Virus record (IMG/VR): IMGVR_UViG_3300002036_000001
Coordinates: 8,506-72,505 of that record
DNA: 64,000 nucleotides
Reading direction: 5' to 3' (one strand)
Origin: a virus
Position numbers and translations under genes: made by a program. A model generated the notes under the pieces. That model did not search any database. It was not told where the DNA came from and worked only from the letters and a program-made list of their open reading frames with translations. Each line of letters starts with the position of its first letter. Positions within the stretch are counted from its first letter, which is position 1. Positions 1 through 64,000 of the stretch are shown here, piece after piece.

Positions 1-1
1 A

Positions 2-208
2 TATAAAAAAGAACAAATTATTTGGAGATTTAGTTTATGTAAGAATGATTGTATAAAAAATGATTCTTGTAAAGTATGTGGATGTCCTCCTAAGAAAAAA
101 ATATATGTAAATAAGTCTTGCAATAAAGGACAAAGATTTCCAGATTTAATGGATGAGAAAACTTGGAATAAATATAAAGAAGATAATAATTTAGTAATCG
201 ATGGATAA
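2..208 (+). CDS. Partial (5'-truncated) small Cys-rich, probably Zn-binding protein
   Basis: Manual frame-2 translation YKKEQIIWRFSLCKNDCIKNDSCKVCGCPPKKKIYVNKSCNKGQRFPDLMDEKTW...DG*; stop at 206-208 overlaps the next ATG; not in the ORF track. Confidence 0.7.
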   Translation, partial: YKKEQIIWRFSLCKNDCIKNDSCKVCGCPPKKKIYVNKSCNKGQRFPDLMDEKTWNKYKEDNNLVIDG

Positions 209-416
209 TACTTACATAATAGAAAAGGAAGATATAATAGATGTTTTAGAGGATATAGAAGCTTTTGAAGAAAGGATGAAAGTTTTTATTAAAAATCATC
301 CACAATATTCCCGATCTATTATAATAAGGAGAAATAAAAACAAAAGATCAAATAAAAAGTGGGTTGTAGAATTAAATGTATTAGAAGATGGGAAAGTCAT
401 TAAAAAAATTGTATAA
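201..416 (+). CDS. Hypothetical protein (71 aa)
   Basis: ORF overlaps both neighbours in a tightly packed operon. Confidence 0.7.
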   Translation: MDNTYIIEKEDIIDVLEDIEAFEERMKVFIKNHPQYSRSIIIRRNKNKRSNKKWVVELNVLEDGKVIKKIV

Positions 417-720
417 AAATAGATTGGAATACATGGAGTACTATAACAGAATGGCTCCTTTTCCAGTATTTGACACAGAATATGTTGAAGAGATTAGAAA
501 AAGATTAGATGATATGGAAAATAATGAAGATAAAAAAGATAAAGATTTTGATTATGATGAATTAGCTGTAGTTGCTTGTCATCATTGTAAAGAATTATCT
601 ATAATAACTGATGAGGTAGATAATGACATTTGTTTAAACTGTGGAGCAGTTAATGAGATAGAATTTTATCCAAACATATTTGAATATAAAAAGGCAAAAG
701 AAAAGTATGATAATAATTAG
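388..720 (+). CDS. Zn-ribbon protein (110 aa)
   Basis: CHHC...CLNC pairs near the C-terminus. Confidence 0.65.
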   Translation: MGKSLKKLYKNRLEYMEYYNRMAPFPVFDTEYVEEIRKRLDDMENNEDKKDKDFDYDELAVVACHHCKELSIITDEVDNDICLNCGAVNEIEFYPNIFEYKKAKEKYDNN

Positions 721-991
721 ATTTATAGATCTATATACTACTTTTACCAATGATAAAGGAGAAGAATATGAAAAATTATCAGTTAGAAACTTTACACTCC
801 CTACAATAATTGATGAAAGTAGAATAGTAGGAATAAATCCTTTTTTTAGTAAGAAAGGTAAATTATTTAAAAATGTATCTATGATAAGGTATGATAATGA
901 AATAATTAAGGTTATAGGGAATTATAAAGAACTGGAGAAAAGGAGAAAACCAGGTTGTAAAATAAAAGGATATAATAATGGGAATAGATAA
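680..991 (+). CDS. Hypothetical protein (start may be a later Met)
   Basis: Packed ORF; stop overlaps the phoH start. Confidence 0.65.
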   Translation: MNIKRQKKSMIIIRFIDLYTTFTNDKGEEYEKLSVRNFTLPTIIDESRIVGINPFFSKKGKLFKNVSMIRYDNEIIKVIGNYKELEKRRKPGCKIKGYNNGNR

Positions 992-1634
992 TAAAAGTAA
1001 AAGATTGTTGAAAAAAGAACCCAAGCTTAAAGTAGACTTAAACACAGAACAAAAAGAAGTTATAAAACTCTTTTATGAGTATGATGTTAATTTTATACTA
1101 GGGGATTTTGGTTCAGGTAAATCATTGACCGCAGTATATGCAGCTATAGCATCTTTTAGAAAAAAACAATTTAACAAGATATGGATTACAAGACCTATGA
1201 TAAAGAATAACTTAGCAGCTTTGCCAGGTACTTTAGAAGAAAAGATGTATCCGTATGTATTCCCTATTTTACAGAATTTAAATGTATGTCAAGGTAAAGT
1301 AGAAACAGAGAAAATGCTTAAAGAGGATTATATTCAAATAATGCCTATTGAAGTAGCTAAAGGAATTACTTTTATTGATTCAGTAGTTATAGTAGATGAA
1401 TTTCAGGATATGGATTATCAAGATTTTAGAACTATACTTACTAGACTTGGAAAACATAGTAAAATTATATTTTGTGGAAGTAAAGAACAAATAGATAAAA
1501 GTATAGGGAAAAATTCTTGCTTGCATAAAATAGAGAAATTATACAGTAGTGGAATAGTTGGATATACAGAATTAAAAGCTAATCATAGAAATCCTATACT
1601 TAGTAGTATAATTAATTATTTAGAGAAATCATGA
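978..1634 (+). CDS. phoH: PhoH-like ATPase
   Basis: Walker A GDFGSGKS, ITRP, LPGTLEEKMYPY, Walker B VIVDEFQD, ILTRLG, GSKEQID, NHRNPI: PhoH family motifs. Confidence 0.9.
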   Translation: MGIDNKSKRLLKKEPKLKVDLNTEQKEVIKLFYEYDVNFILGDFGSGKSLTAVYAAIASFRKKQFNKIWITRPMIKNNLAALPGTLEEKMYPYVFPILQNLNVCQGKVETEKMLKEDYIQIMPIEVAKGITFIDSVVIVDEFQDMDYQDFRTILTRLGKHSKIIFCGSKEQIDKSIGKNSCLHKIEKLYSSGIVGYTELKANHRNPILSSIINYLEKS

Positions 1635-1726
1635 AAAAAAAGTATGGAAAAGGTAATAAGGAGATAAGTTTTTAATTATTAAAATAAACTAGAATTAAAA
1701 AGATTACTAAAACAATTAATGATAAT

Positions 1727-1915
1727 ATGAAGTTAATATTAAGTCCAAAGGACAATTTAGGAAAAATAGAATTAGAAGTACAAGGATATGCTCTAGAAGG
1801 TAATACTTTATTAGTAATATTACCTGATGGAAGTACTAGAAATTACCCTTTAATACATTTATGGTATTATAGTTCACATACAAATTACCATAATAAAAAA
1901 AATGATGGAAAGTAA
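1727..1915 (+). CDS. Hypothetical protein (62 aa)
   Basis: Small ORF with A-rich leader, same strand as the operon. Confidence 0.55.
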   Translation: MKLILSPKDNLGKIELEVQGYALEGNTLLVILPDGSTRNYPLIHLWYYSSHTNYHNKKNDGK

Positions 1916-1935
1916 TATGGAATTTAAAAGTTATA

Positions 1936-2319
1936 ATGATGAAGAATTTAAAACAAGCTAATTTAAATATCACTTTGAAGAATTTATTTAAGAAATGGTT
2001 AGAAATAACTAAACCATTTCATAATTTAACATCTCAACAACAAAAAGTATTAGCATTGTTATTATATCATCATTATAGATTAAAGAAAGATATTACTAAT
2101 AATAAAATACTTTGGAAGATGGTTTTTGATTATGATACTAAATCCCTTATAAAAGAAGAATTAGGTATGAAAGATAGTGGATTTCAAAATGTATTAACAA
2201 GTTTAAGGAACAAAAATATTATAAAAGACAACGCAATAGTTACTACTTATATTCCAGATTTAGAATATGGAAGTAATAGTTTTAAAGTAATATTTAATTT
2301 TAATATAGTACATGAATAA
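1936..2319 (+). CDS. Hypothetical protein, possible winged-HTH DNA-binding protein
   Basis: Helical pattern LTSQQQKVLALL ... IKEELGMKDSGFQNVLTSLRNKNII. Confidence 0.5.
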   Translation: MMKNLKQANLNITLKNLFKKWLEITKPFHNLTSQQQKVLALLLYHHYRLKKDITNNKILWKMVFDYDTKSLIKEELGMKDSGFQNVLTSLRNKNIIKDNAIVTTYIPDLEYGSNSFKVIFNFNIVHE

Positions 2320-2608
2320 TATAGATAAAAAGAAAATAGCTAGACTTATACATAGATTAGGATTAAAGTATAAATTATCCGATCATATTATAAAAGAGAT
2401 AGTTGAATCTCCGTATCTATTTACATCTACTATAATAAAAAGATTAGACTTAGATAAAGTAAAAACAGAAGAAGATTTATCAAAGCATAAGACTAATTTT
2501 ATATATAAAGCATTTGGTAAATTATATATTAATTTCTTATTGATTAATAAGAAGAATAAACAGAAAGAGAATATAATTAAATTAAATAAGAATAAATGGA
2601 AGAAGTAA
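2312..2608 (+). CDS. HU/IHF-like DNA-binding protein
   Basis: Basic 98 aa; IARLIHRLGLKYKLSDHIIKEIVES ... NFIYKAFGKLY matches the HU/IHF helix-helix-beta (F/LGKF/L) layout; IHF-like genes are typical of crAss-like capsid modules. Confidence 0.6.
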   Translation: MNNIDKKKIARLIHRLGLKYKLSDHIIKEIVESPYLFTSTIIKRLDLDKVKTEEDLSKHKTNFIYKAFGKLYINFLLINKKNKQKENIIKLNKNKWKK

Positions 2609-2964
2609 AGAATTTAACGCAAGATGGTGTATTAGAAGTCATAAAAGATTTTCCTTTACAGCCTTTAAGAAACAGAGTAATTATTACTATGAATGTAGAT
2701 TCTCCAGATGGAGAAGTTATATTATCTAATAATTCATTCTCAGAAACTCAATTTGTAGTTGCTAAAGGAAGTTTTGTTAAAGAAATAGAAGTAGGTCAAA
2801 GAGTACTACTAGACTTAGAAAAAATGACTGAGACTACTCCAGATCCTGAAAATGGCTATGAGACTATTTCTAGAGTTAAGTTAAAAGTAGTAGAAGTAAA
2901 TGGAAGAATGTACGCTATGATTTTTGATAATTTCATAGATGCTGCTGACAATAGAGAATATTAA
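2596..2964 (+). CDS. groES: GroES/Cpn10-like co-chaperonin
   Basis: LQPLRNRVII...GEVIL...VVAKGS...IEVGQRVLL...VEVNGRMYAMI resembles the GroES pattern; two genes upstream of groEL. Confidence 0.72.
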   Translation: MEEVKNLTQDGVLEVIKDFPLQPLRNRVIITMNVDSPDGEVILSNNSFSETQFVVAKGSFVKEIEVGQRVLLDLEKMTETTPDPENGYETISRVKLKVVEVNGRMYAMIFDNFIDAADNREY

Positions 2965-2984
2965 TAATTAAATATAATAGTAAA

Positions 2985-3230
2985 ATGGAATTTAATAGAA
3001 TAAAAGAATCTATAAATATTATAGAACAAGCTTTGAATTTAGCAGCTAAACAAGGAGTTTTTAATTTAAAAGACTCTACAACTATACAAGTTGCTTTAAA
3101 TACAGTAGGAGAGTTTGTAGAGATAAATACAGGATTATCAGATAGTACTCCTAAATTAAAATCAGGTTCTGATAAAGAAATTATAGAATCTGTAAAAAAT
3201 ATTGAAGAAGGAAAAAAAGTTACTAAGTAA
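2985..3230 (+). CDS. Hypothetical protein (81 aa)
   Basis: ORF with A-rich leader, TAATG-coupled to the next gene. Confidence 0.65.
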   Translation: MEFNRIKESINIIEQALNLAAKQGVFNLKDSTTIQVALNTVGEFVEINTGLSDSTPKLKSGSDKEIIESVKNIEEGKKVTK

Positions 3231-3784
3231 TGAAGTTATTTGAACTAAAAAATTGGCAGCTCTCAGTTTCGGAAGAAACATGGGGGCTTTCGCCATTTAA
3301 AACTCTATTAGATAGAGATAAAAGTAAAGAAAAAGAGGTAGCTCTAGCTGAACTTATGTATATCTATCATTTTTGTGATATAAGGTCTGATTATAATTCT
3401 ATGAGTGAAGAAAATAGAAAAAAAGAGTTAAGAAAAGATATATCTGGTCTTCCTAAGAATTGGAAGGTAGATAAAAGTGTTCAAATTGCAATAGACTTTT
3501 ATAATAGTCATGAAACCATTATTCAGAGATTATACAAGCAAACTAGTAAAGCAGCAGGGGATGTAGGAGATTATTTAGAAAATACTAGAGAATTACTTGA
3601 TGAAAGAGATTTACAAGGTAAAATAGTAACTGATATTAATAAGATAACACAATCTATTCAAAGAATTCCTAAATTAATGGCTGATTTAAAATCTGCCTAT
3701 AAAGAAGTTGTAAAAGAGCAAGAAGATTTAAATAATAAGAAAAAAGGAAGTAAATCCTTTAATACATTTGAAGATGGACTATAA
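3230..3784 (+). CDS. Conserved helical phage protein (small-terminase candidate by position only)
   Basis: 184 aa, helical/coiled-coil C-terminus, upstream of groEL-terL; function unsupported. Confidence 0.55.
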   Translation: MKLFELKNWQLSVSEETWGLSPFKTLLDRDKSKEKEVALAELMYIYHFCDIRSDYNSMSEENRKKELRKDISGLPKNWKVDKSVQIAIDFYNSHETIIQRLYKQTSKAAGDVGDYLENTRELLDERDLQGKIVTDINKITQSIQRIPKLMADLKSAYKEVVKEQEDLNNKKKGSKSFNTFEDGL

Positions 3785-5195
3785 AGAAATATATAAAGAA
3801 AAAGAAGCAAGAGAAGGTATCATAGAGGGTATAAATAGACTTGCAGATGCCGTATTAACAACAATGGGTCCAAATGGAGGCACTGTAATCATATCTGACC
3901 ATTCTGGAGATAAAATCACTAAAGATGGTGTAAGTGTAGCCAGTGAGATCAGTTTTAAAGACCCGATACAAAATATAGGAGCTAACCTTATAAAAGAGGT
4001 TGCAAAACTAACCGTTGCTTTGGCGGGTGATGGTACCACTACTTCTATATGTTTAGCAAAAGCTTTTATTAATAAAGGGTTTAAACTTATAAGTGAAAAT
4101 GTAAGTTATAATATTATTAAGAAAGAACTTGAAGAACTAGAGATTAAGGTAATAAAAGAACTTGGAGAAGTAGCTATAAAACTAAATAGAACTAATATAA
4201 TAGATGTAGCGACTATTTCTGCTAATAATGATGTACAGATAGGAAAACTTATTCAAAAGGCTTATAATCACTCAGATATAGTTAGAGTAGAGGAATATAT
4301 AGGTAGAGAGGATTTATTAGAAACTGTTAATGGCATGAGGTTAAATACTTCATATTTCTCTAAAGCTTTTATAAATAATGGAAAGAAACAAGCAATAGAA
4401 TATGATGAGGTTAAATTTATAATAAAAAGAGGAAAATTAGAAAGCTTAAAGAGTATATATAAATTACTAGAAGGAAATCAGGATCTTCCTATAATAATAA
4501 TGGCAGATCACTTTACAGAAGATGTTTTATCTTTACTAAAAACTAATTATAATAAAAATTACTTACAAATAGGTCTAGTAAAGACTCCTGGAGTAGGAGG
4601 ACATAGAAAAGATTTAGTTTCTGATATAATAGAATATACAGGTGCTAAAGCGTTATCTTCATCAGAAGGAGTTTACTTTTCAAGACTTGATAGTGTATTT
4701 ATAAACAAAGATTATTTTGATTTATGTAAAAAAGATGCAGATGTTTCAGAATATGCAAATAATTTAAAAGAGACTCTTAATCTTGAAGAAAATACAAATA
4801 GTAGAGATCTTATTTCTCAGAGAATTACTAACCTTAATGGAAAAGTTTCTATAATAAAAGTAGGAGGAAGTTCTACCATAGAAATGAAAGAAAGAAAAGA
4901 TAGAGTAGATGATGCTGTATTAGCAGTACTTTGCGCTTTAGAGGAAGGTATTATAGCAGGAGGAGGAATAACTTTAAATAATATGAACATAGATAACTTA
5001 TTTTCTAGTTGTTTAAAAGAGCCTCTAAAACAAATTCAAAGTAATGGAAGTGATCTAAAAGAATGTTCTAATCAAGACTTATTAGATAAGAATATAATAG
5101 ACCCTGTTAAAGTAACTAGATGTGCTATTCAAAATGCAATATCTGTTACTAAAACAATACTAGGAACAAAAACAATAGTTTTAAATAATATTTAA
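3768..5195 (+). CDS. groEL: Phage-encoded chaperonin GroEL/Cpn60-like (short, 475 aa)
   Basis: TMGPNG, ITKDGVSVA, AGDGTTTS, TISANND, KTPGVGGHRK, EEGIIAGGG, IIDPVKV motifs. Confidence 0.93.
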   Translation: MKMDYKEIYKEKEAREGIIEGINRLADAVLTTMGPNGGTVIISDHSGDKITKDGVSVASEISFKDPIQNIGANLIKEVAKLTVALAGDGTTTSICLAKAFINKGFKLISENVSYNIIKKELEELEIKVIKELGEVAIKLNRTNIIDVATISANNDVQIGKLIQKAYNHSDIVRVEEYIGREDLLETVNGMRLNTSYFSKAFINNGKKQAIEYDEVKFIIKRGKLESLKSIYKLLEGNQDLPIIIMADHFTEDVLSLLKTNYNKNYLQIGLVKTPGVGGHRKDLVSDIIEYTGAKALSSSEGVYFSRLDSVFINKDYFDLCKKDADVSEYANNLKETLNLEENTNSRDLISQRITNLNGKVSIIKVGGSSTIEMKERKDRVDDAVLAVLCALEEGIIAGGGITLNNMNIDNLFSSCLKEPLKQIQSNGSDLKECSNQDLLDKNIIDPVKVTRCAIQNAISVTKTILGTKTIVLNNI

Positions 5196-7459
5196 TGGAA
5201 AGTATAAAATTAAATAAATTTCAAACCCCTTTATCAGAGGATTTAAAGAAAAACCTACCTAAAGAAGTATGGGATGATATTATTGAATATATCAGTACAG
5301 TACAATTTATTAAGTTTTTAATATCTCCTCCAGAAGTAAGAGGGTATGCAAAAGATAGACCTAGAGAAACTGAATTCTACAACGATGGAAGAATAGAGGT
5401 TAATGTAGTAGAACCTCATATATTAGAGGATATGGACTTTTTTAGAGAAAGGGCTATATTTTTTGAGAAGAATGGTAAGTATACTAATATCATACCTAAT
5501 GGCAATCCTAAGTCGGATTATGCTGAGTTTTGGAGACAAGAATTATATAGATGGAAACATGGTATGGTTAGAGAGTCAGATGGAGAATGGATACCTGGAT
5601 ATTTATACTTTTATTGGAATTATTCTCCTATATGGTTGATAGAAAAGCCAGAAACTGTTAAAGAAAATTCAAAGAAAGGAAATAGAGTAAAAAAGTTTCC
5701 AAAACCCTGGCTAGGTGACTATACATTTTTTCATTATTTAGAGCAATGTTCAGATAATGGTAAACATGGTAAAAACCTAAAAACAAGAGGAATTGGAATG
5801 AGTTTTAAGAATGCATCTATGTCTCCTAGAAATATGTATGTATTTCCTGGTACAGGTAATTCTAATTATCATTTAGCGAATGAAAAATCATTCTTATCAG
5901 GTGATAAAGGTATTTTTGGTAAAATATTAGATTGTTTAGATCATATAGCAGATAATACTCCTTTTTCTAAATTAAGATTAAAAGATAGTAAAAGGGATAT
6001 GGAAGTTCAACTTGGTTATCAAGATGAATATGGAGTTAGACGTGGGTTACTTTCTTCTGTAATAGCTATTTCTTTAAAAGATAATCCAGATAAAGCAAGG
6101 GGTGTAAGGGGAGTATTCTGTCACTATGAAGAGGATGGTTTATTTGATAACTTAGAAAAAGCTTGGAATGTCAATAGAGCAGCCTTTGAAGATGGTGGAG
6201 TAGCCTTTGGATTAATGCTTGCAGCAGGTACTGGTGGTGTAGAAGGAGGTTCTTTTGAAGGATCTGAAAAATTGTTCTATTCTCCAGAAGCTTATAATAT
6301 TTTAGGTGTTCCTAATGTATTTGATAAAAATGCAGATGGTAGTACTAAATGTGGACATTTTTGGGGAGCATATTTAAACAGGAATGAGTGTTATGATTTA
6401 GAAAATGGAGAACCTGATGTTATTAAAGCTTTAGTAGAAATATGTATGGATAGATATATAATTAAGTATAGCTCCACAGATGCTAATGCAATCACTCAAA
6501 AGAAAGCAGAGTTACCTATTACACCTCAAGAAGCAGTTATGCGAACTGAGGGTACTATATTCCCTGTAGCAGACTTAAAAGGACACTTAGAATCTATTGC
6601 AATAAAGAAAGATACATTTTTAGCTGAACATTATGTAGGTGATTTAATATATAATCCAGATAATACATTAAGTTGGACTCCAACAAGTGATAAACATCCT
6701 TTAAGATCTTATGACACTACTGGAGGAAATAAAACAGGTTGTTTGGAGATATTTGAAATGCCTAAGAAAAATAGTGAAGGAGTGATTTCTAGAGGTAGAT
6801 ATATTGCAGGAGTAGATCCAATTGATGCAGATACAGGTAAATCTTTATTTAGTATGATAGTGATGGACTCTTTTACAGATAGAATAGTAGCAGAGTACTC
6901 AGGAAGACCTAGAACAGCTAATGAAGCATATGATATATGTCTAAGAACATTAAAATTTTATAATGCAGAAGCTAATTATGAAAGTAACTTAAAAGGTTTA
7001 TTTAGTTATTTTGATAAACATAATGCTCTACATTATTTAGCTGATGTACCTCAAATACTAAAAGATATGGAGTTTGTAAAAGCTACTAACTTATATGGAA
7101 ATAGAGCAAAAGGTACTCATGCTAATAAACAAATAAACTCTTGGGGTAGATTATTACAAGCTGATTGGATGGTTTCTAAAGCACATGGGGATGATGAAGA
7201 TAATAGGCTGAATCTACACAGACTAAGATCTTTAGCGTATATAGAAGAATGTATAAAATGGAATCCTGATGGCAACTTTGATAGAGTATCAGCAGGTATA
7301 ATGTTGTTTATTTTACGAGAAGATAGAATGAAAAGAACACAAACTGCAAAAGGATTAAGAGGAAAAAAGATTAAGAACTTATCTGATGATCCCTTTTTTA
7401 AAAATAATTATAAACCTACGAATAATATTAATACAGGTAAAGGTGGAAATTTATATTAA
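5195..7459 (+). CDS. terL: Terminase large subunit
   Basis: LKTRGIGMSF (Walker A region), YEEDG (Walker B), AAGTGG, nuclease-domain GVDPID and NFDRVSA; directly upstream of the portal. Confidence 0.9.
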   Translation: MESIKLNKFQTPLSEDLKKNLPKEVWDDIIEYISTVQFIKFLISPPEVRGYAKDRPRETEFYNDGRIEVNVVEPHILEDMDFFRERAIFFEKNGKYTNIIPNGNPKSDYAEFWRQELYRWKHGMVRESDGEWIPGYLYFYWNYSPIWLIEKPETVKENSKKGNRVKKFPKPWLGDYTFFHYLEQCSDNGKHGKNLKTRGIGMSFKNASMSPRNMYVFPGTGNSNYHLANEKSFLSGDKGIFGKILDCLDHIADNTPFSKLRLKDSKRDMEVQLGYQDEYGVRRGLLSSVIAISLKDNPDKARGVRGVFCHYEEDGLFDNLEKAWNVNRAAFEDGGVAFGLMLAAGTGGVEGGSFEGSEKLFYSPEAYNILGVPNVFDKNADGSTKCGHFWGAYLNRNECYDLENGEPDVIKALVEICMDRYIIKYSSTDANAITQKKAELPITPQEAVMRTEGTIFPVADLKGHLESIAIKKDTFLAEHYVGDLIYNPDNTLSWTPTSDKHPLRSYDTTGGNKTGCLEIFEMPKKNSEGVISRGRYIAGVDPIDADTGKSLFSMIVMDSFTDRIVAEYSGRPRTANEAYDICLRTLKFYNAEANYESNLKGLFSYFDKHNALHYLADVPQILKDMEFVKATNLYGNRAKGTHANKQINSWGRLLQADWMVSKAHGDDEDNRLNLHRLRSLAYIEECIKWNPDGNFDRVSAGIMLFILREDRMKRTQTAKGLRGKKIKNLSDDPFFKNNYKPTNNINTGKGGNLY

Positions 7460-7537
7460 TAGCTATTAGTTATTGATGTACTATGTATATAAAGTATGTG
7501 AAATACTTGATTTCCTAAAATACATTTATTATATTTA
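7458..7537 (+). promoter_or_regulatory. Bacteroidota-type promoter with upstream palindrome, before the portal gene
   Basis: AATAGCTATT palindrome 7458-7467; TTG 7507-7509, 20-nt spacer, TATATTTA 7530-7537 (one mismatch to TAnnTTTG). Confidence 0.55.
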
Positions 7538-7554
7538 CAAGTTAATTAAAGGAT

Positions 7555-9939
7555 ATGACAAGAATAAATAAAATACAACTACCTAAACAAAGGCTTTCTT
7601 ATAAAAAGAAAACTAAAGAATGGAGAAAGAATAATGTAGATTATGCAGATACACATTCTTTTTATCATAATGAAGCGGTAAGAAAAGGACTTAGGAATAA
7701 GGTTATAAACTTAAATCTTTATAATGGTATTGTGGATATTAGAGATTTATCTAGAGTGGTTAATCCAAATCAATTAGATGCTTCTTTTATTCCTGATAAT
7801 CTACCTCATCACCCTATAGTAGTTCCTAAAATAGATCTATTAGTTGGAGAAGAAATAAAAAGAAGATTTGATTGGAGAGTTATAGTTACCAATCAAGATG
7901 CTATAACTAAAAAAGAAGAAGATAAGAAAAAAGAACTTTTAAGTAAACTTCAAGAGTATTTACAAGCTAACTACCAAGAAGAAGAATTAAAAGTAAAATT
8001 ACAAGAATTACAGGACTATATGAAATATGATTGGCAAGATCTTAGAGAAAAGATGGCTAATCAAATATTAAGACATTATTGGCAAGAGCAAGAATTTGAA
8101 ACATTATTTAATAATGGATTTAAAGATGCTCTTATTATGTCAGAGGAAATATATCAAATAGAAATAGTACATAAAGAGCCTACACTTACTAAGCTAAATT
8201 CTTTAAAAGTACACTCTATACTTTCAGGAAATTCAGATAGAATAGAGGATTCTAGTATTATTATAGTAGAAGACCATTGGTCGCCTGGTAAAATAGTAGA
8301 TTATTTTCATGATGAATTAAAACCAGTAGATATAGATCACATTACTGATTATAGTTCTTCTAAAAGTAATGGGGCTTATTCTGACGATGGGTCTAATCAT
8401 GTACTATTAAGAGATGGTATAGATAATGAAGATGTATATAGTAGCATATTCGAGATAGCAGAAATAAATGGACATCAATTTGGATCAGATTATACAGATC
8501 AAACTGGAAATATAAGAGTACTTCGTGTTTATTGGAAATCTTTAAAGAAAATAAAGAAAGTAAAATATTATGATGAATACGGAGAAGAGCAATTTAAAAT
8601 AATGTCAGAGGAGTATATCCCTAATAAAGAAATGGGAGAAGAAGCTAAAGCATTATGGGTAAATGAATGGTGGGAAGGAACCAAAATAGGAAAAGATATT
8701 TATTTAAATATGAAACCTAAACAAGTTCAATATAATAAACTAAATAATCCTTCTCATTGTCATCCAGGAATTATTGGTCAAATTTATAATACTAATCAGG
8801 GTAAAGCCGTATCCTTACTAGATAGGTGTAAAAACTATCAATATTTGTACGACGTAATGTGGGATAGACTTAATAAAGCTATTTCTACAAATTATGGAAA
8901 AATAGCTAATGTAGATTTAGCAAGTATACCTGATGGATGGGAGATAAGTAAATGGATGCATTTTGCTGTAGTAAATAAAATAGCGTTTAGAGATTCATTT
9001 AAAGAAGGAAATAAAGGAGCTGCAACTGGTAAATTGGCAGGATCTTTTAATAATGGTCAAAGTAGTTCTATAGATATGGAAACAGGTAATTATATACAAC
9101 AACATGTACAATTACTTGAATTTATAAAATCAGAGATGGCTGAAATAGCTGGTGTATCTAGACAACGTGAAGGACAGATTAATAATAGTGAAACAGTAGG
9201 AGGAATAGAAACATCTGTAAATCAATCTTCTCATATAACTGAGTTTTGGTTTCATACACATGAAAAACTAAAACTAAGAGTATTAAGTGCATTCTTAGAA
9301 ACTGCTAAAATTGCTCTAAAAGGAAAGAATAAGAAAGTGCAATATATTTTAGATGACCAGACTATTCAATTACTTAATATGGAAGGTAGTGAGTTCTCAG
9401 AAGCTGATTATGGATTAGTCTGTACTAGTTCTTCTAAAGCTATGGAATTAGAACAGTCTTTAAAACAACATGCCCAAGCATTCCTTCAAAATGGAGGAAG
9501 TATTTCTAGTATTATGGATATATACTTTAGTCCTAGTTTATCTGATATGAGAAGAAAATTAGAATTAGCAGAAGAGAAAGTAAATCAAAGAAATTCTAAA
9601 GCCCAAGAAGATAGTCATAAGTTAGCAACTCAGGCTCAGGCTGATATTAAAGAATTAGAACAAGCTAAACTTCAATTAGAAGATACTAAAAACATACGAG
9701 ATAATGAGACTAAAAGATATGTTGCAGATTTAAAAAGTCAAGAAGTAGACTCTGAAAGTAATGATGGTATTGATGATATTTCTTATAAGAAATTGGATTT
9801 AGATGTGAAAGATCAAAGAGAACAAAGATTGTTAAAGATACGACAATTAGATGATGTAATGAAGATGCATAATGATAAAATGAGTAAAGAAGATAAGAAA
9901 ATACAAATTTCAAAAAGTAAATCTAATAGTAATAAATAG
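7555..9939 (+). CDS. Portal protein
   Basis: 794 aa after terL; crAss-type N-terminus (LPKQRLSYKKKTKEWRK), AEIAGVSRQREGQI motif, coiled-coil C-terminus. Confidence 0.88.
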   Translation: MTRINKIQLPKQRLSYKKKTKEWRKNNVDYADTHSFYHNEAVRKGLRNKVINLNLYNGIVDIRDLSRVVNPNQLDASFIPDNLPHHPIVVPKIDLLVGEEIKRRFDWRVIVTNQDAITKKEEDKKKELLSKLQEYLQANYQEEELKVKLQELQDYMKYDWQDLREKMANQILRHYWQEQEFETLFNNGFKDALIMSEEIYQIEIVHKEPTLTKLNSLKVHSILSGNSDRIEDSSIIIVEDHWSPGKIVDYFHDELKPVDIDHITDYSSSKSNGAYSDDGSNHVLLRDGIDNEDVYSSIFEIAEINGHQFGSDYTDQTGNIRVLRVYWKSLKKIKKVKYYDEYGEEQFKIMSEEYIPNKEMGEEAKALWVNEWWEGTKIGKDIYLNMKPKQVQYNKLNNPSHCHPGIIGQIYNTNQGKAVSLLDRCKNYQYLYDVMWDRLNKAISTNYGKIANVDLASIPDGWEISKWMHFAVVNKIAFRDSFKEGNKGAATGKLAGSFNNGQSSSIDMETGNYIQQHVQLLEFIKSEMAEIAGVSRQREGQINNSETVGGIETSVNQSSHITEFWFHTHEKLKLRVLSAFLETAKIALKGKNKKVQYILDDQTIQLLNMEGSEFSEADYGLVCTSSSKAMELEQSLKQHAQAFLQNGGSISSIMDIYFSPSLSDMRRKLELAEEKVNQRNSKAQEDSHKLATQAQADIKELEQAKLQLEDTKNIRDNETKRYVADLKSQEVDSESNDGIDDISYKKLDLDVKDQREQRLLKIRQLDDVMKMHNDKMSKEDKKIQISKSKSNSNK

Positions 9940-10013
9940 CTATTAGTAAATGAGTATATTAAGTAATTTATAATGAAAATTATTGACTTTTGTAATATTA
10001 TATATTATATTTG
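9935..10013 (+). promoter_or_regulatory. Bacteroidota-type promoter with upstream palindrome, before the scaffold/MCP genes
   Basis: AATAGCTATT 9935-9944; TTG 9983-9985, 20-nt spacer, TATATTTG 10006-10013 (exact TAnnTTTG). Confidence 0.65.
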
Positions 10014-10040
10014 TTGATTATTGGGAGAAAAACATATAAC

Positions 10041-11183
10041 ATGGAAGATAATAATAACGATGATAATAATTTAGAGATGAGTCTATTTAATACAGACTCT
10101 CCTATAGAATTAAATCTAGATGGAGATATTCCATCAGGACTTTTACAAAATGATACAAATGGTGATGGAGGAAATACTGATCCTAAAGAGACAGATCCGA
10201 ATGCACCTGCAAATATACCAGAACCCAATGAGGATGAAGATCCAGAGGACGTAGTTGGGAAAGGAGATCAAAAAGATGATGAGGGTGATGATGAATCTTC
10301 TCCCAATTTATATTCTTCCTTTGCTGAGGTTCTTAATGAACAAGGCTTATTACCCTCATTTGATCTTCAAAATCAAAAAGTAGAAACTATTGATGATTTA
10401 ACAAATGCGTTTAAATCAGAAATAGATACTCAAGTAAAAAACTATTTAGTAACAAAACTAGGAGAAGAAGGATTTGATGCTATAGAAAAAGGAGTAAGTC
10501 TACTAGAATACCAAGAGCATAAAGATAATATAGATGTACTAGATAATATTACTTCTGAAAATTTAAGTGAAGATTTAGAACTAAGTAAAAGAATTATCTT
10601 ACAAGACTATATTAGTCAAGGTATAAGTGAAAAGAAAGCCTTAAGACTTCTTAGAAAAACTGTTGAATTAGGAGAAGAATCTATTTTAGAGGATGCTACT
10701 GAGTCATTAGAAAGCTTAAAAGAAATAGAAGCAAAAAGAATAGAAAAAGTTAAAGAGCAAAATACTCAAAGAGCTGCTCAACAAAAAGCATTAGAAGATA
10801 AAATAGATAATGATCTTAAAAATGCTATTTATAACAAAAAAGAATTTATTAAGAATATTCCAACTAATAAAGCTATCCAAGATAAAGTATACCAAAGTAT
10901 TACTAAGATTGTAGGAAAGAGTCCAGAAGGAGTATTGGAAAATAAATTAATGAAAGATAGAAGAGAAAACCCCATTGAATTTGATAGTAAACTTTATTAT
11001 TTATATGAATTAACAAATGGGTTTAATGATTTTTCTAAATTAGTAGGTGTTTCTAAAACAAGAGCTATTGATAAATTAGAAGAATCCCTTAGAAATAATA
11101 AGTTTGAAGATGCTGGTAAGCCAGGATTTTTAACTGATCCAGAAAGCTATGGTGGCATAGGTTCTGAATTAGTAATTGATTAA
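10041..11183 (+). CDS. Acidic scaffold-like head assembly protein
   Basis: Very acidic low-complexity N-terminus and coiled-coil middle, between portal and MCP. Start moved to ATG 10041 because the track's TTG (10011) lies inside the promoter -7 box. Confidence 0.6.
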   Translation: MEDNNNDDNNLEMSLFNTDSPIELNLDGDIPSGLLQNDTNGDGGNTDPKETDPNAPANIPEPNEDEDPEDVVGKGDQKDDEGDDESSPNLYSSFAEVLNEQGLLPSFDLQNQKVETIDDLTNAFKSEIDTQVKNYLVTKLGEEGFDAIEKGVSLLEYQEHKDNIDVLDNITSENLSEDLELSKRIILQDYISQGISEKKALRLLRKTVELGEESILEDATESLESLKEIEAKRIEKVKEQNTQRAAQQKALEDKIDNDLKNAIYNKKEFIKNIPTNKAIQDKVYQSITKIVGKSPEGVLENKLMKDRRENPIEFDSKLYYLYELTNGFNDFSKLVGVSKTRAIDKLEESLRNNKFEDAGKPGFLTDPESYGGIGSELVID

Positions 11184-11215
11184 ATAAATAAATAATAAAT
11201 TAGAAATTAAAAACT

Positions 11216-12724
11216 ATGAGTTTAGGTAAGTTTGTAATGACCAAAGGTAAGTCTTGGTCAGGTTTGACATTAAAAAACCACATTGGTGCTATTTTTGGTT
11301 CTCAACCACAATTAGCTTCTTCACTTACTACTGTACTTTTACAGAACTCTGGAATGAAAAACTTAGATACAATGCTTTCTATGTTTCCAGAGAAGACTTT
11401 GCCAACGGCAGATGATTTTGTATGGAAAGTAGTAGGAAGTGATGAAAGAAATATTGCTTTAGTAGAAGCACGTTATAATGGAGCAGTTGTATTAGATACT
11501 GACACAGAAGTAGGTGCTGCTAGATCGGTTATTCAATTAGTATTTGACGAGAAGTATTTTAGTAAAGTTCATGTTATAACTGGTCCTAGACCTGATATAT
11601 ATCAATTCCGTATACTAAGAGATCCTAGTGAAGAAGGTGGTCAGTATGTATATGACGTTGAAATATTTGGTGGACAAGAAACTTTAGGTGGTGTACCTGG
11701 AGATGAAATAGTAGGAGGAAATAGATTCTCTATTGAATCTGCTTATGTAGAAGATGAACTTTCTACAGAAGGTGCTGACATTCAGTTTACTTCTCCTTAC
11801 ACTATGAGAAACTCTGTTTCTACACTAAGAATGGAGACTAAAGTATCTGGTGCTATGATTGATTGTAAAATTAAGCCTGTTTATTTTGCTGGAATAGAAA
11901 CAAGAGATCCTAATACTGGAAAAGTACATAAGTCAGTTACATGGATGCAAGAGGTATACTGGCAATTTGAAAAGTCTTTATCTAGAATAAAAGCTCGTAC
12001 TTGTATGTTTGGTAAAACAAATAGAGATGAGAACGGAAGATTCTTAAATAAAGGTAATTCAAATATTGAAATTAAAGCTGGTTCTGGGATTAGAGAACAA
12101 ATGGAAGTATCTAATACTAGTACTTACAATACATTTTCAATTAGATTACTAGAAGATTTACTATCTGAATTATCAGAAGGAAAACTAGATTTTGGTGAGC
12201 GTAAGTTTATGTTACGTACAGGAGAAAGAGGTGCTGCTCAATTTAACAGAGCTGTAACTAAAGAAGCTTCTGGATGGGGTGCAATAGGATTTGATAATAC
12301 AAATACTGGAGGACTTCAAAAAGTATCTAGTAAACTTCATACAAATGCTTATTCTGCTGGTTTTCAATTTACAGAGTGGAAAGCACCAAATAATATTCAC
12401 GTAATATTAGAAGTTGATCCAATGTATGATGATAAAGTAAGAAATAAAATTCTTCACCCAGATGGAGGAGTTGCTGAATCATATAGATATGATATACTTT
12501 ATATCGGATCTATGGAAGAGCCAAATATCCAAAAAATCAAAGTTCAAGGAGAACATGAATTAAGAGGATATAAAGGTGGTATTAGAAATCCCTTTACTGG
12601 ACGTAGAGGTGGAGTTATGAATCACATGGAAGATTCTGCAGTTATGACTGCAATGTGTATGTTAGGAGCGATGGTAAAAGATCCTTCTAGAACTGCTACA
12701 CTAAAGCCAGAGATTTTAGATTAA
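11216..12724 (+). CDS. Major capsid protein (crAss-like, HK97 fold inferred)
   Basis: LGKFVM..KSWSGLTLKNHIGAIF..QPQ, LDTMLSMFP, WKVVGSDERNIALVEAR closely resemble the crAssphage MCP N-terminus as I recall it; followed by a terminator. Confidence 0.92.
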   Translation: MSLGKFVMTKGKSWSGLTLKNHIGAIFGSQPQLASSLTTVLLQNSGMKNLDTMLSMFPEKTLPTADDFVWKVVGSDERNIALVEARYNGAVVLDTDTEVGAARSVIQLVFDEKYFSKVHVITGPRPDIYQFRILRDPSEEGGQYVYDVEIFGGQETLGGVPGDEIVGGNRFSIESAYVEDELSTEGADIQFTSPYTMRNSVSTLRMETKVSGAMIDCKIKPVYFAGIETRDPNTGKVHKSVTWMQEVYWQFEKSLSRIKARTCMFGKTNRDENGRFLNKGNSNIEIKAGSGIREQMEVSNTSTYNTFSIRLLEDLLSELSEGKLDFGERKFMLRTGERGAAQFNRAVTKEASGWGAIGFDNTNTGGLQKVSSKLHTNAYSAGFQFTEWKAPNNIHVILEVDPMYDDKVRNKILHPDGGVAESYRYDILYIGSMEEPNIQKIKVQGEHELRGYKGGIRNPFTGRRGGVMNHMEDSAVMTAMCMLGAMVKDPSRTATLKPEILD

Positions 12725-12748
12725 TCTATAATTACATATTAGGTTTAA

Positions 12749-12783
12749 AAAGGGTGTACCAATTAAAACACCCTTTATTTTTA
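12749..12783 (+). terminator. Rho-independent terminator after MCP
   Basis: Stem AAAGGGTGT (12749-12757) / ACACCCTTT (12768-12776) followed by ATTTTT. Confidence 0.8.
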
Positions 12784-12804
12784 TAATAAATTAAGGGAGA
12801 AATA

Positions 12805-13662
12805 ATGGGAAAAAAGGAAGAAACAGGTGGATTTAGTCTACCTAATGAAACAGTTAAAGTAAAGTTTATACGTAGAAGAAGAGGAATGGCAGCTCATGTA
12901 GATGATAATCATGTTATATCAGGAGGAATGCTTACAAACTCTAAAAGGTCTTATTCAGCTCCGCTAAGAAGAAAAGGTGGAATTGCTAATGTTCTTTCTA
13001 ATGAAGAAAAAGAATATTTAGAAAATAAAACAGGTTTAGATTTATCTGTATATGGAGATTTTTGGAAAACTTTTTCTGTTAATCTTTTTAAAGAGGATGC
13101 AAATAACGTATTTGATTTAAGTATTCCTATGGATTATATTTCAGTTAAATTACTTAAAACTTTAAAAAATAAAATTGCTCCAGCATGGAAACTTAGAAAC
13201 CAAAAACAAACTTATGAGTTTGTTATAACTGGAGAAAATGAAGAGTTTAACGAGAATAAGGTTAAATTAGATACTAAGAAATTAGCATTTAAACTTTATG
13301 GTAAATTAGAAGATGATAGAGAGAAATTATTAGGTATATTAAAATTACTTACAAATCAACCTATATCTAAAGATTCTAAGTTAAATTGGTTACAAGGAAA
13401 GGTAGAAGAGTTTGTAGATACAACTCCTTCAAATTTTTTAAGAGTTGTTCAAGATGAAGATTTTGATACCAAAGTTTTAATTGGTAAAGGAGTAGAGACT
13501 GGAATAATTATTAGAAATGGAAATAAATATTCTACTATAGATGGACTAGAACTATGTGAAAATGGTCAAGTACCTTCTTTTAATAATGTAGTAGATTACT
13601 TAAATAATCCTAAGAATCAAGACGTAAGGTCACTAATAGAAGCCAAAGTAGATAAGAAATAA
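12805..13662 (+). CDS. Conserved crAss-like protein downstream of MCP, function unknown
   Basis: 285-aa ORF in the conserved post-MCP position. Confidence 0.7.
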   Translation: MGKKEETGGFSLPNETVKVKFIRRRRGMAAHVDDNHVISGGMLTNSKRSYSAPLRRKGGIANVLSNEEKEYLENKTGLDLSVYGDFWKTFSVNLFKEDANNVFDLSIPMDYISVKLLKTLKNKIAPAWKLRNQKQTYEFVITGENEEFNENKVKLDTKKLAFKLYGKLEDDREKLLGILKLLTNQPISKDSKLNWLQGKVEEFVDTTPSNFLRVVQDEDFDTKVLIGKGVETGIIIRNGNKYSTIDGLELCENGQVPSFNNVVDYLNNPKNQDVRSLIEAKVDKK

Positions 13663-13666
13663 TAAT

Positions 13667-14410
13667 ATGACAACAACAGAGTTTAGTAATGAGTTTGATA
13701 TATTGTATAATGGGATTGCAACTAATTCTGCCCCAGGATTAGATCTCTATGAAAAGTCAGTATATCTTACTAAAGCTCAACTAGAGTTAGTTAAAAATTA
13801 TTTTAATCCAAGAGGAAATAAGTATAGACAAGGGTTTGAACAAAATTCTAAAAGAAGAAATGATCTAAACGAACTTGTAAGAAGTTTTACTTCTAATATA
13901 GTATTTACATCAGATGAAGGTATTTCTGAAAATTCAAAGTTTTTTAGAATTCCTAATAATACTTTTCTTATTATTCAAGAAAAAGCAAAAGTAACATCTG
14001 GTAATACTTGTTTAGATGGTAAGTATGTAGGTATAAAACCTAAAACACATGATGAGTTTAATACTCAAGAAGAAAATCCATTTAAAAGACCAGATAATAA
14101 TACTATTTGGAGAATAGATTTTTATTCTCAAATAGGAAGTTTTAAAAATGTTGAATTAATATCACCTTTAAATTTAAGTGAATATAAATTTAGATACATC
14201 ATTTATCCTTCCCCTATAGTATTAACTGATTTATTAACAGATTTTCCTGGAGAATCTTTAAGTATAGATGGAATAACGCAACCTCAAACTTGTCAATTAA
14301 GTGAGAGTATGCATAGAGAAATATTAGACAGAGCCGTAGAGTTAGCATTAGTAGATTATAAACCTGCTTCTGTTCAATTAAAGACTCAAGCTAATTTGAG
14401 AAATGAATAA
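13667..14410 (+). CDS. Head-tail ring/adaptor protein
   Basis: EFSNEFDILYN...PGLDLYEKSVYLTKAQ and CQLSESMHREILDRAVELA resemble crAss-like ring proteins; position in the structural module. Confidence 0.65.
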   Translation: MTTTEFSNEFDILYNGIATNSAPGLDLYEKSVYLTKAQLELVKNYFNPRGNKYRQGFEQNSKRRNDLNELVRSFTSNIVFTSDEGISENSKFFRIPNNTFLIIQEKAKVTSGNTCLDGKYVGIKPKTHDEFNTQEENPFKRPDNNTIWRIDFYSQIGSFKNVELISPLNLSEYKFRYIIYPSPIVLTDLLTDFPGESLSIDGITQPQTCQLSESMHREILDRAVELALVDYKPASVQLKTQANLRNE

Positions 14411-14434
14411 TTAATAAAAATTAAATAATTAAAA

Positions 14435-15439
14435 ATGAGTGTATTTGGACCAAATCAAGTAGAAGAGTTGATTATAGGAGATGCTGTGTCTAGTCAGGCA
14501 ACTATAGCTGATTTTATAGCTTCTGCTACTGATAAAGAAATTAAAGTTTTATCCGCTAATGGTGGTGCTTTGGCAGCAGGTGAAGTGTTTAAAATTTTAC
14601 AAAAAACTAGCGGTGATTCTGCTAAAGGATTAGATTATGAATTTAGTGATGTAGTAGATCCTTCTAAAGTAAATAAAGTAATAGTAAAAGAACATAATGC
14701 AGAAGTACAAAAATCTGTTACAATTACTGGTTTTGATGCAAATGTAGTAGCTGATACTACTTATGCTGTAGAAATTAGATTGTATAATGATGGGGGAACT
14801 TTATCTCCTGAGAATTTTGCAATTATCTCTGGTTACTATGTAACTAAGTCAAATATTGGAGCAACTACTGCTGCTGATATTAGAGATGGTATTGTTACTT
14901 CTTTAAATAACAACTTAAAGCGTAGAGGAAATAGTGAGTTTGTAATAACTACTCCTGATACTTCTGAAACTGATATTGTTATTACTGGAAAATTTCAAAA
15001 TGTAGTTCCTGGAAAAATTATAGGAAGACAAATAGATTTTGATGTTAATGCAAAAGTATTTGCAAATGTAACTTTAACACATGAGAATTTAGGATTGTTA
15101 ACTGTAACTGAGTTACAAAAAAACAACCCTGGAACTGGTACTGGAAAGTATGCTGTAAATTTAGAATGGTTTACTAAAGGTTATAAGTACGAAGCTTACA
15201 GACAATCAGGGTATCCTGCTGATTTTTCAGAAAGAACACCTTATTATGCTTCTGCTAATGGAACTTATAATACTATCCATATCAAATATTATAGTGATAG
15301 ACAAAGTCCTACAGTTGAGAAACAACAAAAAGTACTTACTATTTTAGTAGATGCTACTAGTGTTGCACCTGTAAATGCTGTTTTAGCTGATCTAAGAACT
15401 GTTCTTGGTGCAGCAAATGTTCCAGCAGATTTAGTATAA
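14435..15439 (+). CDS. Virion structural protein, probably auxiliary capsid protein
   Basis: 334 aa beta-rich, Cys-free, followed by a strong terminator as for MCP. Confidence 0.55.
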   Translation: MSVFGPNQVEELIIGDAVSSQATIADFIASATDKEIKVLSANGGALAAGEVFKILQKTSGDSAKGLDYEFSDVVDPSKVNKVIVKEHNAEVQKSVTITGFDANVVADTTYAVEIRLYNDGGTLSPENFAIISGYYVTKSNIGATTAADIRDGIVTSLNNNLKRRGNSEFVITTPDTSETDIVITGKFQNVVPGKIIGRQIDFDVNAKVFANVTLTHENLGLLTVTELQKNNPGTGTGKYAVNLEWFTKGYKYEAYRQSGYPADFSERTPYYASANGTYNTIHIKYYSDRQSPTVEKQQKVLTILVDATSVAPVNAVLADLRTVLGAANVPADLV

Positions 15440-15461
15440 TAAAAAACAAAAACTAATATAT

Positions 15462-15500
15462 AAAGGAGAGTTGGGTCATACGGCTTTTCTCTCCTTTTTG
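15462..15500 (+). terminator. Rho-independent terminator
   Basis: Stem AAAGGAGAG (15462-15470) / CTCTCCTTT (15489-15497) followed by TTGTTT. Confidence 0.7.
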
Positions 15501-15512
15501 TTTACAATAAAT

Positions 15513-16142
15513 ATGATAGATATAAATAATTTTACAATAATAGATAATGGAACTGCTTTAAGCGTTTCTGTAGAAACAGATTTAAACGAAACCATTACTT
15601 CTGCATTAGTTTGGACTGACCAGACTTTTAAAGATTATAGCCAAGCTATAGATGTAACAAGTTATTTGGCACAAACAAGTAATATAGAGAATTTTACTTT
15701 ACCTGCTTCTGTTTTTGGTGTAAACGAATTACAAGGTATATATTTTATAGAATTTCAAACTACTTCTGGATCAACAGATGATTGTGTAAACTGTTCTAAT
15801 AATTTAGGAGTTGCTGCTTCTTTGCTATGTTTTAAAGAATGTCTACTTGATAAGGTATTACAATATTCAGTTTGCGATGACATTAGTAATGAAAACTGTA
15901 ATGAAAGCATTGTAACATCTATTATAAATATAGATGTATTAGTGGATGCTTTATGTACTTCTCTAGAATTTGGTTATTATGGAGAAGCAATTGATATTTT
16001 AAAAACTTTAAGAAAGTTGTGTAATTGTTCAGAAGGATGTAGTGAATGTAACCAATGTAAAGATTGTAAAGACCTTCCAAGTCCTAACTTTAAATCAGGT
16101 CTTGATTATGGAACATTAGACAACACTTTAATATTAGTATAA
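15513..16142 (+). CDS. Cys-rich structural protein (fibre hub/attachment candidate)
   Basis: Start moved to ATG 15513 because the track start lies inside the terminator; 13 Cys including CNCSEGCSECNQCKDC. Confidence 0.6.
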   Translation: MIDINNFTIIDNGTALSVSVETDLNETITSALVWTDQTFKDYSQAIDVTSYLAQTSNIENFTLPASVFGVNELQGIYFIEFQTTSGSTDDCVNCSNNLGVAASLLCFKECLLDKVLQYSVCDDISNENCNESIVTSIINIDVLVDALCTSLEFGYYGEAIDILKTLRKLCNCSEGCSECNQCKDCKDLPSPNFKSGLDYGTLDNTLILV

Positions 16143-18404
16143 ATGGATAAAATCACAAGTGGTAAAATATTAGTAGGATCAAGCTTAAAAGGAATTAACT
16201 ATGCTAAAACTTATGGTAAGTTAAAATTCAAAGAACTATATCTATTTAACTTAATAAGTCAATTAAATAGTTTTTGTGAATTAAATAAGTCTTTTGCAGT
16301 TTCTCAAAAACTTGATAAAATACTAAGAGCTTTGCAGAATAAATATCCTACTATTTGCAATTATAGAAGTAGAGGAAATGATTCTACATTTATAACAGGA
16401 AAACCTGTAAAAGATTTAAATACTATTACAGATACAAATACTAAGCCTACAGTATTAGGATATAATTGTTATGATTATGAATATACTGAATTTAGTATTC
16501 CTTTAGAAACTGTTTTATCAGGATATAGTGATTCAGAAAATAATTCTGCTAAATATATCAGAATAAAATCTATTCCATTATTAGGAAGTTTAGAATATAA
16601 TAATGTACCAGTAATAATAAACCAAATAGTATTATTAGAGGATATAGATAATTTAAAGTATGATTTAAATTTAGTATACTCTGATGTAGTAAATGTAACA
16701 TTTACATATCAAATAGGTGATGATAGTTTAAATACTTTGTTTAGTAATGAAGTTACTTATAATATATGTGTACCTGAGAAACATAATTTACCTCCTACAG
16801 TAGAGGATGAACAAGGAGAATTAGATTCTACTAATTGTAGAACTTTTATATATGGTGACTTTACTAATAATTTTACAGATCCTAATGAAGGAGATGTACC
16901 TTTTGAAGTAGAAGTATTAACCCTTCCTTCTATAGGAGAATTAGAATTTAATGGTTCTGTTATTACAGCTCCATTTATTTTTGACATATCAGAAGTTAAT
17001 CAGTTAAAATTTTGTTTACCTGATGATTTTAGTGTTATAAATGGAGTAATATATTCTTATACAGGAGTATTAAATGAATTACTTAATGAATGTTTTGATG
17101 ATGGTTACGTAATAGAAAGTGTAGTAGATGGTACATATAATTTAACAAAAACAGAACAAGTTAGTATTACAAATACTACAAATATATATGCATTCTTTGA
17201 TACTACTTCTATGCAACAACAAGATGGAGTAGATGCTAAAATTGCATTAGAAACATGGTTTAATGGTTTTAAGATAGATAATTCTGATTTTACAGGAAAT
17301 TTATATGTAATTCCTACAGGAAATGAAAGATGGGTACAATATGGAATTACTCCCTGGACTGGTGTAATTTCTTTTGTAAATACTTTTGGACAATGGGGAA
17401 ATATTGCCCAACTACCTATTAATTTAAATACTCCTGAATGGATTTCTGATCCAGATGCTGTAGTATTATCATTTGTAGATGAAAGTAATTTTGATTATCA
17501 TTCAAGTAGTGTATCTGATGGATTTACAGGAGTAATTACTCAACCTACTCTAGCATATACAGGAGATTTCATATCTTTTAAGGATGTTTATAGTAATTAT
17601 AATTTTTTTAGAGGGTTAATATATCCAGTGGTTCAAAGCTTAACAGGAAATGGAGGAGCTTTAGTTTTACAAGCTATGGCTGCAATAGAAGGTACTACAT
17701 TGACTCAAGCAGAAATAAGTACATATAATACACAAGTAGATGTAAGTTTATTATTAACAACAAATGCTTATGAAAATCATTTAATCTCTTCAAATCCTGA
17801 TATATTTTTAGAACCATTAAAAGATTATAATTGGGGAGGTCAATTTGATAAAACAAGTCCAGCTAGTGAAGTATTTAATTCAACTACATTTAGTAATGAT
17901 TTAGATGAATTTCTTTCAGGAAGTATGGAAACTATTGTTACTACTAAACAAATAGTAGGAACACTTGTAACAGATCAACCAATTGATTTTACATTTAGAA
18001 CAAGTGATGATGATAATCTAGAACAATTGTTTAGTAATACTGCTACTTATACTTTGACATACGGTAATTTAAATAATTTACCTCCTGTTCAAGTAGGAGA
18101 TGGAAGTAAAACAATTAATAATAGTACTGTGATTACTTTTAATAGGAATGATTTTACAAACAATTTAAATCCTTCTTATTTAGATCCAGAGAATGATCCT
18201 GCATTTAAACTGAAAATAATATCTCTACCTTCACAAGGTACATTAACTTTAAATAGTATAAATGTTATTATAGATCAAGAAATATTATTCACAGATATTG
18301 ATTCAGGTTTATTCCAATTTACACCTAATCCTAATTTAGATAATTATAGTGTTGAATTTGACTTTCAAGTTTCTGATTCAGGATCTAATGAATTTGTAGG
18401 ATAA
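16143..18404 (+). CDS. Fibre/structural protein with three cadherin-like modules and a vWA-like insert
   Basis: Three repeats of N.PP...F...Y.DP..D....I..LP..G.L......I...D...F....SD; about 250-aa alpha/beta insert within repeat 2. Confidence 0.65.
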   Translation: MDKITSGKILVGSSLKGINYAKTYGKLKFKELYLFNLISQLNSFCELNKSFAVSQKLDKILRALQNKYPTICNYRSRGNDSTFITGKPVKDLNTITDTNTKPTVLGYNCYDYEYTEFSIPLETVLSGYSDSENNSAKYIRIKSIPLLGSLEYNNVPVIINQIVLLEDIDNLKYDLNLVYSDVVNVTFTYQIGDDSLNTLFSNEVTYNICVPEKHNLPPTVEDEQGELDSTNCRTFIYGDFTNNFTDPNEGDVPFEVEVLTLPSIGELEFNGSVITAPFIFDISEVNQLKFCLPDDFSVINGVIYSYTGVLNELLNECFDDGYVIESVVDGTYNLTKTEQVSITNTTNIYAFFDTTSMQQQDGVDAKIALETWFNGFKIDNSDFTGNLYVIPTGNERWVQYGITPWTGVISFVNTFGQWGNIAQLPINLNTPEWISDPDAVVLSFVDESNFDYHSSSVSDGFTGVITQPTLAYTGDFISFKDVYSNYNFFRGLIYPVVQSLTGNGGALVLQAMAAIEGTTLTQAEISTYNTQVDVSLLLTTNAYENHLISSNPDIFLEPLKDYNWGGQFDKTSPASEVFNSTTFSNDLDEFLSGSMETIVTTKQIVGTLVTDQPIDFTFRTSDDDNLEQLFSNTATYTLTYGNLNNLPPVQVGDGSKTINNSTVITFNRNDFTNNLNPSYLDPENDPAFKLKIISLPSQGTLTLNSINVIIDQEILFTDIDSGLFQFTPNPNLDNYSVEFDFQVSDSGSNEFVG

Positions 18405-18766
18405 TGAGTAAGTATACAATAAATATAACACAAAGTAAAAAATCTCCATCTGTAATAATTGAAAATAATTTAACAGAAGATTCTTGTTCTAGTACTAAAG
18501 AAATTACTATAATAATACCCAGTAATTCTTCTAAATATATAACTATAGTTCAATCAGGAATTGGAACAAATTATATAGGATTAACTGGAACTATAACAAG
18601 TAATACTAATTACACTTTAATAATCAATGGAGATAATACTAATGGAGGAATTTTGTCAGGCACTATAGTAGTGACTGCAAGAGATAAAAAGGGAGGAGAA
18701 ATAGAAGACCAATTAATTTTTACAAGACAACACGAAGGAACACTTTGTTCAGGGGGTCCTTCTTAA
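18404..18766 (+). CDS. Small Ig-like structural protein (120 aa)
   Basis: TAATG-coupled; beta-rich; paralogous to the N-half of 22704-23384 (DS.CS ... RQ.....C). Confidence 0.6.
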   Translation: MSKYTINITQSKKSPSVIIENNLTEDSCSSTKEITIIIPSNSSKYITIVQSGIGTNYIGLTGTITSNTNYTLIINGDNTNGGILSGTIVVTARDKKGGEIEDQLIFTRQHEGTLCSGGPS

Positions 18767-18781
18767 TACAAAAAAATAATA

Positions 18782-21700
18782 ATGATAGAATGTAATCAAA
18801 TAGCTATAATAGCAGCGCAGCTACAAGAAAGATTTGCTAAATGTAGGGTATTAAGAGCAGAAGATATGGATTTATTAGTAGATCTTATATTAGCTGTTCA
18901 GACTTGTACTGCATCCTCTATAGTACTAGATAATATCCCTTTAGTAACTAATTTTGGATCAGTTTTTCCAATAGGAGATAGTTTACCTATAAACGTTATA
19001 AATAAAGTAAATAGTTTACCTTTATTTACAGTAGAAGAGAATCAAATACTAGTTCTTACTGGTATATCTCATCCTATAGAGAGATCTTCAATATCTTTTG
19101 AAGTAACTTATATAGTTAATGGAAAAGGTAAAGGCACATATGGTACAGGAGGAGGTATACAATTAACAACAGCAGACCTTCAAATTATTGAAAATAAAAA
19201 AATAGATTTTGGTGGTACTACTCCTCCTATAGTAGATAATGATCCAAATTCTTTTGTTAAAGACTTAGGAGAAATAGATACTCAAAATGTAGTAGATGTT
19301 ATTAATAACTCTAATGAACCTTTTGTTATAACTACCCCTACTAATTGGTATTTTGAATATACTGCAAATGGTAGTAGAGTTCTTTATGGATTTAGAGGTA
19401 ACAATGGTACCTATGGAAGTGGTGCAAGTCAAATAACTATTGCTGATTTATTTTTAATATACGACGAAGATAATTTATCTACTGAATTTGAAGGATATAC
19501 AGAACAGGGTACTAGAGGGGGATCAGATCTTATTGTTAAAATAGGAGATTATGATGAAACTGGGGAAAGTAAAAGATTAGTAATAGATAATACAGGTTTA
19601 GATCTACCTATTACTTCTTTTTCAGATTTTAAAATAGATCAAGGTAATTTAATAATAAACCAAGGTGCAGGAGATGCAACAATTTCTCCTGATAATATTA
19701 CAGCAGATAGAACTTATCAACTTCCTGATAATTCAGGAACAATTGCTTTACTTAGTGATTTAGGAAGTACTACTGGAGGAGCATTTGAAAATACAGATGA
19801 AGGTTCTGGTAATGGTATATTTAAAGTAGGAAGAGATCCAAATAATTTTGGACCTATTGGAAGTAATGCTATGGATTTATCCACTTCAAGCGGAACAAGT
19901 ATAGTAAGAGGCGCAACAGGAACTAATTCATTTGCTATAGGAAGTAATGTAGAAGCAAGTGGACATGGCTCTACTGCTAGAGGATCAGGATCACTAGCTA
20001 CAGGAACTTATTCCATAGCTCATGGGTATAATACTACAGCAAGTAATTATTTATCTACTTCTATAGGATTAGGACATTCCGTATCTGGACCGTATTCTAC
20101 AGGATTTGGAGTAAATGCAGTTCATTCAGGAGCATATGGACTCTCAGCAGGAATAGGTTTAATTAATAAATCTACAGCTACTGCAATATTTGGTCAAGGA
20201 AATTTAGACTATACAAATACTTCTACTCAAATAAATATTGACGAAGCTCCTTTATTAGTTGTAGGAAATGGTTCAATAGCAGTAGGTTCTCCAAATACTG
20301 TTGCAACTAGAAGTGATGCATTTAATGTATTGTATTCTGGATTAGTATTAGCACCTTCTTTAGAAATAGCTGATATTGACGCAGAAACCACTGGAAAAGT
20401 ACTATTAACAAGAGAATGGTATGAATCTAAAGATTTAGATTTACAAACAGTAACAGATAACTCAACACAAGTAAATGGTGGAGCATTTACTACTAATAAT
20501 ATAACTATAGACAATGGAAGTAACAATGGTAGAATTACTTTTGGAACAACTAGTACAGGCTCTATAGGATGGGATGATAGTCCTGCTGGGGGATCTTTAG
20601 AGTTAGTTTCTAATAATAATGTTAGTATTATAGGAATGGCAGCGAGTAAATATGCTACATTAAATACTAATGGATTTGGGATAAATACTCAAAACTTAAC
20701 AGTACAAAATACTGCTTTTTTAAGAACTAATAATATAACTACCCAAAGGTTATTAGAATTACCTGATTCAGATGGTATATTAGTAAATACCGTTAATAGT
20801 ATAACTCCAAGTACTGCTGGAAATGTTGATTTATCTTTAGACAATACTTTAACAGTAAATAATGTAACAGCTCAACCTATTATAATGCAGTCTGCAACTG
20901 AGCAGGAATTAATCTTCCAAAGATTAGGAACTGTAGGAGATCAACTAAATCCAGTATTTTCTTTAGGTAGAATAATAAATGGAGGAATAAATGAAGCCAA
21001 ATTAAGATTTGTAGGTCGAGATGATTCTAAATATACTACTGAAAGAGCCTTTTTTGAGATGGAGACTGGCGGAACAGTAGCATCTTTAAGAGAAGTAGAA
21101 GGATCCCATTATGAAGGATTTATAGGAGCAGAACAAGAACCTATGTTTAGAATATCTTCTACTAATTTAGGAGGAGGTAATTTTTCTTCTAGAATAGAAT
21201 TGGGTTCAGGTGGAACTAATCCAACAGATGTATTTATAGAGAGACAAGGACCTAATCAATTAGGATTTGTATTAAGCGGAGGTACAAAGCAAATAATCTA
21301 TCCAGATTCTGTATTTAAGCCTTCAAATATTGTAGATGCATTTCAAAACTCTGTTACACCTTCAATTCCAGGAGCAGGAGTTATTAAAGTATATAATAAA
21401 GATGGACAATTAACCCAATTAGATGAAAATGGAGTAGAGAGTTCTTTAGTTCCAGGAGTTTTAGAAGTATTAACAAGTTCTAGAGCAACTATTGGAACAC
21501 ATGTACAAGGAATCGTTAATAATGAAGCAGAAGCAATATTTAAGATAGAATCTTTTGATTTTGGAGGAAACAATTCAAGCAGAATATTATTCGGAGAAGG
21601 AGGATCTGTTACTCCAGACGTTGCTTTAGAGAGACAAGGTACAAATACATTAGGTATTGTACTAGGAGGAGCTGTTAAAGTAAGATATTTTGCAGACACT

Positions 21701-22315
21701 ATTTTAAGACAACCAGATGTTGCTGATGCTTTTCAAGAAAATGCAGGAGTTGTAGCAACGCCTAATGCTGATGTTAAAAAGATTTTTAATAGAACAGGAG
21801 TTGGATTAGTAGAACTTGGAGGAGATGGTGTTGAAAAGCCTGTAGCAGATGATATATATAATACATTTGCAGATCTTCCTGTTGCAACTACTCTTACAGT
21901 AGGTAAAAAAGCAATAGTTACAAATGACCCAGTTGTAGATAATAATGGAGAATATATAGTAACAGGAGCTAATACAGGAAGTAATGGTACTACATGGATA
22001 AAAACAAGTGGTCAAAAAGTTACTACTGGTGTAAATTACACTTCTGTAGAAAATGGAGCATGGAGAGATTTAACTTTCGAAGTAGCATCCACAGCTGATA
22101 CAGATGAAGTTATTAATTTCCCTATTTCTTTTTCAACAGCACCTAATGCTTGGGATATTCAATTAAGCTCAAGACTTGATTCAGGTTTAGGAGATGCTGC
22201 ATTCGCTCTAATTTCTGGTACTGTAACAAGTTCCCAAATAACTGTAAATAGAGTAGATGCAGTAGATAATAATGATAACCCATTTATTATCGTTAGAGTT
22301 AGAGGTTTAATATAA
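18782..22315 (+). CDS. Tail fibre / receptor-binding protein (1177 aa)
   Basis: Gly/Thr/Asn-rich, YadA-head-like 14-residue repeats, internal tandem duplication, C-terminal small beta domain. Confidence 0.75.
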   Translation: MIECNQIAIIAAQLQERFAKCRVLRAEDMDLLVDLILAVQTCTASSIVLDNIPLVTNFGSVFPIGDSLPINVINKVNSLPLFTVEENQILVLTGISHPIERSSISFEVTYIVNGKGKGTYGTGGGIQLTTADLQIIENKKIDFGGTTPPIVDNDPNSFVKDLGEIDTQNVVDVINNSNEPFVITTPTNWYFEYTANGSRVLYGFRGNNGTYGSGASQITIADLFLIYDEDNLSTEFEGYTEQGTRGGSDLIVKIGDYDETGESKRLVIDNTGLDLPITSFSDFKIDQGNLIINQGAGDATISPDNITADRTYQLPDNSGTIALLSDLGSTTGGAFENTDEGSGNGIFKVGRDPNNFGPIGSNAMDLSTSSGTSIVRGATGTNSFAIGSNVEASGHGSTARGSGSLATGTYSIAHGYNTTASNYLSTSIGLGHSVSGPYSTGFGVNAVHSGAYGLSAGIGLINKSTATAIFGQGNLDYTNTSTQINIDEAPLLVVGNGSIAVGSPNTVATRSDAFNVLYSGLVLAPSLEIADIDAETTGKVLLTREWYESKDLDLQTVTDNSTQVNGGAFTTNNITIDNGSNNGRITFGTTSTGSIGWDDSPAGGSLELVSNNNVSIIGMAASKYATLNTNGFGINTQNLTVQNTAFLRTNNITTQRLLELPDSDGILVNTVNSITPSTAGNVDLSLDNTLTVNNVTAQPIIMQSATEQELIFQRLGTVGDQLNPVFSLGRIINGGINEAKLRFVGRDDSKYTTERAFFEMETGGTVASLREVEGSHYEGFIGAEQEPMFRISSTNLGGGNFSSRIELGSGGTNPTDVFIERQGPNQLGFVLSGGTKQIIYPDSVFKPSNIVDAFQNSVTPSIPGAGVIKVYNKDGQLTQLDENGVESSLVPGVLEVLTSSRATIGTHVQGIVNNEAEAIFKIESFDFGGNNSSRILFGEGGSVTPDVALERQGTNTLGIVLGGAVKVRYFADTILRQPDVADAFQENAGVVATPNADVKKIFNRTGVGLVELGGDGVEKPVADDIYNTFADLPVATTLTVGKKAIVTNDPVVDNNGEYIVTGANTGSNGTTWIKTSGQKVTTGVNYTSVENGAWRDLTFEVASTADTDEVINFPISFSTAPNAWDIQLSSRLDSGLGDAAFALISGTVTSSQITVNRVDAVDNNDNPFIIVRVRGLI
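19915..20160 (+). repeat. YadA/Hep-Hag-like 14-aa beta-roll repeats
   Basis: ATGTNSFAIGSNVE / ASGHGSTARGSGSL / ATGTYSIAHGYNTT / ASNYLSTSIGLGHS / VSGPYSTGFGVNAV. Confidence 0.75.
21098..21843 (+). repeat. Tandem intragenic duplication of about 120-130 aa
   Basis: GSHYEG..F.I.S...GG..SSRI..G.GG...DV..ERQG.N.LG.VL.G...DAFQ... occurs at about 21098-21449 and 21490-21843. Confidence 0.85.
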
Positions 22316-22323
22316 TAATAATT

Positions 22324-22692
22324 ATGGCACAATTCACAATAACAATTAATCAACAAACAAATCTACCACCATCTCAAGTAGGGGATGGTGCTAGAACTAC
22401 TGAGTATGGAACATCAGTAACTTTTACAAGACAAGATTTTACTACTAATACTGTACCTCCCTATCAAGATCCAGAAGGAGATGCAGCATTAAATCTTAAA
22501 ATTATAACTTTACCAGTAGAAGGAGATTTACTTTTAAATTCTTCTCCTATTATAGTAAATCAAATAATATCTTTTGCAGATATTGATAGTGGATTATTTA
22601 CTTATTCTCCTAATAATGGAAATACTAGTTTATATAATGATCCTTTTCAATTTGAAATATCAGATGCTGGATCTAACACCTTTGTAGGATAA
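22324..22692 (+). CDS. Stand-alone cadherin-like module (122 aa)
   Basis: Close paralog of the last module of 16143-18404: NLPP.QVGDG...DP E.D...LKII.LP..G.L.LNS...DIDSGLF...SD.GSN.FVG*. Confidence 0.75.
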   Translation: MAQFTITINQQTNLPPSQVGDGARTTEYGTSVTFTRQDFTTNTVPPYQDPEGDAALNLKIITLPVEGDLLLNSSPIIVNQIISFADIDSGLFTYSPNNGNTSLYNDPFQFEISDAGSNTFVG

Positions 22693-22703
22693 AAAATTTT
22701 TAA

Positions 22704-23384
22704 ATGGCTCAATTTAATATACAAGTAAATGCAATAAACTTTTTTGTAGAACAAACTAGTTTAATAGATTCTGAATGTTCTACTATAGTAGAATATACTG
22801 TAACAGCTAATACTAATGATGCTATTACTATAACATTAACAGGTAGTTATAGTAATGAGTCATATACTTCAAACGGAGTTACTAATTTTTTTAATGATAC
22901 TGTAATGGTTGTATTTAACAACTCATTAACTATATCCTTTGCAGTAGAAAATGGAGGAAGTGCAGGAATATTTAAACAAGGATTTTTAGAAGTTAATAAT
23001 ACAACTATTCCGTCTGTTTATACAGATAACGTATTAAGACAAAATGATTCACCTGTTTGTGTAAATGTAAATGCAGCTACATATGACGATCTAAATGATA
23101 CTCCTAATACTAAAATAGGATCAGAGGGTAAATTTATTAGAGTAAATGACGCTGGAACAGCTCATGAATATGTAGAAGTAAAAGGAGTAGATAAACATTT
23201 TGAATTTGACCAGCCTACCGCTCAAAGTAGCTGGGCAATTACACATAACTTACAGAAATTTCCATCAGTTACTGTTTTAAATACTAGTGGGGATGAAGTT
23301 GTAGGTTGTGTAAACCATATAGACGACAATACCATATTAATAATTTTTAGCGCACCCTTCGCAGGGAAAGCTTATTTAAACTAG
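22704..23384 (+). CDS. Fibre-associated protein (Ig-like N-half, THNL-type C-terminal domain)
   Basis: N-half resembles 18404-18766; C-terminal WAITHNLQKFPSVTV...FSAPFAGKAYLN is a common phage fibre domain. Confidence 0.65.
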   Translation: MAQFNIQVNAINFFVEQTSLIDSECSTIVEYTVTANTNDAITITLTGSYSNESYTSNGVTNFFNDTVMVVFNNSLTISFAVENGGSAGIFKQGFLEVNNTTIPSVYTDNVLRQNDSPVCVNVNAATYDDLNDTPNTKIGSEGKFIRVNDAGTAHEYVEVKGVDKHFEFDQPTAQSSWAITHNLQKFPSVTVLNTSGDEVVGCVNHIDDNTILIIFSAPFAGKAYLN

Positions 23385-23388
23385 AAAA

Positions 23389-24366
23389 ATGACAAAACAA
23401 TTTTTAGTAAACATAGATTTAGTTAAGAATCAGTTACTACAAGCAGTAATAGAAGTTTTAGCAGCAGCACCTACATCCCCTGTAGAAGGTCAGATGTATT
23501 ATAACTCTACAGATCAGACTGCTTATATTAGATCAAATAGTAGTTGGATAGATTTAGGAAATAGTGGAATTACTAATTTAACATATACACCTTCTCCTAC
23601 TAATGGAGTAGTTGTAAGTGATACTGGAACAGATGCAACTATTCCTCTTGCTGACACAACTAATGCAGGATTAATGTCTAATACGCAATTTGATAAACTT
23701 GAATTTATAACTGTTACAGGTAATATAGATTTAGATTTTATTTTAAATTCTGTATTAACAAATACTCAAGACATATCAGATATAGAGAATGCTATAGTAG
23801 GAGGGTTAACTTATGTAGGGTCTTATGATGCTGCTACAAACTCACCTGATTTAGATACAGCTCCATCTGGAGTAACAACAGGAGATACTTATACAGTAAG
23901 TGTTTCTGGCACATTTTATACAGAAGATGTACAACCTGGAGATATGATAATTGCAAATGTAGATAATCCTTCATCTGTAACGGATTGGTCTATTATAAAT
24001 AAAAATATTCCAGATATAGTAGACTCTTCTGAAACTGAAAAAGGAATTATACAAATAGCTACACAAGTAGAAGCAGATGCAGGAACTGATGATACTAAAG
24101 CTATTACATCATTAAAATTAGAAACTAGGTTATCTGCTTTGCCTTTATTAACTAAGGTAACTCAAACAATAGGAGATGGTACTGCTACTGCTATACCAGT
24201 AACTCACAATCTAGGAAATGCTTTTGTAACTGCTCAAATATATGAAACTTTTGCTCCTTTTGCACAAGTAGAAGCATGTATAGAGTTAACAGATCAGAAT
24301 ACTACTACTTTTAGTTTTAATACTGCCCCTACTACTAATCAATATACAGTTGTAATAATAGGATAA
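23389..24366 (+). CDS. Fibre-associated structural protein
   Basis: APTSPVEGQMYYNST motif, TETEKGIIQIAT-type fibre repeat (SETEKGIIQIATQVE), C-terminal VTHNLG domain. Confidence 0.7.
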   Translation: MTKQFLVNIDLVKNQLLQAVIEVLAAAPTSPVEGQMYYNSTDQTAYIRSNSSWIDLGNSGITNLTYTPSPTNGVVVSDTGTDATIPLADTTNAGLMSNTQFDKLEFITVTGNIDLDFILNSVLTNTQDISDIENAIVGGLTYVGSYDAATNSPDLDTAPSGVTTGDTYTVSVSGTFYTEDVQPGDMIIANVDNPSSVTDWSIINKNIPDIVDSSETEKGIIQIATQVEADAGTDDTKAITSLKLETRLSALPLLTKVTQTIGDGTATAIPVTHNLGNAFVTAQIYETFAPFAQVEACIELTDQNTTTFSFNTAPTTNQYTVVIIG

Positions 24367-24367
24367 G

Positions 24368-25162
24368 ATGGCAAATAAAAAAATAGAAACAAACGTAAAT
24401 GTAAACGGAAATATTGAAGCAGATGCTTTTATTAAAAGTGGAGGAAGTTCTTCTGAGTTTTTAAAAGCAGATGGAACCATAGATAATAATTCTTATGCTC
24501 TAGACTCTGTTAACATAAATGCTAATAACAGTTTAAATGGAGGAGGACCTCTTACAGGAGATGTTAATATAGAGTTAGATGGAGATGAAGATACTCCTGA
24601 TATAAATTCTTATTATGGAACAAATATTTTAGGAGTAAAGGGCTTTCATAAAGTTCCTACTCAGTTAATACATAATCAAGGTAGATTTACTTGTTTTACA
24701 GATAATAGATGGACTACAGATTCTGATGATAATTATGGATTAAATCAATTTCAATTTAATGAAAATTGTGGAACAGGTATAGAACCTATAATAGAATGGG
24801 AACATATGGGAATTCTTTTACCAGAAAATAGAATTATAAAAAATCTTAAATTTGCAGGTAAATCAAATAATAACCAAGTAAGTGATCTAGAAATTAGAGT
24901 AGTATATAAATATCCAAATCCTATTACAAATTGGAAAACAGGAATGGATAATGATAATGAACAAACTATAGATACCTTATTTTCAGGGAATTATTTAGAC
25001 GCAACTATGACAGGAAATATGAATGATTTTATGTTAAAAGAAATTGATTTAGGAGATTTTGAAACTCCTGAAATAGGGATGTTATGTATATATTTAAGAC
25101 CAGTAGGAACTATAACTGCTACAAGATACTATAGAGCTACCTATACTTATGAAATAGAATAA
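24368..25162 (+). CDS. Short fibre / receptor-binding protein
   Basis: N-terminal AFIKSGGSSSEFLKADG fibre motif followed by a beta-rich globular domain. Confidence 0.6.
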   Translation: MANKKIETNVNVNGNIEADAFIKSGGSSSEFLKADGTIDNNSYALDSVNINANNSLNGGGPLTGDVNIELDGDEDTPDINSYYGTNILGVKGFHKVPTQLIHNQGRFTCFTDNRWTTDSDDNYGLNQFQFNENCGTGIEPIIEWEHMGILLPENRIIKNLKFAGKSNNNQVSDLEIRVVYKYPNPITNWKTGMDNDNEQTIDTLFSGNYLDATMTGNMNDFMLKEIDLGDFETPEIGMLCIYLRPVGTITATRYYRATYTYEIE

Positions 25163-25188
25163 TAAAGATAAAAATTATAAAAAATGAC

Positions 25189-25590
25189 ATGGAAACATTT
25201 AACTCAAATATTACTTTAGAAATTCTATATAACAATATCGAAAAAATTCCTGTAGATAAAGTAATTCAAATAAATAATAAAATATACGGAGCAATCCAAT
25301 CTACTAAAATATCTCATAACAGAAAAGGTATGAGTTTTAGAGTAGAAGTTAAAAAGGGAGAAAAATGGAAAATAAATCATCAAGATTGTGACCAAGTAAT
25401 ATTAATATATAAAGGTAAATTAAAAGAATTAACAACTAATACTATTGCTACTAGAAACACTTTTATAGAGTTTGCAGCAGGAGTGAAACATGAATTAATA
25501 GCACAAGAAGATTCTATATTTTATGTAGAATTTAAAAACCCCAAAAAATTAATTAATAATGATAGAATGGCTAACACAAAATTTATTTGA
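25189..25590 (+). CDS. Cupin-fold protein
   Basis: HQDCDQVILIYKGKL ... FAAGVKHELIAQEDSIFYVEF matches cupin motifs 1 and 2. Confidence 0.6.
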   Translation: METFNSNITLEILYNNIEKIPVDKVIQINNKIYGAIQSTKISHNRKGMSFRVEVKKGEKWKINHQDCDQVILIYKGKLKELTTNTIATRNTFIEFAAGVKHELIAQEDSIFYVEFKNPKKLINNDRMANTKFI

Positions 25591-25930
25591 AATAATAGGT
25601 ATGACACTTATTCCCCTAATAACGTGGTTTGTAACTAAGAGACACTTTCAAAAAAGAGATCTAAAAGATAGAGATGTAAATATAGAATTAAATCAATTAG
25701 AAATACTTTCTAAAAATCTAGATTTATATCAAAGAATGTTAGATGATGTAGAAACTAAATATGAAGAAAGAGCTTTTAAATCAGATGCTGAAAAAGAGGA
25801 ATTAGAAAAAACAATTGAAGAACTTAAAATTAAAATAGAAGCATTAGAAAAAAAGATTTTAAAACTTATTCTAGAAATAAAAGATCTTAAAATAAGATTA
25901 ACAAAGTATGAAAAAAATAGTAATTCTTGA
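25559..25930 (+). CDS. Holin-like membrane protein with coiled-coil tail
   Basis: One N-terminal hydrophobic segment (LFEIIGMTLIPLITWFVT), heptad C-terminus, immediately upstream of the amidase. Confidence 0.55.
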   Translation: MIEWLTQNLFEIIGMTLIPLITWFVTKRHFQKRDLKDRDVNIELNQLEILSKNLDLYQRMLDDVETKYEERAFKSDAEKEELEKTIEELKIKIEALEKKILKLILEIKDLKIRLTKYEKNSNS

Positions 25931-26504
25931 TTCAGGACATGGAGGTGTAATAGGAGGTATTTATCAGACAAGTGGTAAAAGATCTCCTAAATGGTCTAAA
26001 GGTATATTATATGAAGGAATGTTTAATAAGTGGGTTGTTAATAGACTTATTGAAAAGCTAGATAGAGATAATATACCTTATTATTATATTTCTCCAGAAT
26101 ATACAGATGTATCTCTTCAAACTAGAGTAAAAAGAGCAGATTCCTTCTATATTAAAAATAAAAACAGTTATGTACTATCCATACATGCAAATGCAGGTAG
26201 AGGTAGAGGTATTGAAGGGTTTACAACTGTTGGAAAGACTAAGGCAGATCCTATAGCAGATTTATTTTTAAGTAATCTTGAAAAAGATTTATATAATCAA
26301 AAAATGAGATTTGATTATACGGATGGAGATAAAGATAAAGAAACTAATTATTACATACTAAGAAAAGCAAAAGCCCCTGCTTTCTTATTAGAATGTGGAT
26401 TTATGGATCAAATAAATGATTATAATAACCTATGGGATGAAAAGTATATAGAAGTACTTGTGTCATCTTTATATAATACAATTAAATATCTATATGAAAA
26501 CTAA
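25908..26504 (+). CDS. Endolysin, N-acetylmuramoyl-L-alanine amidase (Amidase_3)
   Basis: ILDSGHGG, LYEGMFN, LQTRVKRA, LSIHANAG, AFLLECGFM: Zn ligands H/E/H and catalytic E. Confidence 0.93.
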   Translation: MKKIVILDSGHGGVIGGIYQTSGKRSPKWSKGILYEGMFNKWVVNRLIEKLDRDNIPYYYISPEYTDVSLQTRVKRADSFYIKNKNSYVLSIHANAGRGRGIEGFTTVGKTKADPIADLFLSNLEKDLYNQKMRFDYTDGDKDKETNYYILRKAKAPAFLLECGFMDQINDYNNLWDEKYIEVLVSSLYNTIKYLYEN

Positions 26505-27096
26505 AAGAATAATTTCAATAGTAGTAATAGGATTAATAACTTTATTTACTATGAAAAAATGCAATAATAAGCAAGAAATAGAAGTTCCAGTAGTTTTAGA
26601 GATACCTATTCCCTCTAAAGAAAATTCATTTGAAGTTACTAAAATAGAGGAGGTTCCTTATCCTGTAAAAAATCCTATTAATAAAGAGTTATTAAAAAAG
26701 TATAAACAAGCTAAAGATAGTTTAGAAAAATATAAATTATATAAAGAAGCCGTAACAAAAAGAAAGTATAAGGAAATTTTTGAAGACTCTGTACAGAAAA
26801 TAACTGTAACAGCTAAAACCACAGGAACTTTAGATAATTTAAAAATACAATATAAAACAAAAGAAAGGATTATAAAAGTAGATACTGTTATACCTGTAAA
26901 GATAAAAGTAAAAAAGAGAGCTATTATTACATATATAGAAGGAGGAGCTTCTACAGATCTAAGAGAAGGTATCAATAACACTCCTGTTGTTAAATTAGGA
27001 ATTGATTACCGATCTAAAAAAAATAATGTATTTGGTGTAAGTTATGATAGCCAAAAAAGAGTTTGGATAAAAGTGGGAAAAGTGTGGAAATTCTAA
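26494..27096 (+). CDS. Spanin-like lysis protein (N-terminal membrane anchor, C-terminal beta-strands)
   Basis: Likely start ATG 26494; KRIISIVVIGLITLFTMKKC; C-terminus ...KVGKVWKF; follows the endolysin. Confidence 0.55.
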   Translation: MKTKRIISIVVIGLITLFTMKKCNNKQEIEVPVVLEIPIPSKENSFEVTKIEEVPYPVKNPINKELLKKYKQAKDSLEKYKLYKEAVTKRKYKEIFEDSVQKITVTAKTTGTLDNLKIQYKTKERIIKVDTVIPVKIKVKKRAIITYIEGGASTDLREGINNTPVVKLGIDYRSKKNNVFGVSYDSQKRVWIKVGKVWKF

Positions 27097-27132
27097 AATA
27101 ATCTGAAATATTATAAAATAAATGTATAATTG

Positions 27133-27164
27133 TTTGGAAATATCATTTATTTTTATTACCTTTG
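27133..27164 (+). promoter_or_regulatory. Bacteroidota sigma70-type promoter
   Basis: TTTG 27133-27136, 20-nt spacer, TACCTTTG 27157-27164. Confidence 0.75.
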
Positions 27165-27220
27165 TAATTGTTACAAACAAAGAAAGTAACAAAGAAATAT
27201 ATAGTATTAAATAATAATAT

Positions 27221-28156
27221 ATGAATAAGGAAGAAATAATAGAATTTTTAAGAAATAAAAAAGGGTATTTAAAAGAAGGTGGTAAAAGACTAAGAAACCA
27301 CTTACGTAGAAAGGGATTCATTACTACTATAAAAGATTGTAAATTAGCTTTAAGAGAAGCTAGAAAACTACAAAATGAAACTAATGTAAGAATTCAAAAT
27401 AATACTGCTAAAGTTTTAATTTATGATATTGAAACTTCATATAATATAGGAAAGTTTTGGAGAGCAGGATATAATTTAAATATTAATCCTCAAGATATTA
27501 TACATGAAAGAGCAATTATCTGCGTAAGTTATAAATGGTTAAATGAAGATACTATATATACAATTACATGGGATAATAAGCAAAATGATAAATTCTTATT
27601 AGAACAGTTTATTGAAGTATTAAATGAAGCTGATCTAATTGTAGCTCATAATGGAGATAGATATGATCTTAAATTCATTAAGACTAGAGCCTTAAAACAT
27701 GATTTACCGATGTTAATAAACTATCCTCAATTTGATACTTTAAAAGTAGCAAAAAAGAAATTTATGTTTAATTCTAACAAACTTGATTACATAGCTGAGT
27801 TTTTAGGATTTGGTAATAAAATTAAAACTTCAATGGAGTTATGGGATGATATTATTCTTAGAAAGTGTAAAAAAGCAATGAAGAGTATGATTAAATACTG
27901 TGAAATGGATGTAGAGCTTTTAGAAAAAGTTTATAATAAATTAGTTTCATGGGAAAATCCTAAATATCATCAAGGAGTAATGCAAGGTAAAAATAAAACT
28001 ACATCTCCGATAAGTGGTGGCAATAAGTTAAAGCATGTTAAAATGGTTACGACTAATAGAGGAACTATTAAACATATAATGAAGGATTTAGACACAGATA
28101 GATTATTTGAAATGTCTGATACTAATTATAAAAAATTTGTAGAGATACATAAATAA
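27221..28156 (+). CDS. DEDDy 3'-5' exonuclease (RNase H-like/DnaQ superfamily)
   Basis: ExoI YDIETS, ExoII AHNGDRYD, DTLK, LDYIAEFLG, ExoIII YCEMDV. Confidence 0.88.
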   Translation: MNKEEIIEFLRNKKGYLKEGGKRLRNHLRRKGFITTIKDCKLALREARKLQNETNVRIQNNTAKVLIYDIETSYNIGKFWRAGYNLNINPQDIIHERAIICVSYKWLNEDTIYTITWDNKQNDKFLLEQFIEVLNEADLIVAHNGDRYDLKFIKTRALKHDLPMLINYPQFDTLKVAKKKFMFNSNKLDYIAEFLGFGNKIKTSMELWDDIILRKCKKAMKSMIKYCEMDVELLEKVYNKLVSWENPKYHQGVMQGKNKTTSPISGGNKLKHVKMVTTNRGTIKHIMKDLDTDRLFEMSDTNYKKFVEIHK

Positions 28157-28170
28157 AATAAATAAACTAC

Positions 28171-28210
28171 ATGCCACCTATGTACTATTATAGTAGTAGG
28201 TGGCATTTTT
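28171..28210 (+). terminator. Rho-independent terminator
   Basis: ATGCCACCTA (28171-28180) / TAGGTGGCAT (28197-28206), inner TACTA/TAGTA, then TTTT. Confidence 0.85.
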
Positions 28211-28222
28211 CAATATAAAACA

Positions 28223-28927
28223 ATGGCAAAATTAAACGAATTAATTTATGATATTAGGGAGGGTTTAAGAGAGTTTTCTGATGATTCTGAGATAGATAAT
28301 AGGTATATTATTTATTTATATAATATAAAAAGATCTAAGTATCTTAGAAGAGATTTAAATAATTATCAAAAAACTACAGATAATTCTATTAAGCAAACTT
28401 TATGCTTAGAAATGGAAGAAGTTTCTATAGATGAGTGTGGATTAGATTATAATTGTGAAACTATTCTTAGAAGTGTTAAACCAATTCCTACTCCATTAGA
28501 GTTACATACTAAAGTAGCAATAACTACTATAAAACCTACTAATAGAATTAGTAAACCTTTTAATTTTGTAAGTAAAGATAGAATTCCTTATATAGAGGGA
28601 AGTTCTTTTTCTTCTTCGATATATACATTTATAGATGTGGATAATCATGTGTATGTTTACAGTCTATCAGATGCCTATAGATTGATAGAATGTTTAACTG
28701 TTACAGGTATATTTGAAAATCCTCTTGAATTAGAAAATTTTTCTAATTGCTGTGGTTGTAGCTCAGATACTGAAAAATGTTTTGATATTAATAATACAGA
28801 ATATCCTATACAACCTCATTATATAGATTTAATAAGAGAAGAGATAATAAAAGATTTACTTATAACAAAAAGAATCCCAGAAGATAAAACTAACGATAGT
28901 ACTGATTATGAAGAAAAGAATACATAA
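28223..28927 (+). CDS. Tail ring/adaptor protein
   Basis: LNELIYDIRE...SDDS...KQTLCLEM...VTGIFENP...YPI: crAss-like ring-protein pattern in the ring-IHF-ring-muzzle block. Confidence 0.65.
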   Translation: MAKLNELIYDIREGLREFSDDSEIDNRYIIYLYNIKRSKYLRRDLNNYQKTTDNSIKQTLCLEMEEVSIDECGLDYNCETILRSVKPIPTPLELHTKVAITTIKPTNRISKPFNFVSKDRIPYIEGSSFSSSIYTFIDVDNHVYVYSLSDAYRLIECLTVTGIFENPLELENFSNCCGCSSDTEKCFDINNTEYPIQPHYIDLIREEIIKDLLITKRIPEDKTNDSTDYEEKNT

Positions 28928-29414
28928 AATTAAAAGCCATTTTGGCTTATCTGATTTTTTTAAATTCTTTAGTAAGCAAAATGATTATAAAATAGATAAA
29001 AATACCTATAATAAAATTATTACTGATTTTAATGAGGAAATAAGAGAGTTAATTATAAATGATAATTTAATATATTCTTTACCTCATCTAGGATTTGAAG
29101 TAGTATTAAAAAAAGACAAAAGAAAGCCTAGGATAGTAAATGGAAAGCTCATTAACAATATTCCAGTAGATTGGAAAGCTACTAATGAATTATGGAATAA
29201 AAACCCTGAATCAAAAAAAAAGAAGTTGTTAGTAAGGTATAGAAATTCTCATACCTCTGGTTATATATTTAGAATATATTTTAAAAAATTTAAATGTAAT
29301 CTAAAAAATAGAAGTTTATATAAATTTCAACCAAATAGAAAATTCAAAAGACAATTAAGTGCAAGAATAAAAGATCCTAATAAGGATAATTTAGATGCAT
29401 TTTTACTATATTAA
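28908..29414 (+). CDS. HU/IHF-like protein with extended arm
   Basis: Basic; TYNKIITDFNEEI...SLPHLG...PVDWKATNELW...FQPNRKFKRQLS; conserved position in crAss-like tail modules. Confidence 0.65.
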   Translation: MKKRIHKIKSHFGLSDFFKFFSKQNDYKIDKNTYNKIITDFNEEIRELIINDNLIYSLPHLGFEVVLKKDKRKPRIVNGKLINNIPVDWKATNELWNKNPESKKKKLLVRYRNSHTSGYIFRIYFKKFKCNLKNRSLYKFQPNRKFKRQLSARIKDPNKDNLDAFLLY

Positions 29415-29425
29415 AACTTATTACT

Positions 29426-30157
29426 ATGTACAATGGACAAACAATATCGTTAAAAGCGATCTTATGGAAAATAATGTTACATCCTTTAGCAGCACAATTA
29501 ACATATGAAGATGCCGCTGAATATGCTATAGAAGCAATTAGATTACTAGGTGCGCCACTAGCTTTATTAGATAAAGTAACTAAACCCCCAATTACTATAA
29601 ATAGTTATAAAGCTGCATTACCTGCGGATTTATTAAATTTTAAAGGAGTAAGACTTTTAAAAAGTAAAGAAGATCATGGTTTACCTGATATTGCATTAAG
29701 ATATGCTACTGATATTTATCATAAAGGTCTTAATTGTAGTACAGAAGATAATTGTTCTACTACAGAATATACTTATACAGTTCAAAATGGAGTTATTTTT
29801 ACTTCTTTTGAAGAAGGAGAAATAGAGATAAGTTATAAATCATTACCAGTAGATGATGATGGATTTCCTTTAATACCTAATAACCAAAAAACTAAATTAG
29901 CAATAGAGTATTACGTCTTATATAGATTTTTAGAACCTTTGTATGATATAGGAAAAATAACTGATAAAGCTTTTAATAGAATAGAGCAAAATAAATGTTG
30001 GTATATAGGAAGTGCAAACTCTTCTTTACTATTACAAGGTCCTGACCATGTAGAAAGTATTATGAATTCTATAAATAGATTAATAATTAATGACCAAGCG
30101 TTTAAAAATTTCCATAAAGGAGCAGGAGAAAGAGAAAGATTAAAAAGATATAAGTAA
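29426..30157 (+). CDS. Tail tubular/ring protein
   Basis: ITINSYKAALPADL, YTVQNGVIFTSFEEGEIEISY..LPVDDDGFPLIP; directly upstream of the muzzle gene. Confidence 0.7.
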   Translation: MYNGQTISLKAILWKIMLHPLAAQLTYEDAAEYAIEAIRLLGAPLALLDKVTKPPITINSYKAALPADLLNFKGVRLLKSKEDHGLPDIALRYATDIYHKGLNCSTEDNCSTTEYTYTVQNGVIFTSFEEGEIEISYKSLPVDDDGFPLIPNNQKTKLAIEYYVLYRFLEPLYDIGKITDKAFNRIEQNKCWYIGSANSSLLLQGPDHVESIMNSINRLIINDQAFKNFHKGAGERERLKRYK

Positions 30158-30158
30158 G

Positions 30159-33100
30159 ATGTCAAATAAAAAAATTAGATATTCATTTAAAGGTGCTTTA
30201 AAAGATGTTACTAAAAGTAAACATCCTAGAGATTATTATGTAGAAGCACAGCATATAAAGATATTAGCTACAGATAGTCAAAGTACTGCTAGTGTAACTA
30301 ATGAAAAAGGTAATGAACTTATAGTAACTATACCTGCAATAGCTTTAGACAATTCTACTAATACTATCACATATAATACCTCTACTATTTCATACGAAAG
30401 TAATGGAGAACTTAGTGAACAAATAAATAATAATTTAATAGGTACTTCTTCATCTAGTCAAAAGATTATAGGAGATGTTCCTACTAGAAATGGTATAATT
30501 TTATTTAGTACAGATGATTTAGGATTTGATTGTATTTGGCTAGTAGATAAAGTATTAGAAGGACAATATATTTTAAAACTACTTTATGTTAGAAATTTAG
30601 GGTTTTCTACTAATAATCCTATTCAAGCACTATTTAATTATGAAAATGATATAATTCAAAAAGTTTATTGGGTAGATGGAAATAATCAATTACGATTTGT
30701 GAATATAGAGAATAGTATTGAAAATGGAGATTTAGAAAATCTTATTGATTTAAATTCTGCAAATATAGATATTACAGGTAATTATAATTTATCTCAACCT
30801 TTTATAGAACAAGTTACACAAGGAGGTACACATACTTCTGGAGTAATTCAATATACATATAATCTATATAAATTAAATGGATCACAAACAACTATAGCTC
30901 CATTAAGTGAGCTTAGACCTCTTGACTTAGGTACTAGTTTAGGAGGAGGAGAGTTAAATGAAATTGTAGGAGCAAGCCCTTTAGTTAAAATAGAAGATAT
31001 TGATACTAGATATACTCATATAAAAGTATATGCTATAAAATATACATCGTATAATCAATTACCTCAAATTTCTATAATAGTTGACGAGGAAATTACTAAT
31101 TTTAATTCTTTTAGTTATTTTGATGATGGAAATGTTATAAATAATATTTCTATATCAGAATTCTTATTTTTAGGGTCAAATGTATTTTCACCTAAACATA
31201 TAGAAAGTCAAGATAATAGATTATTTGCTTCAAATGTTAAAGATGAAAATTTTAACTTTGAAATAGATGCTAGAGCTTATAGTCATAATAATATAGGAGT
31301 TTCAGTTATTTATGATGATGTAACTGTTAATAATAATATACCTAATGGTACAAGTCATACTGTAAATACTACTACATATATAGTTCCAGAAAAACACGAC
31401 TCTATTAACTTAAATTATGATTTATTTAAATTTCAAAAAGATGGTAGTACTATAGGTGGGGAAGGTAGATTTTTAAAGTATGAAATAGTTAAGAAAACCT
31501 TTCAACAACTAGAAGAAAGAGATTTAAGATTAAATCAATTCTTTAAAGATAATGAAATATATAGAATAGGAATACAATTTTATAATCCTTTAGGACAAAT
31601 TAGTCAACCTTTTTGGATAGCAGATTTTAAATCTCCTACTGGAAACTTACAGGGTAATTATAGTACTTTAAAAGTAGAATTAAATATTCCTGAAATAAAT
31701 TCTTATATAGATGGATTAGGTTTAGTAATAAATCAAAGACCTGTAGGATATAAAATTATTAGAGCAGATAGAACTATAAATGATAAAACTATCATCTGTC
31801 AAGGTAATTTAAGTGGAATGATGGTTCAGACTACTAAAGATGTAGCAAATTTTAATTATTGGAAAGCTCCTGACCCTTATAGTCCTAATTCTGAATCAAG
31901 AAGATTAGAGTCCTTAGAAAGACCTAAATTACCTATACTAGCAACTAGAGGATTTAATTTTTTTGGAGGACCTTATCCTGTATTAGGTTATGGACATTTA
32001 AAAATGTTAAATGAAGGTGTCGCAGAACAAGATCAAGAAATATACAGAGAAGATGATACTGACTACAAAAGACAACAAACTTGGCAGTATTTGAAAATGA
32101 TGCAACTTTATTCTCCTGATGTATTGTTTGATACAGGAATTAGTTTTACAAACAGTATGCAATTAAGAGTTATTGGTGCTTATGAAGATCCTATTGATGG
32201 TGTCTGGAGTAAAGTAAGAGATACTAGATCAGGAAATGAAACTTTTAATTTTGTTGAGACAGGAACTAATAGTTTCAAAAGAGGAAGTAATTTTGGTATG
32301 TATGGACCTGGAGATGACAGTGAAGATAATGAATCAATAGCTGCTAGATTTTTACAACTATATAGAGGGTATGAAAATAATTTAACTCCTAGTTCAATAG
32401 GGGTATATGATATATATGGTAAACCTGAGATAACAGAGAGAGGACAAGGTAATACTTCATACAATGGAGATAACCAATTTAGATATATTAATTCATTAGA
32501 AAATTTATTATCAGATAGATATAAAAGAACTAATAGACCAAGAGAAGATGAAGATGCTATTGTATCTGCTAATTGTTTTGGAGCTAAGTGTGTTACTTTA
32601 GTACAAGGTACAGATACCCAAGATGAGCAAGATAGACTTTCTTTAATAGATATGTTTGTAAATACAAATATAGCAAATGAGAATTGTTTATTAATGGCAG
32701 AAATAGCTTTTCCTGATTTTTATAGATATGTCGGTAATATTTATGGAGGAAATTCTTATGAGTCAAAAACTAGAACATCCTATATAGAAATAGGTAAGTA
32801 CAATGATATTACATCTTCTAGTGTTCAAATAGATTCTCCTGGAGATACTTTTGTACAAGATTTTCAATTTGGAAGACTTCTTAAGACAGATACAGAAAGA
32901 TTTTCAAGTGATGTACAACAAATGTCTGAGATTTTAAAGTATACTGTTGAAACATCTGTAAATTTAATTAATAGAAGTGATTTATCCATTCAAGAATGGG
33001 ATAATAAGTTTCAACCAAGAAATGATGAATATCATGAATATAATAGAGTATATTCTCAGCAGCCTTCATTAATTCAAAATCAAGCAGAATCTTTTAAATT

Positions 33101-34166
33101 TAAAAAAGTTAATTCTTTTGATACAAGAGTTATTTCCTCTAAATTAAAAGTTCCTGGAGAAGTAATAGATAATTGGACAGATTTTTTGGAAAATGAAGTA
33201 ATTGACTTAGATGGTAAATATGGACCTATTAATGGTTTAGTTAGTTTTAAAGATTCTATATTTACTTTTCAAGATAAAGCAATATCTTTATTATCTATTA
33301 ATCCAAGGGTACAAGTTCAAGGAAATGATGGAGTAGATATAGAATTAGGTAGAGGAGGAATACTATATGATTTTAAATACTTAACTACAAAGTCTGGTTC
33401 TATTAATAAATGGGGGATGGTGTCTACTAAAAAAGGAATATATTATTATGATGCTCTAAATAAGTCAGTAGGAAGAGTTCCAGATGCTACAGAGATGGTT
33501 TTAAGCGATATAAAAGGGTTTCATAGTTTCTTTAACACTAACTATAATTATAATGATATAGTCGTTGATAACCCTTTAAAACAAAAAGGAGTAGTATTTG
33601 GTTATGATAATTATAACAATGATGTATATTTCTCTATATTACAAGGTGAAAATAGTTTTACATGGTGTTATAATGAATTAAAGGATGAATTTATTGATTT
33701 AAAGACATATCAACCAAGTAGATATATAAGTATAGGAGAAAGGTTAATAGTAACTAATCCTTTAGATAATAAATTATATGAACAGTACAAAGGAGAATAT
33801 AATAAATTCTTTGAAGAGTATAAACCAAGTTATATTATTTTACAAGTAAATCCAGAATCTAATTATGATTGTGTATTTGATACTATAGAATATACTTCTG
33901 AATTATATTTAAATGATATAGATCAACCTGAAAGAACTTTATCACATATTCAAGCTTATAATGAATATCAAGATTCAGGAAGAATACCTTTAGTACTAGG
34001 AAGAAATAAAAACTTAAGAAGAAAGTTTAGAGAGTGGAAAGCTTTAATACCTAGAGAAGGTAGAAATAGAATAAGAAATCCTTGGATATACTTAAAACTA
34101 GAGCTTGAGAACACTTCTAATTATAAATTAATACTACATGATATTATAATAAATTATACTGTATAA
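30159..34166 (+). CDS. Tail stabilisation / muzzle protein (P22 gp10-like role)
   Basis: 1335 aa beta-rich; YWVDGNNQLRFVNI, DLDGKYGPI, C-terminal RKFREWKALIPR...RIRNPW; position before the cargo genes. Confidence 0.75.
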   Translation: MSNKKIRYSFKGALKDVTKSKHPRDYYVEAQHIKILATDSQSTASVTNEKGNELIVTIPAIALDNSTNTITYNTSTISYESNGELSEQINNNLIGTSSSSQKIIGDVPTRNGIILFSTDDLGFDCIWLVDKVLEGQYILKLLYVRNLGFSTNNPIQALFNYENDIIQKVYWVDGNNQLRFVNIENSIENGDLENLIDLNSANIDITGNYNLSQPFIEQVTQGGTHTSGVIQYTYNLYKLNGSQTTIAPLSELRPLDLGTSLGGGELNEIVGASPLVKIEDIDTRYTHIKVYAIKYTSYNQLPQISIIVDEEITNFNSFSYFDDGNVINNISISEFLFLGSNVFSPKHIESQDNRLFASNVKDENFNFEIDARAYSHNNIGVSVIYDDVTVNNNIPNGTSHTVNTTTYIVPEKHDSINLNYDLFKFQKDGSTIGGEGRFLKYEIVKKTFQQLEERDLRLNQFFKDNEIYRIGIQFYNPLGQISQPFWIADFKSPTGNLQGNYSTLKVELNIPEINSYIDGLGLVINQRPVGYKIIRADRTINDKTIICQGNLSGMMVQTTKDVANFNYWKAPDPYSPNSESRRLESLERPKLPILATRGFNFFGGPYPVLGYGHLKMLNEGVAEQDQEIYREDDTDYKRQQTWQYLKMMQLYSPDVLFDTGISFTNSMQLRVIGAYEDPIDGVWSKVRDTRSGNETFNFVETGTNSFKRGSNFGMYGPGDDSEDNESIAARFLQLYRGYENNLTPSSIGVYDIYGKPEITERGQGNTSYNGDNQFRYINSLENLLSDRYKRTNRPREDEDAIVSANCFGAKCVTLVQGTDTQDEQDRLSLIDMFVNTNIANENCLLMAEIAFPDFYRYVGNIYGGNSYESKTRTSYIEIGKYNDITSSSVQIDSPGDTFVQDFQFGRLLKTDTERFSSDVQQMSEILKYTVETSVNLINRSDLSIQEWDNKFQPRNDEYHEYNRVYSQQPSLIQNQAESFKFKKVNSFDTRVISSKLKVPGEVIDNWTDFLENEVIDLDGKYGPINGLVSFKDSIFTFQDKAISLLSINPRVQVQGNDGVDIELGRGGILYDFKYLTTKSGSINKWGMVSTKKGIYYYDALNKSVGRVPDATEMVLSDIKGFHSFFNTNYNYNDIVVDNPLKQKGVVFGYDNYNNDVYFSILQGENSFTWCYNELKDEFIDLKTYQPSRYISIGERLIVTNPLDNKLYEQYKGEYNKFFEEYKPSYIILQVNPESNYDCVFDTIEYTSELYLNDIDQPERTLSHIQAYNEYQDSGRIPLVLGRNKNLRRKFREWKALIPREGRNRIRNPWIYLKLELENTSNYKLILHDIIINYTV

Positions 34167-34197
34167 TATTAATTATTATAAAATGTAGTAATAATTT

Positions 34198-34228
34198 TTT
34201 GGTTTTATATTAAAAATTATTATATTGT
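34198..34228 (+). promoter_or_regulatory. Possible promoter for the cargo genes
   Basis: TTTG 34198-34201, 19-nt spacer, TATATTGT (imperfect -7 box). Confidence 0.35.
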
Positions 34229-34235
34229 ATAGATA

Positions 34236-35843
34236 ATGAACGAAAGAGATAAACTTATTAATAAACTTATTAAAGAAAAAGGAGGTACTAGAGAACAATA
34301 CCTCCAGCTTCTTAATAAAATAGCTTACCATGAATCTGCTGGTACATTAGATCCTACATTAAAACAATATGGGGGAGGACCTGGTAGAGGTAAATATCAA
34401 TTTGAAGAAGGTAAAAATCAAGGAGGAATAACTGCTGCAAGAAGAACTAAACAATATTTAAAAGAAATAGGTGAAACTATTCCTAAATGGTTAGATGCAG
34501 CAACTACAAAAGAAACATTAGATGCTTCTAAACTATCCTCTGACCAACAAGATATATTATTTTTAGGAAATATGAGAAAACATCCTAAAGCTAATTTTAA
34601 AAATGTATGGGAAGGAAAAGAATCTATATCTGATTTTTGGAGTAAATATCATTGGGCTGGAAATCCTAAAGATAAAAAAATAAGAGTAGACTCTTTCAAC
34701 GTATCTTCTAAAAAGTATGATGATAAATACAAAAGTAAACCTTTTCAAAAAGAAGAACTTCCTTCTGTAAATATTCCTACACAAAAACAACTTAGTAATT
34801 CTTTACCTAATTTAAAAAGTATAAATAAACCTTTATCTAAAGAGGTAAATAGTAAAGTAGTTGATAATACTTATGTAGCCCCTAAATCTGAAAAGACATA
34901 TAATACAAATTCATTAATTAATTTTGAAACTGGAGTTGATCCAAGAGGAAATTTTAATAACTTAATTAATTATATGAAATTTCAAGATACTAATAAGAAA
35001 TCAATGGGAGGAAATATATCTTCTAGTACATCTGATGATAGTTTAACTACTTTTAAAGGAGGAGGAACACATGAACAGAATTCTTTAGGAGGTATTCCAC
35101 AAGGAATAGGTAGTAATGGTAAATTAAATACTGTTGAAGAAGATGAAACTTCTTTTGATCTTCCAGATGGAAAATTTATATTCTCTAATAGAATAAATGT
35201 AGGAACTCCTAAAGACTTTACATCAAATTATATAAAATCTCCAAATTATAGAAAAAGATTAAAAAGTTCTGGATATGGAGATATAGATAAAGAAATTGAA
35301 AGTAGGCTTAATAATGTTAAGAAAACTAATATAATAGAACAAGAAGAATCTCCTTCTTTGTTTAGACAATTAATTAAGGATATTAAAGGAGAAGATTATA
35401 GTACTAAAGGATCAATATATAACCCAAATACTAATAATATAATATTAGATAAAAAACAAATTGATACTTTTTTTATGGATAAAGATAATGTAGCTGCACA
35501 TGAATTTGCTCATAGCGAATTAGATGAAAAATCACATTACAGTACTAGATTAAATAAATATGATGAAGATAAATTAACTTCTTTATTAAAATCATCTGTA
35601 ACTGATAAACATTCTTTAAAACCAGATGAAAATAAGGCTGATTTAAATGCATTAAGATACCAATTACAAGAATTAGGATATGATGCAGGAAAAGATGAAT
35701 TTAATGAAACTATATTAAACAAACTAAAAGGTTCCTTTATTAAAAAAAGATTATTAAAAAATTATTCTAAAAAGAATTTAATCTGGCTAATGAATAATAT
35801 AGCACAAAATACTAATAAAAATAATAATACAAATATAGCGTAA
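34236..35843 (+). CDS. Cargo protein: lysozyme/transglycosylase-like N-domain and zincin-like C-domain
   Basis: IAYHES (E at 34332)...GPGRGKYQFE; central GGTHEQNSLGG...FIFSNR module; HEFAH at 35499-35513 with downstream DENKAD. Confidence 0.6.
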   Translation: MNERDKLINKLIKEKGGTREQYLQLLNKIAYHESAGTLDPTLKQYGGGPGRGKYQFEEGKNQGGITAARRTKQYLKEIGETIPKWLDAATTKETLDASKLSSDQQDILFLGNMRKHPKANFKNVWEGKESISDFWSKYHWAGNPKDKKIRVDSFNVSSKKYDDKYKSKPFQKEELPSVNIPTQKQLSNSLPNLKSINKPLSKEVNSKVVDNTYVAPKSEKTYNTNSLINFETGVDPRGNFNNLINYMKFQDTNKKSMGGNISSSTSDDSLTTFKGGGTHEQNSLGGIPQGIGSNGKLNTVEEDETSFDLPDGKFIFSNRINVGTPKDFTSNYIKSPNYRKRLKSSGYGDIDKEIESRLNNVKKTNIIEQEESPSLFRQLIKDIKGEDYSTKGSIYNPNTNNIILDKKQIDTFFMDKDNVAAHEFAHSELDEKSHYSTRLNKYDEDKLTSLLKSSVTDKHSLKPDENKADLNALRYQLQELGYDAGKDEFNETILNKLKGSFIKKRLLKNYSKKNLIWLMNNIAQNTNKNNNTNIA

Positions 35844-37657
35844 TGAACGACTTAATTAAAAAATTTAACCTCCCTAAATATATAAAAGGAAAATCTTTTT
35901 CAGATGCTTCTAAACTTATAGAAGGAAAATTTAAAGATAGATTAGATAAAGTATCTTTAAATACTAAAAAAGAGTTATTAAATAGGTTATCAAAAGCACA
36001 AGAATACACAAAGATGCAACAATCTTTGAAAGAAAATTCTACACAAGTTCCAGATCAATTAGATGGTCAAATACCTCAAGGTATGGAACAATATACACAA
36101 AATCAATCTAATGATGGCGGATATATAGAGGATGAAGGTACTGGAAATTATATGCAAGCTGCACAAGGTGTATTAGAAATGGGAAACTCTTTATTTGGAA
36201 AACCTAAACAAGTTAATCCAGATGAAAACAAAGTATCAGGATCAAATGCTGCTATAGGAGGTGCTTTAAAAGGTGCGCAGGCAGGTATGGCATTTGGACC
36301 TTGGGGAGCTGCTATAGGAGGTCTTGCAGGAGGAGTATCTGGATTAATTGGAGGTAAAAAGAGAAATAATGCAATAGAAGAAGTTAAAGAGAATCAAACT
36401 CATTTAGCATACAATAATCTTATGAATAATTATTCATTTGGAGGGTATTCTAATTTAAATACTAATCCAAGTAATAATGATCCTAAAAATAAAAAACCTA
36501 AACCTACTTTAGAAAATATAAATACTATTAAATCTAATATGGAAAAACAAGGTAGAGGGTTTAATGCTCAAGAAGTTGCAGATTTAGCTAAAAAGGGTAT
36601 AGTAGTAGAAGAGGGTGGAGATAGTAACTTATTTGATATAAGTGATAGTCCAGTAGAAAGAGGACATCTTCCAGAGTTAAATTTAGGAAGATATAAAGGT
36701 TTAGATTATTTTGATGTACAAGGAAATGGTCAGTCTTATAATATTTCTCCTACTAGAAACAATCCTGCTAATGCAAGAATGTTTAGAGATAATTTAAAAT
36801 ATTTACAAGGTCTAAATCCTAATGCAAATATAATGAAGGATGGACATAAAAATAATTATATCCCCTCTCAAAACAGAAAAGCTAACGGAGGATATGTAAA
36901 TACTTATGCAGAAGGTGGTAAACTTCCTATTAAAGAAGATACTGATGCAAGTGTATTTGGTGCTGATGAATTTAAAGGTAGTGTACCACAAGTAGATGCA
37001 TCAATTCCTTCTACAAAAACACCTGGATTCGGAGATAAAGCAGTAGATTGGTTAGGGCAAAATTATGGTAATGTTATGAGATATGCTCCTGTAGCTGCAA
37101 ATGCTGTAGAACTTGCTAAATTAAAAAAGGCTAAAGATCCTGTAAGAGATAGACTAAGAAATAGATTTAAAAAGACTAGTGTAGATGAAAGAAGATTACT
37201 TAATGAAGTAAATAACTCTAATATAACAGGAGCTATTACAGAAGCATCAGGAGGTAATTTAGGAAGTTTAAGAAGTAATCTATTAGCAAGTCAATTAAAT
37301 AAAACCAAGGCTATCTCAGATGCTTATACTAAGGTAGAAGATGTTAACAGAGATCAAGATAATAAAAAACAACAATTTGATCTTAATATAGATAGAACAA
37401 ATTTAGGGCAAAGTAATTTAGATGAAGTAGATAGTCAAGCAAATGAAGGAGCTTATCAATCTGCTAAATCACAGCTTAAAAAATCTTTATATGAAGATAT
37501 TGGAAATATAGGGAAGGAAGAAGTTAATAAGAAACTTGTCAAAGAAATGTTTGGATATAAATGGAATGGAAAATATTATGTAGATAGTAAAGGAAATAAA
37601 CATGACAAAAAAGATGTTGCTGCTCAAATAGAAGAAATTAGAAGTAAAAGAAAATAA
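35843..37657 (+). CDS. Cargo/ejection protein with glycine-zipper hydrophobic hairpin
   Basis: AAIGGALKGAQAGMAFGPWGAAIGGLAGGVSGLIGG; Q/N-rich coiled coil. Confidence 0.6.
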   Translation: MNDLIKKFNLPKYIKGKSFSDASKLIEGKFKDRLDKVSLNTKKELLNRLSKAQEYTKMQQSLKENSTQVPDQLDGQIPQGMEQYTQNQSNDGGYIEDEGTGNYMQAAQGVLEMGNSLFGKPKQVNPDENKVSGSNAAIGGALKGAQAGMAFGPWGAAIGGLAGGVSGLIGGKKRNNAIEEVKENQTHLAYNNLMNNYSFGGYSNLNTNPSNNDPKNKKPKPTLENINTIKSNMEKQGRGFNAQEVADLAKKGIVVEEGGDSNLFDISDSPVERGHLPELNLGRYKGLDYFDVQGNGQSYNISPTRNNPANARMFRDNLKYLQGLNPNANIMKDGHKNNYIPSQNRKANGGYVNTYAEGGKLPIKEDTDASVFGADEFKGSVPQVDASIPSTKTPGFGDKAVDWLGQNYGNVMRYAPVAANAVELAKLKKAKDPVRDRLRNRFKKTSVDERRLLNEVNNSNITGAITEASGGNLGSLRSNLLASQLNKTKAISDAYTKVEDVNRDQDNKKQQFDLNIDRTNLGQSNLDEVDSQANEGAYQSAKSQLKKSLYEDIGNIGKEEVNKKLVKEMFGYKWNGKYYVDSKGNKHDKKDVAAQIEEIRSKRK

Positions 37658-37658
37658 A

Positions 37659-39674
37659 ATGGGAATAGTTAATAGATATACTAAATTACAGACTCCTAGG
37701 TTTAATCCTATGAGCTTGCAGGAATTAATGGCTGTACCTGCATACAAACGTAAACAACATGATAGTATTAGTGAGAACTTGGCAAATACTGAGAATTCAT
37801 TAGCACAAGTAGATCCATTAGATATACATAGTGAAGCAGCCAAACAGGAACAAGAAAGATTATATAATGCCTTAAATGAACAAGCAGAGGCGTTAAATTC
37901 TAAAGGGTTCACACCTACTTCTAAAAGTAATTTTTTAAAGTTAAATAAAGACTTTCAACAATCTATCGGACCTAGTGGAACAATTGGAAAGATTCAACAA
38001 GCTAAGGTAGCAATGTCTAAGGAAAGAGATGATTATATTAAAAATGCAACAAAAGCAGGATATAGTCCCGATGCAGCAGGTATTAATTGGGATAGACATG
38101 TTGAAGAATATTCAAAACAATTTTCAGATACTGGTAAAATTAATAATATTGGTTCTCTATATGCTCCTGAATATAAAGATGCTGTAGGAGAACTTAGAGG
38201 TTTATTTAAAGAAGCTGGAATGTCTAGTTCTGATTTATCTAATTTAGGGTCTAATATAAAATTTGATGATACTAAAGGATCATATGTAATTACTAGTAAA
38301 GCTAGAAAAGCCTATTCTAATAATATAAAGCAATTAGAAAGTGCAGTAGATTATATAAATAACCAAGTAAATAATCCTAATAGTACTATTGGAAAATCTT
38401 TAGTACATAATAATAAGACTCCAGAAGGAGTTTTACAAGAAATATCTGGACTATCAAATGTATTCCAAAAGGATTCTGTGGTTAAAGATACCTCTAATAA
38501 AATAAGTAACTTTAAACCTTTAGATAATAGTAGTAATGGAATTACTTCTAATGGAGGAGGATTAACAGTTGCATCTACTCAGTACACTCCTGCTAATTTT
38601 TCTGGACAAAGTTATAGGGATTTGAATGATACTATTCAAGAAATGGATCATGTAAGACAAGAACAAGGAGAATTAACTCCAGAACAAGAAGCTCAGTACT
38701 TAGAGATGACAGATTTTAAAAATTCTATAGAGGATGAACTAAAGGACAATAAAGAATATCAAGAGTTAAAAGCTCAATATGATAATTTATCTTCAAGTAC
38801 TACTTCATATGAGAATAATACTCTTTATCAGGCTGTAATGAATGATCCTAATTTACAAGATAGAGATTTTACAGAAAATAAAGTAAAGTCCATGATAGAT
38901 CAAAATAAGATAAAAGAATTAAACAGTTTAGAAGAAAAAATGTCTGATATAGCTAATCCTATATTAGCTGATAATAAATTAAAAATTACAGAGTACGCAA
39001 TAACTCCTGTAACATCTAAACAACGTACTCAATTTAATATAATTAATGAGAATGCGGATAGATTACTTAGAGTAAGTCCTCAATCTTTGGAACAATTAGG
39101 AGATATTACTCAGATTATAGATCCAAATGGAGAGCCAAAAGCTATAACATCAGAAGCAGATAGACAAGGTATTGCTAATTTAATTTTTAATGCTAATAAA
39201 GGGTCTATAGAAGTTGTTAGTCATGTTGCTAAAGGTAGTTCAGGGAAACCAGAAGCTGTTTTTAGAATAAATACCAAAGAAGATAACTCTTATGATTTAG
39301 ATGGAATTCTAAACAGAGGAGGATTTACTGGAGACATAGGAGGAGGAAAAGCTGTTCAAGTAAGATTAGCTTTTGATACCTCAAACAATGAAGTGGGAGT
39401 AAATAATTTAATAGGTCTATTACAAGATTATACTGCTAGTACAGGACCTGTAGGAAGAGAATTTGTAGAATCTCAAAAAATAAATGCTGCTATATCTAAA
39501 TATAGAGGACAAACTTGGGATAATATAATAAATAGTGGAGTTGTAAAAAGTGATCCAGCTTTATTAAATGTGTATACAACTAAATTAAGAGAATTAGGAG
39601 TTACAGAGAATTCAACGGATGCACAAATACAAGAAGCAATTAAAGAATTAAAATCTACTAGATTATACAAATAA
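37659..39674 (+). CDS. Cargo/ejection protein (671 aa)
   Basis: NRYTKL..P.FNPMSLQEL N-terminus, helical, within the cargo gene run. Confidence 0.6.
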   Translation: MGIVNRYTKLQTPRFNPMSLQELMAVPAYKRKQHDSISENLANTENSLAQVDPLDIHSEAAKQEQERLYNALNEQAEALNSKGFTPTSKSNFLKLNKDFQQSIGPSGTIGKIQQAKVAMSKERDDYIKNATKAGYSPDAAGINWDRHVEEYSKQFSDTGKINNIGSLYAPEYKDAVGELRGLFKEAGMSSSDLSNLGSNIKFDDTKGSYVITSKARKAYSNNIKQLESAVDYINNQVNNPNSTIGKSLVHNNKTPEGVLQEISGLSNVFQKDSVVKDTSNKISNFKPLDNSSNGITSNGGGLTVASTQYTPANFSGQSYRDLNDTIQEMDHVRQEQGELTPEQEAQYLEMTDFKNSIEDELKDNKEYQELKAQYDNLSSSTTSYENNTLYQAVMNDPNLQDRDFTENKVKSMIDQNKIKELNSLEEKMSDIANPILADNKLKITEYAITPVTSKQRTQFNIINENADRLLRVSPQSLEQLGDITQIIDPNGEPKAITSEADRQGIANLIFNANKGSIEVVSHVAKGSSGKPEAVFRINTKEDNSYDLDGILNRGGFTGDIGGGKAVQVRLAFDTSNNEVGVNNLIGLLQDYTASTGPVGREFVESQKINAAISKYRGQTWDNIINSGVVKSDPALLNVYTTKLRELGVTENSTDAQIQEAIKELKSTRLYK

Positions 39675-39675
39675 G

Positions 39676-42600
39676 ATGGAAGAAGAAAATTTTGATGACA
39701 TAAGAAAATTAATGGGGTCTAGTACAGACCCTTTTAGTATTGAAGGAAGTAGAGAATTGTTAAAAGATTCTAGTAATAACTCTTTTAAATATAATAATTT
39801 ATTTGAAGAAAGAGAAGAAAGAAGTATTGAAAATACTGCTGATACAGATTCTAAGTATCTAACTGTATGGGATGATCCTACTGATAGTACTAAAATAGAA
39901 AATAAAAAAGCAGATAGACAACCTTGGATGCATAAATTTGGTGCAGGAGTGGGCAGAGTAGGTACTAAAGTAGCTTCTGAATTATTAAAAATGCCAGGAG
40001 TAGTTGGAGGTATAGCAGAAGGAGCTTTAGGACAATTATCTGATGGTATAAGTGGAAGTGATAATACTGACTTTATGCAAGTAGCTTTTAATAATGCTTG
40101 GATTCAAGGTGTTTCAGAATTAGAAGAAGATATAAAACAAGATGCTTTACCTGTATATGTAAAAAGAGCGGTTAAAGATGGAAATCTATGGGATAATATT
40201 ACTGCTATAGATTTTTGGGCTACAGAAGGTGCAGATGGATTAGGTTACATAGTTTCTATGCTTGCACCTGGAAGTGCTATAAATAAGTTTGGAGTAGGTT
40301 CTAAATTATTTGGAGTAAGTAAAGCTGCAAAAATGGCTAATAAAACAGATGAAGCTGCTAATGTATTAAGTAACTTAGGGGTAACTCCTAAAAATGCTGA
40401 TTTATTTACTGCTACTATGGCTAATACTATTTTTGAAGCTGGTGCAGAGGCTAAAGGAGCTATGGATGGTTTTATAGGAGAATTAGATAAAAGAAGACTC
40501 TTACATCAAGATAATCCTAACTACTTATCAGAAGAGGAGTATAATGAACTATCAAAAAAACAAAGTGAAGTAGGTAGAAATGTATTTTTAGCAAATGCTG
40601 CTATTTTAGTTGGTCCAAATGCTATAATGTCTAAAATGTTATGGGGTAAACCTAGAAATAAGAGTATAGGCTCTATCTTAGGAAAAAATAATAATATAAA
40701 AGAGGTAGGTTCTCCTTCCTTATTAAAGAAAGCTAGGTTATATGCAGATGATTTTTCAACAGCTAGTTTAAGAGAAGGTTTCTTTGAAGAAGGTTTTCAA
40801 TCTACTACAGAAGAATTTTTTACTAAAAAAGGATTAGGAGAAGATACAGGTACATTTGCTGAATCATATTTAGATATGCTAGGAACTGTTGATGGTCAAA
40901 AAGCTATATTTCTTGGTTCTGCATTCGGAGGAGGTATACAAACGTATTCTGGAGGAAAGTCTAGGGAAGCAGAAAGAAAAACTACAAATGCTTTAATAAG
41001 AAATAGTAATTCTGTACTATCTGATTTTTATAATGTATTTTCAGAAGATATATATGTTAAAGAGGATGGACAAGTTAAATTTGATCCTGAAACTAATAGA
41101 CCTGAAATAGATAATAAAAAGATAATAGATAAACTAAAAGGATTAAGCTCTATAGAAGCTTTATCAGCTAGATATGATGTAGCTATAGAACAAAATGATA
41201 CTGAATTTATAGAACAAGTACAAGAAGCTGTTACTACTAATTTAATAAAACCTTTTATAGTAAATGATAATTTAGGTTCAGATGTTTTAAAACAGCATTT
41301 AGAAAACTCAAAAGAACTTCAAAAGATAACAGAAAGAGAAGGAGTAGATACTAATGAATATATTTCAAATATATTACAAAAAGCAGAGGTCTTAAAAAAA
41401 GCGTATAATACCTTTGAAAACTTTGCACCTTCATTAATGAAGTTAGAAAATGAAAATGCTACTAGTCAAGAAAAAGTAGATTTTTATAATAAATTATCTA
41501 TGCAATATGTAGATAATAAATCTAGAAAACTTTTTTTAGAAAATAAACAGAAAGAATTTGATAATTTGTTAGATGAGTTATTAGAGGAAAAAGGTAGAAC
41601 TAGAAATGAATTTATAGAGAATAAAGCTTTAGCTAGGGATTTAAAATTACAAGATGGAAGAATAGATAGAGTATCTAATAAATTAGAATCTTTAACCAAA
41701 TCTATAAAAGAAGTAAAAGAAGCTGATGAATCTTTTTGGAAGGAAGCTAAAGTAAGTGAGTACTTTAATAGTGAAGTAAAGAAAAAAAGAAAATTAGATG
41801 AAGAAATAAAAAACTCTGAATCAGTAGAAAATACTTTATCAAAAATAAAAAACGCAAAAACTGTTAAAGAAGTAAAAAATATCAAAGTAGATACTAATAG
41901 TGCTTCTTCTCATCTAGAAAAAGAAAAGAAAAGAAAGATAGAAGAAATAAAAAAATCTACTCAAAAAAAGAGTGAAGAAATTTCTGAAAAGAATAAACAG
42001 TATTCATTACAAAAACAACAGGAAGCAGAAGAATTAAAAAATAAATTTAATTATATTAAAAATAATTATTCTAAAGGAGAAGTTATTACTATTCCAGAAG
42101 GATTTGAAGTAGATAAATCTCTAGTAGGAACTTCTGCAATTATTGGCAATATAGGAGAGAAAGAAATTACTTTTACAACTGAAACAGGTAAACAAATTTC
42201 TGTAGATACTTCTTTATTTTTTAAAGAAACTTTTAATCCTGAATTAAATTTTAGCACAGAAGGAGGTAATGATATTAAACAAGAAGAAGTTTTTGATACA
42301 AATTCTGGAGAAATCCTTGAAGAAAAAAATAATGCAAAAATAATATCTACTGATAAATCTACAGGAGATAAATTAGATTTTGTAGAGCAATCTGTAATTG
42401 ACTTTGAAAGAACTCCTAGGGATAAATCAGGAGAATCTAAACAGCTAGAAATAAATAATTCAAAAGATTTATCTGATAATCAAACTAAAGCTGTAAATTT
42501 AGTAAAGAATGAAGATTTTACAAATATAGAATTTTTAATTGATAATTTACCTTTAAATATAAAATTGACAGATACAGTATCTGCACCTTTAGAAACCAAA

Positions 42601-44196
42601 TCTGAAACTAGTAAAGAATACAACGATGTATTTAATAAGACTAGTAGAGAAATGAGAAAAGTAGTTATTAAAGAACTATCTAAAGGTACTCCTATTTCTA
42701 GTATTACTGTACCTATTGCAGGTCAATGGAATGGAGATTTACAATTAGAAAAAGAGGTACTAGAAAATAACTTAGTAGGTTTATTTGAATTTGGGGAAAA
42801 TATTAAAAATATAAAAAGTAAGGATTTTTATGTAGTGGATGATTTAAATGCTTTAAGAAATACTAGTAACGAGTACTTTCCTGTATCTAGAGAACTTGCT
42901 AAAGGAGAGGTCTATTTAAAAATAAAGATGGCTAATGGTAAACCATTTCCTCTTAAATTAAATGTAAAGAAAATAAATGAATCACAAGCAGAGTTATTAT
43001 ATGAACTATATAAGTATAGATTTCAAGATATAAAAGAAGGGAAGTCAAAAAGAATAAGTGAATTAGAGGAAGACCTTCTTACAAAAGTAAAGGAGTTGTT
43101 TAGTAAAGAGATAGAATTGTTTAGTAAAAACAAAAAATCTATAAAAGATTTAACAATTAAAGATATAGTAGATTTTTTAATATGGGATGGAAGTAAAAAC
43201 CCTAAATCACAGGTTAGATTTTCAAAAGGTGATTTATTAGTAATGAATAAGACATATTCTGTTGAGGATTTTCAAACTGAACAAGGTAAGAATGATTTTA
43301 TTTATAATTTAACAAATAATAAAAGACATCATATAAAGTATAAAAGAAGATCTCAAGAGGGAGTTAATTCTATGAATTTAGAAAATAGAAGTTACTTAGA
43401 ATATCTTATTAATAACTCTATATTAAATACAAATGCTGTAGTAGGTAAACCTACTTTTGCTGGTAATACTAGTATGTATTTACATACAGATCAAGTAAAA
43501 GTTAATGGTAAATTATCAGAGTTTAATAAAGGAATATTTAAAGAGAATCCTCCTAAAAATACTACAACATCTGTTGGAGAGGATATAGGGGTACAATCAA
43601 ATATAGATTTTAGTAAATTTGGAATTAATTTGTCTAATAAAGAAGTTAAACCAGAGCCTAAAGTTAAAAAACCATTTACTTTATCACAAGAGGATCAATT
43701 AAAGTTGAAAGAACAATTAAAGGCTCTTGGAGAAACTTTAGAAGTAAATATAGGAAAAACAGATTATATACTTACTACTAAGAATTACTTTGTTTTAGAT
43801 ATTACTAATAATAAGGTTGTAACAGATTTAGAAAAAATATCTAAAGTAATAGATTCTTATAATAAGAACATGCTTATTAAGAATTTTAAAATAGATAAAA
43901 AAAGTGCTTTAAATATTTGGAAAAGTCGTATAAATAATGTATCTTTGCAAGATAATAATATCACAAAGAAGATGACAGAAAAGATTGATTTTAGTAAAAT
44001 TAATGACAGTAAAGCACAAGAAGCTATAAATACTTTAATAAAAAATTATTCAAATAAGAATACTATTAAAGATATTCAAATAATATTAGTTCAAAATAAA
44101 AATAGTACTATTCAAAATAAATTAAAAGCTATTTTTGAATTATTAGAATCTAAAAATAATAGTAGAGAGGATTTAAAAACTAAATGCGGAATATAA
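39676..44196 (+). CDS. Giant cargo/ejection protein (1506 aa)
   Basis: Several Gly/Ala-rich hydrophobic segments in the first 430 aa, long coiled coil; only Cys is residue 1504. Confidence 0.7.
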   Translation: MEEENFDDIRKLMGSSTDPFSIEGSRELLKDSSNNSFKYNNLFEEREERSIENTADTDSKYLTVWDDPTDSTKIENKKADRQPWMHKFGAGVGRVGTKVASELLKMPGVVGGIAEGALGQLSDGISGSDNTDFMQVAFNNAWIQGVSELEEDIKQDALPVYVKRAVKDGNLWDNITAIDFWATEGADGLGYIVSMLAPGSAINKFGVGSKLFGVSKAAKMANKTDEAANVLSNLGVTPKNADLFTATMANTIFEAGAEAKGAMDGFIGELDKRRLLHQDNPNYLSEEEYNELSKKQSEVGRNVFLANAAILVGPNAIMSKMLWGKPRNKSIGSILGKNNNIKEVGSPSLLKKARLYADDFSTASLREGFFEEGFQSTTEEFFTKKGLGEDTGTFAESYLDMLGTVDGQKAIFLGSAFGGGIQTYSGGKSREAERKTTNALIRNSNSVLSDFYNVFSEDIYVKEDGQVKFDPETNRPEIDNKKIIDKLKGLSSIEALSARYDVAIEQNDTEFIEQVQEAVTTNLIKPFIVNDNLGSDVLKQHLENSKELQKITEREGVDTNEYISNILQKAEVLKKAYNTFENFAPSLMKLENENATSQEKVDFYNKLSMQYVDNKSRKLFLENKQKEFDNLLDELLEEKGRTRNEFIENKALARDLKLQDGRIDRVSNKLESLTKSIKEVKEADESFWKEAKVSEYFNSEVKKKRKLDEEIKNSESVENTLSKIKNAKTVKEVKNIKVDTNSASSHLEKEKKRKIEEIKKSTQKKSEEISEKNKQYSLQKQQEAEELKNKFNYIKNNYSKGEVITIPEGFEVDKSLVGTSAIIGNIGEKEITFTTETGKQISVDTSLFFKETFNPELNFSTEGGNDIKQEEVFDTNSGEILEEKNNAKIISTDKSTGDKLDFVEQSVIDFERTPRDKSGESKQLEINNSKDLSDNQTKAVNLVKNEDFTNIEFLIDNLPLNIKLTDTVSAPLETKSETSKEYNDVFNKTSREMRKVVIKELSKGTPISSITVPIAGQWNGDLQLEKEVLENNLVGLFEFGENIKNIKSKDFYVVDDLNALRNTSNEYFPVSRELAKGEVYLKIKMANGKPFPLKLNVKKINESQAELLYELYKYRFQDIKEGKSKRISELEEDLLTKVKELFSKEIELFSKNKKSIKDLTIKDIVDFLIWDGSKNPKSQVRFSKGDLLVMNKTYSVEDFQTEQGKNDFIYNLTNNKRHHIKYKRRSQEGVNSMNLENRSYLEYLINNSILNTNAVVGKPTFAGNTSMYLHTDQVKVNGKLSEFNKGIFKENPPKNTTTSVGEDIGVQSNIDFSKFGINLSNKEVKPEPKVKKPFTLSQEDQLKLKEQLKALGETLEVNIGKTDYILTTKNYFVLDITNNKVVTDLEKISKVIDSYNKNMLIKNFKIDKKSALNIWKSRINNVSLQDNNITKKMTEKIDFSKINDSKAQEAINTLIKNYSNKNTIKDIQIILVQNKNSTIQNKLKAIFELLESKNNSREDLKTKCGI
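43916..43947 (+). promoter_or_regulatory. Intragenic Bacteroidota sigma70-type promoter upstream of the vRNAP gene
   Basis: TTTG 43916-43919, 20-nt spacer, TATCTTTG 43940-43947 followed by CA; shares TTTGGAAA with the 27133 promoter. Confidence 0.6.
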
Positions 44197-47100
44197 TGAG
44201 TTGTATAAGGTTAACAAGAACAAACCAAGAAGAATCTAGATTATTTAATAAATTACTTGAGATAGTTAAAGATGAGAATACAGCAGAAGAAATGTATATC
44301 TATTTTCATACTCAGGATTTCTTTGATATATTTGGAAATTATATTGAAAATTTTCACTCTGTAAATCAAGACTCTACTATACTGGATAGAGTTGATGAAA
44401 ACCAAGAACCTTCTTTGTATTTAAATAAGAAATTAAATAAGTATTATTTTTTAGATAAAAACAATGAACCTGTATATTACCCATATACTAGACAAGGTTT
44501 AGGACAAGTTTTACAAACTAATGATATAAAATTATTTGCAAAAACACTTGCATTACAATTTTATAAAAAGAATGTAGAATTTGATTATAATAATCTTTCG
44601 TTTAATGCAACCACTAATCAAACCCTTAGTTCTTTCATAAAAGAGTTTTTAGATAGCAAGGTTGAAGAATTATCTAATAGTGATAATGTAGATCATTTGG
44701 TGAAAGGAATTGCCTTAAATGAGACTAAAAATAATTTAAATGAATGGAAAGAAGAAGTAAAAAATTACTTTAATAGTTTAAAGGTAGATTATAATATAAA
44801 AGAAAAAGAAAGTATTAAAGAACAAGAGGAATCTATTAATGATTCTCTTATGAGACAAGAATCTTTTCTTAAAAGTAGTAAAGATAATGTTAATAATAAT
44901 ATAAAATTATTTTTATCTCTAATTGAATCAAAGGAAATTAATGATTTTAATGAAAATTCTTTTATAGAATTTGATGATATTTATGCTACTTTAAATAAAG
45001 CCTTTTCTAATGAGGTTGCTGTACATGATAATCAAGGACAGTTAGAAGATTTATTTGAAATATTTTTATCTAAAATACTTAAACTTAGTAATCAAAAACC
45101 TTACTTTAAGGATTTACACGAGTATTTAAGTTCTAGTAAAATATCAGAGAGATTTAAGAATCAGTTTGTGTCCGCATTTAGGTTAAATAAAAATAACTAT
45201 TTAGGAAGTGAAATTAATAATAACGAAGGAGTTATTACTTATGATGTAAAAAATCTATCAGAAGTAGGTACTAGGAAAAGTAATCTAACAAATCAATGGT
45301 TTTTTAATTTTAAACAAAATAGATTTTCTGAAAATAGTATAAAAAGTATAATAGCAAAATCTAATATATTTTCTAAAGACTTAATAAAGAACTTCAAGAA
45401 TATAAAAGAAATTAAGGATTTAAATATACATAAATCAAATTTAAAAGATCTATTAAAGGAAATAGGTGTTTCAACTTCTGAAAGAGGTTTAAACTTTTAT
45501 ATTAATGGTTTAGAATATTCTGAAACATCCTTAGAAAATAAAAAACAAGTATTAATAAATACTTTTAGTAATATAAACAGAGCTTTAGAAAGTTATTCAG
45601 ATACTAATTCTTTGAATAATATTTTTAATACTCAAAATATATTTAAAAAAATAGCAGAAGCTGAATCATTTTTTGTAAAAGAAGGTTCAGATGCTTCTGT
45701 ATTTACAATAGGTAAAACTAAATGGGTATACTCTACACCTTCTTATTTAGATAATAAAATAGAAATGTGGAAAAAAGATCCTCAATTATTAAAGAAACAT
45801 TATAATTCTACTCCTTATAGTAAAGGTTCTCATTATATGGAGTATTTATTAGGATTAGATGTAAATGAAGAAAGTAGAAATGAAGTAAGTAAAGAAAGAT
45901 TGTCTAAAATAGAATTGGGAGTTTTTAATTCTATACAACAACAAGGAAATTCTAATAATGCTTCTGATAATAAATCATTGTCTTATACGGATTCTTTAGT
46001 AGACTATGTTAATAAATTATTAGCATTTAGAAAAGGAGGTAAAGTATATCATAAAACAGCATTAGCTGCTGATAAAAGTACAGAATATCAAATATTTTAT
46101 GGAAATGATTCTAATTATTTTAATATACTTTCTAACGCAGATTTTGATAGTAATATAAATGAAATAAAAGTAAATGATTATGTATTAGATATTTTTTACA
46201 AATACTTTAAATCGGAGTATGAGAGAATGTCTTATGAGTATGATTTTATATTAAATAATAGTGAAGAAAAATTATTACCTAATTATCATACGGGTAATAG
46301 AAACGCTTTAAAATCTCAATTGTTTCCTTCTTTATCTATAAGTTTTGAGAATAATGAAGTAGTACTACCTTCAAATAATTTAAATCTTTATGATAATAAC
46401 GGAAAACCTTTATTTACCAATTTAGATGAAATAAAGGATAGTATTAAAAAAGAAATAGCTACATCTTTAAATAGAGGAATAAAAGAAACTTATGATAGTC
46501 TATTTGAAAATGGATTAATAGAATTTAATAAAGAAGGTAAAAAAGAAAACAAAGCAATTGATTCTAATATTTATAATAAATATATAACAGATTCAAGTAT
46601 AAATAAAGCTCCTTTACAAATAGCTGCTGATGTTTTTATTAATAGTGTAATTTCTCAAGTAGAGTATTCTAAAATGTTTACAGGAGATGTTGCATATTAT
46701 AAAAATATTGTTGATTATAAAAAGAGAGTTCCTGCTACATATACAGATGGTAAGTATATGAGATTAAAAACTGGTGAAGAAACCTTTAACGCTTCTATTA
46801 TAGAAAGTGTAGAAGTTCCTGTACCATCCTTAAATGAATTAGAAAAGATCTTACCTAAAGAAATATATAGTAAGTATAAGGAAGTAAATTCTACAGATGC
46901 ACAAGCATGGGTAACTCCACAAAGATGGAAATTCTTAATGGAGAGACTTGGGAAATGGAATAATCAAAGTGCTACTATCTATGATAAATTTTTTCAAAGT
47001 AATCCTATTTTTACTAATAAAGAGTTAAAATTATTAGCTCAACCAGTAAAGGGTGTTTATTTTGATGTTATAGATGGAAGACCTGCTTTTTTAAAGTATT

Positions 47101-50100
47101 CTCAGGCTGTATTATTACCTAATTTAATAAAGGGAACTGGATTAGAAATTCTTTACAATAAAATGACTAAAGACTCTACAGGCAAGGATTTACCATATAA
47201 GGATCAAATTCATGAGTTAATAACTAAAGATGGTATAAAGGTAGGTTATCCTACTCCTTCTAAAGTACATGATGCTAATGGGGATGTATTATTAAACTCA
47301 GAACTAAATAAATTAAAATTAAATAATTTTGGTTGGAAATTACAACAAGATTTACCTATAAAGGGAGTTAAACAAACAGAAGTAGGTTCTCAAATACAAA
47401 AAAATATATTTCAAGGGTTGATATATAATTTAGAAAAAGAGTTTTTATTAGGAGATAAAAAATTAACTGGAAATGAATTAATAGATCATATCAATGATTT
47501 AGTAAACACTTTGTCAAATACTGGTAAACTGTCTTTAATAAATAAACTAGGAATAGACTCTGATAATAAAATTAGTAATGAAAATATTTTATATTCCTCA
47601 TTAATAAGTCAATTAAAGAAAAGAAATGATGTTCCTAGTAATTTTTTAAAAGCTTTAGAATCTAATATTTCTCCTTATGGTATTCCTGGAGGATTTCAAA
47701 TGTTTCAGAATACATTTAGCTCTTTAGTGAATAAAGAATTAGTAAAAATAAAAACTAATGGAGGAAGTTTTATTCAAATGGCAGACTTTGGATTAAGTAA
47801 AGATGAAGCTACAGATCAAGGAGTTATTTTTACACCTTGGTTTGAAGAAAATAAACTAAGTACTCCTAAATTAATTAAAGATGAGAATGGTAATGATGTG
47901 ATTGCTCCAGGTGGTATATTCTTAACTGGGTCATTGATATCAAAATATATACCTGATTATAAAAAATATACAAGTGAAGAGTTGTTTGGAGAAAATGGTA
48001 AGATAGATAAGGAAATACTGACTAATATAATAGGTTATAGGATTCCTAATCAGGGTTTACCTTCTAATGATTCTTTACAAGTTATGGGAATTCTTCCAGA
48101 AGAAATGGGAGATACTGTTATTGCTTATACTGGAATTACAACTAAAACAGGTTCTGATTTTGATATAGATAAAATGTATTTGATGATACCTTCTTTTGAT
48201 GTAAATTATACTAAATCAGAGGAAGATAAAGTATTACAATATATAAAAGATAATGATATTACAAACGAAGAAATAAAAGAGGAATTAACTGCAATAGGTT
48301 ATTCAAATGTAGAGAACATGAGTATTCCTCTATTAAAAGGAATATTTATACAAGATGTTATTTTAAATGGAACTTCTGAGGAAAGTGCTTTTTATGACGA
48401 TTTTAGAGCAAATTATCCTTTAAAATCTGCTGATAAGTTGGAATATTCTAGACCTTTAAAAGATTCAGAGGGAGTTGAATTTCCTTTACATGAACAACCT
48501 AAGAGTGTTATACAAAATAAGTTAATAGAATCTTATAAAAGTGTATTAACTAATCCAGAAGTTATTTCTGATATAATGAATCCAATTGATGTGGATTATA
48601 TTAAAGATGATATTAAAAACTTATTAAAAGAGGATTCTAATAATAATCTATCTGATTTTAGTGCTATATCAGATCTTAAATTGAAGAATGATTTCATGCT
48701 AGGAAAAGCTGGTTTAGGTCAAAATGTAAATTCATTAGTAGATTCTGTACGTGGAGGAATGGCTAACTTATTTTTCAACGATCATTATATAGGATGGGGT
48801 TTATCAAATGAAAATGATAATACTCACTTTGATAATGAGTATTCAGAAGAATTATCTAAAACAGATATATTAGATTATGTAAAATCTTTTAATGAAAATA
48901 TTAGTAAAGAAGAATTAAAAATAACTAAGGAAGATGTTGAGAAGTTATCTAAAGTAAAATTAGGAGAATCCATGATGGCACTAGTTAATGGATTTGTAGA
49001 TATAGCAAAAGATCCTTATATAGTACAGAGTAACTGGGTTACTCAAACTAATAATATAGGATTTATGTTATTAAGAGCAGGTGTTCATCCTTTTTATGTA
49101 AATTCTTTTCTTGCACAACCTATATTAAAGGAATATGTTGCTTTTAAAAATAATAAAGAGTCTAAAACTGTTAATGATACTTCTAATATTGAAGATAAAT
49201 TTAAATTAAAAAAAGCTTCTGACTTAGTAGATACAGAAGTAGTAAGTATTAATGAAAATTCATTTTCTAAAAGAAATATCTTCAAATCAATAGTTACTCC
49301 TGATAAATTACAAAAATTAGGAAGTATCGCACAGGATGATTATCAAAAAAAGAAAGTTAGCTTTATAAATGACATAAGTAAAGATTTAATAAAAAAGTTT
49401 AAAATTACTAATCAAGAATTAAAATTCGATCCTGAGTTACAAGATAAGATAGATGAACTAAATAGAGAATTATTAAAAAGTTATTCTGAAATATTTGAAT
49501 CAGAATTAACAGATTTTAATACTTTAAATTTAAAAGATCTTAGAGATCAAATAAAAGTTAGTTCTAATACATCTATACAATTAACCATACTTGATAAGTT
49601 TTTAAAATGGCAAGAAACAGCTAAATTACTTACTAAAAGTGTTAATGCTAGTAAAATAGATGTAAATGGTAAAGGAAAGAATATTACATCATTGATTACC
49701 TCTAATAATTTAATTGAAAATCTATTAGAACAATCGGAAGATGAAGGAGGTCTTAATGGATTTCAATCTAAACTTATTAGAAATAATAAAAGTACTATAT
49801 TAAATACTTATAAAGAAAATAGTATTGATTTTATATATGATGTGATGAGGGCTAATCCTAAGTATTTCTTAGGAGCATCTAATTCAGTTGTATCTACTTT
49901 TAATACTATATCTGACTATATTTATGGAAAGTCATTAGAAAGTACTGCACTAGCGGATAAGTTGGAAAAAAGTCATTATTCATATATTATGTCAGGATTT
50001 CCTCCATTTGTTTTAAGTAAAGAAGAAAAGTTGAAACTACTAGATGAATTACCTAAACAATTATCTGAGTTAAAAGAAAATCCTAATACAGATAATGTTT

Positions 50101-50906
50101 TATTAGATGAACTATTAATAAAAAATTCAAGTGAAGAAGGTAAGTTTTTTATATCTATGCCTAATTTAAGAAAATCAGTTTCTTTTAAAAATACTTTAAC
50201 AGATTCTTGGAAAGATTTATTAGAAACTAATCCTGAATTTGCAGAAAACTTAATTAAATATTCTTATTTAATAACAGGGTTTAATAATAATATAAATCAG
50301 TTTCATGAATATATTCCATATGAATGGTTTAATAAAAACAGATTTAACAGTTATTTAAAAACATTATCTTTAAATGAAAATAGTATAGATAGTAATTTTA
50401 TAGATCAGTTTTTTAGACATAACTTCGATGATGGAAGTATTATTAAGAAAGTATTTCCTAAACAAGTTACTACTTTAGAAGCCACAGATGGATTTAGAAC
50501 AGGGTTTATAAATAAGAATGCTGGAAAATCTCCTTATCTAACTAAATTAGAGATTCAAACTGATTTTGAGACTATAACTAGGTATTATAAATTACAAGGA
50601 TATAATAAGGCGGATAAAGCCGTTTATGTTAGAACTAGTTTATTAGGATTTAAAGATAAAAAAGGTAATAGATTTTTTGAATATAATGTAAATAATAATA
50701 CTACTAAACCTGTAACTAGTATAAATGAAAATAATTTAATAAATAGTAATCAAATTAATGTTGAGTTATTAAACGAAATAAAGGAAAATGAAGATATAAT
50801 AAATTATCATGAAGATAGTTTTGTTGTAAAGAATAATTTATTAGGAGAAGAAACAATAATAGAAAATGATGGAGATCTTTTAGAAGATAATCCATCTAAA
50901 TGTTAA
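44196..50906 (+). CDS. Virion-packaged single-chain DNA-dependent RNA polymerase (double-psi beta-barrel type)
   Basis: GSDFDIDK catalytic motif at 48156-48173, GYRIPNQG upstream; about 2.2k aa like the phi14:2 gp66 family. Likely start ATG 44196 (TAATG coupling); track start 44184. Confidence 0.9.
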   Translation: MSCIRLTRTNQEESRLFNKLLEIVKDENTAEEMYIYFHTQDFFDIFGNYIENFHSVNQDSTILDRVDENQEPSLYLNKKLNKYYFLDKNNEPVYYPYTRQGLGQVLQTNDIKLFAKTLALQFYKKNVEFDYNNLSFNATTNQTLSSFIKEFLDSKVEELSNSDNVDHLVKGIALNETKNNLNEWKEEVKNYFNSLKVDYNIKEKESIKEQEESINDSLMRQESFLKSSKDNVNNNIKLFLSLIESKEINDFNENSFIEFDDIYATLNKAFSNEVAVHDNQGQLEDLFEIFLSKILKLSNQKPYFKDLHEYLSSSKISERFKNQFVSAFRLNKNNYLGSEINNNEGVITYDVKNLSEVGTRKSNLTNQWFFNFKQNRFSENSIKSIIAKSNIFSKDLIKNFKNIKEIKDLNIHKSNLKDLLKEIGVSTSERGLNFYINGLEYSETSLENKKQVLINTFSNINRALESYSDTNSLNNIFNTQNIFKKIAEAESFFVKEGSDASVFTIGKTKWVYSTPSYLDNKIEMWKKDPQLLKKHYNSTPYSKGSHYMEYLLGLDVNEESRNEVSKERLSKIELGVFNSIQQQGNSNNASDNKSLSYTDSLVDYVNKLLAFRKGGKVYHKTALAADKSTEYQIFYGNDSNYFNILSNADFDSNINEIKVNDYVLDIFYKYFKSEYERMSYEYDFILNNSEEKLLPNYHTGNRNALKSQLFPSLSISFENNEVVLPSNNLNLYDNNGKPLFTNLDEIKDSIKKEIATSLNRGIKETYDSLFENGLIEFNKEGKKENKAIDSNIYNKYITDSSINKAPLQIAADVFINSVISQVEYSKMFTGDVAYYKNIVDYKKRVPATYTDGKYMRLKTGEETFNASIIESVEVPVPSLNELEKILPKEIYSKYKEVNSTDAQAWVTPQRWKFLMERLGKWNNQSATIYDKFFQSNPIFTNKELKLLAQPVKGVYFDVIDGRPAFLKYSQAVLLPNLIKGTGLEILYNKMTKDSTGKDLPYKDQIHELITKDGIKVGYPTPSKVHDANGDVLLNSELNKLKLNNFGWKLQQDLPIKGVKQTEVGSQIQKNIFQGLIYNLEKEFLLGDKKLTGNELIDHINDLVNTLSNTGKLSLINKLGIDSDNKISNENILYSSLISQLKKRNDVPSNFLKALESNISPYGIPGGFQMFQNTFSSLVNKELVKIKTNGGSFIQMADFGLSKDEATDQGVIFTPWFEENKLSTPKLIKDENGNDVIAPGGIFLTGSLISKYIPDYKKYTSEELFGENGKIDKEILTNIIGYRIPNQGLPSNDSLQVMGILPEEMGDTVIAYTGITTKTGSDFDIDKMYLMIPSFDVNYTKSEEDKVLQYIKDNDITNEEIKEELTAIGYSNVENMSIPLLKGIFIQDVILNGTSEESAFYDDFRANYPLKSADKLEYSRPLKDSEGVEFPLHEQPKSVIQNKLIESYKSVLTNPEVISDIMNPIDVDYIKDDIKNLLKEDSNNNLSDFSAISDLKLKNDFMLGKAGLGQNVNSLVDSVRGGMANLFFNDHYIGWGLSNENDNTHFDNEYSEELSKTDILDYVKSFNENISKEELKITKEDVEKLSKVKLGESMMALVNGFVDIAKDPYIVQSNWVTQTNNIGFMLLRAGVHPFYVNSFLAQPILKEYVAFKNNKESKTVNDTSNIEDKFKLKKASDLVDTEVVSINENSFSKRNIFKSIVTPDKLQKLGSIAQDDYQKKKVSFINDISKDLIKKFKITNQELKFDPELQDKIDELNRELLKSYSEIFESELTDFNTLNLKDLRDQIKVSSNTSIQLTILDKFLKWQETAKLLTKSVNASKIDVNGKGKNITSLITSNNLIENLLEQSEDEGGLNGFQSKLIRNNKSTILNTYKENSIDFIYDVMRANPKYFLGASNSVVSTFNTISDYIYGKSLESTALADKLEKSHYSYIMSGFPPFVLSKEEKLKLLDELPKQLSELKENPNTDNVLLDELLIKNSSEEGKFFISMPNLRKSVSFKNTLTDSWKDLLETNPEFAENLIKYSYLITGFNNNINQFHEYIPYEWFNKNRFNSYLKTLSLNENSIDSNFIDQFFRHNFDDGSIIKKVFPKQVTTLEATDGFRTGFINKNAGKSPYLTKLEIQTDFETITRYYKLQGYNKADKAVYVRTSLLGFKDKKGNRFFEYNVNNNTTKPVTSINENNLINSNQINVELLNEIKENEDIINYHEDSFVVKNNLLGEETIIENDGDLLEDNPSKC

Positions 50907-50909
50907 AAT

Positions 50910-53900
50910 ATGAGTTGTAATATAAAAATAAATACATTAAACCTTTTAAGAGAGAAAGGAGTAATAAATGAGAAGAATGAAGTTATTAAATTAACTGACT
51001 TTAACAAATTAAATAAATTATTGTCTCAAACTGTATTTAATACATATGGTATTGGAAATAATAAGACAATGTTATTTAAAGTGGTATCTGAGTATAAAGT
51101 TCAAAATAAAAAGGTTAGGAGTGTACTAAAAGCAATTCCTAATCTAGATATTTTTAATATTTTAGACAAGGCTCCTGATACTTTAGATGATGAATCTTTA
51201 AGTATAAAAGACCTTACAAAAGAAAAAGAATTAGTATTAAATAATGATTTAAATGAAAAGTTAATAATTGATAAAAATACTAGTACTCAATATTCAAAGA
51301 ATTTATCAACTGTAAATGAATTTATATTATTAAATAATACTTACGACCAACAATATAAAGCTACAGAGATTCTAGATAATATTATTTTAAATTACGATAA
51401 CTTTTCAGAAGATAGTAAAATACTACTAGAAAAGGCTAAAATTCTTCTTAAATCTACGGATGCTACAGTAATGTTTATAGATAAAGATACAATGGGAGAA
51501 GGTACTTTTATGAGGTATGTACCTTCTATAAATAGTATACAAATAAATTTAAATACTATAAGAAGCTCTAGTACTGATTTTGTAATACACGGATTTCTTC
51601 ATGAGGTTGTACATAGTGTAACTGTACAATCCTATCTTAGACCTATAAGTTTAGAACAAAATATGTTTAAAGACTTTATTGATGAAGCATTTGAATTTTA
51701 CAAGAATGAATCATATTATAGAGATTACTATGGTTTTTCAGAACCAGTTGAATTTATAGCTGAAATATTTACTAATATACAATTTCAAAAGGAGATAAAG
51801 AAAATAGATAAAAAATATACTAACAAATCTTTCTTTAAAAAATTAACTGATTTCATTAGAATAGTATTTGGATTAAAAAAGAATTTAACAATAGATAATA
51901 AAAAAATAAATTTTAATAATCTAATAGAATCTATTGTAGATGTTTCTAAATCTAATAATACAGATTTATTATCTAAACTTCTAGCTACTAAATCATTTGC
52001 TATAAAAGTAGATCCTAGTAAATTAAATACTGATTTTACTACATTAGATAATAAATTAGATAATTCTATAGATAAAATACAAGATAGTATAAAATCTAAT
52101 ATTAATAATTACAAATTCTTAACAAAAGTAATTAAAGATAAAGGTAAAGTAGAGAATATTGAAAAATATATAGAATCTTTAGAACAATTAAAGATAAAAA
52201 TAAAATCTTTTAGTAAAGAGAATAAGATAAAAGCTGTATCAACTTTTGTAAAGAAGATGGCAAGCAGTATGGAATATGTTAAAAATCAACTTGATAATAT
52301 TGATTATGATAATCAAGAACAAGTTATGAATACTGTAAAAGTTTATAATAACTATTTAAATACTTACTCTGTTGTTAATGAATTACAAAAGTTATTAACA
52401 GATATAAGAGAAGATAGATCTCAAACAGTAGTAGAACCAGAAGAATTAAATGAAATAGAAGAACAAGTTATTTCCGCTAAAGGTCAATTTTCTTTTCTTG
52501 AGGAAAGAATTTATTCTATTATGAAAAATGGAATGTCTGTATATTTAAATGATATTAAATATTTCCCACAGATAGAAAAGAAACATAGAGATAGGTTATA
52601 TAAAGAACATAGGCAAAGTCAAATACCACAAGATAAAGAAACTTGGGTTGCAAAACAATTACAAAATAGAGATAAAGAACTTGTACAAGAAGATTTAACT
52701 AAAAAAATAGATGAATTAATTAATAACCCATCTTTTGATATATATGCTGCTGATGTTACTATGAGTTCTGCAATTAATGTTAGTTCTACTTTAATACAAA
52801 TAATGAATCAAATGTTATTTGAAATAGATAATAGAAGAATAGAAGTAGAAAGAAAAAAAGATGTAGAATTTAAGAATTTATTTGATGAACTTGTTAAATC
52901 TAAAGGAACTAATGATATTAAAAAACTTTATTCTAATATATTAGATTTTGATAAAGATGGTAAACCTTATCTAAAAGGTAAATATAAAATAGATTTTTAT
53001 ACAGATGTTCATAAAAAAATAAATGATATTCGTAATGAATATAGAGAATTGGTAAAAAGTAAAAAAGAAGAACTAGTAAAAGTAAAAAATTTAGTAGGAG
53101 AACAAGATCCTTCTTATTCTGCTATTCAAAGAGATATAAAAGAACTAGTAAAGAAGAGAGTCCAACTAATTAAAAAAATAGAGAAAGAGAATTTTGAAAA
53201 GAATAGTAAAGGTAAAATAACTAAGATAAAAGACAAATGGTTAAATGATAATTCATCATTATCTGAAACAGAGGAAAAAGTTAGAGATTTCTTTGAGGGT
53301 ATTTTAGAAACAAGTAGTAAAAATACTTATAGTCAAGATTCTTTAATTACTTATAGTTATGGTACTAAATTTTATGAATTACCTAAGATAACTAAATCAG
53401 ATACAGAAAGAATATGGACAGATTTAAATGTAGATATTGTTAAAGATAAATGGACAGATTTAACTACTGTTAGACCTGATGATGTAGGTTATTCTTCTAA
53501 AAATACAGATTTAGAAAATAATGAAATAAATAAATTAAGAATTCACTATAGAGATAGAGGAGGAAAGTTTGATAATAAGCAACAATCATTAGATTTAATG
53601 ACTGTAATGAGATTAGAGTATAAAAATGGTAATATGTATAAAGTAAGAAAAGATACTGAATTAGAGTTAAAATTCTTATTAGATATTGCAAAAAATAAAA
53701 AATATTATCAAAAAGAAGGTACTCAAAAGGTATTAAATCTTAGAAGTAAAAAGCTTAATATTGTAGAAGGTAAAGATACTAATACATTTAAAATGATGTC
53801 TAATATTATGGAATCTAGATTTTATGATATGATGAATAAAAATAGTGTTAAATTAGGAAGTGTTGATTTAAATAAGGCTGTACAATTTATTAATAATACT

Positions 53901-55214
53901 AGCGGATTTCTTACACTTTCTTTAAATATTGCATCAGGTACAGCCAATGTTGTAAATGCAAATGCACAAGTATTTTTGGAATCATTTTTAAAAGGTCAAT
54001 TTATTAAAGCTAAAAGTGTAGCAAAAGCTAATAAAATATATGCTGCTAATATGGCTGATAATATTAAAGACATTAGAAATCCTATTAATACATCCTTTGT
54101 TAATCAAGTAAATGAAATATTTAATATACGAGGATTATTTAATTTGTCAGATGCTAACTTTTTAAAGAGTGATTTGATTAAAGCAGGACTAAATACAGAG
54201 TCTTTACAAGTGTTTCAAGATTCTGGTGAACATTGGATCCAATCTACAATTTCAATGGCTGTATTGGACGGTATTAAGGTTATGGATGCTAATAATAATT
54301 ATATAAATAAAATTGGTAAAATAGTTTCAGATAAAAATAAAGCTGCATCTTTATTAGATATGATGATTCAAGATAAAGATACAGGATTAGTTACTGTTAG
54401 TGATAAAGTAGTTTATACTACTCATTCTAGAGTTAGTAAATGGAATGAAGGAGGTAAAGAAAAAGTAGATATGCTTATAAAGAAAAAACTTTATGACAGT
54501 ATTGGTAACTATACTGAGACGGATCAACCTGATATTATGAGACATTGGTATGGTAAGTTATTAATGCTTTATAGAAAGTATTTAGTACCTATGGGACAGT
54601 CTAGGTTAAGAGGTATAGAATATGCCTTTAGAAGTAAGGAAAACATGACTGATGATGAGAAAAGATTTAGTTATGCTTTACAAGAAGATGAAGAAGGTAC
54701 ATATGTAAGTTTAATTAGATATTTTGCCCAATCTATAAAAGATAAAAAATTCTATATTTTATCTAAATCAAATTGGAATAAATTAAGTGATTATGAAAAA
54801 CATAATATAAAGAGATCAGTAGTAGAAATTATTATGACCTCTGTAGTTCTTCCATTAGTTACTACTTTAGTAAAAAGTATAGCTGCTAATGATGACGATG
54901 ATTACATATTTTTCCTAGCTTATCAGTTAAGAAGATTAGAAACAGAACTTTCTCAATATAGAGATTTAGGAGAATCTTTTAAAATGATGAGGTCTCCTAT
55001 ACCTTCTGCTAGACTATTAGAAACAGGTAGTAGTATAATTATGGATGTATTTAATCCATTTAAATGGGATGAGACATATAAATCTGGACATAATAAAGGA
55101 AAGAACAAATTAAAAACTAGAATTTTAAAACAACTTCCTGTAGTTAAGGAGTTCCAAAGAACATATGAAGATTTATTTGAGTATCAGCAGTCAAGTTGGG
55201 GTACAGGTCTATAA
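50910..55214 (+). CDS. Giant cargo protein with zincin-like HExxH domain (1434 aa)
   Basis: GFLHEVVH at 51600-51614 plus VEFIAE; last gene of the plus-strand block. Confidence 0.7.
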   Translation: MSCNIKINTLNLLREKGVINEKNEVIKLTDFNKLNKLLSQTVFNTYGIGNNKTMLFKVVSEYKVQNKKVRSVLKAIPNLDIFNILDKAPDTLDDESLSIKDLTKEKELVLNNDLNEKLIIDKNTSTQYSKNLSTVNEFILLNNTYDQQYKATEILDNIILNYDNFSEDSKILLEKAKILLKSTDATVMFIDKDTMGEGTFMRYVPSINSIQINLNTIRSSSTDFVIHGFLHEVVHSVTVQSYLRPISLEQNMFKDFIDEAFEFYKNESYYRDYYGFSEPVEFIAEIFTNIQFQKEIKKIDKKYTNKSFFKKLTDFIRIVFGLKKNLTIDNKKINFNNLIESIVDVSKSNNTDLLSKLLATKSFAIKVDPSKLNTDFTTLDNKLDNSIDKIQDSIKSNINNYKFLTKVIKDKGKVENIEKYIESLEQLKIKIKSFSKENKIKAVSTFVKKMASSMEYVKNQLDNIDYDNQEQVMNTVKVYNNYLNTYSVVNELQKLLTDIREDRSQTVVEPEELNEIEEQVISAKGQFSFLEERIYSIMKNGMSVYLNDIKYFPQIEKKHRDRLYKEHRQSQIPQDKETWVAKQLQNRDKELVQEDLTKKIDELINNPSFDIYAADVTMSSAINVSSTLIQIMNQMLFEIDNRRIEVERKKDVEFKNLFDELVKSKGTNDIKKLYSNILDFDKDGKPYLKGKYKIDFYTDVHKKINDIRNEYRELVKSKKEELVKVKNLVGEQDPSYSAIQRDIKELVKKRVQLIKKIEKENFEKNSKGKITKIKDKWLNDNSSLSETEEKVRDFFEGILETSSKNTYSQDSLITYSYGTKFYELPKITKSDTERIWTDLNVDIVKDKWTDLTTVRPDDVGYSSKNTDLENNEINKLRIHYRDRGGKFDNKQQSLDLMTVMRLEYKNGNMYKVRKDTELELKFLLDIAKNKKYYQKEGTQKVLNLRSKKLNIVEGKDTNTFKMMSNIMESRFYDMMNKNSVKLGSVDLNKAVQFINNTSGFLTLSLNIASGTANVVNANAQVFLESFLKGQFIKAKSVAKANKIYAANMADNIKDIRNPINTSFVNQVNEIFNIRGLFNLSDANFLKSDLIKAGLNTESLQVFQDSGEHWIQSTISMAVLDGIKVMDANNNYINKIGKIVSDKNKAASLLDMMIQDKDTGLVTVSDKVVYTTHSRVSKWNEGGKEKVDMLIKKKLYDSIGNYTETDQPDIMRHWYGKLLMLYRKYLVPMGQSRLRGIEYAFRSKENMTDDEKRFSYALQEDEEGTYVSLIRYFAQSIKDKKFYILSKSNWNKLSDYEKHNIKRSVVEIIMTSVVLPLVTTLVKSIAANDDDDYIFFLAYQLRRLETELSQYRDLGESFKMMRSPIPSARLLETGSSIIMDVFNPFKWDETYKSGHNKGKNKLKTRILKQLPVVKEFQRTYEDLFEYQQSSWGTGL

Positions 55215-55225
55215 ATCAAAGGTCT

Positions 55226-55270
55226 AAAAAAAAGATAAAGAGCAGTTTCTATATGATTCTGCTCTTTTTA
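55226..55270. terminator. Bidirectional rho-independent terminator between the convergent blocks
   Basis: Stem AAAGAGCAG (55237-55245) / CTGCTCTTT (55259-55267), A-run before and T-run after. Confidence 0.8.
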
Positions 55271-55524
55271 TGTAAAATATTTTTAATCCTTAAATTTTTT
55301 TAAATATGAAAAAAAAGGAAAACTAAGGAAGTTTTTCACTAAATACGGTAAGCTTTACAATAGATTTAAAGATGAAATAATGTTATTTATCAGAGTAACA
55401 TTTTTTTTCGTTAAAAATCTTTTTTTTACTTAAAAAGTGAAAACAACTCTAATCAAAGTGATTAGTTTTAATTGTTTAATTCGGCTTGTTGTTTCCCCAA
55501 CAAGCCTTGTAGTTATTTTACATA

Positions 55525-56355
55525 TTATCTTCTTCCTTTAAATTCTGGATATAATTCTTTTGCACTATCTGATTGCCACACTTCTTTAGTATCTATATCC
55601 ATTACAGATAAATATCCAAACCAACCTGCTCCTGTATCTAAATTCCATATATTTGCAGCATTCATTGGAAAATCTTCTTCCCAGAATTGTGTAGAAGTAT
55701 GTCCTATATAAACTTCTTTAAATTTCTCTATCATTCTAAATTTAGGTTTCCACCTTTCATCTCTTCCTGTAGGATTACCTGACATAGCTTTAAATGATAA
55801 AGCTTGTTTCCATAAAATTCTATCCCACCAAAAAGTATAATCTGATTGATCTTCTAAATAAAAATTTCTATCAAATCCCCCATGTATAAATAGTCTATTC
55901 TCAGAATCTCTATAATAAGGAATCTGTTCTTTAAAGAATATTTTATGTGATAAAGGTACATGTATAGGTTTTAGAGTTTCAACTACCTCTTCTCCTAGAC
56001 CAGGTCTTTTTATATATGTAAACCAAGGAAGTTCAGGATCTATATGTTTTAAATAAGATAATCCTGTTTCTTTCTGTCCTTGTTTCCATCTAGTAGGATT
56101 AATGCCAGTTTCTATCCATTCTCTAAACCAATCATCATGATTTCCTTTTACTTTTATTAGATTTTTTATTTTTAGTAGTTCTTCTACTACTTCATAGCTT
56201 TCACTATGTCCATCTACTACATCTCCTAGAGATATTAAGGTATCATTATTATAATCAAAATTTGCTCTCTTTAGAACTTGTTTTAATGCTTTATAATTAC
56301 CATGTATGTCACCCACACAAAGTGTTCTACCTATTTTTGTGTTATTGTTTTGCAT
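55525..56355 (-). CDS. Calcineurin-like metallophosphoesterase (PPP/lambda phosphatase-like)
   Basis: GDIHG, GDVVD, GNHD, HGG, GHT, DTGAG motifs. Confidence 0.9.
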   Translation of the reverse strand: MQNNNTKIGRTLCVGDIHGNYKALKQVLKRANFDYNNDTLISLGDVVDGHSESYEVVEELLKIKNLIKVKGNHDDWFREWIETGINPTRWKQGQKETGLSYLKHIDPELPWFTYIKRPGLGEEVVETLKPIHVPLSHKIFFKEQIPYYRDSENRLFIHGGFDRNFYLEDQSDYTFWWDRILWKQALSFKAMSGNPTGRDERWKPKFRMIEKFKEVYIGHTSTQFWEEDFPMNAANIWNLDTGAGWFGYLSVMDIDTKEVWQSDSAKELYPEFKGRR

Positions 56356-56402
56356 AAAATAATTTTTTATAATTCATACTTTTACTAATTTTCTTATATA
56401 CC

Positions 56403-56537
56403 TTAATAAGGTATAAAAAGGTTAGTGGGATTATTTTTTTGTACGTCAATATTAGGAAAATTTTTTTTAAATTCTTGCATATTAAACGGACTTGTAATTA
56501 TATGAATACCTGTTTTTGAAGGTATTTCACAAATTAT
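56403..56537 (-). pseudogene. Orphaned 3' fragment of a phage gene
   Basis: Open 44 codons IICEIPSKTGIHIITSPFNMQEFKKNFPNIDVQKNNPTNLFIPY*, preceded by an in-frame TAA; the nearest ATG (56544) is out of frame. Confidence 0.5.
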
Positions 56538-56545
56538 TTACCATA

Positions 56546-56866
56546 TTATAAAAATGTTGAAAAATAAGCACCTAAAACAAATCCTATAGTACTAGGTATA
56601 GGAAATATATAATTTCTACCTAGTTTTGTTTTATACTTATTTCTGTTTAATACTTTACTTTCTAGTTGCTTATGTATAAAATAAACAATTGTTAATAATC
56701 CTCCGTATTTAAAGTTAGTATTAAGTAAAAATAGTGATACAAATGCTATCACTATTCCACTTGTAAAACCAAATAAGAAGTTAATTACAGAATGCTGTAA
56801 AATTTCTCTCCAAGAAACATCTTTTGCATCCATTAAATCTCTTTTTTTTACTAAAAATTTTGTCAT
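56546..56866 (-). CDS. Small multi-pass membrane protein
   Basis: Three hydrophobic segments in 106 aa. Confidence 0.65.
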   Translation of the reverse strand: MTKFLVKKRDLMDAKDVSWREILQHSVINFLFGFTSGIVIAFVSLFLLNTNFKYGGLLTIVYFIHKQLESKVLNRNKYKTKLGRNYIFPIPSTIGFVLGAYFSTFL

Positions 56867-56867
56867 T

Positions 56868-57077
56868 TTATAAACTTTCTATTTTTTTATTTTCTTTTAA
56901 TAACATATTAAATTTATTATTAAATAATTCATTTAATTCTCTACAAAAAATAATCGTCTTACCTGTAGTATAGAATTTCTCAAATCTCTTAACTAATACA
57001 AAACAGTTAGAACATTGTCTAACTGTTTTACAAGAGTTAATTATTTTAACTATTTTTAAAAATAATTTATTTTCCAT
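56868..57077 (-). CDS. Hypothetical protein (69 aa)
   Basis: Packed ORF; KIINSCKTVRQCSNC. Confidence 0.65.
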   Translation of the reverse strand: MENKLFLKIVKIINSCKTVRQCSNCFVLVKRFEKFYTTGKTIIFCRELNELFNNKFNMLLKENKKIESL

Positions 57078-57592
57078 TACAATTCTTTTATTAATTTAGG
57101 AGTATAATCTATAACCTCACAACTTACATTTTTATATTTAGGATGAGGTACTTCTTTATCACAACCATTTACATAATCCCATTCATATGTTTTTATAGTA
57201 TTTTCATGAACATGTCCATGAATATTATAACTAAATCTATAGTCTAATTCATTAGGATGAATAGGACAATGAGTAAGTATATACTTTTTTTTATAATTTA
57301 TTACTCCTGATACACTATTAACATATTTTAATAATTCAGTTATATGTTGTCGCATATCATGATTTCCTAGTACTACATGTTTTATACCTTTTAATTTATG
57401 TAACAATTCATATCCCTCCTTTTTTTCCATAGTTATATCCCCCAATATATAGGTTACATCTTTTTTATTGACTACTTCATTCCACTTTGAAATAATATAG
57501 TCATTCATTTGTTTTACATCTTTAAAACCACGTCTTTTAGCCATATTCACATGATTAAAGTGTAAATCTGATATAAATCTTACATTTGCCAT
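57077..57592 (-). CDS. Metallophosphoesterase (small phage type)
   Basis: SDLHFNH, LGD, GNHD, HCP, HGHVH motifs. Confidence 0.9.
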   Translation of the reverse strand: MANVRFISDLHFNHVNMAKRRGFKDVKQMNDYIISKWNEVVNKKDVTYILGDITMEKKEGYELLHKLKGIKHVVLGNHDMRQHITELLKYVNSVSGVINYKKKYILTHCPIHPNELDYRFSYNIHGHVHENTIKTYEWDYVNGCDKEVPHPKYKNVSCEVIDYTPKLIKEL

Positions 57593-57603
57593 ATTTTACT
57601 TTT

Positions 57604-58494
57604 TTATATTTTTAAATCTCCAAATTTAACATTATTAATAAATACCTTAAAAAATCCAGTATTGAATTTACTCATAATCTCTTTATAGTTTTCTATAATA
57701 AAATCAGGAAACCATCTGTTTGCCATAGTAGAGTTTACATTCATAATAGATCTCATAAATAATTCTTTTAAATCTTTTTCTTTTAAAGAAACATTTTTAG
57801 AATATAAAGGAATTATAAATTCATTTAAAGTATCTACATATAATCTCTCTAAAGATGCATTAATTTTTTCTATATCTGAATATCTATCCCATACACTTCT
57901 ATATAAATACCCACTTTCAGGCATACTCATCTCTAAATAAACAGATTTATTATTCTCTGTAACAATATTGTACAGATCTTTTTTTAAGGTTTTATCTATA
58001 TTTTTATACTTATAAGGATTTATATTCATCCCAGGATATTTAAAAAATATATGAATAAAGTTATTTGAAAATGTTCTTATTTGATTTTCTACTGTTTTAT
58101 CTTGATCTTTTAATGTATTAATAAATTTTTCTTTTGTATTTATATAAGAATTTAAAATTCTTTCCCATTTATAAATATCTGAATGGATTTTTCTTACTTT
58201 TAATAAGTCAAATATATAATTAATAGTAGGATTTGCAATTTTAAAAACTTTATCATCTGAAAATGTATTTTGTAATAATTTTTTTAAACTCGCTGAACCG
58301 TTTGTATTAATTAATAAAAAAGAATATTTGTCATTAACATATGAACTCATAAAAGTATTTATTCTTTTTTCTTCTTTAAGTTTTAAAGTATCCTCTATGT
58401 AGGATCTATGCTGAGGATGATATATTATTTCTATCTGTTTTACTATACTATCTTTTTTTACTTCTCTAGAAGCTACTTCTCCAATTACTAACAT
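57604..58494 (-). CDS. Hypothetical protein (296 aa)
   Basis: Long ORF in the minus-strand operon; no motif recognised. Confidence 0.7.
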   Translation of the reverse strand: MLVIGEVASREVKKDSIVKQIEIIYHPQHRSYIEDTLKLKEEKRINTFMSSYVNDKYSFLLINTNGSASLKKLLQNTFSDDKVFKIANPTINYIFDLLKVRKIHSDIYKWERILNSYINTKEKFINTLKDQDKTVENQIRTFSNNFIHIFFKYPGMNINPYKYKNIDKTLKKDLYNIVTENNKSVYLEMSMPESGYLYRSVWDRYSDIEKINASLERLYVDTLNEFIIPLYSKNVSLKEKDLKELFMRSIMNVNSTMANRWFPDFIIENYKEIMSKFNTGFFKVFINNVKFGDLKI

Positions 58495-58498
58495 ATTA

Positions 58499-59230
58499 TT
58501 ATTTTTTTAAGGATTCTAACCAAGTTTTTATACCATAATTATGAATTTCTACTTCTGTACTTTTTTTATTAAAAGGATATTTAAAATCTTTTATTAATTT
58601 TTTATTATAAATATTTATAAAATTACATACTTCTTTTCTATAATACCTGTCTGATAATATAAATGTTTTATGATTTAATAATCTTTTAATAAAATATCTT
58701 GAATTATATTTTGCACTAGATTTAAAATCAAAGTAAAGACGTATAATAGAAGTATATACACTTATAAGAAATGTATATTTCATCCAAAAAATAGGGCATT
58801 TAAATATATATGTATCTCCTACTTTTGCATAAATAGTTGTCCTAGATTTAAAAGAATTAAGCTTAGTTTCTATTTTATTTATAGTATTTATTAAATTATT
58901 TTTATTTTTATTTAAAGTTATATCAGCTTCTTCTTTATCTCTCCATGTAGTAGTTTTCCCATGTAAAAAATTTATACCTAAATAAAAATATTTTTTATTT
59001 TTAAATAAATTAGTTTTTGAGTAGCTAAAACCATAAACACACATATTTTTATATATTCCACTATTTTCTACAAAAGAAATATCATTTAAAAAATCTTTAC
59101 AACAAGTAAAAGGTACTAATGTTTCAAAATTGTATTTTGATTTTTTATCTAATATAGAAAATCCCATACCAGTAGATCTTCCTTCCATTAAAGCATTTCT
59201 ATTTTGAATCTCATTTATTTTATATTTCAT
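58499..59230 (-). CDS. Hypothetical protein (243 aa)
   Basis: Long ORF; FTCCKDFLND and FWMKYTFLISVYTSIIR segments; function not recognised. Confidence 0.7.
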   Translation of the reverse strand: MKYKINEIQNRNALMEGRSTGMGFSILDKKSKYNFETLVPFTCCKDFLNDISFVENSGIYKNMCVYGFSYSKTNLFKNKKYFYLGINFLHGKTTTWRDKEEADITLNKNKNNLINTINKIETKLNSFKSRTTIYAKVGDTYIFKCPIFWMKYTFLISVYTSIIRLYFDFKSSAKYNSRYFIKRLLNHKTFILSDRYYRKEVCNFINIYNKKLIKDFKYPFNKKSTEVEIHNYGIKTWLESLKK

Positions 59231-59247
59231 TTTTTATTTTTTTAATA

Positions 59248-59273
59248 AAGAGGGGAAATATTACTCCCCTCTT
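59248..59273 (-). terminator. Hairpin, probable terminator downstream of nrdJ
   Basis: AAGAGGGGA (59248-59256) / TCCCCTCTT (59265-59273); the minus-strand U-tract is short. Confidence 0.55.
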
Positions 59274-59289
59274 CTTAATTGTTTTTATT

Positions 59290-60215
59290 TTATATTATCT
59301 CACAGTTTCCTCCAGAGCATGCTAATTCTCCAGTTAAATCTGTATTATCCTCTTCTTCTACTATCTTTCTTAAATCTATAGGATATTCTTGTATATATTT
59401 AATCTTTTCTAAGTAAAATTCCTTAGTACATGTTTCAAATGGTGCATTTTCATAAGTACCTCCGTCAAAAGGTAATACAGAAAGTCCATTGAAGTCATTT
59501 CTATTACTCCACATCCATTCTCCTACATCTTTCCACTCATGTTTTTTACAAGAGATAGTAGCAGATACATTATTAGTATTAGGACCTCTATTGTGACCTT
59601 TTCTAACCCATTTTAAGTTATATCTTTTAACTCTTGCTAAAGAATCTAAAGCTGTTTCATCCTCTCTTAAAATAGCATTATCAGGAGCTTTTTGCGGTAT
59701 ACCTATAACAGCATCTTTAGGTTGATATGTCATTACCTTTATCAACTCTGGATGGAACTTCTTAAAGAAATTATACAAATCATCCCCTACTGCACATTGC
59801 ATATTTCTAATATAATATCTAGAATGCCAAGCATGTATTCCAGAAGATGTTCCAACTACACAAGAAGTAGTTCCACTAGGTTTAATAGTAGTAACTCTAG
59901 CCGCTGAATTTATACCAATTATTTTAGCTATTTTATTATTTACTATTTTTGTAATAGCAACTGCCTGTTCTAAATTTAAAGTACTTAATGTACCATTTGC
60001 AATTCCTGTTATACCTACTCCTATAAGAGCATCTTTTTCTGTATTAACTTTCCATGAATTTCTTAAATAATGAAAATCTGTAAAACCAGCCTGTAAAGTT
60101 CCAAAAAATGCACCTACTTCTGCAAATTTATTTAAATCTTCTTGGTTTTTAATTTCTCCAGCATTTATTTCTGTAAGATTACAGAATGTAAATGGTCTTA
60201 GTGCAATCTCACAAC
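59290..60215 (-). CDS. nrdJ: Class II (B12-dependent) ribonucleotide reductase, exon 2
   Basis: After splicing begins (T)GT TGT GAG = C-C-E-IALRPFTFCNLTEIN; TIKPSGTTS; C-terminal LACSGGNCEII. Confidence 0.9.
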
Positions 60216-61034
60216 CGTCACACCGTAGAATTACAACAATAATATCTACTTGTGCGCTGGACTGTCGCATACAACATGTTTCCAGTTCTTTCCTGATTTT
60301 ATAAAGGATATTACATAAGGTTTAACTTTAAACTTTTTTGCAATATCTACTAATCTCATTCCAGAGGGAATTAATTTACATTTAATTTGTTTTACTTGTT
60401 GTTCATTTAATAATGCTCTACCATTATTAGAACCTAAAGTTATATTTCTATAAGATTTTGAATATTTAATTCTATTTCTCTTACCTCTATTACTTCTTAA
60501 TTCTTTAGTATCATTTTTCTTTATACCTTCCTTAGTTTTTATAGAGGTATTTTTAGAATGAAGTTTTTTATTTTCTGGTATTTTATACCATGATTTATCA
60601 ACTTTTAATTCACCTCCTTTTTGAATATTCCATCCAATATTAGGTCTAATTCTATAAATTCTCTCTAAATCTAAAGCTTTCTTTAAAGATATATTACTAT
60701 GTAAAATTTCTTTTTGTAAATTATTCCAACCATAGCTTTTTATCGCATCAGTTAATTTGGTTTTCTTTTTATTTCTTTTATGAGATCTAAGTCTCTCTTT
60801 GAAATTACAAGTTATACCAATATAACCTTGTGATAATTTATCGCTATGATTCTTTGTGTGTATCCAATATACACTATAGTTGTTCTCCTCGCTCAGTCTC
60901 TCAGGCTGCACAGAAATTATTTCTTGCTTGCCCCCTGTCGTTGTATTGTCAACTTCCAAGTCAATCAGAGGAGATTTTACATCCGCGTTTTTTTTATTCA
61001 TAATGTTAAATATTATAGGTACTTTCTTCTATTA
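60216..61034 (-). mobile_element. Group I self-splicing intron (819 nt) in nrdJ
   Basis: 5' exon ends in U, intron ends in G; P1 ATCCGT/GCGGAT with U.G at the splice site; P3 TCTCCTC/GAGGAGA; P7 GACTG/CAGTC; P9 hairpin; exons of 994+926 nt give 640 codons and restore TNPCCEI. Confidence 0.9.
60246..61001 (-). CDS. Intron-encoded GIY-YIG homing endonuclease
   Basis: YSVYWI...GYIGIT..FKERLRSH...E...GWN catalytic module; C-terminal HTH (LVDIAKKFKVKPYVISFIKSGKNW). Confidence 0.88.
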   Translation of the reverse strand: MNKKNADVKSPLIDLEVDNTTTGGKQEIISVQPERLSEENNYSVYWIHTKNHSDKLSQGYIGITCNFKERLRSHKRNKKKTKLTDAIKSYGWNNLQKEILHSNISLKKALDLERIYRIRPNIGWNIQKGGELKVDKSWYKIPENKKLHSKNTSIKTKEGIKKNDTKELRSNRGKRNRIKYSKSYRNITLGSNNGRALLNEQQVKQIKCKLIPSGMRLVDIAKKFKVKPYVISFIKSGKNWKHVVCDSPAHK

Positions 61035-62028
61035 ACGGATTTGTACCATATTCAGGATCATTAGTAAAATAAATACCAGGTTCTCCTGAACCAGAATCTA
61101 CTACCATTTTCCATAAAGAATCAAATTCTTCTTTTTTTATTCTATTTCTAAGAATAACTGCTGAATTATTAGCTCTTCCTAATTCTGGATAATTTTCCCA
61201 CCATTTTCCATGTTTACTAGTAGCCATTTCTTTATCATCCATTGAAAATAAAGATATTAAAGCTGCTCTTCTTATTCCTCCAGCCAATACAGCATCTGCA
61301 ATAATACAATTTATTCTATGTACCTCAAAAGAAGTTAGTTTACTTCCATTTTGTTTTTCATTTAGAATAGTTTCTATTTTAGTTAAACATACTTTTAATG
61401 GTGCAGCACCTGGAGCCTTACCCCCCGCTGTAACTAGTCTAGATCCTTTCTCTCGTATATCTGAATAAACAAATCTAGGTTTTACTTTAGTTTTTCCAAA
61501 ATAAGATTTCATAAGTTGTTTAACTGCATCTGCCCAACCTTCAATACTATCTCCTATTAAAAACTTAGATTCTTTAATAGGTTTTTGTATTTCTGGTAAT
61601 TGTTCTATGTGATGGTATTGAACACTATAACCAATACCTGTACCTCCTAATAATAAAAACATTAGTTCACTAAATGATCTATAATCTGACATAGGCATAT
61701 AACCACAGTTATATAACCTAGCTTCATTTTTCTCTATAGCTGCTCCAGAAAATTGAGCAGCTCTCATAGAAGGCAATACTTTTTTATTATAAATATATGT
61801 AGAATTTATAAGTATTTTTTCAGAAAAAGGACTAACCTTTTTTAAATTTTTAATACCTTTTAATTCTAACTTTTTTCTATCTTCATCTGTACCATATTTT
61901 TTAATCATCATTGTAATATATCTATCTACAATCTCCTCCCAAGTTTCTCTTCTTTTTAGGAGAGGAATATATTTTGCATATTTATTATATATTACAATAT
62001 TTGATAATAATTTTATTTCATTCGTCAT
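61035..62028 (-). CDS. nrdJ: Class II ribonucleotide reductase, exon 1
   Basis: RRETWEE, LPSMRA, LYNCGY, GTGIGYS, DSIEGWAD, AGGIRRAALI, GEPG, GTNP; the unspliced frame runs nine codons into the intron. Confidence 0.92.
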
Positions 62029-62049
62029 GTATCACTCTTCTTCTTTAAA

Positions 62050-62613
62050 TTATAATTTATTTTCATTTATTATTTCTAATAAATTTATAGTTTCGTTCTC
62101 TTTATATATACTGTCCGTTAATTCAGAACTATTGTCGAGACTTACTTTTAATTTTTTTTCTATGGTTTCTTTTAATTTTTTATCTTTAAATAAAATCTGT
62201 TTTAATTTTAATAAAAAATTTACAGCATTAGGATTTCCCAAATAAATATCAGTATAATATTCTAATATTAAATGTTTTGCATCTACTCCAAATTTGGAAT
62301 ATCGCCCTTTTTTAAAATTATTATACTCATTTAAATATTCTTCTGGAAATTTAAATATATATATTACTCTATCTTTATTATCTATTAAATCTACAAATAA
62401 TTCATTTTGAGTCAAATTGTGCTCATAAGATGTAAAATCTGGATTTTTAAAATAAAAATCATGTACTATAAAAAAACAATCCTTATACTTATTACCATCG
62501 TCAAAAATATATGTATTTCTAAGATGGTTAAAAAATTTCTTATCAAAATTAACTAATTCTGATAATAACGGCAATAAATAAGTTTTAGATTTATTATATC
62601 TAGTTTTATTCAT
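62050..62613 (-). CDS. Conserved hypothetical phage protein (187 aa)
   Basis: NKSKTYLLPLL...FKKGRYSKF; packed operon. Confidence 0.7.
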   Translation of the reverse strand: MNKTRYNKSKTYLLPLLSELVNFDKKFFNHLRNTYIFDDGNKYKDCFFIVHDFYFKNPDFTSYEHNLTQNELFVDLIDNKDRVIYIFKFPEEYLNEYNNFKKGRYSKFGVDAKHLILEYYTDIYLGNPNAVNFLLKLKQILFKDKKLKETIEKKLKVSLDNSSELTDSIYKENETINLLEIINENKL

Positions 62614-63625
62614 TACTATTGTTGTTAATTGTTATAAAATCATCATTTAAATCTATATTACCGTTTGAAAGGTAAATAGATTTTTTTATATCAAAGACTT
62701 TATTATCCCAATGCCACTTTATTTCTTCTATTAATTCATATAAACCTTTATATCTATATCCTGAATTAGTAGTAAAACCTTTTATAGCAGCTTTGTTCCA
62801 TAATTCTTTTACTGTAAATACTACGGGAATTTTTTCAAACCTAGATATATATAAAAATTGAAAAGGTAATAAGGAATAACCTTTTAATTTAAATTTCTCA
62901 CATATAAAATCGTATGTATGCATATATACTGCTTCCTGTAGATAATATCTAAACTTTAGAAAACTACCTAAAAACTCACTTAAAGAATTAGCTCCTGTTT
63001 TTAAGTCTATTATTCTAATAGTTTTTTTATCATGATCTATTTGAAGAATATCAATAATTCCTCTATATTTTAAATCATTTATTTTAATATTAAATTTAAA
63101 TTGATTATGTGTTTCACAATCATTATTAAATATATGTTTAGAAAATTTATGTGTTAATAAGGTATCTTTTAAAGTACTTGCTAATATCATATCAGAGGTA
63201 GTGACAAGTGTTTTATTACTATACTTTATAAAAGACTCTAAGTACTTCCAAAATTCTGGTTTATCAAAATTATTTAATATTGTCTCATCTTTTTGCTTAT
63301 TCCAGTACTTATTATTTCTTATTATTTTTAATACAGTTTCTTTACTAGGTACTTTTGTGAAGTTATCTATAATATAGGTACACAATTTTCCTAATGTAGC
63401 TGTAGGTTTTTCTCCATCAAATATATGATAAAGCTTTTTAAAATTTTCTTTATTCAAAAGAAGATCATCTGTTAATGATCCTATCTTTGCTCCTTCATTT
63501 TTAACGATTGACTTCTTTATAAGAGCTTTAGGTCCGTTTCTATCATAATCGGAAGTTCTACTATAACTTAATAGTAATTCTCCTCTTTCTTCATTTTTAC
63601 CATAAAGCTCCTCTAAATCAGTCAT
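62606..63625 (-). CDS. PD-(D/E)XK nuclease (RecB/Cas4-like exonuclease)
   Basis: RGIIDILQID...IIDLKTG...YYLQEAVY motifs II-IV; GSLTDDLL N-terminal motif. Confidence 0.85.
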   Translation of the reverse strand: MTDLEELYGKNEERGELLLSYSRTSDYDRNGPKALIKKSIVKNEGAKIGSLTDDLLLNKENFKKLYHIFDGEKPTATLGKLCTYIIDNFTKVPSKETVLKIIRNNKYWNKQKDETILNNFDKPEFWKYLESFIKYSNKTLVTTSDMILASTLKDTLLTHKFSKHIFNNDCETHNQFKFNIKINDLKYRGIIDILQIDHDKKTIRIIDLKTGANSLSEFLGSFLKFRYYLQEAVYMHTYDFICEKFKLKGYSLLPFQFLYISRFEKIPVVFTVKELWNKAAIKGFTTNSGYRYKGLYELIEEIKWHWDNKVFDIKKSIYLSNGNIDLNDDFITINNNSNE

Positions 63626-63898
63626 TTATATTTTTTTTGAAATTACATCCATGTTAGATATACATAGATCAAATATTAAGTCTTCTAATTTAGAATATTT
63701 TTCTAAAATTAGATCAAAATCTTCTTTAAGAGAAAATGACGAAGATATATTTTTCATTAACTCCATTTCTTTTTCTACTATTAATCTTAATTCATTAAAC
63801 TCATTATTATCTAATAACTTCTTATATTCTACATACTTATTATCTTCATATAAATTTTTAAAGATATTTAGTATATCATTTTTTAATTTATCATTCAT
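63626..63898 (-). CDS. Hypothetical protein (90 aa)
   Basis: Packed helical ORF. Confidence 0.65.
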   Translation of the reverse strand: MNDKLKNDILNIFKNLYEDNKYVEYKKLLDNNEFNELRLIVEKEMELMKNISSSFSLKEDFDLILEKYSKLEDLIFDLCISNMDVISKKI

Positions 63899-63899
63899 T

Positions 63900-64000
63900 T
63901 TATTTTATTTTAATTATTACTCCAGAATTATCTGGATTGTGTGAATAATATTTATCATCCTGTTTAAGTACAAAAGGAATAAAATAATCCATATTATCAT
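63900..64000 (-). CDS. Partial CDS (3' end), possibly a RusA-like resolvase
   Basis: DNMDYFIPFVLKQDDKYYSHNPDNSGVIIKIK*; the (D)DN...NP...V.I.I ending resembles RusA-type C-termini; only 32 codons visible. Confidence 0.4.
   Translation of the reverse strand, partial: DNMDYFIPFVLKQDDKYYSHNPDNSGVIIKIK

What the first reader, a model, noticed from the sequence alone, without database searches (positions are those of the whole stretch)
16143..23384. Cadherin-like fibre modules end one strand short and the next gene starts with the missing strand: possible donor-strand assembly
Seen: internal modules of the 753-aa protein finish F-strand (FTYQIGDD / FTFRTSDD) then LFSN-x-x-T-Y-x-I/L, then N.PP of the next module. 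Module 3 and the 122-aa protein (22324) stop at SD.GSN.FVG*, before that last strand. The genes after them begin MSKYTINI (18404) and MAQFNIQV (22704). The 122-aa protein itself begins MAQFTITIN-QQTNLPP, a terminal strand placed in front of a domain lacking one. Inference: the domains are completed in trans, as in chaperone-usher pili. The 753-aa protein would be the base, the 122-aa protein a self-polymerising extender, and the 120-aa and 226-aa proteins alternative tips, giving a fibre of tunable length and tip.
Basis: partly seen in the sequence, partly recalled or inferred. Interest (0 to 1): 0.75.

Follow-up and report, generated by a model that had tools for sequence, protein, structure and literature searches.

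The report
Phage fibre joined by strand plugs
In this marine crAss-like phage, and in about fifty related phage loci, small cadherin-like fibre domains are encoded one beta-strand short and the next gene starts with that strand, so the fibre pieces probably snap together like pilus subunits, a joint I did not find described for phages.

Summary
The 753-aa protein and the 122-aa protein both end at ...SD.GSN.FVG, just before the last (G) strand of a CSPG-type cadherin-like module. The genes after them begin with that strand.

- Of 55 small phage homologues, 52 end at exactly this point. Of 97 large cellular repeat proteins, 93 continue past it.
- In 51 related viral loci, a gene ending this way is nearly always followed by a gene starting M-A-x-F-x-I-x-I.
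- A complex prediction of the 122-aa protein with residues 1-135 of the 226-aa protein scored ipSAE 0.85, against 0.00 for the best control. This mark was reached by 58 of 80 solved complexes and 2 of 110 mismatched pairs; those counts hold only roughly because my own alignments were used. The runs agree in at least 97% of contacts and partner pLDDT is at least 82.
- In that model the partner's residues 1-13 lie antiparallel to strand F and parallel to strand A', which is the G-strand position.
- Socket type and plug type covary between neighbouring genes.

Trans strand completion is therefore supported but not shown. Self-polymerisation of the 122-aa protein and the exact chain order remain open. 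The base gene sits next to a tail-hub A homologue. This scan noted similar split-domain joints in other phages. I found no paper describing one.

The parts
15513..16142 (+). Cys-rich protein of 209 aa (223 aa from the TTG start at 15471). Probable counterpart of crAss001 tail hub protein A (gp38). Its stop abuts the start of the base gene.
   Evidence: hhalign of its family (A8) against gp38: E 1.6e-4, probability 50%, 147 collinear columns. BLASTP alone gave E 0.14. The gene before it (14435-15439) matches crAss001 gp36, the auxiliary capsid protein, at E 1e-9.
16143..18404 (+). Base protein, 753 aa. It has an N-terminal anchor domain, three cadherin-like modules, and a last module that ends as an open socket.
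   Evidence: phrog_22884 matches three times. Base-family N-termini are aligned in A6.
16143..16376 (+). N-terminal three-helix domain (aa 1-78) with an invariant Gly25 and Cys72. Presumed attachment to the tail hub.
   Evidence: Alignment of 23 base proteins. AF2 model: helices 3-24, 30-43 and 51-67, with pLDDT above 88 up to residue 70.
16737..16772 (+). Cis junction after module 1 (LFSNEVTYNICV), holding the G strand that the terminal modules lack.
17028..17981 (+). Insert of about 320 aa inside module 2 (aa 296-613). A vWA-like fold is only a lead.
   Evidence: phrog_37948 E 3.6e-73 over aa 299-595. Atlas feature score 0.79 to VWA_2 clusters and TM 0.33-0.37 to vWA pilus adhesins, all below the tool's trust marks.
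18027..18065 (+). Cis junction after module 2 (LFSNTATYTLTYG), holding its G strand.
18075..18401 (+). Module 3 (aa 645-753). A socket that ends ...SDSGSNEFVG with no G strand.
   Evidence: 53% identical to the 122-aa protein. Ends at model position 122 of 122.
18404..18766 (+). Cap protein, 120 aa. The plug strand MSKYTINIT (18404-18430) is followed by a two-cysteine cap domain. The start overlaps the base gene's stop (TAATG).
   Evidence: Cap-family relatives in 12 loci found by jackhmmer. Same position as the plug genes in complete relatives G006, G007 and G009.
18782..22315 (+). Fibre protein of 1177 aa lying between the two plug-and-socket pairs. It is context and has no cadherin-like module.
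   Evidence: Weak YadA-head repeats (Pfam E 0.0026). The N-terminal Cys-Asn-x-Ile motif is shared with the fibre genes at the same place in L013, L016 and L045.
22324..22692 (+). Extender, 122 aa. It has a plug strand MAQFTITIN (22324-22350), an NLPP linker, and one module that ends as a socket (...SDAGSNTFVG).
   Evidence: AF2 monomer pLDDT 94.6, with residues 1-16 not in a strand. Socket residues 19-30 and 100-112 contact the partner's plug.
22704..23384 (+). Tip protein, 226 aa. It has a plug strand (aa 1-13, 22704-22742), a cap-like domain (to about aa 125), and a C-terminal domain of about 55 aa ending AYLN.
   Evidence: Complex prediction. The AYLN domain is shared with other tail proteins.

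Best explanation
These genes encode a modular side fibre of a crAss-like podophage. Its pieces are joined by donor-strand complementation.

The 753-aa base protein is probably held at the tail hub by its three-helix N-terminal domain. From there it projects three CSPG-type cadherin-like modules. The last module lacks strand G and so presents an open groove, the socket.

A separately translated protein fills the groove with its first 9 to 13 residues, the plug (M-x-x-F/Y-x-I-x-I/V). The plug runs antiparallel to strand F and parallel to strand A', exactly where the cis strand lies in internal modules.

- The 120-aa protein, encoded with a TAATG overlap, is a plug plus a small two-cysteine cap.
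- The 122-aa protein is a plug plus one more socket-ended module, so it acts as an extender.
- The 226-aa protein, the next gene, plugs the extender and ends the chain with a cap-like domain and an AYLN domain.

What is shown: the truncation, the adjacency, their conservation, the covariation, and the predicted geometry for the 122 + 226 pair.

What is inferred: that the 753 socket takes the 120-aa plug, or alternatively the 122-aa plug; the location on the tail hub; and that no chaperone is needed.
For: 1. Truncation is a family trait. Of 55 small homologues, 52 end at the socket point, while 93 of 97 large cellular repeat proteins go on.

2. The genes that follow start with the strand in about 50 loci, at gaps of -1 to +45 nt. 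Enrichment is P 9e-16.

3. Cis equivalents exist. Internal junctions of the 753-aa protein, of phi14:2 g080 and of base proteins P0056, P0096, P0128, P0119 and P0156 carry the same strand between ...SD.G...F.. and N.PP. Several even keep Met-Ala (SNMATMTLNI).

4. In the AF2 monomer of the 122-aa protein the body has pLDDT 94.6 and no G strand. Residues 1-16 are not a strand and do not fold back.

5. Complex prediction of 122 aa with 226 aa (residues 1-135):
- ipSAE 0.85, 0.85 and 0.86; best of 3 controls 0.00.
- The mark was reached by 58 of 80 solved complexes and 2 of 110 mismatched pairs. These counts hold only roughly because my own alignments were used.
- The runs agree in at least 97% of contacts; partner pLDDT is at least 82.
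- Contacts 104:8, 106:6 and 108:4 are antiparallel to F. Contacts 22:4, 24:6, 26:8 and 28:9 are parallel to A'.
- No relative of the module has a solved structure by sequence, so a pass from memory of a like complex is unlikely.

6. Covariation. Sockets ending ..IWVQ are followed by plugs with a polar third inward residue in 12 of 14 pairs. Other sockets are followed by plugs with a hydrophobic one in 27 of 32 (P 1e-5).

7. Complete relatives with one socket have exactly one plug gene, directly after it (G006, G007, G009).

8. phi14:2 homologues g083, g081 and g080 are annotated as virion proteins from MS/MS.
Against: - No experiment exists. The complex score is a model's own confidence, obtained with my own alignments.
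- I could run only one pair, with no plug-deleted control.
- Structure models tend to complete open beta-sheets.
- Plugs outnumber sockets by one in the window (3 against 2), phi14:2, G001, G002 and L014. The simple one-to-one chain is therefore incomplete.
- A few sockets have no plug gene after them (L018, L026, L044, L042, L050).
- The covariation test is not corrected for relatedness of the loci.
- The link of the base N-domain to crAss001 hub protein B rests on gene order only.
Confidence: 0.7

Rival explanations
1. The 122-aa extender polymerises head to tail, its own plug entering the socket of the next copy. This gives a fibre of variable length that the 226-aa protein terminates, as major pilins and terminators do in chaperone-usher pili. 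It adds to the main explanation rather than excluding it.
For: - The protein carries both a plug and a socket.
- By the crude socket/plug rule its plug (F-I-I) fits its own non-W socket as well as that of the 753-aa protein.
- In G002 and L039 the only known sockets of the fitting type are the extenders' own, although both contigs are partial.
- Plugs exceed sockets in several genomes.
Against: - Relatives fix length genetically, with 1, 2, 3 or 4 modules per protein.
- In phi14:2 the extender's plug (F-I-T) fits the W-type base socket and not its own.
- In G010 three sockets and three plugs balance without polymerisation.
- No homo-oligomer prediction could be run.
Confidence: 0.2
2. One linear chain in gene order. 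Every protein plugs into the one encoded before it, and cap domains or other C-terminal domains also act as sockets of a different fold. The chain would be 753, then 120, then (possibly through the 1177-aa fibre) 122, then 226.
For: - This would balance plugs and sockets in the window, phi14:2, G001 and L014.
- 120-type caps end right at or just after a conserved cysteine, and in L014 and L020 the next gene again starts MADFNININ.
- The 415-aa plug protein of L039 ends ..GGGGITIFG, which resembles a socket end.
Against: - The 226-aa protein is not a fusion of the L014 267-aa and 234-aa proteins. Only the last 55 aa match.
- The 44-aa and 55-aa mini plug proteins of phi14:2 and G002 are too small to be obvious sockets.
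- The ends of the 1177-aa protein and of g081 show no truncated module.
- No test was run.
Confidence: 0.1
3. No strand completion in trans. The modules are stable without the last strand. The shared gene boundary is kept because it serves as a recombination joint for swapping cassettes. The N-terminal motif serves another purpose, such as docking elsewhere on the virion.
For: - The DNA at both window junctions is the same 12 bases, tttgtaggataa.
- The proteins downstream of sockets are very diverse, 44 to 492 aa, as expected for cassette exchange.
- The AF2 monomer is confident without the strand.
Against: - This does not explain why the cut falls inside a domain rather than at the linker.
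- It does not explain why the plug is homologous to the cis G strand.
- It does not explain the predicted geometry or the socket/plug covariation.
- A recombination role is compatible with the main explanation rather than opposed to it.
Confidence: 0.1
4. The pairs are made as one polypeptide by programmed read-through or frameshifting at the junction.
For: A TAATG overlap at 18402-18406. Ig-like domains are known to be added to phage structural proteins by frameshifting (general knowledge, Fraser et al. 2006, not re-read here).
Against: - Across 51 unique junctions the next gene lies in all three frames (27, 15 and 9).
- Gaps range from -1 to +128 nt.
- The stop is TAA in 52 of 53 cases, and an initiator Met is always kept.
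- In the window both downstream genes are out of frame with the gene before them.
Confidence: 0.02

Closest known systems
Donor-strand complementation and exchange in chaperone-usher pili (Fim, Pap, Csu, CFA/I)
   Same: An Ig-like subunit lacks strand G and is completed by the N-terminal extension of the next subunit. In the model the plug runs antiparallel to F, as after donor-strand exchange. There are initiator-like, extender-like and terminator-like components.
   Different: No signal peptide, no periplasmic chaperone and no usher. Assembly must occur in the host cytoplasm on a virion. The fold is a CSPG-type cadherin-like repeat, not a pilin. Structural matches to pilins are weak (Z 5.0-5.7, TM 0.25-0.45). 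The pieces are different proteins in a fixed gene order rather than one major subunit.
Cellulophaga phage phi14:2 g083, g082, g080 and g079 (crAss-like, Steigviridae)
   Same: Same gene set and order: a base ending ..IWVS, a 44-aa plug protein, a fibre, a two-module extender that begins MAQFLITTN, and a cap that begins MGTFSITV. Identity to the 122-aa protein is 47%.
   Different: Annotated only as virion structural or hypothetical proteins. The base has one module and no insert. The extender has two modules. No assembly mechanism is described in the record.
CSPG repeats, 'tandem-95' repeats and cadherin-like repeats of giant cellular adhesins (Pfam Cadherin_3, PF16184)
   Same: Best structural matches are CSPG4 (7ml7_B: Z 7.2, rmsd 4.0 over 103 residues; Foldseek 7n8x_B: TM 0.51) and AFDB clusters named tandem-95 repeat or cadherin domain (E 4e-6 to 4e-4). 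There are hundreds of sequence hits in giant repeat proteins.
   Different: There the repeats are complete and chained in one polypeptide. Here the last repeat is cut before strand G and the strand is moved to another gene. The Pfam score is below the curated cut-off (18.0 against 25.5 bits).
crAss001 tail fibre docking hub (THA gp38 and THB gp39; PMC10172136)
   Same: The gene order MCP, three genes, auxiliary capsid protein, hub A-like protein, then the base matches gp32 to gp39. The 223-aa protein aligns to gp38. Both hub and base families keep cysteines, and the paper reports disulfides in the hub.
   Different: The base N-domain shows no significant similarity to gp39. gp39 has 114 aa and no cadherin-like modules. 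crAss001 fibres dock by the N-terminal residues of gp22, not by a split domain.
Type V pili of Bacteroidota (FimA, Mfa1), from general knowledge
   Same: Strand-exchange polymerisation in the same host phylum.
   Different: There the donor strands are C-terminal. Subunits are lipoproteins and must be cleaved by a protease to open the groove. None of this is seen here.

Membership tests
Chaperone-usher pilins | Incomplete Ig-like fold that lacks the C-terminal G strand | tested here: met
   Alignment to cis modules. 52 of 55 small homologues end before the strand. The monomer model has no G strand.
Chaperone-usher pilins | An N-terminal extension of another subunit fills the groove | tested here: met
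   By prediction only. Partner residues 1-13 lie between A' and F. ipSAE 0.85 against 0.00 for the best control; the mark was reached by 58 of 80 solved complexes and 2 of 110 mismatched pairs.
Chaperone-usher pilins | Sec signal peptide, dedicated periplasmic chaperone and outer-membrane usher | tested here: not met
   The plug strand follows the initiator Met directly, so there is no signal peptide. The neighbouring genes are capsid, hub, fibre and lysis genes.
Chaperone-usher pilins | Pilin fold or sequence homology | tested here: inconclusive
   Only weak structural rows for FimH pilin domain, PapE and FimA (Z 5.0-5.7), below the CSPG4 match. No Pfam pilin hit.
Cadherin_3 / CSPG repeat (PF16184) | Score above Pfam's gathering cut-off | tested here: not met
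   18.0 bits against a cut-off of 25.5; E 0.0029.
Cadherin_3 / CSPG repeat (PF16184) | The same beta-sandwich fold | tested here: met
   The best PDB matches are CSPG4 repeats (Z 7.2 and 6.9; Foldseek probability 0.94, TM 0.51). AFDB clusters for cadherin domain, tandem-95 repeat and CSPG4 have probability 1.00. Z below 8 is middling by the tool's own note.
crAss001 tail hub protein B (gp39, PF25711) | Sequence or fold similarity of the base N-terminal domain to gp39 | tested here: inconclusive
   - No Pfam hit.
- BLASTP found nothing.
- hhalign E 0.36.
- No gp39 chain among the Foldseek rows.
- Only the gene position after a THA-like gene agrees.
crAss001 tail hub protein A (gp38), for the 223-aa neighbour | Profile similarity over the whole length | tested here: inconclusive
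   hhalign E 1.6e-4, probability 50%, 147 collinear columns. BLASTP E 0.14. Synteny agrees.
Type V pili (FimA, Mfa1) | Lipoprotein signal, protease-opened groove, C-terminal donor strands | tested here: not met
   The donor is N-terminal and there is no signal or lipobox. Proteolysis is not testable here.

The most novel reading that the evidence does not exclude
Phages use a chaperone-free, cytoplasmic donor-strand plug-and-socket system as a general way to mount exchangeable tips on virion fibres. In this family the very small plug proteins (44 to 120 aa) would be provisional caps. They would keep the socket folded until an extender or tip displaces them. This is a viral counterpart of donor-strand exchange, with socket and plug types (W against non-W) setting who joins whom.
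Probability: 0.15. Interest if true: 0.85.

Novelty: new variant of a known kind. Interest (0 to 1): 0.72.

Why it matters
Donor-strand complementation is a textbook principle for bacterial and archaeal surface fibres. It normally depends on secretion plus a chaperone and usher, or a protease. A phage version would differ in three ways: it would be built in the cytoplasm, it would join different proteins in a genetically fixed order, and it would be spread over at least some fifty 50%-identity clusters of marine phage proteins.

This would explain how these phages swap fibre tips by exchanging single genes. It would give a rule for predicting which fibre proteins join. It could also offer a simple natural protein-joining module.

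It is directly testable in a cultivable relative, Cellulophaga phage phi14:2, whose homologues are already known virion proteins. The distal tail fibres of crAss-like phages were not resolved in the crAss001 structure (PMC10172136), so this also bears on an open part of that architecture.

Tried and rejected
- **Megablast.** The region found nothing in the phage collection.
- **Word-index search with the 120-aa cap.** It found only itself. Cap relatives were instead taken from genes downstream of sockets.
- **The search for related loci with the 98-row alignment.** It failed for lack of a conserved stretch. A 12-row alignment worked.
- **PDB sequence search.** No relative of the module or of the 753-aa protein.
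- **Foldseek rows for pilins.** E 0.4 to 2, TM 0.25-0.45. I did not count these as evidence.
- **Base N-domain as tail hub protein B.** BLASTP found nothing, hhalign gave E 0.36, and no gp39 row appeared in Foldseek. I kept this as a synteny-based guess only.
- **The 226-aa protein as a fusion of an L014-type 267-aa cap and 234-aa protein.** This would have made cap domains sockets. I rejected it because only the last 55 aa match.
- **Read-through or frameshift fusion.** Rejected on frames, gaps and kept start codons.
- **Phage 7-7-1 and Milano collar protein** (9rkt_A: Z 6.0, 27% identity over 75 residues). Its matching D domain is an insert in one chain, and the papers describe no split domain.
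- **Literature searches.** Searches combining donor strand or strand complementation with phage, tail fibre or Ig-like found only host pili and reviews.


Full report
**Setting**

The window is part of a 98.9-kb viral record with about 27% G+C. Its nearest named relative is Cellulophaga phage phi14:2, a crAss-like podophage of the Steigviridae.

Upstream of the finding lie three informative genes:
- the major head protein (phrog_11589, E 5e-145);
- a homologue of the crAss001 auxiliary capsid protein gp36 (E 1e-9);
- a Cys-rich protein whose family aligns to crAss001 tail hub protein A, gp38 (hhalign E 1.6e-4, probability 50%).

The 753-aa gene starts at the stop of that hub-like gene. An amidase-type endolysin follows at 25908.

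**The observation**

- The 753-aa protein has two internal junctions. In each, an F strand (FTYQIGDD, FTFRTSDD) is followed by LFSN plus a strand (EVTYNICV, TATYTLTYG) and then N.PP.
- Its last module, and the 122-aa protein, stop at SD.GSN.FVG.
- The 122-aa protein begins with strand plus linker (MAQFTITINQQTNLPP).
- The following genes begin MSKYTINI and MAQFNIQV.

By the known layout of cadherin repeats, strand G leads straight into the linker that precedes strand A of the next repeat (general knowledge). So the N-terminal piece is a G strand, and the C-terminal ends lack one.

**Is it more than chance?**

An exhaustive profile-free search with the 122-aa protein found 1961 representatives. 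Among the best 150 there are two kinds.

- Giant cellular repeat proteins continue after the last match in 93 of 97 cases.
- Small proteins under 700 aa end within one residue of the same point in 52 of 55 cases. Most of these begin MA.FTI....N.PP.

A scan of IMG/VR gave 51 loci. In these, genes ending with a socket are followed at -1 to about +45 nt by a gene whose product begins with the strand. The rest of the downstream protein ranges from 44 to 492 aa and belongs to several families. The motif is enriched after sockets at P 9e-16, even with a pattern that misses the MLYTITN variants.

The stop is TAA in 52 of 53 cases. The next gene lies in any of the three frames and always keeps its Met. 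Fusion by recoding is therefore not the explanation.

**Cis equivalents**

Base proteins from other phages carry the same junction inside one chain. These are P0056, P0096, P0128, P0119 and P0156. Several read ..LFSNMATMTLNI..N.PP, so the Met-Ala of the free plug is kept.

Two-module extenders such as phi14:2 g080 carry the strand between their modules. This is the Rosetta-stone argument that the free N-terminal strand and the missing C-terminal strand are the same structural element.

**Structure**

*Monomer.* With a 98-row alignment, AF2 models the 122-aa protein at pLDDT 94.6. Residues 1-16 form no strand (pLDDT 76) and nothing occupies the G position, so the plug does not fold back.

*Fold.* The best PDB matches are CSPG4 repeats:
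- 7ml7_B: Z 7.2, rmsd 4.0 over 103 residues;
- 7n8x_B: Foldseek TM 0.51.

AFDB clusters named tandem-95 repeat or cadherin domain also match. Pfam Cadherin_3 scores below its cut-off.

- ipSAE was 0.85, 0.85 and 0.86; the best of three controls was 0.00.
- The mark was reached by 58 of 80 solved complexes and 2 of 110 mismatched pairs. The tool notes these counts hold only roughly with my own alignments.
- The runs agree in at least 97% of contacts, and partner pLDDT is at least 82.
- The interface is partner residues 1-13 against residues 19-30 and 100-112 of the 122-aa protein.
- The pairs 104:8, 106:6 and 108:4 run antiparallel. The pairs 22:4, 24:6, 26:8 and 28:9 run parallel. This is the topology of strand G between F and A'.

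No sequence relative has a solved structure, so the pass is unlikely to be from memory of a like complex. The model supports binding; it does not show it.

**Covariation**

Sockets fall into two end types. One ends ..RD.GS.IWV(Q/D/S). The other ends ..SD.GS..F...

- Plugs after the first type have a polar third inward residue (YTITN, FNVTN, LNISN, FNIIS) in 12 of 14 unique pairs.
- Plugs after the second type have a hydrophobic one (FTITI, FNIQV, FSITV) in 27 of 32 (Fisher P 1e-5).

Related loci are not independent, so the P value is generous. However, the W-type set includes at least five different plug proteins.

**Who joins whom**

- Complete relatives with a single socket (G006, G007, G009) have exactly one plug gene, directly after the base. 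The 753 + 120 pair of the window is thus the basic unit.
- Many phages have base, extender and cap as three consecutive genes (L017, L022, L024, L027, L043, L049, L056, G001).
- G010 has a base, an extender with no cap after it, and elsewhere a second extender plus a 229-aa tip. That gives three sockets and three plugs. It balances only if the second extender plugs into the first.
- In phi14:2 the extender's plug (F-I-T) fits the W-type base socket, not its own.

They speak against obligatory self-polymerisation. In the window, however, all plugs and both sockets are of the same type, so the choice between 753-122 and 122-122 cannot be made.

Plugs exceed sockets by one in the window, phi14:2, G001, G002 and L014. 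This fits alternative ends (120, or 122 + 226) on a multi-copy base. It also fits a further socket that I did not recognise.

**Location**

In every crAss-like locus the base gene follows the hub-A-like gene. It therefore occupies the place of crAss001 gp39, hub protein B.

Its N-terminal domain is a confident three-helix unit with an invariant cysteine. It has no significant similarity to gp39. Attachment at the tail hub is therefore an inference from gene order. If it is right, there would be one such side fibre per hub.

**Comparison with what is known, and novelty**

The mechanism resembles donor-strand complementation in chaperone-usher pili. It fails the membership tests for that family: there is no signal peptide, chaperone, usher or pilin fold.

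My searches of the paper library found the principle only for cellular pili. The crAss001 structure paper left the distal fibres unresolved.

Earlier notes of this scan report analogous split-domain joints in other, unrelated phages. They are unchecked AI notes. I treat them as a sign that the theme may be general, not as evidence.

I rate this a new variant of a known kind. It is well supported by sequence and prediction but untested at the bench.

Noticed in passing
window 17028-17981 (aa 296-613 of the 753-aa protein): A domain of about 320 aa is inserted between two strands of module 2. It matches phrog_37948, a 2289-aa virion protein family, at E 3.6e-73. It gives weak vWA-like leads (Atlas score 0.79; TM 0.33-0.37 to vWA pilus tip adhesins). 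A vWA domain inserted in an Ig-like domain would recall Gram-positive pilus tip adhesins.
   Followed up: partly
Proteins P0056, P0096, P0128, P0119, P0156, P0042: Six base proteins keep Met-Ala at an internal junction ahead of a module (..SNMATMTLNI..; in P0042 directly after the N-terminal domain), whereas the junctions inside extenders do not. This may be a scar of gene fusion or an internal start that also yields a free extender.
   Followed up: no
window 23200-23384; L014:7288-7992, L033:7262-7666, L037:8435-9526: A C-terminal domain of about 55 aa ending F.G.AYLN is shared by the 226-aa tip and by several otherwise unrelated neighbouring tail proteins in related phages (50% identity to the L014 234-aa protein, E 1e-13). 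Function unknown (phrog_10272 and others).
   Followed up: partly
window 18404-18766, 22704-23080; L001:9732-10073: Cap domains keep two cysteines (C28 and C115 of the 120-aa protein). This suggests a disulfide that closes the domain.
   Followed up: no
L001:7182-7316 (phi14:2 g082) and L063:1923-2090: Plug proteins of only 44 and 55 aa (MAIFNIIS.., MALFNITS..) follow W-type base sockets. phi14:2 g082 is annotated from an upstream ATG, but the conserved plug starts at the internal Met, which overlaps the base gene's stop.
   Followed up: partly
window 18782-18830; L013:6673, L016:6775, L045:6679: The fibre genes after the base-cap pair share an N-terminal motif with a cysteine (M..C.(E/Q)IN..A..L). 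This may be a hub-docking helix like the N-terminus of crAss001 gp22.
   Followed up: no
window 23389-24366; L033:7687, L037:9539, L065:812-1837 (minus strand): The 325-aa protein after the tip begins with a conserved ..(F/Y)L..(I/L)DL.KNQLL.. motif and ends ..N(Q/E)Y.V(V/I)I.G in many loci. It is another conserved fibre-end pair that was not examined.
   Followed up: no
L057-L061 (6329-6372): A more distant lineage (about 30% identity) has two-module proteins ending ..GSGQYSGL, followed at +1 or +2 nt by proteins that begin MAELKLIAV. The split junction therefore extends beyond the crAss-like group.
   Followed up: no
model m97e48cf1eef7 against 9rkt_A: The module resembles the decorating (D) domain of the collar protein of Agrobacterium phages 7-7-1 and Milano (Z 6.0, rmsd 2.3, 27% identity over 75 residues). 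The Milano paper describes that domain as structurally similar to glycan-binding domains.
   Followed up: partly

Follow-up and report, generated by a model that had tools for sequence, protein, structure and literature searches.

Introduction

The crAss-like phages are the most abundant viruses of the human gut. Their RNA polymerase and partner proteins, together >600 kDa, must pass through a tail channel <50 Å wide, and how they do so is an open question (PMC10172136), and the ejection proteins of crassviruses remain unresolved (PMC13434306). The closest described cargo sets are gp67-gp66-gp65 of Cellulophaga phage phi14:2 (vRNAP structure PDB 6VR4) and gp47-gp50-gp49 of crAss001, which are orthologues of the three giant proteins A, B and C analysed here and belong to the same gene module, at only 23–32% sequence identity. 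The phi14:2 and crAss001 cargo proteins were detected in virions by mass spectrometry (record annotation; PMC10172136), are thought to be ejected, and carry the four terminal cysteines that are the subject of this work. Some phages fuse the cargo into a polyprotein described as 'likely cleaved' (10.1101/2020.03.07.982082). Single giant crAss-like cargo polyproteins of this type (5,200–5,800 aa) contain the same domains in the same order, with Cys-free internal junctions; there the parts are linked by peptide bonds from one gene, whereas our locus has three genes and, on the reading developed below, would restore continuity after translation.

The N4-like phages also deliver a giant virion RNA polymerase (vRNAP) with co-ejected, Cys-suppressed proteins. 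In the Schitoviridae, the ejection proteins (gp50/gp71 vRNAP, gp51/72 and gp52/73) show near-total suppression of Cys, which has been attributed to unfolded passage and the avoidance of disulfides (PMC11445570), and the N4 vRNAP has been described as 'beads on a string' (PMC13434306). The N4 vRNAP is a single polypeptide with zero Cys and unlinked partners, in contrast to the one Cys on each side of each chain break reported here, and its T7-like fold is unrelated to the two-barrel fold of the crAss-like enzyme. Outside the phages, AB toxins with an interchain disulfide (clostridial neurotoxins, diphtheria toxin) move a disulfide-tethered cargo unfolded across a narrow channel, and reduction in the cytosol frees it (PMC6899712). 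If our reading is right, the likeness to the toxins is one of analogy without homology: a toxin is one chain nicked by a protease, its disulfide is not end-to-end, and it crosses a membrane pore, not a phage tail.

The cysteines of the cargo, and any link between the three proteins, go unmentioned in both the phi14:2 vRNAP preprint (10.1101/2020.03.07.982082) and the structural atlas of crAss001 (PMC10172136). Our search of open-access papers and bioRxiv found no description of terminal Cys pairs in crAss-like cargo. The link thus seems to be undescribed, as the original prediction from this DNA had supposed, with the limit that Cys depletion as a general trait of ejected proteins had already been reported in N4-like phages (PMC11445570).

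Identification of the cargo module

We analysed a 64,000-nucleotide stretch of IMG/VR virus record IMGVR_UViG_3300002036_000001 (the window). It contains a cargo protein 1 domain, further small cargo genes, and then gp67-, gp66- and gp65-like giants, as in the cargo module of the Crassvirales; the gene order is that of phi14:2 g070–g065, and each giant is covered by its own profile (A, B or C; Table 1). A Megablast search of phage genomes with the 15.5-kb region gave no match. Because neither PHROGs nor Pfam assigned A, B or C to a family, the giants were identified through PDB 6VR4, tblastn and purpose-built profiles.

The vRNAP (B) matches 6VR4 (phi14:2 gp66) with a phmmer E-value of 9.9e-257 (query residues 10–1556 in the best stretch) and aligns with phi14:2 gp66 by tblastn at 32% identity over 91% of the protein. 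It contains the catalytic DFDxD motif of two-barrel RNAPs (DFDID at residue 1321). A profile from 24 orthologues covers A residues 1–1505, and the orthologue profile for C covers residues 1–1430. Protein C has an HExxH metalloprotease-like motif in its N-terminal third (HEVVH at residue 231), which is kept in relatives ~150 aa past the N-terminus. Small cargo protein 1 matches Pfam PF25725 (crAss_CARG1; 51 bits, cut-off 27) and a PHROG tail protein (1.5e-46), and the N-terminal motif of small cargo protein 3 is common, as NRY or NRF, to most relatives. Synteny with phi14:2 and crAss001 suggests that virions carry the window cargo and eject it into the host.

Table 1. Cargo genes of the window and the terminal cysteine codons of the three giants.
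Feature	Position	Strand	Remarks
Small cargo protein 1, 535 aa	34236..35843	+	Homologue of crAss001 gp45 / phi14:2 gp70
Small cargo protein 2, 604 aa	35843..37657	+	Weak PHROG 'internal virion protein' match; syntenic with phi14:2 g069
Small cargo protein 3, 671 aa	37659..39674	+	Conserved N-terminal M-x-x-x-N-R-Y motif
Giant cargo protein A, 1506 aa	39676..44196	+	phi14:2 gp67 / crAss001 gp47 homologue; first proposed link
Cys1504 of A (TGC)	44185..44187	+	Third from C-terminus; proposed partner vRNAP Cys3
Virion RNA polymerase B, 2236 aa from ATG 44196	44196..50906	+	Middle proposed link
Cys3 of vRNAP (TGT)	44202..44204	+	Proposed partner Cys1504 of A
Cys2236 of vRNAP, C-terminal (TGT)	50901..50903	+	Proposed partner Cys3 of C
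Giant cargo protein C, 1434 aa	50910..55214	+	phi14:2 gp65 / crAss001 gp49 homologue, zincin-like; last proposed link
Cys3 of C (TGT)	50916..50918	+	Proposed partner C-terminal Cys of vRNAP

Four cysteines at the facing ends of the giants

The original prediction placed only four cysteines in the three giants, all at the two gene junctions, and none in the three smaller proteins upstream. Our recount of the ORFs agrees throughout. Protein A has a single Cys, third from its end (KTKCGI, then the stop), the vRNAP has two, at residue 3 and as its last residue (NPSKC, then the stop), and C has one, at residue 3. No internal Cys interrupts the 5,176 aa of the giants (~5,180 had been claimed), and each of the small cargo ORFs has zero. 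The vRNAP numbering depends on the choice of start: the first in-frame ATG lies at 44184 (MRNIMSC), upstream of ATG 44196, which overlaps the TAA of A as TAATG. The latter is the likely start because 25 of 31 vRNAP orthologues have a Met two residues ahead of the N-terminal Cys.

The other 42 ORFs of the window supply the background, 120 Cys in 13,432 residues (0.89%), which predicts ~62 Cys in the 6,986 residues of the cargo ORFs, where we see 4 (Poisson P ~5e-22). This is suppression of the kind found in Schitoviridae ejection operons. The chance that four Cys land singly in four facing windows of 3 residues is ~3e-12; in control ORFs of related loci, Cys occurs at residues 2–7 in 3/55 and in the last 9 residues in 7/55. 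Chance is ruled out for both the depletion and the placement.

Conservation of the terminal cysteines in the Crassvirales

The same four terminal Cys are present in phi14:2 gp67/gp66/gp65 (32% identical) and in crAss001 gp47/gp50/gp49. The pattern recurs in cr112_1, cr106_1, Kolpuevirus, DAC15, IAS, cr50_1, cr118_1, cr1_1, Fpv1, crAss002 and several Suoliviridae. Conservation in relatives had been set in advance as a point on which the proposal could fail; the pairs persist down to ~23–30% identity.

We surveyed 60 non-redundant lineages (<80% identity in the vRNAP core) comprising the window and IMG/VR loci. Eight loci seemed fragmented until TAG was read as a sense codon. The 305,159 chain residues contain 74 internal Cys (0.024%) versus 169 that lie no more than 12 aa from a terminus. 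Where the genes are split, Cys is present on both sides in 31/31 A|B junctions and 50/52 B|C junctions (81/83 overall); the two B|C junctions without a pair look like assembly or start-call artefacts. The pattern is polar: Cys occurs within 20 aa of the outer ends in 0/40 A N-termini and 0/55 C C-termini.

Alignments of 31 A C-termini (A1), 31 B N-termini (A2), 49 B C-termini (A3) and 49 C N-termini (A4) each have one invariant column, the Cys, and are otherwise hypervariable. The Cys lies 0–8 positions from the C-terminus or at position 3–7 from the N-terminus, leaving 0–8 residues after a C-terminal Cys and 2–6 before an N-terminal one. Terminal Cys are a rule across the order and not an accident of chance.

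Gene fusion removes the cysteines of the fused junction

Cys is found within ~150 aa of the fused junction in 0/20 cases of the 60-lineage survey. Fusions of B with C retain only the C-terminal Cys of A and the N-terminal Cys of B, and fusions of A with B retain only the C-terminal Cys of B and the N-terminal Cys of C. Five lineages (L062–L064, L068 and L071) have ORFs that span both junctions, up to 5,639 aa, with zero Cys; a sixth (L070; 5,220 aa), in which only the B part was matched, also has zero. In a fused relative, the residues that align with the split site form a variable, Cys-free linker. State changes on the tree are independent in at least 4 + 2 cases, all in the same direction, giving a small set of at least six phylogenetically independent contrasts (combined two-sided sign test ~0.03).

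The proposed pairing of the C-terminal Cys of each protein with the N-terminal Cys of the next is thus supported by these comparisons, which the original prediction had not foreseen and in which a fusion drops exactly the two Cys of its own junction and leaves the other pair in place. An intramolecular N-to-C link that cyclises the vRNAP is out, because fusions drop only the Cys pair of the fused junction; B+C fusions keep the N-terminal Cys of B together with the C-terminal Cys of A.

A proposed disulfide-linked thread and the alternatives

Our main reading, to which we assign a probability of about 0.65, is that the terminal Cys tie A, the vRNAP and C end to end as a thread, most likely by disulfides that are reduced in the host cytoplasm. 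The three proteins would be packaged in the head with Cys1504 of A paired to Cys3 of the vRNAP and the C-terminal Cys of the vRNAP paired to Cys3 of C, the inter-chain disulfides most likely forming after the virion has left the reducing cytoplasm. An unbranched thread of ~5,200 residues would result, with the same topology as the one giant polyprotein that some relatives encode. Because every other Cys has been purged and the linking Cys lie a few residues from the ends, such a thread would have no loops or side branches and could therefore pass the portal and tail channel in order. It would be pulled through that narrow passage partly unfolded, in fixed order and at a 1:1:1 ratio, and the host cytoplasm would reduce it to three separate proteins without a protease.

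Inter-subunit disulfides do occur in tail and portal-vertex proteins of crAss001 virions (PMC10172136). Fused relatives have been assumed to be cleaved into their parts (10.1101/2020.03.07.982082); if so, linkage would be needless in those relatives. The tails around the Cys are hypervariable and offer no evident basis for choosing the right partner; non-specific oxidation could yield a mixture of linear chains (A-A, A-B-B-C and so on). A further point against the disulfide thread is that gut crassviruses inhabit an anoxic, reducing lumen, yet retain the pairs. Co-folding of the C-terminal 220 aa of A with the N-terminal 280 aa of B scored a weak 0.41 against 0.00 for the best of 3 controls, on a scale where the mark was reached by 58/80 solved complexes and 2/110 mismatched pairs but, at ≤0.60, by only 7/80 solved complexes and both of the mismatches that passed. 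The weakly predicted interface excludes the Cys residues, so it is not counted here as evidence for the bond itself.

Instead of forming a disulfide, the facing Cys might share a metal ion (Zn, Fe or Cu) that bridges the neighbours, or two copies of a junction might together form a four-Cys site. A metal bridge explains the junction-wise covariation equally well and would raise no problem of redox timing, since the site could form before packaging in the reducing cytoplasm, or in the anoxic gut. We nevertheless consider it unlikely: each junction offers only two thiols, their Lys- and Asn-rich flanks hold no conserved His, Asp, Glu or further Cys, and a non-covalent bridge would probably be lost under forced unfolding in the tail. 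The four terminal alignments, with no conserved His or Asp near the Cys, contain no zinc-ribbon or other four-ligand site; two copies of a junction might still supply one between them. Still rather improbable is that the Cys do not pair with one another, each anchoring its protein elsewhere (portal, capsid, tail or DNA) or serving as a redox or processing signal, with fusion making one attachment redundant. Cys-bearing partners exist in the virion, as the disulfide-linked structural proteins of crAss001 illustrate, and a predicted A-B interface without Cys fits this view. It leaves unexplained the joint loss of both Cys at a fused junction, the Cys-free outer ends and the Cys-free fully fused proteins, and ejection would be impeded if the cargo were covalently anchored to a structural protein that stays in place.

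An origin at the level of DNA, as a stop/start cassette, translational coupling, a promoter motif containing TGT or an old fission scar without protein function, is very improbable. Both window junctions do read AAATG[C/T]...ATGAGTTGT, TGT accounts for 149/171 terminal Cys codons (as expected in an AT-rich genome; TGC is also used), and gp66 homologues are reported to have a promoter motif upstream (10.1101/2020.03.07.982082). We reject such a cause on three grounds: the genes can be convergent, the gaps can be long and the position of the Cys varies. Gene A is on the opposite strand in 6/6 gut Steigviridae examined, and in crAss001, cr112_1, cr106_1, Kolpuevirus, DAC15 and IAS it is convergent with B and C but still ends in Cys; intergenic gaps run from -29 to 6,169 nt, some with inserted homing endonucleases or Cys-rich genes. 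Nor would a neutral scar have remained invariant among proteins only ~25% identical that are under strong selection against Cys. Cys flanking a break also recalls intein/extein junctions, and the residues could be left over from, or still active in, protein splicing or ligation (split-intein-like or native-chemical-ligation-like) that makes a true peptide bond. This is scarcely credible: the few residues outside the terminal Cys leave no room for intein halves, A, B and C have no Pfam intein or Hint domain match, and fused homologues lack the junction Cys. Mass spectrometry of crAss001 found gp47, gp49 and gp50 as separate masses (PMC10172136), and phi14:2 virion proteomics lists three proteins. 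A split intein acting by trans-splicing is rejected on the lack of room for fragments flanking the junction Cys.

An end-to-end link of this kind, if conserved, would account for packaging in equal numbers, threading in order and release without a protease, for the purge of Cys elsewhere in the cargo, and for the freedom with which cargo genes fuse and split in evolution. A broader proposal, for which we see the odds as evenly balanced, is that the Crassvirales use a redox-controlled, reversible substitute for the peptide bond. A polyprotein could be cut at almost any linker provided both sides gain a Cys, restitched by disulfides in the virion, threaded as one molecule of at least 5,000 residues and reduced in the host, which would activate the polymerase. 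If true, this redox stand-in for a peptide bond would represent a new principle by which virions assemble and deliver their cargo.

Irregular loci and start-codon annotation

A few loci depart from the pattern in detail. The Cys of A sits 17 aa from the end in L050. The split in L038 falls within B, and its left Cys lies in a typical C-terminal-type motif yet is followed by 287 more residues. In L053, a poor assembly containing N, B has no visible N-terminal Cys and C is frameshifted. The N-terminus of the TAG-recoded L067, MNKYCPNKN, lies upstream of an in-frame stop. As a rule for annotation, terminal Cys would reveal true start codons and membership of the chain, as for crAss002 gp33 and for L051, where the true start is a downstream ATG that gives MVC.

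The cargo module and its Cys residues

The middle protein of the three giant cargo proteins (B) matches the sequence of the phi14:2 gp66 crystal structure (PDB 6VR4, crAss-like virion RNA polymerase, vRNAP) with E = 9.9e-257 and has the catalytic motif DFDID at residue 1321. Pfam's crassvirus cargo protein 1 domain is present in the first of the small cargo proteins, protein C contains the HExxH motif of gp65-like zincin proteins, and the gene order is that of phi14:2 g070 to g065. These features show that the window holds a crAss-like phage's cargo module. The closest cultured relative is Cellulophaga phage phi14:2, with a vRNAP identity of only 32%.

An ORF map and a direct count reproduced every Cys coordinate claimed by the original prediction (see table). 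The small cargo ORFs upstream (535, 604 and 671 aa) contain 0 Cys each; the 1335-aa structural protein directly before them contains seven. Cys make up 0.89% of the window's other 42 ORFs; at that rate, ~62 would be expected among the 6,986 cargo residues, where four are seen (P~5e-22). The probability that four Cys would occupy the four facing 3-residue windows, one apiece, is ~3e-12. The first in-frame ATG of the vRNAP gene is at 44184, and ATG 44196 overlaps the stop codon of A as TAATG. Since 25 of 31 vRNAP orthologues have a Met two residues ahead of the N-terminal Cys, the true start is likely ATG 44196.

Coordinates of features in the window
Feature	Position	Description
Protein A	39676-44196	1506 aa; single Cys at residue 1504 (codon 44185)
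vRNAP (B)		Cys3, numbered from ATG 44196 (codon 44202); second Cys is the last residue (codon 50901)
Protein C	50910-55214	1434 aa; single Cys at residue 3 (codon 50916)
Small ORF, structural module	15471-16142	13 Cys in 223 aa
Small ORF, structural module	28223-28927	8 Cys in 234 aa
Third small cargo protein, N-terminal motif	37659-37700	MGIVNRYT

The two Cys-rich small ORFs of the structural module contrast sharply with the cargo genes and might encode counterparts of the tail or ring proteins that are disulfide-bonded in crAss001.

Conservation of the terminal Cys residues

A scan of IMG/VR yielded 79 loci with vRNAP relatives (23-53% identity), eight of which (L046, L047, L049, L052, L057, L059, L067, L078) had long ORFs only when TAG was read as a sense codon (as Q). 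The A, B and C parts were labelled with profiles made from 24 three-gene loci, and the loci and the window were collapsed to 60 lineages with <80% identity in the vRNAP core. Across these lineages the chain proteins total 305,159 residues; 74 Cys (0.024%) are internal, and 169 lie no more than 12 residues from a terminus. Unrelated ORFs from the same loci contain 0.89% Cys, with terminal Cys merely occasional.

Where A and B are separate genes, Cys is present on both sides of the junction in 31 of 31 cases, on the left 0-8 residues from the C-terminal end (17 in L050) and on the right within the first 7 residues. Split B|C junctions have Cys on both sides in 50 of 52 cases; the two exceptions were traced to a frameshift (L053, whose assembly contains N) and to an in-frame stop (L067, a TAG-recoded locus). 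L050, L038 and L053 fit the rule imperfectly. At the outer ends of the chain, no Cys was found within 20 residues of the A N-termini (0/40) or the C C-termini (0/55). Four alignments cover the C-terminal 220 residues of A and of B and the N-terminal 280 of B and of C; in each, Cys is the sole invariant column, and mean column identity is 9-21%. C-termini share the local consensus K-[K/N]-C-(K)-stop and N-termini M-[S/A]-C-[P/K/I]-[N/I]-K-N, neither with a conserved His or acidic ligand near the terminal Cys. With TAG read as sense, an A+B fusion of 4,483 aa has a Cys at position -4, and the next gene begins M-I-C.

Among named phages, phi14:2 carries the same four Cys as the window: the last residue of gp67 (the A homologue, 1797 aa; its single Cys), Cys3 and Cys2179 of gp66 (2180 residues), and Cys3 of gp65 (the C homologue, 1421 aa). 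In crAss001, a phage of known virion structure, gp47 (A) has a single Cys at -3, gp49 (C) a single Cys at residue 5, and gp50 (B) Cys5, Cys2404 of 2412 and one further internal Cys. The pattern is also present in Steigviridae (cr112_1, cr106_1, Kolpuevirus, DAC15, IAS virus), in Suoliviridae (cr50_1, cr118_1, cr1_1) and in Flavobacterium phage Fpv1. The terminal-Cys observation is real: the pattern is non-random and is conserved throughout the order.

The intestivirid crAss002 fits the pattern once gp33 is taken to start at an internal M-S-C, and in L051 a canonical M-V-C is masked by a wrongly called start. The first-ATG or annotated starts lie upstream of these internal starts (crAss002, L091, 13633-13740; L051, 16329-16365), which adjoin the stop of the upstream gene, closely in crAss002 and immediately in L051. 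The rule may therefore correct start-codon calls of cargo genes.

Internal Cys in B and C number 1-9 per protein in the standard-code gut crassviruses among the INPHARED phages L081-L093, and 0-1 in the marine and freshwater phages examined (the window, L001, L085), a hint that oxic habitats purge internal Cys more strongly. The gut phages keep the terminal Cys despite their more numerous internal ones.

Gene fusions and the pairing of Cys residues

Gene fusions among the relatives serve as natural experiments. No Cys was found within ~150 residues of the join at any of 20 fused junctions. In B+C fusions (3,516-3,525 aa; the L017/L019 group), Cys remain only at the A C-terminus and the B N-terminus; in A+B fusions (L031, L041, L045, L055, L077 and others), the terminal Cys that remain are all at B|C. 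ORFs that span both junctions (L062-L064, L068, L071; up to 5,639 aa) contain 0 Cys, as does L070 (5,220 aa), of which only the B part gave a match. Alignment of fused and split relatives places the break in a variable linker ~150 residues before HExxH, where the fused version has ordinary residues in place of the ...C-stop / M-x-x-C of the split versions.

Because Cys residues are lost by junction pair, the fusions point to pairing of each C-terminal Cys(n) with the N-terminal Cys(n+1) of the next protein, and an intramolecular link joining the two ends of the vRNAP is ruled out. On the vRNAP-core tree, A|B switches between split and fused at least 4 times and B|C at least 2 times; the Cys pair tracks the split state in 6 of 6 independent contrasts, for which the combined sign test is only ~0.03. 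A DNA-level effect of the gene junction as the source of the pattern is contradicted on several counts. In crAss001, cr112_1, cr106_1, Kolpuevirus, DAC15 and IAS virus, gene A runs convergently to B and C and hence has no start codon facing its 3' end, yet it ends ...C-x-x. Other genes are inserted between B and C (GIY-YIG homing endonucleases in L048 and L066, three Cys-rich genes in L010), gaps among relatives run from -29 to 6,169 nt, and Cys is encoded by either of its codons. The pairing proposed in the original prediction withstands every available computational test, and the gene fusions add unexpected support.

A proposed disulfide-linked chain

With two lone thiols per junction, a disulfide is the simplest chemistry, and we propose that the facing terminal Cys are joined by an inter-chain disulfide. 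In crAss001 virions, both the tail and the portal vertex hold inter-subunit disulfides, the cargo proteins themselves being unresolved in that structural work; cargo passes through constrictions of <50 Å, and partial unfolding is thought to occur (PMC10172136). A terminal disulfide would survive partial unfolding in transit; non-covalent contacts would not. A link within a few residues of the chain ends would keep the product linear, whereas internal Cys could give loops or branches, which would explain the removal of every internal Cys. The linked product would mimic the polyprotein of the fused relatives, whose cleavage was assumed in the phi14:2 preprint (10.1101/2020.03.07.982082).

Co-folding of the C-terminal 220 residues of A with the N-terminal 280 of B gave weak support: the score was 0.41 (best of 3 controls, 0.00). 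Of 80 solved complexes 58 reached the mark, as did 2 of 110 mismatches; only 7 of the 80 complexes, but both passing mismatches, did so at ≤0.60. The Cys lie outside the predicted interface, which pairs B 103-110 and 163-176 with ~A 1448-1471.

The proposed chain would resemble the single-chain 'beads-on-a-string' vRNAP of N4 (PMC13434306). It would differ in being separable by cytoplasmic reductants, unlike the N4 vRNAP and the fused polyproteins. Suppression of Cys in ejected proteins of N4-like phages has been published (N4 gp50 and DEV gp71-73; 0.00075% against a background of 0.865%; PMC11445570), so the general Cys depletion in the window is a known kind of feature. The open-access papers and preprints searched make no mention of crassvirus cargo Cys or of an inter-cargo link.

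Other features of the cargo genes

In L038, the vRNAP is encoded by two genes (7538-13369 and 16917-19532) with a function-unassigned 1,161-aa ORF between them. The second piece bears Cys both at residue 3 and at its C-terminus; the only late Cys of the first lies in a C-terminal-type motif, EDIENCKG, followed by 287 further residues, an extension that may reflect stop-codon loss or fusion. Cys in small cargo or inserted proteins, when present, form a close pair 7-9 residues apart (L001 g069, Cys369/378; L038:13362-16847, Cys353/360; L044:17674-19395, Cys122/129; small cargo proteins of L025 and L030). The only structures open to such a pair would be a very small local loop or a site for a metal, which is compatible with threading.

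The homing endonuclease genes lie at L048:14350-15111 and L066:10933-11772. The C-terminus of the L048 enzyme, ...IKNCN, nearly repeats the ...IKECN of the vRNAP, as if the insertion had duplicated its target end.

The third small cargo protein, which in L045 is fused to A and B in one 5,322-aa ORF, begins with a motif M-(x)-x-x-N-R-Y/F kept in most relatives (L002-L045, L082-L084, L093). Other versions are MATVNRYT, MNRYSNLE and MVNRYDNPA, and the motif may be a packaging or ejection signal.
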